A stretch of DNA of 64,000 bases from Mobula birostris (lineage: Eukaryota), in NCBI RefSeq assembly GCF_030028105.1, contig NC_092396.1, forward strand, positions 18,187,820 through 18,251,819. The letters run 5' to 3'. The position numbers and the translations under genes were made by a program. Shown in pieces: positions 1 through 64,000 of the stretch. Numbering within the stretch: position 1 is the stretch's first letter; each line of letters starts with the position of its first letter. The notes beneath the pieces are model-generated. The model was not told where the DNA came from. It saw nothing but the letters and a program-made list of their open reading frames with translations, and searched no databases.

Positions 1-1649
1 CATTGGCAAGGGTTCCAGTAAAATCCCTTTATACCTTTTTCCCATTTCAGAGTTAAATTTATTTATCTCATTCCCAAATTCTTCTATCTCCCATGCTTGC
101 TAACCCATCGCTTGGTTCCCCTTTCGTCACCCCCCCCCCTTTCTCCACCTTTATCTAGTGAGGCAACATCTCTGTCCCCACCTCACAGACGCCACTCGGC
201 CGGCTAAACATCTTATTTCCAGCACCTGTGGCAACCTGCAAACCAAAACGGCCACAAAATGAACCTCGTCCCAGTAATTCTCGGCTGGGTGGGGTACGGC
301 TGTATGGAGCGGAATTTATTGGCCGTCCCTCCAGAAGAACAACAAACTTCACGACATACTGCAGTGCGATTAAATCTGATTCTGAAGTCGCCGGGGAGCC
401 GCCGCCTCGAACGGCTGCCGACTGGCGTTGGGTGGAGCTTTACTCCCGGTCACTGAAGGAACGTTTCCACTTCAGACCGGTGTCGTCTGGGATCGGAGCT
501 CCCTCTGCACACGACCTTCCGGAGGGATGTGTGGGGTGGGGGTGGGGGTGGGGGTGGGGGTGGGGGTGGAATCACACTCATCACTACCGCCTCCAGAACA
601 CAGAAAGTACATCTCGATTTCCCCTAAAAAAAATCCAAACTCACACCATACAACGTTCCCCGCAAATTCACCCAACAATCAAGCCGTCCCCTCCCCGCCT
701 GTCAGAAACCACCGGTCCCCGGTCAGCGGGGGACACCAGGCTGGGGTCTAATTCTGATCAGCAACCGAGAACACCCCACCCACCCGCACCCCCACCCTCT
801 GGAGTTCAGACAGTTCATTACCAGCCTCTTCTCACTGTCCGCCGTCTCCGTCAGCAAGAAGGCTGCAACAGTTGGGACAAAACTTGCGGAGTTGCTAAAG
901 TCGGCCCGCTCCCCCTCACTGCACCGGAGGAGAGTGTAGGCGCCCAGATTTATACCGCTATCTCCCTGCGCTCTCTCTCTCACACACACAAAACTACCCT
1001 TCCCTTCCCCTGGAGAACTCTCCACCCTCTCCCCCCACCACAACTCTCTCTCTTTCTATCTTTAATTCATCCCGTAACCCTCTCCCTTCGCCTCTATATC
1101 CTCCTCTTCTCCCTCTCCCGGTCCCTTTATCCTCCCCACTGCCACTTTCTTTCCTAATGCTCCACCTCTGAATCCGACAGCTGTTGTCTTTGGGACTACG
1201 GAGGGCAGCCGCTGCCAAACCACAGTCAAAATCCTGTCACACAGCTGTTCTGGTGAACTTGCGGCCAAGCCAGCGGCGTGTGAAGACAAGAGGCCGACTG
1301 TGGAGCCCCTGTGCGGTCAGCCGCGCACACCGGGGAGCTGCCCCCGCCCGCCGAGGCCGAAGTGCCGCAAGGACACACGCCAGTAAACAAGACACCGACC
1401 GCTCCCTCTCTCCTTTCACCCGTCTCCAGTCCAACCTGCAGTCGTTCACATCTACGCGCTTACCGATTGCTACCGCACCAAACATAACACTGAAGGGGGT
1501 TTTCAGGAGAGATTAAAGGTCGGAGGGGGCGCTTTAATTAGGAGGACCTCAGGAAGGCACCGCCAGACGCGTTGGAGTGAATGAGCAAAGGGTAAAACCG
1601 CAGGAGAGCTTAAAAGCTCGATGGTGATGGAGATAGAATAGATTCCATC

Positions 1650-2045
1650 ACCTACAGTCCGAGCATCCGCACTAGAGTGGTCACTGGTTCGAATCCGGCC
1701 AGCTCCTTGTATGCTTTCTTTTTATTGACTTTTTTTAAAAAAAGTGTGTATACAAACAAGAGGAGAATATCTCTGGTATATATGTCAATAACAGTACATA
1801 CAGAAGGTAAAATAAACAATATCAGAATCACACATGGTGTTGATCCACAAAGTGTAAATTTGATATAGAATGTATAATACGGAAAAAAAACAATGTAATT
1901 CATTCTCCTCTACTTGTATGATTTCCATCCGTGCTGGGCTGTGCGTCGAGCTAGTAACTCGGCCTCGTGGGAAAAAAAAGACGAAAATGCTGAAGAAACG
2001 GCAAGGTCACCGCCGGATGCACCATAAGGCGCGAAGAGGGACATC
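1650..2045 (+). mobile_element. tRNA-derived SINE interrupted by an inverted LINE tail (1719-1912); related copy at ~8025-8215 on minus
   Basis: B box GGTTCGAATCC; TSD CTTGTATG(C/A)TTTC at 1706-1718 and 1913-1925. Confidence 0.7.
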
Positions 2046-2974
2046 AGCAACCTGCAGCCCTCTATCACCCGCCAGTCAGTCACCATCTCCACTCTCCCCT
2101 GGTCTGCGCTTTCCCCTCAGCTCTCTGTACCTGGGCCTCGCCATTTCCCCTCCACGGATGCTGTCCAGCCCGCCGAGTCTCTCCACACGGAACAGCCCAG
2201 ACCGTGAACACAGCGATGAGGGGTACCTCTCCCTGCCTGGCCGGCGACTGAATTGTACTTTGTACTCATTTAAATTATGAGGCAAAGAGGAATGGAAGCA
2301 TTGCGGTGTACAGGATGTGGTAGGCCCCAGGCGGAGAAATTTGGATGGGCTTGAATTTAGGGACATTTCGAGAGGGAAGAGGGACCCCGCACATCCGCTT
2401 GGACTCCGGAGCTGAACCGGAGTGAAGGCAAATGGTTCAGGGGCCTCAGCGTGAAAACAACGCGGTGTAAATAAACTCGAATGTACCGACACCTGGGAGG
2501 GGGAAGGACTGGAGTTGGAACAAGGTTTGTTAGGTGCTTCCGCTGCAGTTGAATAGCCAAGGCTGGTGATTAAAAGCGCACTCCATTCATTTGAAGGGCA
2601 GATGTCCTGTCTGAGGGTCCATTTACACCAATGTTTGGGGCAGGAACAGAGTTTGAACTCTCTTTTCCGGAACCCATGGCCCTTACACATCAAACGTGAC
2701 CATTGGAAATTGGCATCGAGCTCGCCTTTGGTGATCTCCACTTCGGTGCTGGAGCCTCGCACCCCTGAACTCACCCACGTTGCCCATGACCGAATCTCCC
2801 CGCCACCACTGCTGGCTCACCGGGATGAATCGCTCCACCCGGTGGTTGTTCCCCGCACGTTGCAGGCAGGTTTAACAGGATTACTGTATGTTTATTGTGG
2901 AGGGATTGAGTTTTATGCAAAAAAATATTTCCTAGTTATTTGCTGCGGGAGCAGATGAAAATTTGAATCCATAC

Positions 2975-3300
2975 CAGCCACCCCCAACCCCTACCCTCCA
3001 CTCCTCCTCCCTCTCCCTCCTCCTTCCTCTCTCTCTCTCCCCCCTCCTCTCCCCTCCCCATTCTTCCTCCTCCCCTCTTCCCACACCTCCCTCTCGCTCC
3101 TCTCCCCATCCCTCCTCCCCACCCTTCCTCCTCCTCCCCTCCCTCCCCTCTTCCCCCTCACTCCCCACCTCCCCCTCCCACTCCCCTCTCCCCAGCCCAA
3201 CCCCTCCTTTCCTCCCCTCCTCCTCCCTCCCAACCCTCATGCACTCCCTCCCCATCACCCCTCCCTCCTACTCCTCTTCTCCCCTCCCCCTCCCCACAAG
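2975..3300. repeat. C-rich polypyrimidine low-complexity tract
   Basis: Almost exclusively C/T over ~320 bp. Confidence 0.9.
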
Positions 3301-5469
3301 AGCCGCCACACTTCCTGTACTCACATCATATGCCCACACCTCACTAACCCTGATCCATACATCTTTGGAATGCAGGAGGAAAGCGGAGCACCCATAGGAA
3401 ACCCACACAGTCACAGGGGAAATGTACAGTGCAAGCTCCTTACAGCCGACAGTGGAATCGAACCCCAGATGCTGGTGCTGAACATAGCGTTATGCTAGCC
3501 TCTATGCCACCGTGTTAAGGAAGGCAGCTGATGAAGTAGCTAAGGAGGGTTGGACCAAATATATTCCTGTGAGAGTTCCTCCAGCAAGACCCTGATGCCA
3601 GGGTGATGGATTTCCAACAACCACAACCACAAACATCTTCCTTTGCGCACGGTTTAATGCCAGCTCCCTTTGAGGGGTTTCCTCTTCATCTCCATTTATT
3701 TGTATTTTACCAGGGCACACTTGAATGTGACAGAGCACTGAGCTGACCATCAGCTGCAGGGTTACTTCGCCCTGTCTGTTCCTAGTTTTAGTGGTCGGCA
3801 CATGACATAGCCTTGTGTTCCACGCATTTCAGTTTACGCTAACGTGACCTTTGTGTGTGAAATTAAATGAGGTGCCACCTTATACGTGTTCCATCACCAA
3901 GAGCACTCGGTTCCATCTTCATGCAATTGTCATAGTTGAAATCGCTGTGCTGATGTTTTTCCCAGTTGCACTGATGGATAATTGCTGACCGTCCAGCTGT
4001 AATGGTATGATACTGTTTACCCTGCAGTTGATTTTATTTGTTCTAATTTGATGCCCTTTTTACACTGGTGCATTGCTCTGGCTGCACAAGTGCACCGTTC
4101 AGACTGTAGCAGTATAATCAGGAAGTCCAAGCATTGTGTAGGATGAAGGGGTGGACCCACCAATGGATAATCCCTTAGGAGAAGATCATACTCAACTTGA
4201 ATGATCAAAAATACAAAGTACATTAGTATATGTGCAGAATACAACCCTGAGATTCATCTTCTACTAGAAGAATGTGTTGGATCCCCAGTACGACCCTCCA
4301 GGATGGCTCTCAAGACCAAAGCATGGACATTCACCTGACAAAGACATGGGCAGGAGCTGACAAATAGAAATCTGTTTCCATAATCGGTTTCCGATGGGGA
4401 GATGGTCCTTCTAGGCTCTCGTTACTATAAACCTTTGTGTCCTTCACAGAGTAGTCCAGGGTGGGGACTAGATTACAGTAAGGACTGAAAACCCAATTCA
4501 TTCGACCTCATTGGACTAACAACCCAAATACAACCAAGGTGCATCTTAAATATGGATGTAATAAGCCATGCTGTTGTACCAGGAAAGTAGACGTAGGCAG
4601 TAAATGCCACTCTTAATGATGTCCATGCTATGAGACTACTTGGACAAAAGACTCCAGGAGAACTAATTGTGAGCGATGTTAACAAGTGACTTTGGAACTG
4701 CCTCCCACCAGAAATCAATGCCTTCAGAGCCTGGGAACAGCAAGGAATCAAGGTAACCTTTGATACTTAACAGGAGCGACGAAAACCTGTGGTAGAGAAA
4801 GTGGCAGTTTCTTTATTCCTTCTAGTTCACCACTGCAGATTCATCCACTCCAGCTGTCAGCCCCTTGATTTAAAAGCTCAACCAAAGATCACACTGTGTG
4901 CCTTATACATTTTACCTCCAGTTTCCTGTAATTTCACTTATAGTCTCCATTTTAGCATATTTATTGCAGAACATGACATCTAAAGACCATTTATTCACAC
5001 CAGAGCGACACATTTATTACTCCTTGTAACAGCAGAAATATTGCCAAGGGTTTTTGGCGCAGGTGTAGCTAGATGCATCTATTTTATATTTTATTGAGAA
5101 ATGCAAAAGGTATTTAGACAAACAACCTGCTGTAAAAGTCAGAGAGATTAAACTTTACTGACCTTTGGCTGCCCCACTTATTTATTCTGTTTATGCTCTA
5201 GTGTCAACTTCATTTAATAAGGTGAAGATATATTACAATTCTGATTGTAATATATAACAAAACTATGTACTGGCACATAGGCAAAAATCCGGACTGAATT
5301 TTGAGGCCAACATAGTTTATTGAGAAGCTGAGTCAAACAGACCAGGAGGAACTTGGCTTCTTGCCTAATCTGCATTGTTAGAAAATCAGTGTTTAAATGG
5401 GGAAAAGGTCAGGAGAAAGAGGGGGTATAGATTCACCAATTATTAAAAGTAACAAGGAAAGTTGGAGTA

Positions 5470-5502
<33 letters not shown>

Positions 5503-5675
5503 CACGCACACAAAATATTGCAGGATTCTTATCAAGGGTCATGGCCCAAAGCGTTGACTATTTTTCCCCTCCTAGCTGCTGCCTGACCTGCTGAGTTCCC
5601 CCAGCATCTTGTGTGTGTTGCCAAGATGAGAAACCCCGCAGATGCTGGAAAGTCAGAGCAACACACGCACAACAT

Positions 5676-6300
5676 TCAGGGTTTTGGGCCCTGAATGGAA
5701 ACGTGGTGGTGGGAGGGGAGTGGGGTTGTTGTACGGGCAGGTGTAGCAGTTAGGCCACTTGCAGGGATAAGTGCCCGGAGGGCAATTAGTGGAGAGGGAT
5801 GAATGGACAAGGGAACCGTAGAGGGAGGGATCCCTGTGGAAAGCGGAGGTGGGGGGGGTGAGGTAAAGATATGTTTATTGGTAGGGTCCCCTTGGAGACA
5901 GTGGAAGTTGCGGAGGATGATGTGTTTGATGTGGAGGCTGTTGGGATGGTAGGTAAGGACAAAAGGGATTCTCACTGTTATGGTGGCGGGAAGATGGCGT
6001 GAGCACGGATGTATGGGAAATGGAGGAGATGCGGGTGAGGGCAGCATCAGTAGTGGAGGGAGGGAATCCCCATTCTTTAAAGATGGAGGACACATCTCTG
6101 ATGTCCTGGAACGGAAAGCCTCATCCTGAGAAACAGATGTGGTGGAGACGAAGAAACTGAGAAAAGGGAATAGTATTTTTACAGGAGACAGGGTGGGAAG
6201 AGGTATAGTTGAGATAACTGTGGGGATCAGTAAGTTTAGAAAAGAGGTCCGTTGGCAGTTTATCTCCAGAGATGGAGATATCAAGAAAGGGGAGGTGTGT
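5676..6300 (-). mobile_element. Penelope-like element, RT thumb/linker fragment
   Basis: LPFLDISISGDKLPTDLFSKLTDPHSYLNYTSSHPVSCKNTIPFSQFLRL typical of PLE RT C-terminus; frameshifted. Confidence 0.8.
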
Positions 6301-7458
6301 GTTGCTCTGGATTTCCAACACCTGCAGAATCTCTTGTGTTTATAACAAGGTACGTTAACAGTCAAATTATAAGTACCAATGATACATTGAGATTTGTTTC
6401 AAGAAGAATAAAATTACAAGGCTGAAAAGCTGTGGGAATTTTATTTGGAATGTAGACTGAGATCATGCTTGGAGCACTGTCAACAGTTCTGTCCTCCATA
6501 TATCTACAAGGATATGGAGAGGGTCCATGTGGAGAGACGATGGACAAATGTTTTATCAGGTTCCTATCAGAACTGAGAGATTAAAATGGTTAGGAAAGAT
6601 TGACTAAACTGGGAGTTTATTCCTTTGAAATGTGCATGCTGAGAGATGTTCCAGTCATTATCATCATCATCAGTATGTGCTGTGCAAGTTTTTCTACAGA
6701 AGTGGTTTGCCATTGCCTTCTTCTGGGCAGTGTCTTTACAGGACAGGTGACCCCAACCATTATCAATACTCTTCAGAGATTGTCTGCCTGGCACCAGTGG
6801 TCGCATAACCATGACTTGTGCCATGTTCCAATAGTGTTCCTTAAACCACGACATGGTTTGACGAGGGAGAGAAGATCGGAGATAACAAGGCTCGAGGTGT
6901 CAGTATATAACATCATAAATCCAAAAAGTGTACCGGGAAGGGGGAAATCTACACATGTTGGAAATCTGAAAAAAAAAATTGTTGGAAATACCCAAGAGGT
7001 CAGGCAGGAAATGTGGGGGAAAAAGTAGATGTGCTTCAGGCCGATGACTTTTCATCAGAACCTGGGTTTCCTTTTGCTAAATCCACTCGTATTTCTCTTC
7101 CAAGAATTCCCATTTTGAAGGAAGTCTGCTCTCCGCAGATGGATTTCTCTTTGCCCCTTTCGTTTTCTGTTGCGGTTCATAAGAAAAGATTCTGATAAAT
7201 AGGCACCAACCTGGAGGGCTAAAGCCCCCAATCCGGATGATGGGTCTTCACCTGTTATGTCTGCTGTCCATTTTCCTCAACAGATGCTGCCTGACCCACT
7301 GAGGCCCTCCAGCAATGTGCTTGTTGCTTCCAATTCCAACATCTGCAGTGTTGTGACTCCAGCCGGAAGTGTTCCTTCCACCAGAGAGCCCCTCCCATAT
7401 ACACCTCCAACATCTCCTCTCTTTGGAATTGGAATGAAATGTCCTTATGTGGAAAGTA

Positions 7459-7766
7459 AGTGAAGTAAAGGCATTCGTTAGTCTTGCGACACCATGAAGT
7501 CTTCACTCTCCAGGGCGCAGGCCTGGGCAAGGTTGTATGGAAGACCAGCAGTTCCCCATGCTGCAAGTCTCCCCTCTCCATGACACCGATGTTGTCCAAG
7601 GGAAGGGCATTAGGACCCATGCAGCTTGGCACCAGTGTCGTCGCAGAGCAATGTGTGATTAAGTACGTTGCTCAAGGACACAACATGTTCCCTTGACTGG
7701 GGGCTCGAACTCACGACCTTCAGGTCGCTAGTCCAATGCCTTAACCACTTGGCCACGTGCCCACAC
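7459..7766 (-). mobile_element. tRNA-derived SINE with 13-bp TSD
   Basis: A box TGGCCAAGTGG and B box AGTTCGAGCC, followed by a GTGTCCTTGAGCAA central domain; TSD TATGTG(G/A)AAGTA at 7446-7458 and 7767-7779. Confidence 0.85.
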
Positions 7767-8755
7767 TATGTGAAAAGTACAGAAAGCATTTGAGGCAAAT
7801 GGCAGAGTTGTGCTTAGGAAGAGCCTGGATCATCTAAAGTGAAAGGTTAAAAAATGTACTCAGCAGTAATAAGGGTATCATAGCACAATGTTTTACAGTA
7901 CCAGCGACCTGGGTTCAATTCCCACTGCTGTCTGTAAGAAGTTTGTACTTTCTCCCTGTGACCCCGTGTGGGTGCTTTGGATTCATCCCACAGTCCAAAG
8001 ACACGCCAGTTGGTAGGTTAATTGTTATTCCTCTCCGTGCCTTGTGGCGCATCGGGTGGCAACCTTGCCATTTTCTTTAGCACTTGTCTGCGTTTCACGG
8101 GGCTGAGTTGCTAGCTCAATGCTCAACCCAGCATGGATGGAAGTCATGCAAGAAGCCGGCCGGACCATTCGCTTCGGAGTCCGGTGCTGATGCCGTGACA
8201 CCACCAGCTGGCAGTAGGTCATTGTAAACAGCCTCATGACTAGGACAGGGTGAAATCGGGGGGGGTGGGGGGCTGGGGTGGTGCTGCATGCGGAGGTTTG
8301 AAGGGCTGGAAGGGCCTATTCCGTGCTGTATCTCAATAAAATTTTAAAAAATGAATTTAGGTATGGGGCATATATCAAAGTACTAAACAGAAAAAAAGCT
8401 GAGTTGGATAGATGGCCAGAGTGCAGTGTAAGGGAAGTGAGCTGGCTCTTTAAGAGATTTTCAATGATTTTTTTAAAGAATTCATTCAATAATATCATGA
8501 CAAACCCTCTTGGATAAAGCTACGTCATTTTCCTTGTGAATGATAAACAGCTCTTTAAATTTGGGGTCTGACAGAGGTAAATTAGATGTGTTTGTTATTG
8601 GTGACTGTTAGTAAGGGGCAGTAAATCTATGTCCCATCTGCTCTCATGTTTTATCCTCGAAGCTGAGTCAAAATGAAGAGCTGATTGGATCCAACAGCTG
8701 GAGATAGTTTATGGATCTTGCTCTTGTTTTTCGTGATAGGGATGGGGTAGCAGGA

Positions 8756-8763
8756 TATATAAA
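8756..8763 (+). promoter_or_regulatory. TATA box of uts2
   Basis: TATATAAA (followed by G) 80 bp upstream of the ATG. Confidence 0.7.
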
Positions 8764-8835
8764 GTCCTTGTTCTGTACTGAGTGCACACTTCTGTTCTCA
8801 CTCCCTAACAAGTTGTCTCCCAATCCCTTTTCATC

Positions 8836-8923
8836 ATGTCCTTCGTACTCCTGGCTGGTGTGTTGCTTCTTAGTGGATCCTATCTCTTCGCTATACCCGT
8901 CACAGACTCAAGATACAGTGCAG
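8836..8923 (+). CDS. uts2: uts2 exon 1 (signal peptide)
   Basis: ATG at 8836; MSFVLLAGVLLLSGSYLFAIPVTDSRYSA; donor CAG|GTAAG. Confidence 0.9.
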
Positions 8924-11900
8924 GTAAGCCATGGGTTGAAGGGGTCGAGGAAAAGCTTGTACTGAGCTCTTTCCTGTGTCACGATCATCACTTATCCATC
9001 TCCATTCCTCGGTGTAAAAGTATCGGGTTACAGCACCTCCTTGTAGGGTGTCTGGCATGGTTAGATGTACTGTCTCCTCAGACTTCTTCAGGCCTCATCT
9101 CACAGCTTGACGATAAGCCTGCAATTCTCTTAGGTGTTAGGTGGAGGGACAGGCCGTGTTGAGGAAGCAGGGAGTCTACATAAGGATGTAGACAGATGAG
9201 GAGAATGGGCATAGGAGTGGCACGTGGATTGCAGTTTAGGGATAGCAGAGCACACTTGATGGGCTGAATGGCCCAATTCTGTTCCTATGTATTATGGGCG
9301 GGACGTAGAGTGAGAGTGTGATTGGAGCACTGTCAACAGTTCTCTCTACCATATTATTGACAAGGATATGGGAATTGAAGGCATTCTTCAATGAACATTA
9401 ATGTCTGGTTGTTATCACATTGCAGTGCACAACTGGGTTGCCATGAACTATGATTTCAATACAAAAATATTTTAGTAGCATATTTTTGGATGTCCTGTCA
9501 TGGTCAAAGGTGCTTTATAAACACATGCAGGCATCTTCCTCTGAATTTCCTCCGGTGTTATTGTGAGTTATAAATAAGTAATACTTACCCAGTTGTTTTC
9601 ACACAGTGAGCGATAGGTGGCGGGAACACACTCCCAGGGATGGTGGTACAGGCTGATACTATAGGGACTTTTAAAAGACTCTTAGGTAAATAGATGTAAG
9701 GAAAATGGAAGGTTATGGGCTATGGAGGAGGGAAGGGTTAGGTGGATCATGGAGTGGGATTATATTGGTCAGCACAACTTTGTAGGTTGAAGGTTCATGC
9801 TGTGATTTACTGTTCTATGTTCCATTAATTATTGGCATATGAGTTCACCTATGTAAATGCTATTGTCCTACAGTATGCCCGTAAATGAGTTAATAACAAA
9901 TCTTGTGTTTAGTGTAGGACGGCGTCCCTGAACAGGATGAAGTTAATATCTATTCTGACTTTGAATCCCACGCAAAATGCTAGAGGAATTTACCAAGCCA
10001 GACAGCATCAATGAAGAGGAATAAACATTGATTGCTTATTCCCCTCCAGAGATGCTGCCTGACTTGCTGAATTCCTGCTTTTTTGTGTGTGTTGCTCAAG
10101 ATTTCCAGCATCTGCAGCATCTCTTGTGTTTCTAACTTTGAATCTGATCTTTGGTTTCGAGATCCCATTGTACAAAGTTGATTTTGGGTCTGATTCAGAA
10201 GTTAACATCAGCTTGTATTTCCATTTCTGTCTTTAAAGAGCCAGAATCATACTTTCCAGCTTGGGTACAGAGATCAGTTGCTAGAGTTTAATTTCCATTC
10301 TGTTTATTCCCTACTGATCGCAATTACTTAACATTAGTCAAAATAATTGACTGGTAATTTTAAATCCCAGCTGTTAGTGTTACTGCAATTAATATCCTGT
10401 GGAATTTTTCCCTTGATTCACTTACCAAAGCTGGGAGCAGTTTGGTTTTACTTGTTTACTTTCCTTTTGTATCCAGTTTATCAGTAGAAGTTATGAAACG
10501 AGCATTCCTGAAACCTCCTCTGTAAGTTTAATCACATGATTATTCCAAAAGTCTCTGGCGGATCTTTCAAGTTCCCTATCAGTTCACCAGACATTATCCA
10601 AATTTCTGCGGACATGTCTTCACCTGTGTCGAGCCCCAATCACACATCTCCCTATCACTACCTCACACTGACACCAGCCTGATACTGCCCTCAAATTCTG
10701 ATTCCTGTTTTTAAATACTCCATGGGCCCAGACTGTCTCCCTCAGAAACTCCTCCATGTCTCTGCATTCCACCAGAACGAACAATTCACTCCACTCCGGG
10801 AGGAACACTCTGAAACACCCTGCATTAATCTCCTGTCCCCTGCCTACTGCTCTTCATTTAAACCCATACTTCAAACTTACAATCCCGAAAAATGCCTTCA
10901 TTCAATTTACTTTGTTAGAGATGTTTCATAGAGGAAAATGTTGCAGTTGTGATTATTGTAAAAGATACTGGATCTTTGAATATAGTTGCATAGATGCTAA
11001 CTCTTAATATGTGCATTGGTTCCGAATTTACTAAGTCCCACACACACTGACTCTCATGGGGGTACAGTTCCCCACACATTGACTCTCACCAGGGTACAGT
11101 CTCACACACACTGACTCTCACCGGGGTACAGTCTCACACACACTGACTCTCACTGGGGTACAGTCCCACACACACTGACTCTCACTGGGATACAGTCCCT
11201 CACACACTGACTCTCACCGGGATACAGTTCCACATACACTGACTCTCATTGGGGTACAGTGTCACACACACTGACTCTCACTGGGGTACAGTCCCACACA
11301 CACTGACTCTCACGGGGGTACAGTCCCACACACACTGACTCTCACCGGGGTACAGTTCCACACACTGACTCTCATTGGGGTACAGTTCCACACACTGACT
11401 CTCACTGGGGTACAGTCTCACACACACTGACTCTCACTGGGGTACAGTCCCACACACACTGTCACTAGAGTACAGTTCCCCACACACTGACTCTCACAGG
11501 GGTACAGTTCCCCACACATTGACTCTCACCGGGGGTACAGTCTCACACACATTGACTCTCACCAGGATAGTTTCACATACACTGACTCTCACCGGGGTAC
11601 AGTCCCACACACACTGACTCTCACCAGGGTACAGTCTCACACACACTGACTCTCACCGGGGTACAGTCCCACACACACTGACTCTCACTGGGATACAGTC
11701 CCTCACACACTGACTCTCACTGGGATACAGTCCCTCACACACTGACTCTCACCAGGGTACAGTTCCACATACACTGACTCTCATTGGGGTACAGTCCCAC
11801 ACACACTGACTCTCACGGGGGTACAGTCCCACACACACTGACTCTCACCGGGGTACAGTTCCACACACTGACTCTCATTGGGGTACAGTTCCACACACTG

Positions 11901-14900
11901 ACTCTCACTGGGGTACAGTCTCACACACACTGACTCTCACTGGGGTACAGTCCCACACACACTGTCACTAGAGTACAGTTCCCCACACACTGACTCTCAC
12001 GGGGGTACAGTCCCACACACACTGACTCTCATCAGGGTACAGTCCCACACACACTGACTCTCACTGGGGTACAGTCCCACACACACTGACTCTCACGGGG
12101 GTACAGTCCCACACACACTGACTCTCACTGGGGTACAGTCCCACACACACTGACTCTCACGGGGGTACAGTCCCACACACACTGATTCTCACCGGGGTAG
12201 TTCCACACACACTGACTCTCATTGGGGTACAGTCCCACACTCTCTCTGGGGTATAATTCTACATTCTTATTGGGCACAGTTGCACCCCGTCACTGGCGTA
12301 CAGATCCACAGACACTAACTGTTACTTGGACAATAGGAACCATACTTTAAAGAAAGTAATTTTTTTGATACTTAAAGTAAGGCAGTTGAACTTATAAAGC
12401 CTGGAGACTGGAATGATGTCTGCCAAGTAGTAAATTAAGACGTGTTAGAAATACTGAGTGAAGTTATTCAGAGCAGCATTATCTTAACATAAGATATTGA
12501 GGAAGAAATCATAAACATAATAGATTCTACCGATGCTGGAAATCCTGAGCAACACACACAACATGCTGGAGGAACTCAGCAAGTACGGGAGCAGCTATGG
12601 AGGGAAATGAACAGTTGACATTTCAGGCCGAGATCCTTTATTAGACTTCTGACGAAGAGTCTCAGCCTGAAACATCAACTGTTTATTCCCCTCCTCAGGT
12701 GCTGCCTGGGATACTGATGAAAAATGGTTTTCAGATGATGGGTAGCAATCTAATCTAGAAACATTGGATATGGGTTCCAGGTGAACCTGGTTATCGATTG
12801 GGGTTGTGATGGCCTGAATGCCCTTTGTTCTTCCCATATTCTGATGTTCTAATAACTTGAATTATTTTCTTGTACAGTGTCTGGCGAGGAAAACCAGGCT
12901 GTAAATCTGAATGAATTGCAAGACTTGGACAACAGCTTCCTTCTGTGGAAATCTGCTATGACGGCTAGGGACAACCTGTATGACGCCATCAAAGACCAAG
13001 AGGCTGCTGAGCAATACAAGAATGGTAAAATCCTCTGGATCAGCGCTGTGGGCGCAGGGCACCATTCCCGTGTTCTGTCTGTTCACATAAGTGGGGTAGG
13101 AAGGATTATACATGGTGTGGTTCCAGTGCTGGCTCATCAATGTCTTAGTAAATCTTGAGATCAAGATGTTGACATTGAGCTCACTACCAGACAGACACCA
13201 GTGGTGAGGAATGTTGTGAAGCCACAGTCGGAATCCAACAGGGAGGAGACAGCAAGTCTCCTGCTGTTGTTAGAGAGCAGTGTAGAACTCTGGTCTAGGA
13301 TGGGACAGCACTGAGGCGGTGTATGCTGATGGTACCCGCCCCGGAGGTGCTGATCGGACAGTGTAAGAGGGGTTTTACAGTACCTATCATTTGTACTGTA
13401 AAAGGGAGAAAGAAAAAAACACGGAGTGCAGGAACTGCCCAGAACATCTTGAGACAAACAAAACTGAAATTTCAGGTTCTTGACCCAACCTGCACCTACT
13501 CTGCGAGGATTTGATGAGCAGACGTGTCTCGTTGAGCTGAACTGGATTGGATTCAGTATGAGCTGGAGATTCAGAGAGATGCACTGTGCAGGCACGTTGG
13601 TGGAGCCGGTCTGGCAGAGTTTCTGAACTCTTGGAGTTCCAGTTTATATCCCAACACCCTTTCACTTTTTTTTTAGATGTTACACAATATTGTAATAAAT
13701 TTTCTGGTGAACCAAGGAAGTTGAAAGGCAACACAGGGTCTAGGGCGAGTGAAAGGGAGTACAGGAAATAGGAATTGATTGGGAGCATGGAAACTGGGAC
13801 CCTGGTTCACAGAATGGGAGTGTGGGAACTCAGCTTTCAGAGAATGGAACAGGAGCATGGCAAACATCACCTGATGCTGAACCATCAGGATTTCTGAATA
13901 GTTGGCCAGTGGATTGTCAGAGTTTCAGGATGGGAAGTTTTGCACAAACAATCTGGGTTTGCATGTTACCTGCTCCCCTCCATGCACTCTCCCTTCTGTT
14001 TATCATCTGATTAAGCTGGCACTTCTGCTACTGAGCTTCCTACATATTTTGGGTTCAGGAGTTCAACTAAATGTTCCTTCCTTATTCACAGGTCTGAGAG
14101 ACACCAGTGACATCAGCTCCGGAAACCAGAAAGAGGTGAGAGTTCAGAGCATGCACCCTCCTCCGTCTTCCAACCACTTCATCGTCAGGTCTGCCATCGC
14201 TCACCCCTCACATCCATCACCGTCCACCTGTCCAACACCCTCGCCTGTTCATCACTTTCCACCTGTCCAACACCCTCACCTGTTCATCACTTTCCACCTG
14301 TCCAATACCCTCACCTGTTCATCATTTTCCACCTGTCCAACACCCTCACCTGTTCATCACCATCCACCTGTCCAACACCCTCACCTGTTCATCACTTTCC
14401 ACCTGTCCAACACCCTCACCTGTTCATCACCGTCCACCTGTCCAACACCCTCGCCTGTTCATCACTTTCCACCTGTCCAACACCCTCACCTGTTCATCAC
14501 TTTCCACCTGTCCAACACCCTCGCCTGTTCATTTTCCACCTGTCCAACACCCTCAGCTGTTCATCACCGTCCACCTGTCCAACACCCTCGCCTGTTCATC
14601 ACTTTCCACCTGTCCAACACCCTCACCTGTTCATCACTTTCCACCTGTCCAACACCCTCACCTGTTCATCACCGTCCACCTGTCCTCACCCTCACCTGCC
14701 CAACACTTAGCAGGATCTCCCAGTGGCCACGCATTTTGATTCCACGTCCCACTCCCATTCTGACATGACTATCCATGGCCTCCTCTACTGTAAGGATGAA
14801 GCCACACTCAGGTTGGAGGAACAACACCTTATATTCCGTCTGGGTAGCCTCCAACCTGATGGCATGAACATTGACTTCTCAAACTTCCGCTAGGCCCCAC

Positions 14901-17086
14901 CTCCCCCTCATACCCCTTCTGTTATTTATTTATTTATATACACACATTCTTTTTCTCTCTCTCCTTTTTTTCCCTCTGTCCCTCTCACCATACCCCTTGC
15001 CCATCCTCTGGGCTTTTCTCCCCCCCTCCCCCTTTTCTTTCTCCCTGGGCCTCCTGTCCCATGATCCTCTCATATCCCTTTTGCCAATCACCTGTCCAGC
15101 TCTTGGCTCCATCCCTCCCCCTCCTGTCTTCTCCTATCATTTCAGATCTCCCCCTCCCCCTCACACTTTCAAATCTCTCACTAACTCTTCTTTCAGTTAG
15201 TCCTGACGAAGGGTCTCGGCCCGAAACGTCGACTGTACCTCTTCCTAGAGATGCTGCCTGGCCTGCTGCGTTCACCAGCAACTTTTATGTGTGTTACTTA
15301 CCACTTGTCCTCAGTTTCACCTGTCGAACACCCTTTACTTGTCCCCAACCCTCTCCCTGATTTTCAGTCCCACATGTGTCTGCTAGACCCCAATGTTCAG
15401 TCAACAATACTGATGTTAGTTTCTTACCTGTATCTGCCCTGGAAATGTCTTTCTCCAACCGTTGGGGGAATGTGTTCACCATTAACTAGTCTGCTAACAA
15501 TCAATGTTTCAGTTTATAAGGAAAAGTTGCTACAAGGGCCAGAATTTGCTCAGTGAGTTGTCGTTCTTTTATCTTTTAGCATTAATTTCAGGTAGTATTC
15601 CAGAAACTTGTGCACAAAGATCCAGCATTGTGCTGGAGTGCAGGGGAGACATTTCACCAAGAGCTAGTCTGTGCTGACAAATGCAAAAGGTGCCAGGGTG
15701 CACACTTAATGAGAGCAGTGGTTTATTCTAACCACCCTTCTTCCTCCATCAACACTGCACAGACTTTATACTTTATTGTCGCCAAACAATATTAACGCAG
15801 ATCATCTGGTTGCCATCACATGATAGTTTGTGGGAGCTGCTCTCTGTAAAGTGAGAGCCACAGTTCCTACATTGGTGACTAGAATTCACTCTGAGTGTCC
15901 TGAGATTATGAAAAGTGAAAAAAAAAATCAAAGTATGTGTTTCTTTTATATCAGGGCACCTGAACAGGTGGGATTGGGTTTGGATCAGGGCTGGAGTCAG
16001 ATAAGGTTAGGATTAGACTAGGGTTTGAGGTGTGAGTAGACAGATTCTGATAAGAGAGGTGAAGCTGAGGTTCGGGTTGGGGAGTAGGCAAGCAGTGCGG
16101 GGATTTGAGTAGAACCAGGGTCGAAGGTAGGGAGTTGGGCAGGTCTTGTGAATAGGAAAAATCAAGAGCCGTAAATAGATGCAACATAGAAACAAGCCCT
16201 TCAGCCCACTGCGTCCATGCCAACCAGTGTTCTTGAGAGTATATGCCTAAATTGGCAAGAAACTCCTAAAGCAGTTTCTCATCTGCCATGGTAGTTTTGA
16301 GTAGTGATCATCATTGATTAATTAATTAGTAACAATAATCATGGACTTTCCTGTGAAAACATCTCACTGCTCTTGGGATTGTATAAAATCATTTTGCTGC
16401 TTTGTTTGCCAGTAAAGACAATCATTATGTGTCTTTTTATCATGGGTGGGATTTAAAGAATTGAGGGGCAGCACCCCATGCTGTATGACAACACATGCCA
16501 CCTTGGGAATGTGTGCCAACAGGTTCGCCAACCACGAACCACCTTAATTCTAGATTAATCCCACTTTATATTCTCCCCACATTCTTTTCACTTCCTCCTG
16601 ACTTTCCCACTCAAGGAAATTTACAGTAACCAATTGGTCCACCAATCTGCACGTCCTTGCTAAGTAGGAGGCAACCAGAGCACCTGGAGGAAATGCCCAC
16701 GATCATGGGGAAGGTGGAAAGTCCACACAGGCAGCATCTGAGGTGAGGACTGAACCCAGGTCTCGAGCACTGTGAGACAGTTGCTCAACTATCTGTACCA
16801 TTGTCCGACCTTAGGAAATTGAATGCATCAGTGTACAAGCTGGGGTTGGGAGCAGGTAGAGTTTGACATTATGAATTGGGGATTGGAAGTATATTGTAAC
16901 AAGGGCTGGAGAAATTAACATTTTGGAAGACCGTTCGAATTAGTTTTGGCCTGGCTCTGTTCTTTGCAGATTCTGTATGGAAGGTCAGGGGAAGCAGGGA
17001 CTGGCAGACTCTTACCTGGACGGAGCAGAAAACTAAACAAAAAGAGGAACAATTTCTCGGACTGTTTCTGGAAGTACTGCGTGTGA
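8836..17086 (+). CDS. uts2: Prepro-urotensin II, 4 coding exons (8836-8923, 12878-13024, 14092-14135, 16970-17086), 131 aa
   Basis: Hydrophobic signal peptide MSFVLLAGVLLLSGSYLFAIP. All introns GT-AG with compatible phases (1,1,0); 396 nt total. C-terminus ...KKR-NNFSDCFWKYCV-stop has the invariant cyclic CFWKYC core after a basic cleavage site and matches the elasmobranch UII dodecapeptide as I recall it. Confidence 0.97.
11035..12250. repeat. Minisatellite, ~32-bp unit (CACACACACTGACTCTCACTGGGGTACAGTCC), uts2 intron 1
   Basis: Roughly 38 directly abutting degenerate copies, no unique spacers. Confidence 0.97.
12878..13024 (+). CDS. uts2: uts2 exon 2 (propeptide)
   Basis: Acceptor ttttcttgtacag; VSGEENQAVNLNELQDLDNSFLLWKSAMTARDNLYDAIKDQEAAEQYKN; donor ATG|GTAAAA; phase 1-1. 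Confidence 0.85.
14092..14135 (+). CDS. uts2: uts2 exon 3 (44 nt)
   Basis: Acceptor ccttattcacag; GLRDTSDISSGNQKE; donor GAG|GTGAG; needed to convert phase 1 to phase 0. Confidence 0.85.
14200..14705. repeat. Minisatellite, 35-bp unit (CACCTGTCCAACACCCTCACCTGTTCATCACTTTC), uts2 intron 3
   Basis: About 14 tandem copies. Confidence 0.95.
14710..15300 (+). mobile_element. Penelope-like element 3' fragment (GIY-YIG C-terminus plus terminal repeat with hammerhead)
   Basis: VATHFDSTSHSHSDMTIHGLLYCKDEATLRLEEQHLIFRLGSLQPDGMNIDF followed by a pyrimidine tract and CTGACGA...GAAAC. Confidence 0.85.
15199..15234 (+). ncRNA. Minimal type I hammerhead ribozyme (PLE-borne)
   Basis: AGTC-CTGACGA-A-GGG(TCTCGG)CCC-GAAAC-GTC^-GACT; stem I AGTC/GACT, stem II GGG/CCC, palindromic ACGT stem III. 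Confidence 0.75.
16970..17086 (+). CDS. uts2: uts2 exon 4 encoding mature urotensin II (17048-17083)
   Basis: Acceptor ctgttctttgcag; ILYGRSGEAGTGRLLPGRSRKLNKKRNNFSDCFWKYCV*. Confidence 0.97.
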   Translation: MLYGRSGEAGTGRLLPGRSRKLNKKRNNFSDCFWKYCV

Positions 17087-17179
17087 ACGGGCCCACCCAA
17101 ACATTCCTTTCTCTCGGTTATTTTTAATACAATTCAAACACAATTTGGAAGTACTGTATGTAAATATATTCCAATGTCT

Positions 17180-17245
17180 AATAAACAAATCACTTATCAA
17201 AGTTGAGTGAGGCATCTCAGATTGTTTTATCTTCCCTTCAATAAA
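17180..17245 (+). terminator. uts2 polyadenylation signals
   Basis: AATAAA at 17180-17185 and 17240-17245 in the AT-rich 3'UTR. Confidence 0.65.
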
Positions 17246-17522
17246 AGCTGTGTATTTTACACCTGTGGACCTGCTCCTCTTCCAATGCTTGTCAGGCAAA
17301 GATTAGCAGCCATGTCACCCCTTTGCTAAGTCTGGGGATGAAGCTGAGAACACTGGGGTTCAGATGCAAGTGAAGCATGATAAAATTGCAGGAGAGTAAA
17401 TTTAATTTTATTGGGCATTATAATTTATAAAAAGCAATCGAGGAAACATTTTTGTTTCTTTTAAAACACTTGAACCATGCAATTAAATTATGCCCATGAA
17501 TGTTTAGCCCCAGTATTAATTG

Positions 17523-17528
17523 TTTATT
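17523..17528 (-). terminator. Probable psmb10 polyadenylation signal
   Basis: AATAAA on minus ~710 nt after the stop; a second one at 17407-17412. Confidence 0.5.
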
Positions 17529-18237
17529 CTTCAGTACACCAACCTTGTTGAACCACAATCCATCGCTCAAATCCAGGCTCGTAACTGGTTCGCTTTGTGG
17601 GATCGGGGCAGAGGTGGTTGCGTCTGGGCCTGAGTGAGTGGGCGGAAACTCTGCGAGGGAGGTCAGAGACTCCCAGAGCAGCTGAGTTGGAGGTTAGAGA
17701 CTCAGCATTGGCCGAGGAGATGGCCAGGGACACCAGGCCTGGAGGGAGAGCAAAGGTCCTGGCGTTGGCCAAGCAGGTGAGTGGGACTGGCCCAGAAGGA
17801 AATCAGAAGTCCCAAGAGGAGTCCATGATCCTGGTGTAGGCCTGAGTGAGAGACTCAGGGATTAGCCAAGTAAACGAGACCACTAGAGCAACAAGAAGGG
17901 AGGCCTGGAGCTGACCAGGTGGGAGGTCAGAGACCCCGATAATGAGAAGAGACTGGATGATCAGCCCTTTATGGTAGAAGGCTGATGTTGCAGAATCCAC
18001 AATTTCATTAGGCCCCTAGTCCTGCAGGAATTGTGCAAGTTAACTCGATCTGATTTTCTAAGTAAAGAAACTACTATGATAAAATTGATTGGGAAACTAT
18101 CTGTGATCGTGTGTGTGGTGGGGGGGGGGCGGGGGGAAGAAAATCTACAGCCAAACATTAAATGCATCTGCTTCCAAGAGAAATACATTGTCACAATCCT
18201 CCCGTTGGATCCTGGAAGGTGGATGGGATGCCACTCG

Positions 18238-18349
18238 TTACTCAGTATCCATCCTCTGTACAGCCTCCTCCACCAGCTCAGCTTTGAGATGAGTGACTGA
18301 TTCTGAAAGCACAGCAGTGGTGCCCGGTTTGTAACGGTACACGCCTTTC
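18238..18349 (-). CDS. psmb10: psmb10 exon 8
   Basis: [36 protein letters not shown]; 112 nt. Confidence 0.95.
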
Positions 18350-21300
18350 CTGTAAGAGACAGATTGGGTTAATAAGACACAGGGGACGTCGGTGGGGCGG
18401 GGGGTGAGGTATGGAATCACACTGTGGGGGTGGGAATTGGAAAGGCACACACAGGACGAGACCATCTGGCTCATTGTGGCTGCATCGGGCAACCAATTAG
18501 TCCTGTTTCCCAGATCGTTCAGATCTGCCCTCCCACTTTTTCCCCTTCAATTATTCACCTGATTCCACCTTGAAGACTAACTGTGCAATCTGCTTCCATT
18601 ACCCTCACAGGTAATGCATGCAGACAATCCCTCCCTGTGCAAAAGAGACTTGTCCACATACTTCTAGTCAAATCAGCGAGGATTGCGCTGGGCAGCCCAC
18701 AAGTGTCACCATGCCCACAACTTACTAACCCTAACCGCATGTCCCGGGAACATGGCAGGAAACCCCGCAGTCAGGGGAAACGTATAAACTCCTTACAGGC
18801 AGTGGCGAGAATCGAACCTTGAATAGTGATTGCTGGCATCATAAAGTGATGGTGCTAACTGCTATGCTGTTGTTCAGCCCCTTTCTCCTTTCAGAATTTC
18901 AATCATTTCATTACTATGTGGGATAATTCTGGCTTCTCCAGTTTGTCCACGTAACCGCAGGCTGCCAATAGAACTCTCCTCCACCCCTCTCGACCATTTC
19001 ATCCTCTGGTCTGGTGACCAAGATAGGCAGCATTCCTCCAGCAGCAAGATGTAGACATACAGTCTCCTCCTTGTTTTCCTATCCTGTGCTTATAATTGTT
19101 GTCCTCAGGTGGTCCCTGCCTTCTGCTGAATAACCCTGGGGGACCGGGTACTTACTTCTCCCCCTTTTTGCTGGGGCAATCGAATGCACGGAGAAACTCA
19201 GCCTTGTTTTTGGTGATGACACAGAGATCGACGTTACTCCCAGAGCCGAGGTCACAGAATATCCCGGCCAAAATGGCCTCGCGGACCAGCTGCTTGGCTT
19301 CTTCCTCCTGGAGATAAGAAATTGCACAATGAGCACAAGGATAAATCCCAGAGCCCAGGGCTGGAGACACTCAGTGCCCAAGAGTGAGAGAGGTCTAGGG
19401 CCCAGAGCCAGAGACACTCACTATCCAGGGGCAGGAAAGGCCCAGAGCCCAGAGCCGGAGACACACAGTATCCAAGAGCGGGGAAGGCCCAGGGCCTCGG
19501 GCCCAGAGCCGGAGACACTCCGTGTCCAAACTACAGTGACCAAGCAATTAGGTCAAAAATAACCAGGAGTATAGAGTTGGAGTGACATAAGGTCTAACAC
19601 TCGGAATCCAGGTAATGGAGTGACCCAGAGCTCAGGGTTAGATTAACCTGGACTGGTGTGACTCGGGGCATAGGACTGGAATAACTCAGGGCTCAGAGCT
19701 AGGTTGTTCCAGAGCTTAGGGCAGAAATAAACACAAGAGATTCTGCAGATGCTGGAAATCCAGAGTAACACATACAAATGTGAATCCAACAGATCAGGCA
19801 TCATCTATGGAAAAAAATAAATCTTGATTCCTTTCCATAGATGCTGCCTGACCTGCTGAGTTCCTCCAAATTGCATGTTTTACCCAGGGCAGGAATAACA
19901 TGGATTCTGGGCTGGAGAGATGTACACTCAGTGACCTCCTGTTAGGTACACATGTACACCTGCTCATTAATGCAAAATCTAATCAGCCAATCATGTGCCA
20001 GCAACTCAATGCATAAAAGCATGCAGACATGGTCAAGAGGTTCAATTGTTGTTTAGACCAAATATCAGAATGGGGAAGAAATGTGATCTGAGATACTTTG
20101 ACTGTGGAATGATTGTTGGTGCCAGACAGAGTGGTTTGAGTATCTCAAGAACTGCTGATCCTCCTGGGATTTTCATGCACAAACAGTCCCAGAGTTTACA
20201 GAGGATGGTGCGAAAAATTTTGTAAAATCCAGTGAGCAGTAGCTCTGTGGGCAAAAACACCGTGTTAACGAAAGAGGTGAGAGGAGAATGGCCAGACTGG
20301 TTCAAGCTGACAGGAAGGTGACAGTAACTCAAATAACTACATGTTACAACAGTAGTGTGCAGAAGAGTGTCTCAAATACACATGTTGAACCTTGAAGAGG
20401 ATGGGCTACAGCAGCAGAAGACCACAGTGGCTGCTTTATTAGGTTCAGGAGGTACCTAATAGATTTGGACTCAGAGCCAGGGTCATCCAAAGACCAGCAC
20501 TGGAGTACTGGAGGAACAGATGGTTTGAGTAAGAGAAAATGAGAGTTGGCGGAATGGCTGGGTGGAAGTTGTGGGGGAGAGGGTTGGGGAAGGAAGGACC
20601 TCAAGCACATTGTGGCGTCCATGAATAGCAAGAACTCCTCAACTACCTACTGCTCTTATAGTAATGAGAAGGATTTAGGACCTCCAATGGTTGGGATCAG
20701 TGCTTACTCACAGGTTGCTGGATAGGTTTAATTCAACTAAAAGGAAACAAGTCAAGTGCAAAATGGATATTATACTAGAGAGGGACTCCCAATCATAATC
20801 CAATAAAAAAAACTTTGTTTGGCTTCAGAGCTTCAAGACTGGGTATGGTGGTTTGGCCACAGTAGCTCACTTACCTCCATATTTGGCTTGTACTGATCCT
20901 CTAAAATAGCCATGGCAGCCCCTGAGCCAGAGCCTGTTGTAGAAGAGCACAGCACCAGTTATTATCCCGGTAAAGCCCCCAAGTTACAAGCACAGAGCTG
21001 ATTCGGGTCAGTTTACTCCATTATTTAAAATGCATAAATATGTAAATTTAGATGGGACCCTCAAGTTTTGTCTCATGAAACATGAAATATTACAAATGAG
21101 GCTTATAAAATTCTGAGGGGCGTTAACAAGATGGGCAATCAGAAAATCTTCCTGGGGTAGCTTAGAACTACAGGGCACAGGTTTGAGGTGAGAGGGAAGG
21201 TTTAAATCAGAGATGAGGAACATATCTTTCATACAGGAGGTGGTGAATTTTTTGGAACAAGCTGCCAGAGGAGGCAAGTGCAAGAACAACATTCAAAAGG

Positions 21301-24300
21301 CATTTGGATGGGTATAGAGAAAGTAAAGCCATTGAGGGATATGTTCCTAATGTGGCTGAAGGGATTGATATGGATAGGGCATTATAGTCGGTATGGACAA
21401 GGTGGGCAAAAAGATTTTGTTTCTATACTGTATGCTTCTATGATCTGATCGAAACTTATCGAATATTGAAAGGCATAGATAGAGTGGATATGGAGTGGAC
21501 GTTTCCAATAGTGAAGGAGAATAGGGCCAGAGAGCACAACCTCAGATTAGAAGTACACCCCTTTAGAACAGAGATGAGGAGGAATTTCTTTAGCCAAAGC
21601 GTGGTTAAGCTGTGGAATTCATTGCCGCAGATGGCTGTGAAGGCCAAGGCATTGGGTATATTTAAGTCGGAGATGGAAATGTTCTTGATTAGTAAGGGTG
21701 TCAAAGGTTACGGGGTGAAGGCAGAAGAACAGGGTTGAGAGGGATAATAAATCAGTCATGATGGAATGGCGGAGCAGTCTCAATGGGTTGAATGGCCTAA
21801 TTCTGTTCCTTTGTCTTATGATTCTATGGTTTCCTCATTTGGGGGAGGCACAATAGTGTACTGTTTTACCAGAGATCAAGGTTCAATTCCTGCCACTGCC
21901 TATGAGGCCTTTGTATGTTCTCCCCATGACCACGTAGGTTTCCTCTGGGTGCTCTGGTTTCCTCCCTCAGTCCAAAGACGTACCGGGTGGTAGGTTAATT
22001 AGTCATTGTGAATTGTCCTGTGATTGGGCTGGGGTTAGATCGGGGTTTGCTGGGTGGTGTGGCTCAAAGGGCCAGAGGGCCCTATTCCACACTGTGCCTC
22101 AATAAATAAATAATTTCTAGTGATTTGTCAGAGGGTTTGGAAGTTCAGTCACTGAGCGCGTTTTATACAAAGGTCTATGTTTTTGTAGATATTATGGGAA
22201 TATGAAATTAATATAGGAGGTTGGTGCTGAGATAAAAGAACAGCCATGATCCCATGGAATGGTAAAGCAGGCAAGAGGTCTCCATGGTGTATAATGCAAT
22301 CAGGACACGTCTTTCCTGCACCCACTTCCTGCATGAAGCGCTGACTCTCCTGGGCTCTCCATAGTGCCCCTGCCCAGTCTGCTTATGAGAGCCTTGCCAG
22401 GCTTTTTAACATCAGTCGGAGTTACCAGCTCACCCATATTAACCTGGATGTCCATGTACTTGTCTGGTTCGCTTACATTTAACAAGTTTTCAGAGTTTCT
22501 GCTGGTCTGCCTTATGTCAACTCTGTACATGGTGTTAACCATTCCTTACCCATGGAGGCGAAGGGCAGTGTGTCTGTGGAACCATGAGGATACACAGCAT
22601 ACAGGTGGGACCCTGTGCAGTCAACGCCCCCTACTATCACTGACAGTCCAATGTGCCCCTGGTACCTGCAGAAAGATAATGATAACATTGGATTTCAGTC
22701 AGGGGCTGGTCAACTCTTGGGCATTGACAGAGGAGTCAGGGGTGAACAAAGTTTGTTAACGGGCAGAAACGTCAGGAAGAAGTTGGAAGAACACACACCA
22801 GTCCTCAATGAGGGTAGTGCAAAGGGTAGCAACAAATTTCCGAGCGTCAGCATCTCTGAGGATCCATCCTGGACCCAACGCACTGACTCAGTCACAAAGA
22901 AGGCGTGCCAACGGCTCCACCTCATTTGGGACCATCACCAAAGACTAGCAAATTTCTACATTCTGCCAGGTTGCGCCACAGCCCGGGAAGGAGACTGCAA
23001 GATGCAGGATTGAAAGTGGCTGCAGGTGGTTGTAGGCTCACCTAGCTCCATTATGGGTACAACCCTCCCCAACCTTGAGAACATCTCCAAGAACATCCAC
23101 TAGTAAATGCCCTCTGGGACATGAAATCTACTCATCCACTATTAAATGCCTTCTGGGACATGCCATCTTCTCATCCACCATTAAATGCCCTCTGGGACAT
23201 GCCATCTTCTCATTCACCATTAAATGCCCTCTGGGACATGCCATCTTCTCATTCACCATTAAATGCCCTCTGAGACATGCCATCTTCTCATCCACCATTA
23301 AATGCCCTCTGGGACATGCCATCTTCTCATTCACCATTAAATGCCCTCTGGGACATGCCATCTTCTTATTCACCATTAAATGCCCTCTGGGACATGCCAT
23401 CTTCTCATTCACCATTAAATGCCCTCTGGGACATGCCATCTTCTCATCCACCATTAAATGCCCTCTGGGACATGCCATCTTCTCATCCACCATTAAATGC
23501 CCTCTGGGACATGCCATCTTCTCATTCACCATTAAATGCCCTCTGGGACATGCCATCTTCTCATTACTACCATTAAATCCCCTCTGGGACATGCCATCTT
23601 CTCATCCACCATTAAATGCCCTCTGGGACATGCCATCTTCTCATTCACCATTAAATGCCCTCTGGGACATGCCATCTTTTCATTACTACCATTAAATCCC
23701 CTCTGGGACATGCTATCTTCTCATCCACCATTAAATGCCCTCTGGGACATGCCATCTTCTCATTCACCATTAAATGCCCTCTGGGACATGCCATCTTTTC
23801 ATTACTACCATTAAATCCCCTCTGGGACATGCTATCTTCTCATCCACCATTAAATGCCCTCTGGGACATGCCATCTTCTCATTACTACCATCAGGGAGGA
23901 GTTACAGGAATCTGAAAATGCGCCTTCAATGTTTTAGAAACAGCTTCTTCCCCTCTGCCATCAAATTTCTGAGCAGTCCGTGAACCCACGAATACTACCT
24001 TGCTATTCCTCTTTTGGACTATTTGTTTATTTTTTTGTAATTCTTCTGTCTTGCACTGTTCTGCTGCTGCAAAACAATGACTTTCCTGACATATATCAGT
24101 GATAATAAGTCTGATTCTGATCAAAATTTGAAAGGGGGCCCATCTTTTGCCTTCATTAGGTCCTGCGTCAAGGATAGGGGGGTCTATAAAAACTTAGCTG
24201 GAACCCTGCTCATCATTTAGGGGTGACTGGGCAGAATTGCTGTGTGCTGCCTTCATCCGGCTGTGATCTGAAAAAGACGATGTTCTGGAGAAAGGGAGAT

Positions 24301-27300
24301 CTCGCATCTTCTGTGGGACCATGAATCTCCCATCTTCAGGGTAAACTCTTCTGCTTGTGCCCCCTCTCCCCTGGTCATTGAACTGTGCTGGGTCAGCCTG
24401 GCTCAGTGATGCTGAGTATCGGAAATCAGGGAAAAGTCACTGAGGAAGTTCAATCCCCTCCCCCTCAGTACAACGTAGACACTGAGGAAGTTCAGTCCTC
24501 TCCCCCTCAGTACAACGTAGACAGGATAAACAAAGGTGAATCAATGGATTTCTCGTACTTCCAGAAGTCGACCCCCCCCACCTTCTCCTTCCCCACTCCC
24601 TATTCTTGTTTCCCTTTCACACCTTCTCTTCTTACCTGCCCATCACCTTCCTCTGGTGCCCCTCCCCCTTCCCTTTCTTCCATGGTCTTCTGTCCTCTCC
24701 TACCAGATTCTCCCTTCTCCAGCCCTTTCTCTCTTTCACCAATCGACCTCTCAGCTCTTTACTTCACCCCCTCCTGGTTCCATACATCACCTACCACTTT
24801 GTACTTCTTCCTCCCCCTCCCTCTACCTTCTTATTCTGACTTCTCATTATTATTATTCGGCCTGAAACATTGACTGTTTACTCTCTTCCTGAGATGCTGC
24901 CTGCCCTGCTGAGTTCCTTCAGCAATGTGTGTGTTGCTGTGGATGTTCTCCACTTGAATTTCCAGAAGGCCTTTGGGAGAGTCTCGGACCAGAGGGCACA
25001 ACCTTAGAATAGAAGAACATAGAACATAGAATAGTACAGCACAGTACAGGCCCTACGGCCCACAATGTTGTGCCAACCCTCAAACCCTGCCTCCCATATA
25101 AGCCCCCACCTTAAATTCCTCCATATACCTGTCTAGTAGTCTCTTAAACTTCACTAGTGTATCTGCCTCCACCACTGACTCAGGCAGTGCTTTCCATGCA
25201 CCAACCACTCTCTGAGTAAAAAACCTTCCTCTAATATCTCCCTTGAACTTCCCACCCCTTACCTTAAAGCCATGTCCTCTTGTATTGAGCAGTGGTGCTC
25301 TGGGGAAGAGGCGCTGGCTATCCACTCTATCTATTCCTCTTATTATCTTGTACACCTCTATCATGTCTCCTCTCATCCTCCTTCTCTCCAAAGAGTAAAG
25401 CCCTAGCTCCCTTAATCTCTGATCATAATGCATACTCTCTAAACCAGGCAGCATCCTGGTAAATCTCCTCTGTACCCTTTCCAATGCTTCCACATCCTTC
25501 CTATAGTGAGGTGACCAGAACTGGACACAGTACTCCAAGTGTGGCCTAACCAGAGTTTTATAGAGCTGCATCATTACATCGCGACTCTTAAACTCTATCC
25601 CTCGACTTATGAAAGCTAACACCCCATAAGCTTTCTTCACTACCCTATCCACCTGTCAAGGATGTCACTTGAGAAAATAAATGAGGAATTTATTCAGCCA
25701 GGGGATGGTGAATCTGTGGATTTCATTGCCACAGATGGCTGGGGAGGGTTGATAGGTTCTTATTAGTCAAAAGTGCACGGAGAAGGCTGGAGAATGGGGA
25801 TGAGAGGGAAAATAAGTCAGCCATGATCAAACGGCGGAGCAGACTTGAGAGGGTGAGTGCCCTAATTCTGCTGCACTGTTTTCTGGTCTAATCTTCTCCC
25901 CAACCAGTCAACCCCACTTCAGCGCCAATGAATCAAGAGCCCTTAATCCTGTTGTGAGACTGCTCTCGCACCTGAACAGCATCTGTTTCAGCATCCGGTT
26001 AACGGTGGCAACTCGAGGCTGGCGCCCGGTCGACAGGCTGTGGAGCTGGATGTTGGACGAGATCAAATTCATTGTGATGTCAGCGTCAGCTGCCACTCCT
26101 GCCCCACAACAGCTGGGTAGAGAGAGAGAGAGAGAGAGAAGAAGTTAATATCACAGGGAGAGGGTGGGAAGTTAATGTCGCAATGAAAGCCTGTTGGAGA
26201 GTGAGAAGTTTGCTTTAGTGGTGGGGCATATTATTGGAACAATTCTGGCAATAAGCCTTCATTCAGAAGGGCACAGATCAACCAACAATGATTGTAAGGG
26301 ATTTGTTAAGGAGAGATTATGTCCACCTGACTAAATATTTTGCAGAGACAGAGGGAAGAGGAAGAGACTGGCTTTACTTGTCACATGTACAGTGAAATGT
26401 GTCATTTGCATCAATCGCATCAAGTCAGCAAGGATCGCGCTGGATCAGTCCACATGTGTCCCCGCGCTTCCAGAACCAATATAGCAGGCCCACAGTTCAC
26501 TAACCCTCACCCTAACTTTCCGTCTTTGGAGTGTGGGAGGAAACTGAAGCATTCGGAGGAAACACACACAGGGGAAAATCTGCAGATGCTGGAAATCCAA
26601 AGCAACAGACACAGAATGCTGGAGGAGCTCAGCTGACCGGGCAGCATCTGTGGAAAAGAGTAAACAGTCGATGTTTCAGGGCCGAGACCACGTGCCCCAA
26701 TGGAGGGTCTTGGCCCGAAACGTCGACTGTTTACTCCTTTCCATAGATGCTGTCTGGCCTGCTGAGTTCCTCCAGCATTTGGTGTGTGGCACCCAGAGGA
26801 AACCCATGCAGTCACGGGGAGAATATATAAATTCCTTACAGACATTAGCGGGAATCGAACCCCCATCTGTGCCCAGGAGGGCGGGAAAGGGAAGCAATCA
26901 CCAAGGGTGCTTTAGCAAGACTTTTGAACAGGTGACACACAAAGAGTGGCAAAGATAGGAATTTCAAGGGATACAAAGTAGAGTGGTAAATCTGATCCAA
27001 AAGTTGTTAGTAGAAGACCATTACAACTGGCGTTCCATAATGGCTCAGTTCCTTTCTTTTTATTTTATGTATTAATATTTCAGACTTAATTCTGGGTAAC
27101 AAACTAAAGAAAGTTTGCTGATGCTGTAAAAATTGGCCAGGTGATTGAGGGGGCTAAAAGCTCAGGATCATATTGCTGACCTGATCAATTGAGCAGTTGG
27201 ATATCGAATTTAATCCAGAGATGTGTGAGATAGTCGTTTGAGGAAATAGCAAATAGGATTGATGAGCTTACTTGGATTTTCAGAAGGCATTTGACAAAGT

Positions 27301-30300
27301 GCCACACACGAGGCTGCTTAACAAGATAATAGTCTATGGTATTACAGGAAAGATACCAGCATGGATAGAGGATTGGCTGACTGGAAGGAGACAAAGAGGC
27401 AAAGAGTGGGAATAAAGGGGGCCTTTTCTGGTTGGCTGTTGGTGACTTGTGGTGTCCGGCAGGGATCAGTGTTAGGACTGTTTCTTTTCATGTTATAGGT
27501 GAATGATTTGGATAATGGAATTGATGGCTTTCGTGCCAAGTTTGCGGGCGATATGAAAAGAGATGGAAGGGCAGATGGTGCTGAGGAAGCACGGAGGATG
27601 CAGAAGGACTTAGACAAATTGGGAGAATGGGCAAAGAGGTGGTAAATGGAATATGGTGTTGGGAAGTGTATGGTCATGGACTTTGGTAGAAGTAACAAAA
27701 GGGTAAACTATTTCCTAAATGGGGAGAAAATTAAAAAATTAGAGGTGCAAAGAGACTTGGAAGTTCTCGTGCAGGATTACCTAACAGTTAACTTATAGGT
27801 TGAGTCGGTGGTGTAAGGAAGGCAAAAGCAATGTTAGCATTCATTTCAAAAGGACTAGAATATAAAAGCAAGGATATAATGCTGAGGCTTTATAAGGCAC
27901 TGGTTAGAATACACGAGGGGTATTGTGAGCAGTTTTGGGCCCCTTATCTAAGAAAACTTGTGCTGGTATTGGGGAGGAGGTTCACGAGAACGATTCTGGG
28001 AATGAAAGGGTTAATGTATGCGGTACATCGATGACTCTGGGCCTGTCCTTGCTGGAGTTTAGAAGAAAATGAGTGGGGATCACAGCAGAGCAGCAATGGC
28101 TGGAATTTCTGGAAGCAATTCTGAAGGCACAGGATATATATTTCAAGATTCAAAAAACTTTGTCATTCTAACCGTACATCAGCTCTGCAGGGCAGAATGA
28201 GACAGCGTTTCCCAGGAGCAGTGCAATCATAACAAACGCAACACTAAATAATAAACATAACAAAAAATAGTAAAACACAACAGCCACATGTCAGTTAAAA
28301 TCAAGTTATAAGTGTCCAGTGCAAGTTAAAAGTGTCCAAAGCAGAGTCAGGTAGAGCAGCTATTTAGCAGTCTGCCTGCCTGTGGGAGGAAGCTGTTTAG
28401 TAGCCTTGTGGTTTTAGATTTGATGCTCCTGTAACGGTTGCCTGATGGCAGAAGAACAAACAGTTCATGGAGAGGGTGTGAGGGGTCTTTAATGATGTAC
28501 CGTGTCTTCTGGAGGCATCGACTCTGAAAGAGGTCTTGGACAGAAGGCAGGGAGACCCCAATAACCTTCTCTGCTCCCCTAACCACCCTCTGCAAGGCTT
28601 TTTTGTCGACAGCACTGCAGCTGGAGTATCAAAGAGGAAGAAGTATTCTAAAGGAAAGATGACACAACCATGGCTAATAAGAGAAGTCAAAGCCAACACA
28701 AAAGTCAAAGAGAGGGCATATAATAGAGCAACAATTAGTGGAAAGTTAGAGGATTGAAAAGCTTTTAAAAACCAACAGAAGGCAACTAAAAAGTCATTAA
28801 GAAGGTAAAGATGGAATACAAAAGTAAGCTAGCTAATAATATTAAAGAAGATACCAAAAGTTTCTTCAGATACATAAAGTGTAAAAGAGGGACAAGAGTG
28901 GATATCAGACCACTGCAAACGATGCTGGAGAGGTAGTAATGGGGGACAACAAAATGGCGGACAAACTAAATAAGTATTTTGTGTCAGTGTTCACTGTGGA
29001 AGACACTTGCAGGATGGTAAAAGTTCCAGATGTCAGGAGTCGTGAAGTGTGTGAAGTTACCATAACTAGAGAGAAGTTTTCTTGGGAAACTGAAAGGTCT
29101 GAAAATAAATAAATCACCTGGACCAGATGGTGTACACCCCAGAGTTCTGAAAGAGGTGGCTGAATAGATCGTGGAGATATTAGTAATGATCTTTCAAGAA
29201 TCACTAGATTCTGGAATGGTTCCGGAAGACTGGAAAATTGCAAATGTCACTCCATTCTTCAAGAAGGGAGAGAGGCAGAAGAAGGGAGAACTATAGGCCA
29301 ATTAGTCTGACCTCAGTGGTTGGGAAAGTGTTGGAGTCGATTATTAAGGATGAGATCTCAGGGTACTTGGAGGCACACGATAAAATAAACTGTAGTCAGC
29401 ATAGTTTCCTCAAGGAAAAAAATCTTGTCCGACAAATCTTCTGGAATTCTTTGAAGAAATAACAAGCAGGATAGAAAAAGGAGAATCAGATGATGTTGTG
29501 TACTTGGATTTTAAGTAGGCTTTTGACAAGATGCCACACATGAGGCTGCTTAACAAGTTACAAGGCCATGGTATTACAGGAAAGATTCCAGCATGGATAA
29601 AGCAGTAGCTGATTGGCAGGAGGCAAAGAGTGGGAATAAAGGGAGCCTTTATTCAGGCTGGCTGCAAATGTCTAGTGGTGTTCCACAGGGACCTATCTGT
29701 GTTTGGACCGATTCTTTTTATGTTATATGCCAATGATTTGGATGATGGAATTGATGACTTTACTGCAAAGTTTGCAGATGATATGAAGATATGTGGGGGA
29801 GTAGGTGGTTTTGAGGAAGTAGAGAGGCTACAGAAGGACCTAGCAACACACACAAAATGCTAGAGGAACTCAGCACACCAAATAGCATCTATGGAAAAAA
29901 AGTACAGTTGACTTTTCGGGCTGAAACCCTTCAGTAGTAGGACTTAAGACAGATTATGAGAATAGGCAAAGAAATGACAGATGGAGTACAGTGTCAGGAA
30001 GTGTATGGTCATGCACTTTGGTAGAAGAAATGAAAAAGTTGACTATTTTCTAAATGGAGAGAAAATACAAAAGAATAAGATACAAAGGGACTTGAGAGTT
30101 CTCGTGCAGGATTCCCTGAAGGTTAATTTGCAGGTTGAGTCTGTGGTGAGGAAGGCAAATGCAATGTTAGCATTCATTTCAAGAGGACTAGGATATAAAA
30201 GCAAGGATGTAATGTTGAGACTTTATAAAGCACTGGTGAGGCTCATTTGGAGTATTGTGAGCAGTTTTGGGCCCCTTATCTTAGAGAGGATTTGTTGAAA

Positions 30301-33300
30301 CTGGGGAGGGTTCAAAGGAGGTTCATGAAAATGATTCCAGGATTTAATGGCTTGTCATATGAAGAGTGTTTGATGGCTTTGGGCCTTTTCACTAGAACAC
30401 AAAAGAATGAGGGGTGACCTAATTGAAACCTATCAAATGGTGAAAGGCCTTGGTAGAGTGGATGTGGAGAGGATGTTTTCTATGATGGGAGAGTCTAAGA
30501 CCAGAGGACACAGCCTCAGAATGGGGGGGAGGGTCCTTTTAGAGCACAGATGAGGAGAAATTTCTTTAGCCAGAGAGTGGTGAATCTGTGGAATTCTTTG
30601 CCACAGGCAGCTGTGGAGGCCAAGTCTTTATGTATTTTTAAGGCAGAGGTCGATGGATTCTTGATTGGTCAGAGCATGAAGGGATGTGGGGGAGAAGGCA
30701 GGAGATTGGGGCTGAGGGGAAAACTGGATCAGCCACGATGAAATGGCAGAGCAGACTCGATGGGTCAAATGGCCTAATTCTGCTCTGATATCTTATGGTC
30801 TCATTGAGACCTATCAAATTTTGGAAGGTCTGAATAGTGTGGGTAGGGAGGATGTTTCCTAGAGAGGGCGAGTCTGGGACCAGGGGGCACAGCCTCAGAC
30901 TAGAGGGGCAACCTTTTATAACGGAGATGAGAAGGAATTTCTTCATCCGGAGGGTGGTGAATCTGTGGAATTCATTGCCACAGAGAGCTGTGGAGGCCAA
31001 GTCATTTGGTATACTTAAAGCAGGGTTCTTGATTAGTCAGGGCGTCAAAGCTTACGGGGAGAAGGCCAGAGAATGGGGTTGAGAGGGATAATAAATCAGC
31101 CAAGATAGAATGGCAGAGCAGGCTCGATGGGCCAAATGGCCTAATTCTGCTCCTATGTCTTGTGGTCTTATAATGAATTGTGGAAGTTGCAACCGGGGAA
31201 ATGGAAGGATTTTGACTGGTATGGAGGGAGAAATGGTCCTAAAAATGTACATTATCAGACCCTCAGTTATGATAGGAGTGGCAATGAAAAAGTTCAAAAC
31301 AGCTTGCTGGATGTTTTTACTTATATAGAAGAAAATGGAAACATAAGAGACTAAAGATACTGGAATCTGGAGCAACGCACATGGTAACTGAGGAAATCAG
31401 TGGGTCAGGCAGCATACATTTAGGGGTATCTACTGTGAATGCCCACAAGGAAATGAACCCCAAGGTAGTATACGGTGACATGCACAGTATATGCTTGGGT
31501 AATAGATCTAGTTTGAACTTAGTTTTAAACTCTGAAATGGGCAGCTGACATCTGGAATCAAGAAGGAAGAAAACACTGGCAGGTGATAGGTCGATCCAGG
31601 TAAGGTGGGGGAGGGGAAGCGAAAGGCTGACAGAGGAGGGAAGAGTGGAAGTAGGTGACAGAGACTGGGAGGTGATGGGCAGAGGCAACATAGGGCTGTA
31701 GGTGATGGAGACTGATAGGAAAGGAAGGCCGAGCATGGAACCAAGTAAGGGAGACGAGAAGAGCAGAGGTACCAATAGGAGGCGACGTCCCAGTGGAAGG
31801 AGAGTGTGAGTGATGGTCTGGAGACGGTGGAGGAGCAGAAAGAGATAAGGTGATGAGGGCTGGGATGGGTGTAGGAAGAACTGGGTAGGTCAGGAGGAGA
31901 GAGAAAAGGAACAGAGGAGGAGAAGTTGGCTTGGAACAGGAGAATTCAATATCCATGTCATTGGACTGAAAACTATCCAGGTGGAATTTGAGGTGCTTTT
32001 AGTTGCTTGAGTTTAGCCTCACCCTGGCAGTGGAGAAAGCCGAGGGTGGACATGTCAGTGTGGGAATGGGGAAGAGAATTAAAATGGCTAGTGACCTGGA
32101 GCTCCAGACAGCTTGGATGGAGGTGTAAGAACCGGAGTTACACACTTGTGGTGACGGGGGAGAAGTTCCTGGGAGGGGAAAAACAGACCAGGAAGTCACG
32201 GAGGGAGTCGTCCCAGTTGAAAGAAGAAAGGGTAGAGAAGTTGAAGATGACAGTGGGAGCAAGCTGCAGATTACAGAGGTTGTGAAGAATGAGGTATTGC
32301 GTGCATTTGCCAGTGGGGTGATAGGTGAGGACTACAGGGACTCTGTCGGAGGGGAAGTAGTGAGGTAAGAAGTGTGGGAAATAGAGTAGATATGGATGAG
32401 AGCTCCAGCAGCTGGGAGGGAAATCCTGTTTTCTGAAAGCTCTGATGTCCAGCAATGGAAGGCCTTGCTTTGAGAACAGATGCAGTGGAGAGGGAGAAAC
32501 TGAGGTAAAAAGGAACAGTGTCCTTTCAGGCAACAGGGTGAGAGGAGGTGCAGTTAAGGTACCTGTGGAAGTCAGTAGATAGACTGTCTCCTGAGAGGGA
32601 ACTGTGTACAACACTAGTTAGCTTTGGGAATAGCACAGTAGCTTAACACTATTACAACACCGGTGACCCAGGCTCATTTCTTGCCGCTGTCTTGTGGTGT
32701 ACACTCTCACCACAACTGTGTTGATTTCCTCTGGGTGCTCTGGTTTCCTCCCACATTTCAAAGACATACAGGTTCTTAGGGTAATTGGTCACATGCATGT
32801 AATTAAGCAGCAGGGGCACATTGGGCCGGAAGGCACCATTACCATGTTACATCTCTAAATAAAACTAAAGGTTTAAACACTGTCTTTAGTTTTGGTCTCC
32901 TCTTCATGGAAAACAGGTGATTTCACTGGAGAAAGTTCAGGGAAAATTCATGAGGATGTCACCAAAACTGGAAAACTGTAGTTGTGGGGAAAGTTGGATC
33001 AACTTGGCTTGTTTGGAGCAAAGGAGGGTATGAGGAGATGTCATTATACAGTATGGCCACTAGAGGGAGTGATGTAACGGATGTCAGTTTGTGAATCCCA
33101 AGAACAAGACTTACTAAATGTTTGAAGCGATATGGTGTATCTTGATGCAATTCTTTGCCGCCACGACCATGTCATCTGTGGCCCGGGTATCAGCTCCCAA
33201 AATCACCCCATCCTACACAACAAAACACAGGAAGTAGTCAGTCATTGGTTGCACCACACCCTGGAATGGAAACACCAATGCCCTTGAAATAAAAACCCTG

Positions 33301-36300
33301 CAAAAAGTAGTGGATACGGCCCAGTCCATCACAGGTAAAGCCCTCCCCACCATTGAGCACATCTACACAGAGTAGTATCGCAGGAAAACAGCATCCATCA
33401 TCAACCACCCAGGCCATGCTCTCTTCTCGCTGCTACCACCAGGAAAGAGGTTCAGGAGCCTCAGGGACTCACACCAGCAGGTTCAGGAATAGTTATTACC
33501 CTTCAACCATCAGGCTCCTGAACCGGAGGGGATAACCTCACTCACCACAACAATAAACTGTTCCCACAACCTACGGGTCTGATTTCAAGGACTGTTCACC
33601 TCATTTTCTCAATATTTATTGTCTATTTATTTATTTAGATTTTTTTTTCTTTTTGTATTTGCACAGTTTTGTCTGTTGAACATTGGTTGTTTGTCTGTCT
33701 TGTTGTGTGAGGTTTTTCATTGTATTTACTGTGAATGCAAATGAATCTGAGGATGGCATATATGTACTTTGATAAATAACTTTACTTTGAACTCATTCAC
33801 CAAGCCCCGTCACGCTGCCCAGGGCAAACTGAGAACCCAAAGATGCCAAAGCAGCCTGCCTGGAGCTCTGTTAATTACAGCCTCCAGTTCACCCAGGGTG
33901 AAAGATTTGACACAAACTGGGCATTTTTCCCCATTCCGGTCATTTTTTTTTTTGGGATGCAAATATGTACTGCCCATCCCTATAAGCTACTTTAAAAGTT
34001 GTAAAGAGCTAACTTCTCGAACCACTGCAATCCCTCTAATGAAGGGTCGCACACTCACACTCACTGTAAGGGATGGCAATGTTGGTCCAAGTCAAGTATA
34101 ACTTGGTGCACCTCAGCCCTTGTTCTTGGCCATAGGGATTGCAGGTTTGGGAGGAGTTTTCACTTCACCTGGCCAAATAACTACAGTGCATTCCGAGGAC
34201 AATACACACATTCAGATATTGTGTGCCATCTGCAGAGGTGTTTAAGGTGATGGGTGGACTACAATTGTCTGGGCTGTTTAATCCTGGTTCTTGAGTGTTG
34301 TTGAAACTGAACTCACGTAGGCAAATGGAGAATATTCCATTACACTTTGTACATGATGGAAAGGCTTTGGGGTATCAATAGGAGAGTTGCTTACTAGGAG
34401 ATACCTACTCTCTGATGTGCTCTTGTGGCCACAGTATTTACAGTATGTGGTTGGTCCAGGTGAGTTTCTGGCTAGTGATGGCCCCAGGATATTAACAATA
34501 GTGCTATTTAATATCTAAGTTGGGTGGTTAGAATATCTGCTGCGACACACTCAACATGCTGGAGGAACTCAGCAAGTCGGGCAGCGTTTGTGCAAATCAA
34601 TAAACAGTCAACATTTCAGGCTCAGGCCCTTCTTCAGGACTGGAAAGGGAGAGGGAGGACGCCCGAATGAAAAGGTGGTGGGGGGTGGAAAGAGGATAGC
34701 TGGAAGGTGATAGCTGAAGACAAGTGGATAGGAAATATAAAGTGCTGGAGAGGAAGGGATCTGAGAGGAGAGTGCACAAAGGGAAAGAAGGGGGACCCAG
34801 GGGGAGGTGATAGGAAGGTGAGGAGAGGTAAGAGGCCAGAGTTGGGAATAGAAGAAGAGAGGAGGGGGTGAGAAAATACTTTTTTTACTGGAAGGAGAAG
34901 TCGATATTCATGCCAACAGGCTGGAGGCTGCCCAACCTGTAATATATGTTGTTGATGCACATGGCCTGGCTCTTTTGGGGCATTAACCTTACTTCCCTTA
35001 TATCTCACTTCTTTACTAATTAGTACACAGAAAATGTCTGTTCAGCCCTTCCAGTACATGCTGGCCCATACTAGACCTACCTCGTCAGCCCATTCCCTCA
35101 CTTCTTATTTCTTTCTCGTATGCCCACCAATTCTGCTTTGATTATTTCAACACAGACAGCTCTTACACTAAGGGATTATTTTCAGTAACTGGTTAACCTG
35201 GCAAGCAAGTTTTTGGAATGTGGAAGGAAAATGGAGCACACAAGCAGACAGAATGGGCAAACATTGCACCAACAGCAGCTGAGGCTGGAAGACAGCCTGG
35301 TCCCTGTAAGGCAGCAGCCTGAAATGCCAAGTTCCTGTACCAGACCACGACGGAATGCCACGTCTAACCGCCTGAAGAGCTATGAATGAACTGAATATGA
35401 TGCAATCATCAGGGAAAATCCCCAATACTGAACTTGTGAATGAAGGGAGGCCATTGATAAAACAGCTGAAGATGACTGGGTCTAGACCATTGTCCTGAGG
35501 GACTCCTGTGGTGATGTCACAGGGTGGCAGGATTGACTTCCAACCACCACAATAATTTTCCTTTGAGGGAAGCATGGCACCAAACATTGTAGAACTTTTC
35601 CCATTGACGCCAGCTTTCCCAAAGTGATTGTTCTTGCCATAGGAGCAGTGGTTCCCAACCGTGTTTATGCCACGGACCCCTACCATTAAACAAGGGGTCC
35701 GTGGACCCCAGCTTGGGAGCCCCTACTGTAGAGGGAAAGCAATGATGGTTTCTTGGAATAATGTCATTGTCATATGAAATATTGGGTCACGTATGACCAT
35801 ATTCACTGTAGTTTAGATGAACAAGAGGAGATCTTGGAGCTTGACAGGCTAGACGAAGGGAGGATGATTCCCCTTGCTTGTGGGAATAAAATCAAGGGCG
35901 ACATTTTAAGAGCGTGGGGGAAGACGTTTAAGACTCAGATGAGGACTTGTGCAAACCTCACTTGAAAGCTGTGGAGATCAAACAGCTGAATAGGTGGATG
36001 AATGAAGCAGATGTCTCGACACAAAGGGCATGTATCACAGCTCAGCTTGGCAGCAGCTCTGTCCAACACCACAAGGAACTGCAGAGTTGTGGACACACCT
36101 CGTGGGAACCAGCTGACCCTCCGAGGACTTCATTTACACTTCTCACTGCCTCAGTAAAGCAGCCAACATAATCAAAGACCCCACCCACCGTGGAATAGTT
36201 TCTCTTCACCACTGAGCAGAAGATTCAAATGCCTGAGAGCATGTACCACCAGCCTCAAGGACAGCTTTAACCCCGCTGTTAAAAGATTATTGAACGATCC

Positions 36301-39300
36301 CCTCATACAATAACATGGACTCTTGACCTCGCAATCTACCTCACTGTGTCCTTGCACCTTATCGTCTACCTGCACTGCACTTTCTCTGTAAATGTGACAC
36401 TTTATGCTGCATTCTGTGCTTGCTTTCCATCAGTGCGCTATTCTAACGAAATGGACTGTATGGATGTTGTGCAGGACAAAGTTCACTGTCTTTATTATTG
36501 TGTGTGTGACGATCATAAATCCGTTTTACCACTGTGGAGAGCAAAGGAATACAGCACTGAGGGAGGGGATATGCCATGACTTTGTTGCATACCAGGGAAT
36601 ATTTTCCTTCTGCAGTACAAACAAAATGCTGGAAGATCTCAGCAAGTCAGGCAGCATCTGTGGAAATGAATAAGCAGTCGACGTTTCATGCCGAGGCCCT
36701 TCTTCAGGACCGCAAAGGAAGGGGGAAAGATACCAGAATAAAAAGGTGGGGGGGGGGGAGGGAAGGATACCTGGAAGATGATAGGTGAAGCCAAGTGAGA
36801 GGGAAAGTTAGAGGGCTGGAGAGGAAGGGATCAGATAGGAGAGGACAGTGAACCAGAGGAGAAAGGGAAGGAGGAGGGGACCCAGGGGGAGGTGTGAAGA
36901 GGAACAATGCCAGAGTGGGGAACAGGAGGCGGGGAGAATTTTGTTTTTACCGGAAGGAGAAATTGATATTCATGCCATCAGTTGTTACTCCTCCACCCTG
37001 AGGGTGGCCTCATCTTGGCACAAAAGGAGTCCATGGGCCAACAGGCTGACTTTCTCCAGCATTTTGTCTCTGTGCTTTGGACTTCCAGTTGTTGGCAGAA
37101 TTTCTAATGTTTATGATCAGCAGAATCCCTTGTGTTTAACATAAGCCTGCGGGTGCTCCTTTTTTGTCTTTATATGGCCGCTGGATGCTACACTCAGTCA
37201 AGCACGGCCTTACAGTCACGGGTTGTCGCTCTCCCATCACCAGAATTCAGCTCCTTGTTTCATATTGCACCATGTTTATGATGGGTTCTGGAACTGAAAG
37301 GCCCTGGTGAAACCCAGACAGGGTACCAGTGAGCAGGTGAATGGTGCATGCTTTGTGAGGTCACTGTAAATGAAACCTTCCATCTTTTCGGTGCTGACTG
37401 GGAGCAGACTGGATGACATAAGCTGGGATAACCACCCTGCCATCATTTCACCTTGCACCAGACAAGGCCAAAGACGGTGCCTTTTGTGTGAAGGGAGGAC
37501 TCTTGTCTCCATAGAGACTGTAAGCTGGTCATTTCTAGCAGTGTAATCACACATCAGTGCCTCTGCCACAGGTACATCTTCTCTGGTCGTTAGGTCCCTC
37601 AGGGCGTCACCAAGCCACCTCCCTATGGTGGACATTAAAGTCCTCCTGCCTGAGTACATTTTGTGCCCTTGCAGCATCCAGTGCTTCTTCCAAGTGCCAA
37701 CGAAAAGAGAGGAGCTGAGGGAGGGCACTGGGCACCAGGGAGAAATTCCGTTGTCTATACTTGACCTGGATCATCAGACTTCATGGGACCCAGAGTCAGT
37801 GCTGAGGTCTCCCAGGGCTAATCCCTCTGACCTGTACACCCCTATGGCCCTCACCTCCAGGGGTTCTGTCCCACCAGTGGGGCAGGACATAGCCTGTGAT
37901 TGTGATGGGAAGGTCTGCAGGAAATACAAGCTGATGTAGGCCAGAACCCTGTGGCAGCTCCTCTTAACAGGAACCACTCCATAAATGTTTATCAACTAAG
38001 ACACATGCACTTTTGGTGGGGCATTAGTGAAACAATTTTTACAACAAACTGCTAGTTTTATGCTCATCTTTACTAATGACCTTTTACCTTTTGATTCAAG
38101 AATATTTCCTGATTTAAAGCCCACAGCTGCCATGGTTGGATCTGAGCTCATTTCACCAGATCATTAGTGCAGGTGGCCACAGTGCTAATGTTCGATTTAA
38201 CGCCTGTACCATCGTTGTACTTAGCTAAATCCTGCCCTGGAGATCCCTACCACCCTGGGAGTTGGAAATGACTCGGAAAGTGTGTAACTCGGGTGGCTGA
38301 TGGTTGGGTTGAGCTGTTCTCCGATCTTGACAATCCATTTGCAAACGTTTCAACGCCATACGAGGAGACATCATCAGGGCACAGTCAGTTTATGGTGCAT
38401 CCTCCGATTGCTTGGCCTTTATATACTTATCAATCAACCGATTGGTCATCATTATGGAAACTCAATTGACATACAGAAGCAAATGCGAGCAAAATTCGAG
38501 ACTACAACTCACAGAGTTTGTCACGCAACCAGTGACGAGACCCCCCCTCCCTACATCACAATTGAATTTCCATACTGATGACCAATCAGCGGATAGATAA
38601 ATATATAAAGGCCAATCATTTGGAGGTCACACCACAAATTAACAGGGCACTGATGATGTCTCCTGGTACGGTGACGGAATGTTTGCAAAATGGATTACCC
38701 TGGGGGTGTCAGCGACTGGTGCGGTGGGTGAACGGTTACCTTGAAGATGGCGCCAGCGATGGTAGTCCCTGTCTTCTTTGGTTTTGGAGGGTTGAAGCCC
38801 ACCTTCTGTAGGTTTCCCTCCAACTCAGTGTTCCTGAAAGACACAATAGGTTTGAAAAGAGACAGAGGGAGTGAGCTAGGGAGAGAATGAGCAAGTTGGG
38901 CCAAATCTGCAGACTTGTGTCAGGATCACACGGGAACATTTACCCCGTGAGCTCTTGGCCCTAATCAGTGACTGCTGACAGAGGGCTCGTCACATGGTGG
39001 TGAAGATGCGGTAATGAAACAACAAAATCCAGCTATGGCTTGCATCTGCTCCCACTCCAAACCAATCCTCGCCTCACAATTAAATAAGCTGAGGGTGTTT
39101 ACGGGTAGAGAGTCAGAGATGGGTGAATTCACAGTGATGAGGGATTGCTTGCATAGACAGCCAGTGCCTTCAGAAAGGGAGCTTTTGGTCAGGTAGGAGG
39201 GAGGTTGGAAAATGGAGGAACGAAGGGGAGGGAGGTGAAAGGAGATAAAGACTGAAAAGGCGGTGTGGAGTGGGAGAGAGGTGAAGGGAGGGAAGATGAG

Positions 39301-39863
39301 TCAGAAGGTGGGGAGACTTAGCAGAGACAATTAACATACAAATGGGGCACAGGAAAATTCAGAACGATTAGTGCTTTCTGTATTTAAGAACGCATTTGCT
39401 GTGAGAGGCAGAGGCTCATTTCAGCCTGGACAAAACTCCTTGCTTGATTTGGCTGCTCTTGCAGAACTGCCTTGTTTCAGTTTCACTTTCAAAAAATGGA
39501 TTCAAAATGTTCAGCAAAACAGCAGCTGCTCCCCAATCTTAAGCCCCCCACTGCCCCACCACCTGCCCCCCAGGCACAGAACGCTCCTGAACGTTGCAGC
39601 CTTATTTCAGTTTCAGGGCTGGTCACAGACAGAAGCAGGGGGCACTGGAGAGAGAGCATCAAACCGACAGCAGTCTTGCAGCCACTTCCTTTACTTTTTG
39701 CTCTGGGCTTCAGCCAGAGAAATTCACCCACTTCCCACCAGGATCTCCTCTTCTGCTACACCAGCAAGAACCCCCACCCCCCACCCCTATCCCCTCACCT
39801 GGTGCAGTTCTCAAAGCTGAACCCTCCTTCGGGGGGATGAAGGAGTTTCTTTGCCTTCAACAT
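18238..39863 (-). CDS. psmb10: Proteasome subunit beta type-10-like (beta2i/MECL-1), 8 coding exons, 278 aa
   Basis: Exons (minus): 39863-39799, 38833-38740, 33212-33115, 26112-25972, 22665-22550, 20933-20875, 19307-19156, 18349-18238. Sizes 65/94/98/141/116/59/152/112 match the PSMB7/PSMB10 exon pattern; all GT-AG. Propeptide GGFSFENC...KTG|TTIAG; Thr1, Asp17 and Lys33 present. [17 protein letters not shown] and RVATV are beta2i-type rather than PSMB7-type. PSMB13 not excluded without a tree. Confidence 0.9.
19156..19307 (-). CDS. psmb10: psmb10 exon 7
   Basis: [50 protein letters not shown]; 152 nt. Confidence 0.95.
19340..19525. repeat. Degenerate tandem repeat (CCCAGAGCC..GAGACACTCA) next to the psmb10 exon 7 acceptor
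   Basis: About 4 imperfect copies of 50-60 bp. Confidence 0.7.
19924..20465 (+). mobile_element. Internally deleted Tc1/mariner DNA transposon
   Basis: Transposase N-terminal HTH remnant [30 protein letters not shown]; TA-CACTCAGTG start and repeated TTAGGT end motifs. Confidence 0.75.
20875..20933 (-). CDS. psmb10: psmb10 exon 6
   Basis: [20 protein letters not shown]; 59 nt. Confidence 0.95.
21100..21830 (+). mobile_element. Two adjacent CR1 3' fragments (others at ~9590-9820, ~59380-59855, and ~60425-60880 on minus)
   Basis: [19 protein letters not shown] and the CR1 3'UTR GGCCTAATTCTGTTCCT. Confidence 0.8.
21845..22112 (+). mobile_element. HE1/V-SINE-type element (many more copies, e.g. 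3300-3510 -, 7880-8020, 16560-16810 -, 18670-18870 -, 32630-32860, 40245-40420, 54640-54890 -)
   Basis: GGTTCAATTCC B box plus TTTGTATGTTCTCCCC...GGTTTCCTCTGGGTGCTCTGGTTTCCTCCC V-domain. Confidence 0.75.
22550..22665 (-). CDS. psmb10: psmb10 exon 5
   Basis: [38 protein letters not shown]; 116 nt. Confidence 0.95.
23105..23890. repeat. Minisatellite, 39/41-bp unit (TTAAATGCCCTCTGGGACATGCCATCTTCTCATTCACCA), psmb10 intron 4
   Basis: About 20 tandem copies embedded in a LINE fragment; 119-bp higher-order repeat in the 3' part. Confidence 0.95.
24439..24522. repeat. 42-bp direct duplication
   Basis: ACTGAGGAAGTTCA.TCC.CTCCCCCTCAGTACAACGTAGAC x2. Confidence 0.9.
25015..25656 (-). mobile_element. 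Young 5'-truncated CR1/L3 LINE 3' end, nested in an older CR1
   Basis: Uninterrupted 190-aa ORF2 C-terminus ([20 protein letters not shown]...[10 protein letters not shown]) and (TTCTATG)n tail. Confidence 0.92.
25972..26112 (-). CDS. psmb10: psmb10 exon 4
   Basis: [47 protein letters not shown]; 141 nt. Confidence 0.95.
27250..28080 (+). mobile_element. Decayed CR1 LINE RT fragment
   Basis: [22 protein letters not shown] and KFAGD remnants with stops. Confidence 0.85.
28620..31170 (+). mobile_element. Decayed CR1 LINE ORF2 (RT) with a second 3' end at ~30800-31170 and a PLE-end insertion at ~29843-29938
   Basis: [48 protein letters not shown]. Confidence 0.88.
31540..32600 (-). mobile_element. 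Decayed Penelope-like element
   Basis: [12 protein letters not shown] linker motif and a GIY-YIG C-terminal remnant. Confidence 0.7.
33115..33212 (-). CDS. psmb10: psmb10 exon 3
   Basis: [32 protein letters not shown]; 98 nt. Confidence 0.95.
33250..33790 (+). mobile_element. Non-LTR retrotransposon 3' fragment, HPGHALF-type (others at 22790-23990 +, 28140-28625 -, 36030-36500 +, 55380-55710 -, 62880-63500 +, 63760-64000 -)
   Basis: [18 protein letters not shown]...[20 protein letters not shown]2 C-terminus; clade (L2 or Rex-Babar) not resolved. Confidence 0.7.
35646..35728. mobile_element. Tiny hAT-like MITE
   Basis: CAGTGGTTCCCAAC ... CTTGGGAGCCCCT imperfect terminal inverted repeats and an internal CACGGACCCC/GGGGTCCGTG palindrome. 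Confidence 0.5.
38290..38700. mobile_element. Head-to-head inverted pair of termini from a second Penelope-like family, psmb10 intron 2
   Basis: Arms 38332-38468 and 38559-38696, each with CCAAT, TATATAAA and a decayed CTGATGA...GAAACGTT hammerhead. Confidence 0.6.
38740..38833 (-). CDS. psmb10: psmb10 exon 2 (autocleavage site G|T1)
   Basis: [31 protein letters not shown]; 94 nt. Confidence 0.95.
39473..39615. promoter_or_regulatory. Intron-1 ISRE cluster of psmb10
   Basis: TGTTTCAGTTTCACTTTC (three IRF half-sites, 39473-39490) and TTTCAGTTTCA (39605-39615). Confidence 0.6.
39799..39863 (-). CDS. psmb10: psmb10 exon 1
   Basis: [21 protein letters not shown](R); donor CAG|GTGAG. Confidence 0.9.
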
Positions 39864-39897
39864 GTTCACCTGATGCACCGACTTCTCCTCTGCTCAA

Positions 39898-39940
39898 GGT
39901 TTCACTTTCAGAACACAGAACAAAAACCTCGTGTGATTGG
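39898..39940 (-). promoter_or_regulatory. psmb10 proximal promoter: IRF-E/ISRE and CCAAT box
   Basis: GAAAGTGAAACC on minus (39898-39909), 35 bp upstream of the ATG; CCAAT at 39936-39940. Confidence 0.75.
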
Positions 39941-41844
39941 GCCACAGGCCCTATCAGAAACTATTTTGAAATGACAGAGAAATGGGAGCTCGGACTTCTG
40001 CGAATTTATCTGCGTCTTTCAAAACCCCTCCAACAGACCCCAGTCCCCGCCCGGGGGGGCTGGCCTCCCTCCTGAAGCAGCTTTGGGAGTGACTGAAGAA
40101 GGGGATGATGAACCCCAGCCCCAGCTGGGAGTGAAGGGAGCTGAGCTGGGTTACCCTGACCAGGCCATCACTGAGTTAAAGGTGGCATTAACTGAGAGAC
40201 TTTTCAACACCTGTCTCTGCAAATCGGCGCGCTGGTGCTGGGGAGCCATGGTGACGTAGAGGTTAGCGTAATGTTATCATAGTGCCAGCGACACAGGTTC
40301 AATTCCACTGCTGTCGGGACGGAGTTTGTACATTCTCCCCGTGACCATGGGGGTTTCCTCCAGGTGCTCCAGAGAAATACAGGTTAATTGGTCTCATGGG
40401 AGTTAATGGGTGCTGCAGGCTTGTTAGAATTAGAATTTTATTTCTTACATCCATCTCACAACGTGAGGGAGTAACAATCTTTATGTTGCGTCTCCGTCGC
40501 TATGTACAGGCCATAAAGAAGGGAAATGTGGGAAGATATTGCCCAGACACTAAGATTGTATACACAGTTGTCTTGTATACATGTATGTAGAGTCAGACAC
40601 AATGTCCAGTCAGATATGCAATCAGATCAATGTGTATTAATCAGTCTGATGGCCTGGTGAAAGAAGCTGTCCCGGAGTCTGTTGGTCCTGGCCTTTATGC
40701 TGCGGTACTGTTCCTGTGTTGGGCTGAATGGCCTGTAATTGTGCTGTATTTCCGCATAATTTTTAAAAAAATCTGCTACCTGGGCAGTATGAACTGTAGA
40801 CGCTGGATTCTGGAGCAACGAACAACCTGGTGGGGGAACTCAGCAGGCTGAGCCGCGGGTTCTCTGTGGATGGTGGTGGGGGAAATAGGAAATGTTGACA
40901 TTTCAGACTGAACCCCTGCATCAAGACTGTGGAAAGTGTATCAGACCTCCCCCAAATCGATGCAGAGCTTCTCCAGAGACTTTGTCCTTAATGTGGAGAA
41001 GAGTTTGCTGTTACTCCAGCCGATCTCTCAGGCCGCCCTGCAGCAAGTTTGATGCTGTACACACGACAGGAACCAAGCACAACACCCGGTGCGTTCAAAA
41101 TTCAAGATTCGAGAATGTTTATTATCAAAGAATGTATAAACTATACAACTTTGAGACTTGCTTGTTCACAAAATATTGTGTTGTCAACAGATAATACTTC
41201 TGCTTCAGATTCATTTTATTTCTCACGTGTACATCGGAACAAACGGTGACTGCACCGTTTGCATTAACAGCCAATGCAACTCAAGGACGTGTTTGGGGGG
41301 GGGAGGCTCCAAGTGTTACCCACACATTCCAGCGCCAACTTGGCAAGCCCACAATGCTTTGCAGAACCAGCACAGATCACAACAGCAGCAAAACAAGCCC
41401 AGTTCCTCCCTGACACCCAGCCACCCCTACCTGGACACACAAACACACACACACACACACAGTCCCCCAACCCTAGGACGGGCTGTCTGGCCTCCTGTGG
41501 ATTCGCAGACGTTAAACTTTGACTTCGCCAGTGGACCTGCAGAATCAGGGCTCCAGCCATCGGGCTCAACCTCCGACTGACCTCCAGGTGTTGATCTTCC
41601 GTATTGACCCCAGGACTTGCCGTTGATGAGGACCCTAAACTCCAGGCCTCAACTCTGGACTCTCTGATGACCAGAACCTCAAATACTAGGCCTCTAACTT
41701 TTGCCCCCTTCTGTTCGGTCCTCTCCCTCCAACATATTAAAGCACATGTTTGTTACTGGTGATGATCTCCAAAGGCCCAGTGGAAGGTGGTTGAATGATG
41801 CTGAGAGACAGGGCAGGGGAAAATTGACTCCCAGTCAATCCATA

Positions 41845-42350
41845 GTTACACGTGCAAAATGCTGGAAGAACTCAGCAGGTCAGGCAGCATCTATGGAAAT
41901 GAGACGTTTCAGGCCAAGACCCTTCCTCAGGACAGAGAAAGAAGGGGGAAGACGCTGGAATAAAAAGGTGGGGGAAGGAGAAGGAGGCTGGCTGGAAGGT
42001 GATAGGTGAAGCCAGATGGGTGGGAAAGGTAAAGGGTTGGAGAAGAAGAAATCTAATGGAAGAGGAGAGTGGACCATGGGAGAAAGGGAAGGAGGAGGGG
42101 ACCCAGGGGTAACTAATAGGCAGGTGACAAAAGGTACAAGGCTAGAGTGGGGAATAGAAGAAGAGGGGAGGGGAAGGGATTTTTTTTAAACCAAGAAATC
42201 AATATTCTTGCTATCAGGTTGGAGGCTACCCAGACAGAAATCCAGGTATTGCCCCTCCACGCCGAGGGGGGCCTTATCTTGGCACAAGAGGAGGCCATGG
42301 ACCGACATGGCGGAACGGGAATGGGAATCGGAATTAAAACGTTTGGCCAC
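41845..42350 (-). mobile_element. Penelope-like 3' fragment (similar copies at ~34545-34950 -, ~36620-37050 -, ~24560-24940 +)
   Basis: Same terminal repeat and purine tract as 14710-15300. Confidence 0.75.
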
Positions 42351-44360
42351 CGGGTGAATCCAACATCACTTCCTTCCCGGTGGGAGAATCCAGCTGCCGC
42401 TCATTATTCCTGCTTCCACGGGGCACCACTGCTTAGAAAGTGGAATTTCAGGACTCATATTGCACTCAACTAACTTGCAAGAGAATTCAGAGTTGACGCT
42501 CAAGTCACCAAGGAACTCTGGGATAGCAATTCATGGGTCACCTCACATTCCCTAACTGGGCACTTTCAACCCCAGGCCCAATGTGATGCTGCAGTCTGAT
42601 TCAAGAAGAAGGCATTGCATCAGTGCACATTTCCAGGGAACCACCACCTCATCCAGCAAAATACCAGGGGGAGTTTTGAACCTACAATGGGGGATGATGA
42701 AGCGGAGGCAGCATTTTCCCTGGCAGCGGAGCAGCTACTGAGCATGTGCAACATTAACAACCAAAATAAGTAATCTACTTCATCCCCAGAAAGCAAACTT
42801 TCCCAAAGAAACGACGTGTCACAAAAGAAGGCACTTAACAACAAACCCACTTTAATTTCCTTGTAGAACAGACAAAAGCAAAGACAGAAAACCATTAAGC
42901 CAGTGCAAGCTCTTGGCAAGGATCAGGCACTTGGTTTCCCCAAAGCCCGGCATTAAAACACCTATTGCCCCAAACCTCTTTTCAAATATTGAAAATATTT
43001 CACGATATAGTGTATTTTACCCAGCACTGGTAGTGTCGTTCTTTGGGATTAAATCCCCAAACTCTTCCAAGGAAAGAAACGAGCTTAAACGGTACCATTT
43101 CACAGAAATGAGTAATTACCCCGGAGCAGATCACGGAGGCCCCGGTGCACGAAGTCCAGGTGCCCCTGACTTTCCCCCCCTATCTACGGGCCGGGACACG
43201 ATGAGAGGAGGATCACAGGCCACGCCAGCTTTCTGGCAGGTTGCCAGTCACACAAGTCACCAAAGGACGGGCCGAGGCGCGAACAGCCCCAGACACGGAA
43301 GTGTTCCGGGAACCATCGTGCAGCGCAGGGGATAAATGTCACCCTAGGTAGGGGTGGGAATTTTTAAAATTTAGTTTGTGTTAATCACTGTTATTGTCTC
43401 AGTGTTTTGTTGTACTGAATTTGCAATAGCCGTATTTTTGTAGTAAAACAAAAAAAAACTGTGTCGGAGTTCCCGCTTTGGAAATCCCCGACGCTGAGGT
43501 AAAATCCCCTTCACCAAGAGGCCTCAGCTGAACCAGCGCGTCGGGCAATTACTATTAATCAATCGATTTACAGTCACGGCCAGTTGTCAATATGACAAAG
43601 CAACACAAATACTCCGTATTCGGCCTGCGGTCTACCAGGGTGTCTTCGGGGTCCAAGTGCCCGGCATATTGCAGTGTCCTTACAGGGCATGGCGTAGGGA
43701 GAGGAGTTAAAAACATATTTCCCCCACCCACCCACTCACCCACTCACACCGAGGTCTCTGTCACTACCACTGTGGTAGCTGGCGGACAGCGTTAAACTCT
43801 CCCCCACAAAGGCATCGCCCACTCTGAGAAAGGAAACTAATGAACCCTAAAATCCAGAGGGCTTGCCTGGCACCAGGGGGAAGGGGCTCAGCGAGGCCAC
43901 CTGGGCCTTTGCCCTCTCTCCTCACCACCTGCGGTGTGCCGACAGAGAGCGGAGGATGGAAGCGGGCTGTGTGGGACCCAGCCTTGCATTACACGGCGGA
44001 GTTAATGCCAGCTGTCAACTAGGATCCAACCCACTCCCCACTCCCTCACCGCAGCTCACTGGAACGGAGGTCAACTCTCCAGCCAACCTGGAAGAGAGGT
44101 GGACCCAAGCCAAGCCAGGGAAGCCTGTGGTGTGTGGGATCCGACACGGGATAAAGCTGCTCCCTGTGGAGACAAAATCCCCTTCGCTGCCCCGCTGAGC
44201 GGTTCCCTCCGCAGAGCCACAGCCCCAATCAATTAATATCAATCATCGATTTACAATCATAGACACTTGTCAATATGACAAAACAACACAAAGACTTGGG
44301 AAGCGCTTTTCTAACATGTCCTCGGTATAAAAGTGTCTCCACAGTCTCACTCGGCGAGGC

Positions 44361-47300
44361 TCAGAATCGCCAGGGTCTCCACAGGGTCCTGATGCTGGGA
44401 GCTGTAACTTGTTTCGCAGCGAGCCGACTGGAGGTGGTGTGGGGTGGACTCACAGTCCGGGCGTGTTGTCCCCTCTCTCCTCGGAGGCACTGCAGCAGTT
44501 CGGGCCCCTCGGTCTGGCGTGCCGACAAGAAGCAGAGGGCCTCCTGAAGACAGTGGGTGTAGCCGTTGTTGTAAGCCTGCAGGGGGTGTCTGGCCTGGGA
44601 TCTGAAGGCTGGAAAGAGACAGACAAGAGTTAGGCCTCGGGAGCTGCATTTGGAGTCAAACATTTGGCAGGTCTTTCTGGCCAGTAATTATCCCAACCAA
44701 CATCACTGACACAGATAATGTGGCCATGATCACAGTGCTGCTTGTGGGAGATTGCTGTGCACTAAGTATCTTTATACTTTATTGTCACCAAACAATTGAT
44801 ACTACAATGTACAGTCATCACAGCGATATTTGATTCTGCGCTTCCCACTCCCTGGATTAAAAATATTAAAGAATAAAAATAGTAAAATTAGTAAATATTA
44901 AAAATTTAAATTATAAATCATAAATAGAAAAATGGGAAGTAAGGTAGTGCAAAAAAACTGAGAGGCAGGTCCAGATATTTGGAGGGTACGGCCCAGATCC
45001 GGGTCAGGATCCGTTCAGCAGTCTTATTGGAAAGAAGCTGTTCCCAAATCTGTCTCCTTCCTTTCTGACTTTACAAGAATGTCCTTGTTTTATTCGTTTA
45101 TTTTTTTCAGTTGCAAGCCAAAGTTCGTACAGAAAGCAGGAGCAGGAGAAGGTCACCTAGCCTTTCACGCCTGTCCCAACTTTTCATATGACCCTGGATT
45201 ATCTGAGCTGGACTCCTCCTCTTCTGTGCCATTTCTCAATGCCCCCCTCTTCCTTGATCTATCAAATATTCATCCACCTCCACTTTAAACACATATAATG
45301 ATGCAGATTGCTATGTACTTCAGTTTTCTTTTTCAATATTTTTATTGATTTCTTACAAAAAAGAATACAGAGTACAGGAGGAGATATCATATATCAAATA
45401 CAATATATGTGAATCACACTTATAGTTTCATTACCCCATATTCGTGTAAATTAAATTAAATCATAATATTGAAAAGTAATAATTTTATTATTATACAAAA
45501 AAAATCTAAACCCACTACCGAGAAGGCTGTTTGGTAAAGAAAGAAAAAGGGAAAAAAAATCCTTATCATACAGTAAAACATATTATTAGCCAACATCTGT
45601 ACTTGATAACAAATCAAAGATTTTGAAAGTAATTCAGAAAAGGTCCCCACAATGTTAAAAAGTCTTGTCTTGATTCAGAAATTGAACAACGAATCTTCTC
45701 TAAATTGAAGCTTGACATAACATCGCTTAGCCATTGGGCATGAGTAGGCAGAGCAACATCCTTGCACCTAAGTAACAACGCCCTCCTAGCTATAAGAGAA
45801 ATAAAAGCCAAAATGTGCAAATCAGGAGTCTCCAAAATAATATCTTTTCCTCCAACAGTACCGAATAAGGCAGTCAAAGGGCTTGGTTTAAAATTGACTT
45901 TAAAAAGCACAGAAAAAGTTTGAAATACTTCCTTCCAGTATTTTTCAAATAAATGCTTTCAGGATCTATTTGTTGGAGGAAGTCTCTTTTCGTTTGAGCA
46001 GTTGTCAGAGTTAAAAAAATACACGTGGACTAAGATGTTAACTGTCCTGTGCTATCACCAGTGGGATCATCAGTTGATCTGCCACCTGTCTTCAGGAGTT
46101 TTGGCCCGCTTATGATCAAGACTCCCTCAAGGTGGTGGGCCAGCAGTGCTAAAGCACCACCTCCCACTGGTGAGCTTAAAAACTTGGCATCTGCCGCTAT
46201 CAGAGTTGTTGGTCACTTCCATCCAACAGATAGTCTGCTCTTCAGGTGTCTACGCAACTACTGAAGGGTTTGCAAAAGATGGATACACTGTCTGACTATC
46301 TGCCCCTCTGGACATACTTGGTCCACAGCCATGCTGATCCTTTCTCTGCTGCCTCAGCTACAGCCCTGCTGGTTGACTTGATCTCTCTTCTAGTGAAGCC
46401 AAGGTCACGCAAAAGTGAATGCAATAAACCCAGCTAAATATAACTTAACAAAAACCCACTTTTTTCGGTATTTACATATTAGATACTTCTTGCGGTCTCA
46501 ATTACAAACATTTCCTAAAAGTCCTGATAAGAATTTATTAGATGTAATTTTTAATTCGAAACCCTTTCATAATGGATCAATATCTAATATTTATGGTATG
46601 TTGTTGGGAATGAGAAACGTCCCTTTAGACAAAATTAAAAATCTCTGGGAACAAGATTTACAGACTTCAATTTCTGAGGAAACTTGGAATGAAATTTTAA
46701 AATTGGTTAATACCTCATTGTTGTGTGCCCGTCACTCCCTCCAACAATTTAAAGTGGTCCATAGGGCCCACATGACTAAAGATAAGTTGTCTCATTTTTA
46801 TTTGGATATATCTCCCTATTGTGACAAATAGGGAGGCTTCCAGACCATTCCGGCTGACCGGAAGTGCACTGAGAGCGTTAAGTGTGAAGGAGTTGGGTGC
46901 TTACTGTTCTGGCTAACAACAGATGGTGCAATCCGGGTCATATTACGATCGAGGAATGTGTTTGTAGACTGGATATTGAACTTTTTACTGTCGGACTTCG
47001 GCCACATTCCACCGAGATACAACACTGGACGGCACGGGAGGTCGTTCCTGCCTGTGGCCATCGAATGTGCAGCTCCTCCCATGGAGGGTCAGACACGCTG
47101 AGCCAATAGACTGGTCCTGGACTTACTTTCCATCTGGCATAGTTTGCATTTTGTTGTTTGATTGTTTGTGGTTTTTGTATTGCTATATTTATGCTCTATT
47201 CTTGGTTGGTGCGGCTGTAATGAAACCCAATTTCCCTCGGGATTAATAAAGTGTATCTATCTATCTATCAAATCTAACAATGGAGAAGCTTCATTAATTC

Positions 47301-48638
47301 ATATGTTCTGTACTTCAGTTTTAAAGTTTTCTTTGGTAGTGATGTCCCCTGTCTGAGATGGTCACAGTAGGGGGAACATCACAACATCTGCTCTTTCAGG
47401 ATGATGTATGTTTGAAGAAGGACCCCTTTCATTCTTCTTAAACTCTGAGGAATACAGGTCCAAACCATTTACTCTGTCTTGGCAGGACAACCCTGTCATC
47501 TCAAGAATTAGGCTTGTGTATCTGCTTTGTACTACCTCCAATCTTTTATTCCAGGTAAGGCAACTGGGACTCTGTACTGTATTCCAGGTGCAAACTCACC
47601 AACACCTGTATAATTGATCAAAATCACCCTGTTTTTAAACAGTTTTTGCCTTCTTAACAGTTTGTTCTACTTGCCTGCGAGCTTTTTGTGATTCATGCAC
47701 TGGAACATCCAGATCCTTCTGAACTTTACCAATTTGCGGTATCTCCCTTTTGATAATCCGCATTCTGATTTCTCTTGCTGACGTGCTTGATCTGATGCTT
47801 CCCACATTAATCTCACTCACCCAGTCCCACAGCATTCTCATCACAACATGCTCTTCCACACATTCTTATCTCATCGGTAAATTTAATTTCATTCCTTCTT
47901 CCAGGTCACGAATGTAAGTAGTGAATAACTGTGGGACAAGAACTGATCAGCAGAAGTCCACTAGTTATTTCCATCTGGTCTGAAAAGTTTTATTAGATTC
48001 AACTTTCCCAAATGAGTAAATAGTTCCTTTTTGATTATTGACTCTAGCATCCTGCCATTTAAAGATGATGAGCAAACTGACCTGTAGATTCCTGGCTTTT
48101 AATTTTTTTGAACCCGAGCGTCACACTGGTTGTTTCCCAATATTTTGTTACCCTGCACGAGTTTAACCTCCCACTGAGCCAGGTGCCGTATTCAGTTTGG
48201 CACCTCAGCGTTCCCAGTGATTGGGAGAAGCTGGAATAGTCCGGGAAACACTCACCAAGCAGGTGGTGATGCCTCAGGAAGCTCACACATCTTTCCAAGA
48301 TCTCAGCTTTCTCCAGTCTGTAGTTCGGCTCCGAGTGAAACTCCCTCTCCAACAATCCCTTTAGCTGCACAATGTGGATGCGATCTCTGCGCCGTTTCTC
48401 CACCGCGGGTTTCATCAGCTGCGGGACAAGGGGAGAGAAACAGCTCAGCAAGGGATTGGCAGCCCCCCCCCCCCCACCACCACAAAACCTGCCCTCTCGC
48501 CATCTCCTTCTGGCTCAGAAACACCAGCCCCAGAACCCCCTCCGTCTCACCCTCACTTACCCCACATGGTTCTCTGCAGCTGACCCTGGGTTTGGTACCT
48601 TCCCTCAGGCGCCGACCGGCAGCGGTGCCCGGAGACAT
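44361..48638 (-). CDS. hes5: HES5-like bHLH-Orange-WRPW repressor, copy A (exons 48638-48585, 48418-48256, 44608-44361; 154 aa; 2-aa deletion in helix 1)
   Basis: Three exons with the whole bHLH in exon 2 (HES5 layout). LMKPAVEKRRRDRIH--IVQLKGLLEREF...LEKAEILE; Orange YNNGYTHCLQEALCFL; ends WRPWRF*. An alternative in-frame exon-1 donor lies 24 nt further in. Confidence 0.85.
45314..47322 (-). mobile_element. L1-clade LINE with 5' inversion, 14-bp TSD and two nested insertions, hes5-A intron 2
   Basis: TSD TGTACTTCAGTTTT at 45314-45327 and 47309-47322; ORF2 3' end on minus (45328-45947); upstream ORF2 segment on plus (45948-47308). Confidence 0.85.
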
Positions 48639-49022
48639 GTCTGCTGGGCTGAGCGTGAAGGTGAAGCCCAGCGCGGACCGTGTGAGTGAGAGGCACTGAC
48701 TGATCCAGCTCTCTGAGGCCGGCCTGGGCAGCTGCTGTATTTAAAGGCCGATATTAGCATGACAAAGTGTGGGGCTCTGCTCCCACTCGAGTTCCCACAC
48801 TCACCAGCCAATCCCCCAACTCACTGACAGCACAATAGACGTGTGCCCGGCTACACGGGCAATTAGTGACGGGATCGGCCTCCGTATTGTGGGCAGGGCG
48901 GCCTGAATCTCTGAGGGCCATCTGGACAGCAAGTGAGTCTCACAAATCCCAGGATATTAATGTCGGCACATCCTGGGAAAGTGGCTGGAGGTGGGAGCGA
49001 GGGACAGCTCCCATGTCAGAAT
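48242..49022. repeat. Left arm of ~780-bp near-perfect inverted repeat (hes5-A promoter to exon 2)
   Basis: Reverse complement of 56494-57280, differing by a handful of substitutions and one 6-nt indel. Confidence 0.97.
48738..48812 (-). promoter_or_regulatory. hes5-A promoter: same module as copy B
   Basis: On plus: TATTTAAA 48738-45; ATTAGCATGACAAAG 48753-67; TTCCCACA 48792-99; CCAAT 48808-12. Confidence 0.75.
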
Positions 49023-50397
49023 TAACAGTGTTGCTGTTTGACATCTGGTTCTGGAGAGTCTGGCATTGTTTAAAACACAATCATGTGCCAATTATAGTGG
49101 CTTTGTTTCGCTTGGTTAAAGTGTCTGACATCTCACAGATGGGCAGAGCGGCCACAGGGACGGGAAATTCATCAGCAGCTACAGAGGATCAGAAGCAGAA
49201 TCCTGTTTATTATCTGTGACATAAGTCCTGAAATTTGTTGTTTTGTGCCAGCAGTAAAGTGCAGTCACAACTATAAGGTACAGCAGAAAGGTAAATAAAT
49301 AGTGTAAAAGAGAAATATTAAGGATGAGGGTTCGGAGACTAGGAGGCACATGATAAAGTAGGCCATAATCAGCATGGTTTCCTTAAGGGAAAATCTTGCC
49401 TGACAAATTTGTTGGAATTATTTGAGGAAACAACAGGCAGAATAGACAAAGGAGAGTCAATAGATTTTGTTTACTTGGATTTTCAGAAGGCCTTTGACAA
49501 GGTGCTGCACATGAGGCTAGTTAACAAGATAAGAGCCCATGGTATTACAGGAAAGATACTAGCATAGGTAGAAGATCAGCTGACCAACAGGAGGCAAGGA
49601 GGTGGAATAAAGGGGGCCTTTTCTGATTGGCTGCCCGTGACAACTGGTGTTCTACAGGGGTCGGTGTTGGGATTGCTTATTTTGACGTTACATGTTAAAG
49701 ACTTGGATGATGGAATTGATGGCTTTGTGGCCAGGTTTGCAGATGACACAAATATAAATGGAATGGCAGGCAGTGTTGCAGAATCTGCAAAAGGACTTGG
49801 AGAGATTGGGAGAATCAGCAAAGAAATGGCAGATGGAATGTCGTGTTGGGAAGCGTATGGTCATGCGCTTTGGTAGAGGGAATAAAAGCATATACTATTT
49901 TCTAAATGGGGAGAAATTTCAAAGATCAGAGGTGCAAAGGGACTTGGGAGACCTTGTGCAGGGTTTCCTAAAGCTTAACTTGCAGGTTGAGTCATTGTTA
50001 AGGAAGGCAAATGCAATGTTAACATCCATTTTGAGAGGACTAGAATGTAAGAGTTAGGGTTGTGCTGAAGTTTAGAAGAATGAAGGGGGATCTCATTGAA
50101 ACTATTGAATATTGAAAGGACCAGATAGAGTGGATATGGATAGGATGTTTGCTATGGTGAGAAAGTCTAAGATCAGAGGGTACAGTCTCAGAATAGAGGG
50201 GTGTCCATTTAGGATAGAGGTGAGATGGAATTTCTTCAGCCAGAGGGTGGTGATCTGTACAATTCTTTGCTGCAGACACCTTTGGAAGCCAAGTCTTTGA
50301 GCATATTTAAAGCAGAGGTTGTTAGGTTCTTAGTTAGTCATAGTCTCAAAGGTTACAGGGAGAGGGCAGGAAAATGAGGTTGAGAGGGATAATATAA

Positions 50398-50605
50398 ACA
50401 GGAGGAATTCTGCAGATGCTGGAAATTCAAGCAACACACATCAAAGTTGCTGGTGAACGCAGCAGGCCAGGCAGCACCTCTAGGAAGAGGTACAGTTGAC
50501 GTTTCGGTCCTGACGAAGGGTCTTGGCCCGAAACGTTGACTGTACCTCTTCCTAGAGATGCTGCCTGGCCTGCTGCATTCACCAGCAACTTTGATGTGTG
50601 TTGTT
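50398..50605. mobile_element. Palindromic (fold-back) Penelope-end element inserted in a CR1 fragment
   Basis: ~75-bp arms CAACACACATCAAAGTTGCTGGTGAA...GACGTTTCGG and their reverse complement. Confidence 0.85.
50506..50541 (+). ncRNA. Minimal hammerhead ribozyme at the centre of a PLE fold-back
   Basis: GGTC-CTGACGA-A-GGG(TCTTGG)CCC-GAAAC-GTT^-GACT. Confidence 0.65.
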
Positions 50606-50881
50606 TGAGAGGGACAATATATCAGCCATGATAGAATGGCGGAGAAGACTCGATGGACTGAGTGGCCTACCTCTGCTCCTGCGTCTTAGGGTCTTATGGT
50701 CTTCCATAAATCAATAATAATACGTACTGGAAATTAGGAAAATATTTAACAGACCAGGCAGCACTTGTACAGAGAGGAAAAGAACTAATATTTCAGGTCC
50801 CATAAATTCACTCAGTCCGCTTCTGACTATTCACTTCCTTTTCTTGATCTCTCTGGAGACAAACTGTTTACTGTCTTTTAT

Positions 50882-51774
50882 AAACATACAAATTCCTGCA
50901 AATAAGACATTGCATTAGTAGCATATTCAAGAACGATGACCCACAAAGTAACGCTTCAACTGAATACTTTCCATTAGCACAGGAAGTTCATAAAGCATCA
51001 GTGTTTTATGAACTGTTCAAGCACTCTGTGGGTGAATCGTGTCACAATCTCAAAGCAGTATGGCAGGAGGATTGAAGATAATGAGTAGTCAAATATTTTA
51101 TCAAACGTGGGTAGACATATTAGGGAAGCGAGAGGGAAATTTATTCAATATAAGATAGCACACAGATATTATTGGACACCAACTAGACTCTACAAAATGG
51201 AGATTGTTGATAATAATTTATGCTGGAAATGTAAAAATGAGGTGGGCACATATTTTCACATGCTTTGGGAGTGTTCCATGGTTTGTCCATTTTGGTGTAA
51301 ATTTCTTGATTTGTTGGGGAGTTGGTCGGGTTCCACACTGCCCTTGTGCCCACGGCTTGGTCTCCTGGGTGATAGGACAATGACACCTAATGTAAACAAT
51401 GACAAATTTACTATTTTAAAGGTGGGCCTCATCACAGCTGCAAGAATTATATTGCAAAACTGGAAAAAACCCAGATGTCCCACTATGAAGGAATGGACTG
51501 AGGAAATGATTAAGACTTCATCATATAAACGCATGTTGGGAAGAATTAACAGTGAGGGAGAAGTGCAAGACGCGTGGGATCAATTTTGGTTGTATGTTAA
51601 TTTAAACTTAAATTAGAACTTCTTTCTGTTTCTAAGTTTTACTTGTTTTCCTGTCATGGGTTGGCTGTGTCAATATGCTGTACTCTACCTGCTCTATGAT
51701 ATGCTGTGCTGCTTTGTAAAATAAGAATAAATAATAATAAAAATATGAATTATGAAAAAAAACATACCAATTCC
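50882..51774 (+). mobile_element. 5'-truncated L1-clade LINE with poly(A) and 15-bp TSD
   Basis: Cys-rich CWKCKNEVGTYFHMLWEC; TSD AAACATAC(A/C)AATTCC at 50882-50896 and 51760-51774. Confidence 0.85.
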
Positions 51775-51779
51775 CCATG

Positions 51780-53095
51780 GCTAGCTTGACTATACCTCTT
51801 CCCACTCTACCTCCTGTAAAATTGCTATCTCATCTCCTTTGTCTCTGCCGCATCTGCTCCCAGGATGAGGCTTTCCTTCCTAGGACATAATTGATGTTCT
51901 CCTTCTTCTAAGAATGGGGTTTCCCTTCCTCCACAATCGATGCTGCCCTCAAATGCATCTCTTTCATTTCACCCCATTTTCCCACTGCCTTAACAGGGAT
52001 ACAGTTGTTTTTGTCCTCTGAGCCTCTATGAGGCTCCTCAACCAATGCATCATTCTGTGCAACTTCAACCATCTTGAATGGGATCCTACCACTAAACACA
52101 TCTTTATGTCCACCACTCTCTGCTTTCTGCAGGGATTGCTCCCTCCATGATTCCCTTGTGCATTCGTTCCCCCACTAATCACCCTGTCACATATCCCTGC
52201 CAACGACAGAAATGTTACACCTATTCATTCACCTCCTCCTTCAGCTCCATTCAGGGCCCCAAACAGTCCTTCCAGGTGAGTGAATACTTCACCTCCCAGT
52301 CTGTTGGGATCGTCCATTGCATCCAGTGCTCCTAATGTGACTCCTCTACATTGGTGAGACCCAATACAAACTGGGGGACCGCTTTGTTGAGCACCCCTGG
52401 TCCATCTGCCAAAAGCAGAATTTCCCGGTGGCCAACCATTTTAATTCCTTTCCTCATTCCCGTACTGACTTGTTGGTCCATGGCCTCCTCTTTTGCCCCA
52501 ACAAGGCCACTCTCGGAGCGGAGGGGCAATACTTCATATCCCATCTGGAAAGCCTCCAACCTGATGGCATGAACATCAAGTATTCTTCCCTCCCCCTTCT
52601 TTCATCTTCTATTCCACACTCTGGCCTCTTACCTCTTCTCCTCACCTGCCTATCACCTCCCCCTGGTGCCCCTCCTTCTTTCTCTCAGGGTCCATTCTCC
52701 TGCCCCATCGGATTCCTTCTTCTCCAGCCCTTTACCTTTCCCACCCACCTGGCTTCACTTATGAGCTTCTAGTCTTGGTTTGTCTTGTGTTTCTGTGATA
52801 TCATTCTGGAGAAACAAATTGTATCATTTCTTAATGCATGCATTACTAAATGACAGTAAAAGAGGACTGCTTGTCCTCATAATCTAATCTAATCTAATCT
52901 AGCTATCCTCCTTCCCCTCTCCCCATCTTTCTATTCTGGGGTCTTGCCTCTTTCTTTCCAGTCACGTTGAAGGTCCTCAGCCCAAAACATCAATTGTCTG
53001 TTCATTTCCATCAACGCTGCCTGACCTGCTGAGTTTCTCCAGCATTCTGTGTCTGTTGCTCTGCATGACTAACACCTGCAGAATGTCTTGTGTTT
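51780..53095 (+). mobile_element. Decayed Penelope-like element (RT thumb, GIY-YIG, terminal repeat)
   Basis: LLYIGET motif and VANHFNSFPHSRTDLLVHGLL...SLQPDGMNI; interrupted by another element at ~52775-52900. Confidence 0.8.
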
Positions 53096-56000
53096 AATAT
53101 TTCAAGTCAGTGAGTTTTCTTCTCCTTTTACGTTTTCATGTGGTTATATAATTCCCTTTGAAACAGATGCTTCTCTCAACAATGGTTTTGCAGTTTCTCC
53201 ATCCAGGTTTCATGACGTAGAACTGAATGGACTCCTCCTACACGCTCTTCCTTGACACACGTCATTCAGATCTCCATGAATAACCAGCTCCTCATCAGTG
53301 ATTAAGGCTTGCTTTCCTTCGAGTTGCCAGCTCTCAGTTGGTAGACTCCTGGAGCATGCACAGCATGGAGAAGCAGTAGTGTTGCTGACTCAGCACCTGT
53401 GACCCAGGTTCAATCTGGTGCCGTCTCTCTGGCTTTCGGTCCTGATGAAGTGTCTTGGCCTGAAACATCAACTGTTTATTTCCCTCCATATACTGCCTGA
53501 CCTGTTGAGTTCCTCCAGTATTTTGTGTCAGTTGCTCAAGATTTCCAGCATCTGCAGGATCATTTCTGTCTCCATGGTGTTTGTGCATTCTCCCTGTGAC
53601 TGAATGGGTTTCTCGTGGGTGCTACACTCTCTTCTTACTTTCTACAAATGTCCTGCGTGGGTGAAACGACCACCGCAAATTTTAGATTATGAGGACATGC
53701 AGTCCTCTTTTATTGTCATTTGGTAATGCATGCATTAAGAAATGATACAACGTTTTTCCAGAATGATATCACAGAAACACATGACAAACCGACTGAAAAA
53801 CTGACAAAAACCAGATAATTATAACATATAGTTACAACAGTGCAAAGCAATACCGTAACTTGATAAAGAACAGACCACGGGCACAGTAAAAAGTCTCAAA
53901 GTCTCTCGAAAGTCCCATCATCTCACGCAGACGGTGAACCTCCAGCGCCGCAAACTTGCCGATGCAGCATCCTGGAAGCATCCAACCACAGTCCGAGTCC
54001 GTCCGAAAACTCTGAGCCTCTGACCACCTCTCTGACACCGAGCACCGAGCACCATCTCTGCTGAGTGCTTCGACCCCAGCCCCGGCAACAGGCAATAGGC
54101 AAAGCCGAGGATTTGGGGCCTTCCCTCTGGAGATTCTCGATGGCACAGTAGCAGCGGCAGCAAAGCGGGCATTTCAGAAGTTTCTCCAGGTGTTCCTCTG
54201 TGCTTCTCATGGCTGTCTCCATCAAATCAGGATTGTGCACAGCCCCCTAGTTAACACCTACAATATCATTCAGAGCGGCCGCGCGCACTGCGTTGCGCCG
54301 CCACCTTCTCCTTCTCCTCCTAAACTGTACTTAGTCCTGAGGTGTGTGGTTACATTTGGGGAAGTTGGTGGAAATGTTTAGATGATTAGTGGGGGAATGG
54401 ATCACTCTAAGAGCCAGCATAGGTTCAATGGGCCAGCTTTGCATCATTCTATGTTGATTGGTAACCCGTCACAAAACTTTCTGTCTCCAACCTCCCTTCC
54501 TCCAACCCTCTGCCTTTGGTCATCTAACACATCCACCTTCTGACAAATAGCTATTTATCTCTCACTCTTCCTGCGAGTGACAAGTAGGTTAATTAGTAAC
54601 TTCTGGAAACTCCACGACAATCAGTGAAATGCCTCAGTTTGGATCAACCACCAACACAACTGGAGGATTGTGCAGGGGGCAGCCTGCAAGTGTCATCTTG
54701 CTCCTGCCACCAACAACTCACTAACCCTACCCTAAACACATGTCTTTAGGTTGTGGGAAGAAACCAGAGCTCCAGGAGGAAAACCACATGGTCACGGGGA
54801 GAACATACAAACTCCTTACAGCCAGCGGCAGGAATTGAACCCCCATCGGTGATCGCTGGCGCTAACCTCTCTGCTACTGTGCTGCCCTGACCCAGACAAA
54901 GAGCCTTTCACCCTGTGAACATGACCAGGAGCTAACAGGCTCAGGCACTGACTTGAACTTACGAAAGACCTCTGAGACAGCAAAGGGTGCATCTCAGAGG
55001 TGTGATTAAACAAATGCAGTGATATGGTAAGAGGTTATCTAAAGTACGGTGAAACAGGTTACTTTTAAAGACTTTTTAAGTCATAGAAGCAGAATGAGGC
55101 CCATTGAGTCTGCTCCACCATTCATCATTGACTATTAATTTACTGATGGCTGAGGACCAAGTTAGAAAAATAGGAAGTAGAGGTAGAGAGGTCTGGGGCG
55201 GGTAGATGAAGGCATGGCTGTCGTTGGTAGTAGGTAAAGTCACAGGAGACCAGGATTGAAGGAGACAACACCTCCTAAAAGGGAAGTGAATTTAGATACA
55301 TAGACATTGCTGGAGAGGGAGCTGGTGAGCATGTACAGGACAAGCTAATTATCTAGAGATAATTAGTTCTCTAAAGTTTTTGAACATATGAAAAACAATA
55401 CATGAACAAAGACTAACAAACAATCAATGTGCAAAAGAAGAGAAGAAGACATTATGCAAATAAAAAAAATACTGAGAGCATTCCTTGAAAGTGAGTCTGT
55501 AGGTTGTGGAATTAGATCAGAATAGTGGCAATTGAAATTATCCACGTTGGTTCTGGAGCCTGATGGATGTAGGGTAGTAACCATTCCTGAACCTGGTAGT
55601 GTGGGTAAGTCTCGTGTACCTCCTGTTCAGTGGAAGTAGTGAGAAGATGGCATGGCCTGGATGATGGGGTCCTTGATGATGGATGCTGCTTTCTTGTGGC
55701 AGTGCTCCATTAAATGTGCTTTGTAAAAAAGAAATTGCATTTAGACCATTTCAGGTTTTTTATCCATCGTCTTATTTTATTGAAATGCAGTGGTCTAAAG
55801 ATTTGAAGAGTGGGCAGGGAATGTTTTCTTTAAAATTTGTAAACAAAAAAAACTGATAAGGAAGCTGCTTTTGATTGCCCTGAATTCCCAATCAGCTCAT
55901 TAAATGGCAAATCAGTTCATCATTGTGGACGGAAGACACACGACACGACAGAAGATGGAATGTGGAGCGAAAACAAAGTGATGGATGAACTCAGCAGGTC

Positions 56001-56493
56001 AGGCAGCACCTGCGGAAGACCGATGGACAGCCAGTGTTTCAAGTCAGGTACTCTTGTGTGAATTGGAAACCTGCCATGTTTACCCGGTTGAAGATACAAG
56101 GTAACTCCAGTCCCATAATCGCACAGCTTCTCTGTGGGAATAGCTCAACAAGAAGCATATCCCAAATGCAAGATGCTGGAAATCCTGAGCACAAAATGCT
56201 GAAGTAACTCAACAAGCCAGAAAGCATCTATGGAAGGGAATAAACTGTGATGGGTTGAGATCCTTCATCAGGACATCCCATTTTGTCAGAGAAGCTAATG
56301 AGTGGTGACTATGCTGATGAAATCTACATCCCATCCTTCGATATTTTCTCCCTCACAAAGACAGCAGTGAGCCATTTGTAAATTGGGACAGCAATTCAGA
56401 AAGTGCACTTGAGAGCTGATCATCTCCTGTATCAGATTAAGTCATTGTCTGCCTCACAACCTGTCACAACGAGATGTTAATCAATGATATTTG

Positions 56494-57280
56494 ATTCTGA
56501 CATGGGAGCTGTCCCTCGCTCCCACCTCCAGCCACTTTCCCAGGATGTGCCGACATTAATATCCTGGGATTTGTGAGACTCACTTGCTGTCCAGATGGCC
56601 CTCAGAGATTCAGGCCGCCCTGCCCACAATACGGAGGCCGATCCCGTCACTAATTGCCCGTGTAGCCGGGCACACGTCTATTGTGCTGTCAGTGAGTTGG
56701 GGGATTGGCTGGTGAGTGTGGGAACTCGAGTGGGAGCAGAGCCCCACACTTTGTCATGCTAATATCGGCCTTTAAATACAGCAGCTGCCCAGGTCGGCCT
56801 CAGAGAGCTGGATCAGTCAGTGCCTCTCACTCACACGGTCCGCGCTGGGCTTCACCCTCACGCTCAGCCCAGCAGACATGTCTCCGGGCACCGCTGCCGG
56901 TCGGCGCCTGAGGGAAGGTACCAAACCCAGGGTCAGCTGCAGAGAACCATGTGGGGTAAGTGAGGGTGAGACGGAGGGGGTTCTGGGGCTGGTGTTTCTG
57001 AGCCAGAAGGAGATGGCGAGAGGGCAGGTTTTGTGGTGGGGGGAGGGGGGGGGCTGCCAATCCCTTGCTGAGCTGTTTCTCTCCCCTTGTCCCGCAGCTG
57101 ATGAAACCCGCGGTGGAGAAACGGCGCAGAGATCGCATCCACAGAAGCATTGTGCAGCTGAAGGGATTGTTGGAGAGAGAGTTTCACTCGGAGCCGAACT
57201 ACAGACTGGAGAAAGCTGAGATCTTGGAAAGATGTGTGAGCTTCCTGAGGCATCACCACCTGCTTGGTGAGTGTTTCCCG
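56494..57280. repeat. Right arm of the inverted repeat (hes5-B promoter to exon 2)
   Basis: Reverse complement of 48242-49022; spacer ~7.5 kb. Confidence 0.97.
56704..56778 (+). promoter_or_regulatory. hes5-B promoter: CCAAT, CSL/RBPJ site, SOX-OCT composite, TATA-like
   Basis: ATTGG 56704-08; TGTGGGAA 56717-24; CTTTGTCATGCTAAT 56749-63; TTTAAATA 56771-78. Confidence 0.75.
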
Positions 57281-58164
57281 AATATTTCTAGCTTCTCTCA
57301 GTGACTGGGAAGGCTGAGAATTCCCTGTGTAAGTCAGAGATTAGTCACTGACGCACATCTTTATGGGAATGAGTGTGGAAAAAGAACCCATAGAAAGATA
57401 GTCACTCCTGTAACGTGGGAAATGAAGGGATAGATTGTACACAGCAAGATCCCACAAACAGCTCCATGACTGTGTGACCGTGATTGTGATCATTTGTGCC
57501 AGCGGTATTGGTCGAGGCAGAATTACTGGTCCTGGATGATCTGCCCTGCTCTTCTTTAACACAGAAGGTCAGGGGTGTCAAAGGCTTCGGGGAGTAGGCA
57601 GGAGAACGGGATTGGCAGGGAAAATAAATCAGCCAGCATCAGATGATGGAGTAGGCTCAACGGGTAAATGGCCTAATTATGGTTTTAGGATGTAAAAATT
57701 AACTATAGAATTCTTTACATCCATGTGAGAGGTTCTGGAGAGTTAAGCTGGGGCCCTCTCTCTGAGAGGGAGGGACGGAGGTAAGGCATGGCGGGGAGGT
57801 GCCACAGAATGGGAAGAGATGATTATTGATCTCTGTTCATTTCACAAGGATGTTGGCAAAATGTCAAATGCTTGACTCAGTGTTGCAGCCGAGGCCTAAT
57901 TTTGTCTGTCTCCTCCTTCCAGCTTCCAGACCCCCCTATGCAGGGGAACGACGATGGCCACATCCAGTAAATGCAGGAGGCTCTCGGTATCTTGTCGGCA
58001 CACCAGACCCAGGTGCCCGGACTGCTGCTGTGCCTCTGGGGGGGGGGGGGGCAACATGCCCTGACCGTGACTCGTCCCCACACCAAACCACTCTCAGGCA
58101 GCTTGCTGCGAAAGAAGTGGAGCCTCCTAGCACCGGGACCCTGTGGAGACCCTGGCAATTCTGA
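56878..58164 (+). CDS. hes5: HES5-like copy B (exons 56878-56931, 57098-57266, 57923-58164); full-length bHLH, Orange domain frameshifted, WRPWQF retained; may be a pseudogene
   Basis: Spliced frame is open (465 nt, 154 aa), but exon 3 has -11 and +5 nt indels relative to copy A and a TAA (57968-57970) in the ancestral Orange frame. Confidence 0.7.
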
Positions 58165-58521
58165 GTGAGACAACAGAGACCCTTCTATACTGGGGTCCCA
58201 AGCTTTTGTGCTGTCTTGTGATATTGACAAGTGTCTGTGATTGTAGATCGATGATTGGTGTTAATTGATTGGGGTTGTGGTTGGATCCCGGTTAACAGCT
58301 GGCACGAGCTATTGACCATGAGTGTGATTTGTCATGGCGGATATCCTCCCATGGTGGAATCACCTAACTGTGTTCAGGAAGTTAGGGCTTATTGGTCTTG
58401 GTGAGGAGGGATGTGGAGACTGCTGTCACCTGAGCTGCTCTGAAGCTTATTGTCGATTTCTGCGAAATTGAAGCTTTCTTTGGAAGAATTGAGGATTTTA
58501 TCCTTTGCAATGACACTGTAA

Positions 58522-58640
58522 CAGTGCAGGGTAAGTCAGTATACTGGGTGAATAAGCTGCGTTTAGCAGTGCAGGGGAAGTCAGTATACTGGTGAATAAA
58601 CTGCGTTTAGCAGTGATGGGTAAGTCAATAAACTGTGTCT
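58522..58640. repeat. ~45-bp tandem repeat (2.5 copies)
   Basis: CAGTGCAGGGTAAGTCAGTATACTGGGTGAATAAGCTGCGTTTAG repeated. Confidence 0.8.
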
Positions 58641-61600
58641 TGGAATAGTTTCAATATTTGAAACCCCGTATGTTGAGTAAGTAAGGGTTGTTGGGGGATC
58701 ATATTGGACAGTTATCTTCTGGGCTTTGAGGAAAGAGCGTGGGAGCAGGTCAAATCGGACGATCATTGAATTGGCTTCGGCTAGCTGGACTGGCCGAATA
58801 TCCTTCTGTGGTTTTTCAGGTTGTCACTGTCACGATGGTACCTGGAACCTGCCTTCCAATGAATCTCCCCACTGTGTCCTAGGGAAGGGCAGGTACTTTC
58901 CTTTCTAATCCACATTTCAGAGTGCAGGAAAATCACTTCCCCGCCATGTGTGAATTTTGTTGCTCTGTGAAAGCTGATTTACTATTATGCATTAATTTTG
59001 TGATATAACTTTTGAAAGCCAGTCTTATTGTTATCTGTATGTTAAATGTGTGCTTTAATAAAATGTTGTATACAAACAGCAGATTATTCTCTGGTTATCC
59101 TGCTGCTCAGTACTGGTGTTGGGGTGTGCGGTTGTGCTACTGGACCAGTGCTGCTCCATACTGAACCCTGCTGGCCTTTCACCACAGAAAGCAGTTTAAA
59201 GAAACTTTTGGTTGGGCTCATTAATCTTGGCTGTGGTAAGCTTTAAATCGTTCAGCTGGATTCTTCAAGAACCAGTCAAACCTTGTATTCATAACTGTTC
59301 TTAGGTACACAGAGGTCCTGTTCTGAGAGTGATACTTACTAAACAGATGCTATCAAAAATCAGTCTGGAGAGAATCCAGAGAAGATTCATGAAAATGGTC
59401 CTGGAAATGAAAGGTTAACGTATGAGGAGCATTTGATGGCTCTGGGCCTTACTTGATGGAGTTTAGAAGAATGAGGGGGTGATCTCACTCAAACATATCA
59501 AATATTGAAAGACCTACATAGAGTGGATGCGGACAGATTGTTTCCTATAGTGGTGAGTCTAGGACCAGAGGACACAACCTCAGAATAGAAGGACGCCCCT
59601 TTAGATAAGGAGTAATTTCTTTAGCCAGAGGGTGGTGAAGCTGTGGCATTCATTGCCACAGATTAGTGAGGGGGCCAGGTCATTGGAAATATTTAAAGTG
59701 GAGATTGATAGCTCTTGCTTAGTCAGGGTATCAAAGGTTACAAGAACAAGGCAGGAGAATGGGGTTGAGAGGGATAATAAATCAGCCATGATGGAATGGT
59801 GGAGCAGACTCTAAGGGCCAAATGGCCTAATTCTGCTCCTATGACTTATGGTCTAAAAAGACTAATTAACTCAGCAACTATGTAAGATCTGAGCCCTGAT
59901 TACAGAGAGGGATCTCAATTACGGTTTTGTCTCTGTTGGCTGTGATCTACAAAGCCACAAATACATTTCCATGCGACCTCTACACATTTTTTGAGCCAGA
60001 ACTATTTTTTAATGTATATAAAGGATTTTTCTTCTGCCATACGTTGAATACAGTGTTGCCTGGGCAACCAGATGCCCTTTTGTCATAGATCACTGTCACC
60101 TGAGACACCTCGCAGCTGATGAGACAAAGAGCTGTGTTAGCAGGAATCTGATCCACGTCTTGTAAGGCCCATTGAAAGTCCAATCCACAGCGCTCTGACG
60201 GCTTTGATAGGGGAGAACAGCAGACCAAAGTTCTACAGAAGGGAATAACAACACAAGGCGCAGGAAGCATTCGGCAAGTTCGGCAGCATCAGTGGGAAAA
60301 GAAACAGGCTAATCTGTCAGTAACATTTGACACTGCTTATGTATTCAAAAAGTCTTAATCTAACTTTATCTGCTCCTCAGCTGTCAGATTGTTTTTCTGG
60401 TCTCACTCTATCAGAGATTTAGAAGCATAGAACATAGAAAACCTACAGCACAATACAGGCCCTTCAGCCCACAAAACTGTGCCAAACATGACCTTACTTT
60501 AGAAATTACCTAGGGTTACCCATAGCCCTCTATTTTTCTGAGCTCCATGTACTTGTCCAGGAGTCTCTTAAAAGACCCTATCATATCCGCCTCCACCACT
60601 GTTGTCAGCAGCCCATTCCACGCACCCACCACTCTCTGCGTAAAAAAACTTACCCCTGACATCTCCTCTCTACCTACTTCCAAGCACCAGTCCTAACGAA
60701 GGGTTCCAGCCCGAAACATCGACTGATCGTTTTCACGGATGCTGCCCGACCTGCTGAGTTCCTCCAGCTTGTTGTAAGTGTTACCTTAAACCTGTGCCCT
60801 CTCGTTCCAGCCATTTCAGCCATGGGAAAAAGCCACTGACTATCCACATGATCAATGCCTCTCATCATCTTCTACACTTTTTCTTTTGTTTCATTTCTCC
60901 TTCTAGTTTTCCTCTCTTTCCCCTTTCTGGTGGAGGATCCCAGGCACCTATTTTCTCTTTCTTCCGGATGCTGTTGAGTACTTCCAGCGTTTTCGGTTAT
61001 TATTTCAAATTTCCAGCATCTGCACTTCTAAAATAAAAATCACATTATTTGCTTTAGAGAGGTGTGGAGAGAGAGGGCAACCAGTGATAGGAAGCAACTG
61101 GGTCTGAGTGGACAAGACACACCACACACTTTAGAACTCAGGCATTTGATGCCATTGAAACTCGGACAGCAAGATTGCTACAACTGGAGCATAGGGAACT
61201 TGCTTAAGTGCCATAGCCTGGTTCATCCAACAAGGGACTACCCTACTAGATGTGATTTGTGACCACTGTGACCTCCTAGATCACGGTGGGAAGTAGTGTG
61301 GTAACAAGGGAAGGGGTGGGGGAGGGGGAGTGGCAGAGTGGTGATAAGACATAGTTCAATTTGTTAACCTTTACCAATCTGGGGCTCTTACCAAGCAGAG
61401 AACCCCAGACCTATCAGGATGCGTAAATGACTTACCTGGGCTCCTCTCGTGCTGTCTATCCACTTTGCAGAAGGTGCTGGCAGTCACTGTGCACCAGCCG
61501 TAGAGAGAACAAGTGTCCAGGGTGGTGAGGCTCATCGAAGGGCAGCTCAGTCCTGGATAGCATGGAGTTTCTCGAGGGTTGTTGGAATGTCACCCCTTCC

Positions 61601-61834
61601 ATTGTGGTCCAGACTTGTGTCTTGTGGATGTAGACAGGTGAAGGTGCATCAGGAGAAAAAGGTGGATAGCTCCAGGCTCCAAGCCCTGGAGTGAATTAAA
61701 TCAGCTGAAGCACAGCCTCTGTACTGGTGGGGATCTCAGCAGGATGCCAAGATGGGTCATCAGTCCAACAGATTTGTCCAAAAAATGAATCTTCAGTCTT
61801 GTCTTCAGCATGGAAATCCAGGGATTTGAGTGTT

Positions 61835-62390
61835 AGTGTGTGTGTGTGAGAGAGCAGTGAGTGTGTGGGAGTGCTGAGTGTATCAGTGAGTTGTGTGTGT
61901 CAGTGACACTGTGACTGTGGTCACTGAGTGTGTGAGTGGTCAGTGAGTGTGTGTGTGTGGTGAGTGAGTGTGTCAGTGAGTGTGAGAGGATTGAGTGTGT
62001 CAGTAAGTGTGGTGTATGTATCAGTGAGTGTGTGAGTGTGGTGAGTGTGTCAGTGACACTGTGAGTGTGGTCAGTGAGTGTTGTGAGTGTGTCAGTGTGT
62101 CAATGAGTGTGTGAGTGTGGTGAGTGTGTCAGTGACCGTGTGAGAGTATTGGGTGTGTCAGTGAGTGTGGTGAGTGTGTCAGTGACTGTGTGAGTGAGTG
62201 TGGTGAGTGTGCCAATGAGTGTGGTGAATGCGTCAGTGAGTGTTGTGAGTGCAGTGAGAATGTCAATGAGTGTAGTCAGTGTGCCAATGAGTGTGTGAGG
62301 GTGTCAGTGAGTGTGATGAATGCATCAGTGAGTGTGGTATGTCAGTGAGTGTGTCAGTAAGTGTGTGAGTGTGTCAGTGAGTGTGGTGAG
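61835..62390. repeat. Degenerate (GTGAGTGT/CAGTGAGT)n simple repeat
   Basis: Seen directly. Confidence 0.9.
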
Positions 62391-63519
62391 GTGATAGCTG
62401 GTGTGGAGTATTTTCCTGAACAGTGGATTAGAGACCCCAGTCACACAGCTGTGCATTGTTGATGTGACACAAAGGAGCTGACTCGGGAATATCACACAGG
62501 AGTACACTGTGCTGGCAATGTTCCGAAAGACACACAACTTGGGGCGCGGATTCTCACTGAAATGTATGTCTTTTGACAGACTGCATTTGGACAAAATCTT
62601 ACAGCAGTGTATCTGTGCTCCCATGGTTCTGGTAATGGTGTCTGAGATCAGATAACTCACTGGGGTCAAGGCCGCGGCTGTGCTCCACATACTTCAAACA
62701 GAGGGTGAGTACGTCATCTTCTCCCGTTTCATTTCCAGCCCTGGGTCTGGCCTGGACTAATTGACAAGATGATCAATTGTTATGATCAGGTCACAGTGAA
62801 GGTGCAGCAGTTCCTTCACCAGTCACCAGACTTGTAACCCAGAGTTCAAATTCCACAACAGCACCACATGGAGTTTTAGCAGTTTGAGGAGATTTGGTTT
62901 GTCAACTAAAACTTCTACAGCTGTACCGTGGAGAGCATTCTGACTGGCTGCATCACTGTCTAGCATGTAAATTGGGAGGGGAATAATGGGGGAGCTACTG
63001 CACAAGATCGAAATAAGTTGCAGAAACTTGTAAAATTAGCCAGGTCCATCACAGATAACGGTCTCTGTGGTGCCCAAGACATCTTCAAGGAGCAATGCCT
63101 CAGGAAGGTGGTGTCCATCATTAAGGACTCCCACCACCCACCACCCAGGACATGCCCTCTTCTCGTCATTACTGTCAGGAAGGAGGTAGAAAGAGCGCTT
63201 TATGAGGTCATTCTCACCTTCGGCCATTAGGCTCTATAATGAGTCAACCTATAGGCAGGGAAGACTGTTTGAGGCAACTTATGTTTTATTCTTTCTTACT
63301 TCTCTTCTAATATTTGTAGATCTGTGCACTTGTAATGCTACTGTGACACTGTAATTTCCTTTGGGATCAATAAAGTATCTATCTATTTATCTATAGAGAC
63401 CTGAAGGCACACACTCAGCAATTCACAATCAGCTTCTTCCCCTCTGCCATCCTCTGAATGGACATTGAACCCATGAACACCACCTCACTACATTCTATTT
63501 CTGTTTTTTGCACTACTTC

Positions 63520-63725
63520 CATTTCCTCGATGAGTAGCCACCTGTCTATGCTTTTGATGTACATAAGTCGAGGTCTTCCTCTAGGTTTGCTCTCCTCGAT
63601 CTTTCCAGAGAGTATGAGTTTTTCTAGTTCATCTTTCCACATGATGTGTCCTAGGAATCTGAGTTGTCTTTCTCTTATTGTTGGTATGAGTGATCTAAAA
63701 GCCAGGGCTGTTCTGAGAACTTCTT
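63520..63725 (-). mobile_element. RTE-type LINE C-terminal fragment
   Basis: LEKLILSGKIEESKPRGRPRLMYI. Confidence 0.6.
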
Positions 63726-64000
63726 CATTTTATTATAATAATTTATAATTTATAATAAATAGGTATGTACAACAGTCAATATAACATAGAAATACAGTTA
63801 TGTCAGTGTGAATTAATCAGTCTGATGGCCTGGTGGAAGAAACTGTCCCGGAGCCTGTTGGCCCTGGCTTTTATGCTGCGGTACCGTTTCCCTAATGGTA
63901 GCAACTGGAACAATTTGTGGTTGGGGTGACTCGGGTCTCCAATGATCCTGCAGGCCCTTTTTACACACCTGTCTTTGTAAATGTCCTGAAGAGTGGGAAG

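Follow-up and report, generated by a model that had tools for sequence, protein, structure and literature searches.

A head-to-head hes5-like gene pair in Mobula birostris with near-identical 5' halves and complementary lesions, probably shaped by gene conversion

Organization of the locus

The window analyzed here, a 64-kb stretch of Mobula birostris NC_092396.1 represented by one haplotype, contains a head-to-head pair of HES5-like genes, A and B, whose 5' halves form two inverted arms. Arm A (48242..49022, minus strand) comprises the promoter, 5' UTR, exon 1, intron 1, exon 2 and the first 14 nt of intron 2; arm B (56494..57280, plus strand) is its inverted counterpart and, in our reading, a converted tract. 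On alignment, the arms differ by 6 substitutions over 781 columns (99.2% identity) and by one in-frame 6-nt gap. Two of the substitutions lie in the 5' UTR/promoter, two in intron 1 and two, both synonymous, in exon 2. The unstranded spacer between the arms (49023..56493; 7.47 kb) consists mostly of repeat remains, with CR1-type RT and zf-RVT fragments (Pfam RVT_1 and zf-RVT matches) and SINE-like repeats, and 47% of 49026-56490 has matches elsewhere within the window. Arms, spacer and lesions as given in the original prediction proved right to the base. An Rfam scan of 42000-60000 returned 0 hits, and a tblastn search of the window detected no hes copy besides A and B.

As predicted, identity is lost abruptly in intron 2: 14 nt into the intron it drops to 29/38, beyond that it is gone, and the two exon 3 sequences differ at 55 of 237 columns (Fisher p=1e-30 against 6/781 in the arm). 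Outside the arms, A and B are ~15-25% diverged or unalignable. This older homology adjoins the arm directly and is also found in exon 3 and the UTR, where the A 3' UTR (44217..44360, minus strand) is homologous to B 58165-58280 with 24 differences over 125 aligned UTR columns.

All splice sites in both genes are GT/AG (8/8). Upstream of the B coding sequence, putative promoter motifs lie at 56704..56778 (plus strand): a reversed CCAAT (56704), a CSL/RBPJ-type TGTGGGAA (56717) and a TATA-like TTTAAATA (56771). A scan with consensus motifs found the same set mirrored in A at about 48738-48812. The CSL-type motif was the sole Notch-related feature seen; Notch-induced expression of the pair is putative, as are DNA binding and Groucho/TLE repression by its products.

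Different lesions in the two genes

Gene A lies on the minus strand. Its coding exon 1 (48561..48638; 26 codons) aligns with shark exon 1; this alignment and the agreement of exon 1 with the RefSeq model of B ruled out a wrong splice model as the source of its odd appearance. Exon 2 (48256..48418) encodes a bHLH domain that carries Asn41His and lacks Arg42-Ser43 (gap between 48374 and 48373; Pfam HLH 24.6 bits); the missing codons correspond to B 57143-57148, with gap placement ambiguous owing to a CA repeat. Intron 2 (44609..48255; 3647 nt) has no homology to B except at both ends. In exon 3 (44361..44608), the frame is open through the Orange domain and WRPW (44381-44370) to WRPW-RF-stop, in agreement with the intact exon originally described, and the Pfam Hairy_orange match has E=0.0038, below the curated cut-off. 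Under random change of the size seen in B, an exon 3 that is still open has p of about 0.25. Because exon 3 is open and the promoter motifs are retained, some degree of selection probably acted on A until recently.

The Arg-Ser deletion is predicted to abolish DNA binding by A, and probably does so. Loss of two residues in helix 1 would turn the basic helix by ~200 degrees relative to the HLH core. This helical-register argument is a general structural one; a literature search on helix-1 deletions found no paper that combined all of its terms. AlphaFold2 monomer models of exon 2 are only suggestive (pLDDT 61.9 for A versus 81.4 for B), as the gap in the query relative to the alignment may account for part of the drop in A, and the first helix is continuous in both models.

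Gene B, on the plus strand, has a coding exon 1 (56878..56955) that matches the RefSeq model and an exon 2 (57098..57266; Pfam HLH 35.7 bits) with a full-length bHLH, including Asn41His (57140-57142) and Arg-Ser (57143-57148). Intron 2 (57267..57922; 656 nt) contains a SINE-like repeat at about 57568-57681. Exon 3 (57923..58164) has an 11-nt deletion early on, followed by a stop in the old frame at 57968-57970 and a 5-nt insertion that restores the frame for WRPW (58144-58155) and a WRPW-QF-stop terminus. The two lesions originally described, a helix 1 without Arg-Ser in A and a frameshifted Orange domain in B, are both present. The spliced B product equals RefSeq Mobula birostris XP_072101548.1 letter for letter, although that record possibly derives from the same assembly. 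RefSeq annotates B as protein-coding.

An open frame in B raises the question of whether both genes could be functional variants, B as an Orange-less bHLH-WRPW repressor preserved by a compensating frameshift and A as a non-DNA-binding dimerising antagonist or a segregating weak allele. The B frame is open over 162 aa up to a WRPW-QF end whose Gln is also found in shark orthologues; its splice sites and putative promoter motifs are intact, RefSeq treats it as coding, and its last 30 nt are modestly conserved (3 differences). However, the terminal conservation loses significance after scan correction (p=0.046 for the fixed window, 0.80 for any window), and A, too, is open in the shifted frame, which 37% of 20,000 random-mutation trials leave free of stops. 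Exon 3 dN/dS is 0.76 in the frame of A, 1.22 in the shifted frame of B and 0.97 in the in-frame part, and differences are spread evenly over codon positions (17/78, 17/79 and 21/80). Neither dN/dS nor the random-mutation trials revealed selection on the new frame of B. In addition, the deletion in A would be too young for an old adaptation. Over 23 residues of the Orange domain, Hypanus agrees with A at 20 and with the old frame of B at 13. Exon 3 of B looks neutrally decayed on the pattern of its substitutions, and we give the functional-variant explanation only a small chance. The RefSeq 'HES-5-like' model for B should be used with caution, as it carries the frameshifted Orange domain; no protein corresponding to A turned up in the profile and word searches described below.

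A relaxed hes5 subfamily in rays

The bHLH of both genes has a proline in the basic region and groups with HES5 (Pfam HLH). The best 120 of 1059 profile matches all have HES5-type or generic names, and none of these 120 is an A-type Mobula protein; a word search with A exon 3 likewise matched 0 of 31 candidate proteins >142 aa, both being weak evidence of absence. The PDB match was HES1 (2mh3). In other HES5 matches, the helix-1 Asn and Ser are each present in 144/144 rows, which are related rather than independent. Both window genes have His at this invariant Asn, and in A the Ser is also missing, together with the preceding residue. WRPW is present near the C-terminus of both, followed by two residues, while 128/146 rows end exactly at WRPW. 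This tail was ruled out as a lesion, since intact shark and chimaera members have the same tail length. Neither the two extra residues at both C-termini nor the Asn41His common to both arms figured in the original prediction.

In a midpoint-rooted tree of 41 rows, all HES5 and without a HES7 outgroup, the window genes group with Hypanus and Pristis (100/96), three shark species (100/99) and Callorhinchus (99/97); the profile used to collect the rows was built from these sequences. Judged from this grouping and the shared tail, the window genes belong to a chondrichthyan WRPW+2 hes5 subfamily. The batoid stem of this subfamily has a length of 0.34, compared to 0.059 in the conserved subfamily. 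In the bHLH core, Mobula and Hypanus differ at 7/52 positions versus 0/52 in the conserved subfamily, Mobula and Pristis at 9/52 versus 0/52, and over the first 82 residues the counts are 11/82 versus 0/82 (p=0.0007). Fast evolution alone does not amount to decay, because shark members are intact yet also faster (4/52 and 7/52 versus 0/52).

Lesions are nevertheless found in the other rays. The Hypanus model has a frameshift after Orange helix 1 and is without WRPW, and the Pristis model is without exon 3; both come from protein models and could be assembly or annotation errors. Full-length conserved hes5 models were found in M. birostris and M. hypostoma. Cetorhinus and Callorhinchus each have near-identical intact copies of the subfamily (5/167 and 13/169 differences, respectively), the two Cetorhinus accessions being counted as two genes because the substitutions between them are scattered. 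As far as the sequences indicate, the subfamily appears relaxed and redundant, with lesions in three ray genera.

Gene conversion and the inversion question

We consider it probable that the locus reflects ectopic gene conversion in an old inverted pair of a relaxed, redundant lineage, with a young deletion in A. The high-identity tract has sharp edges and lies inside older homology. In the tree the 5' halves of A and B are sisters with Hypanus outside, whereas A exon 3 resembles Hypanus more closely than it does B; the comparison covers a single model for each of the other rays. Diverged homology beside the arm and in exon 3/UTR, together with the sister 5' halves, upholds the earlier proposal that the duplication is old and that its 5' ends were homogenised recently. 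Several conversion events inside the arm were considered and rejected; the perfect run of 300 nt is ordinary for 7 random differences (p=0.27).

Ectopic conversion, intrachromatid or between sisters, would repeatedly overwrite the promoter-to-exon-2 block, where homology is continuous. Once intron 2 became non-homologous, exon 3 would have escaped conversion, leaving the B copy to decay. With a conserved hes5 elsewhere in Mobula, selection would be weak, and changes can spread from arm to arm by conversion; Asn41His, present in both arms, may be one such change. The Arg-Ser deletion in A would postdate the most recent conversion through that position, and the complementary lesions would then be a snapshot of decay, an old lesion 3' and a young one 5'. 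An occasional germline inversion may be a by-product of this arrangement rather than its function.

Assemblies are known to be error-prone at near-identical inverted arms, and SIGLEC11/16 conversion was once miscalled as inversion (PMC12770363), so that arm identity or the 6-nt indel might stem from collapse, polishing or a fold-back read. Six scattered differences between the arms, unrelated flanks, diverged exon 3s, an in-frame indel unrelated to homopolymer slippage, and the letter-for-letter match of B to RefSeq (though maybe from the same assembly) make such an artefact very improbable.

A further explanation is a germline inversion polymorphism that reshuffles the lesions. In its first version, one gene is rescued when the crossover falls on the distal side of the indel. 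In the reverse version, the deletion was neutral in the broken copy and was then inverted onto the good exon 3, so that the reference is the derived state. The crossover geometry proposed originally is correct: with A exon 3 attached, the 5' half of B reads through as an open frame of 164 aa. Human inverted-repeat inversions recur often (11/16 analyzed; PMC3961182). Conversion copies lesions and cannot move them, and the reverse history would naturally give complementarity. However, the arms, at 0.78 kb, are half the smallest repeat (1.6 kb) of the 22 candidates in Table 1 of that paper. The sole zone in which a crossover reshuffles the lesions is the arm segment distal to the indel (57148..57280, plus strand; partner 48242-48373), which makes up 17% of the arm and has a longest perfect run of 102 nt; a crossover in the other 83%, proximal to the indel, alters no residue. 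A single direct deletion in A is also a simpler history, and plain conversion could repair A without flipping the spacer.

Nor would the rescued gene be canonical, as had been supposed, since the recombinant keeps His where 144/144 other HES5 matches have Asn, and its HES5 profile score (162 versus 150 bits) is only 12 above that of A. The idea of two functional states fares no better, given a relaxed subfamily damaged in other rays, a narrow distal zone and repair of A by conversion alone. We therefore regard a lesion-reshuffling inversion as unlikely, and it is at the doubtful end of that judgment that we place a spacer toggling in mobulid germlines with its breakpoint in the segment distal to the indel, the off state seen in the reference being perhaps the derived one. 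Were this so, populations would hold a state with one open and one doubly broken gene and a state with two half-broken genes, and inversion would switch a Notch-effector transcription factor between on and off by redistributing two distinct lesions.

The inverted layout could also suggest a programmed somatic switch that depends on a site-specific recombinase, of the invertible-cassette or V(D)J type. At the tolerance used, 0 RSS-like sites were present on either strand of the window, Pfam scans of 285 complexity-filtered frames of at least 70 aa identified no site-specific recombinase families, and in place of short target sites the arms consist of long homologous halves of genes. We consider such a switch extremely improbable.

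Comparison with known systems

By analogy, the locus is of the SIGLEC11/SIGLEC16 and CTRB1/CTRB2 kind. In the passages of PMC5701461 used here, primate SIGLEC11 and SIGLEC16(P) lie head-to-head ~9 kb apart with upstream regions and first exons converted (99.3% in human), a non-functional allele acted as donor to the functional gene, and constraint was relaxed on the converted exons. The Mobula pair shares the head-to-head arrangement and, probably, the converted 5' region and relaxed constraint. However, SIGLEC11/16 are described as paired receptors whose differing 3' halves are both functional, whereas the 3' half of B is destroyed; their lesion, a 4-bp frameshift, is known as a segregating allele, and the tract here is 0.78 kb.

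The CTRB1/CTRB2 inversion HsInv0030 is reported to exchange promoter and first exon between oppositely transcribed paralogues, creating hybrid genes (PMC6145291, PMC6748972), which is the mechanism originally proposed for the Mobula pair. That inversion has been genotyped and changes the expression ratio of two functional genes, whereas one haplotype is known here, and its shared sequence covers exons 2-6, making the present repeat much shorter. Human inverted repeats around a 5-10 kb spacer, the class to which the Mobula spacer belongs, can invert by homologous recombination (PMC3961182), but those repeats measure 1.6-32 kb, with both orientations genotyped, against arms of 0.78 kb.

Among the matches listed, titles and abstract openings revealed no paper on this locus. 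Most likely, the pair is a small, clean case of decay in a redundant hes5 lineage of rays, during which 5' conversion keeps a broken paralogue tied to its partner. A polymorphic orientation with its breakpoint in the distal segment, if shown, would make the locus a rare case among developmental regulators in which an inversion lets two lesions complement each other in cis.

Within the family, the closest parallel is the elephant shark hes5 Sc58 trio, a 'hes5.3 cluster' near nol9 (PMC8320183), which also consists of three-exon hes5-like genes in near-identical copies; the passages of that paper drawn on here discuss neither conversion nor rays. The 169-aa Callorhinchus proteins that group with the window genes (99/97) end in WRPW-QS and are equated with the Sc58 genes on the strength of species, copy number and a length of 169 aa rather than coordinates. 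Unlike the window genes, the Sc58 copies are intact, and a synteny survey identified none of nol9, pank4 and ppil2 in the window. The neighbor gene in the window is a beta2-type proteasome gene.

Structure and placement of the gene pair

Gene A lies on the minus strand (ATG 48638; exons 48638-48561, 48418-48256 and 44608-44361), lacks Arg42-Ser43 and ends in WRPWRF. Gene B lies head-to-head with it on the plus strand (ATG 56878; exons 56878-56955, 57098-57266 and 57923-58164), and has a complete helix, an Orange region whose frame is shifted and whose old frame (that preceding the frameshift) contains a stop, and a WRPWQF C-terminus. Their 5' halves form the inverted repeat of the original prediction, whose coordinates (48242-49022 and 56494-57280) our arm alignment reproduced exactly. 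Across 781 aligned positions the arms, which flank a 7.47-kb spacer, show six substitutions and one 6-nt gap; the promoter/5' UTR and intron 1 carry two substitutions each, and the other two are synonymous changes in exon 2. High identity stops 14 nt inside intron 2; the next 38 positions include 29 matches, after which there is no alignment, and intron 2 measures 3647 nt in A versus 656 nt in B. In exon 3, 55 of 237 columns differ (arm versus exon 3 rates, p=1e-30), and B carries an 11-nt deletion plus a 5-nt insertion relative to A; differences number 24 in 125 positions of the 3' UTR and 9 in 58 at the intron end.

We found no further hes copy within the window. A 68-nt 3' UTR element recurs at 43546-43613 (minus strand; 85% identical to A 44230-44296, 78% to B 58205-58267); together with an 80% match between 58608-58663 and 42980-43032, this implies that the old homology extends into the 3' flanks. 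AATAAA is absent within 1.86 kb 3' of A's stop (42500-44361, minus strand), where a single ATTAAA occurs at 42856; downstream of B, AATAAA occurs at 58595, 58627 and 59057 (58164-59600, plus strand). A's intron 2 holds two oppositely oriented open frames, 45617-45958 (minus) and 46397-46828 (plus), which have no Pfam match but to the eye resemble LINE ORF2 ends.

The spliced product of B is identical to RefSeq XP_072101548.1 of Mobula birostris, placing the window in that species or a very near relative; word-limited searches found no protein matching A. In a midpoint-rooted tree of 41 rows, picked from chondrichthyan matches plus 14 bony-vertebrate HES5 rows, A and B group with Hypanus and Pristis (100/96), joined next by Cetorhinus, Carcharodon and Pristiophorus (100/99) and outermost by 169-aa Callorhinchus genes (99/97). 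The latter probably correspond to the three Sc58 'hes5.3 cluster' genes of PMC8320183, judging from species, length and copy number. Shark and chimaera members also terminate in WRPW plus two residues, which rules out this tail as damage. Near-identical intact copies in Cetorhinus (5 of 167 residues different) and Callorhinchus (13 of 169) indicate that this subfamily commonly has duplicates that were either kept similar or made recently. Full-length 172-aa models from M. birostris and M. hypostoma represent a second, conserved hes5 subfamily. Among the best 120 of 1059 matches, skates, catsharks, carpet sharks, Heterodontus, Heptranchias, Hemitrygon and M. hypostoma had conserved-subfamily models and no WRPW+2 member, which suggests repeated loss or missing annotation.

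Lesions in the two copies

A helix that loses two residues where the basic region meets the helix-1 core has its DNA-contacting surface rotated by some 200 degrees. On this general helix geometry, A's deletion should disable DNA binding. The Pfam HLH model scores A at 24.6 bits and B at 35.7. With the same 37 homologues, AlphaFold2 models of exon 2 gave pLDDT/pTM of 61.9/0.32 for A and 81.4/0.55 for B, although A's gap against the alignment may by itself reduce confidence; the first helix is continuous in both. On a HES5 profile of 140 rows, which excluded three ray models of this subfamily and included shark orthologues, A scored 150 bits, B 107, B's 5' half with A's exon 3 162, and the reciprocal combination 95; the shark orthologues, themselves part of the model, scored 202-217.

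B's exon 3 looks neutral in its sequence. Differences from A are spread evenly by codon position (17/78, 17/79 and 21/80), and small counts give a dN/dS of 0.76 when all codons are read in A's frame and of 1.22 when the shifted segment is read in B's. Across 23 Orange residues, Hypanus agrees with A at 20 and with B's old frame at 13; of the positions that distinguish A from B, it shares A's residue at nine, B's at two and neither at one. B's open frame requires no selection, because the shifted frame is open in A as well, and 37% of 20,000 trials with random changes leave it open. That both copies are functional variants is decidedly unlikely; the last 30 nt of B, with only 3 differences, speak in favor of some function (p=0.046 for this window, 0.80 for any window).

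Probable gene conversion and the proposed inversion

The 99% identical, sharp-edged tract embedded in older homology is a real feature of a known kind, and an artefact is highly improbable. We consider it probably the product of a decaying pair plus gene conversion. Ectopic conversion between the inverted arms would have been confined to continuous homology, leaving exon 3 out of reach once intron 2 had diverged. The layout matches that of SIGLEC11/SIGLEC16, another head-to-head pair, about 9 kb apart, in which a non-functional allele served as donor, conversion brought the 5' region to 99.3% identity and constraint is relaxed (PMC5701461).

Position 41 is His in both Mobula arms and Asn in 144 of 144 other fetched HES5 rows, which are related to one another and partly redundant; Ser43, absent in A, is present in all 144. 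Because Asn41His occurs in both arms, it would predate the last conversion, and it is the point that weighs most against the switch idea. At the deletion site Hypanus and three sharks have Arg-Ser and Pristis has Ser-Ser, so the loss is derived. It would postdate the last conversion across that site, making the lesions very different in age. Their complementarity needs no design, since any new 5' lesion falls on A or B about equally often.

According to the original prediction, a crossover distal to the indel would invert the spacer (49023-56493) and join B's bHLH to A's exon 3, giving two functional states. The geometry holds: the outcome is one open gene and one doubly damaged one. An inversion polymorphism reshuffling the lesions in this way is nevertheless unlikely. 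The distal zone makes up 17% of the arm (longest perfect run, 102 nt); crossovers in the remaining 83% change no residue, and B-to-A conversion would mend A without inversion. The shortest repeat listed for the 22 human candidates in Table 1 of PMC3961182 is 1.6 kb, twice the length of these arms, although that source reports recurrence in 11 of 16 human inverted-repeat inversions. The proposed event resembles the CTRB1/CTRB2 inversion, 16.6 kb long and exchanging promoter, exon 1 and intron 1 (PMC6145291); aligners can mistake conversion for inversion, or the reverse, at such loci (PMC12770363). In the one haplotype examined, the deletion may also have originated in the broken copy and reached A through an inversion of this kind. 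A programmed switch is extremely improbable, and we saw no sign of one: RSS-like sites numbered zero, and no recombinase family appeared in 285 scanned frames of at least 70 aa. The spacer contains a hairpin at 50427-50608 (two 84-nt arms, 14 nt between, 93%) and, apart from it, two inverted copies of about 110 nt each at about 52777-52887 and 53682-53790 (93%); either could seed breaks or local inversions. We found no paper on this Mobula locus by title or abstract start, in mainly non-subscription literature.

Relaxation in rays

To judge from protein comparisons, the subfamily lineage is relaxed in rays. Within a 52-residue bHLH core, 7 positions separate Mobula from Hypanus and 9 separate it from Pristis, versus none for either in the conserved subfamily; over the first 82 residues there are 11 differences versus 0 (p=0.0007). 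Sharks also show 4/52 and 7/52 core differences, versus 0/52, in intact genes, so speed alone is no proof of decay. The Hypanus model has changed near-invariant basic residues, a frame shift after the first Orange helix and no WRPW, and that of Pristis runs on into intron 2 without exon 3, lesions that come from protein models in which errors are possible. The Pristis read-through stops at the same position as B's (57267-57304, plus strand), where A has no stop; the Pristis model may be B's orthologue, or the shared stop may be ancestral.

Other features of the window

Positions 1-3300 are GC-rich (52-54%) with long open frames that have no Pfam match, and are possibly the promoter or first exon of a gene. 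Minisatellite arrays occupy 10906-12340, 14147-14755 and 23016-23877 (units of 32, 35 and 39 nt). Exons of a beta2-type proteasome subunit gene lie at 25911-26108 and 18241-18546, both on the minus strand (Pfam Proteasome, Pr_beta_C). Elasmobranch psmb10 is located outside the MHC according to PMC10751288. Against PDB the gene scores 69 bits to PSMB7 and 60 to PSMB10, and could be either paralogue.
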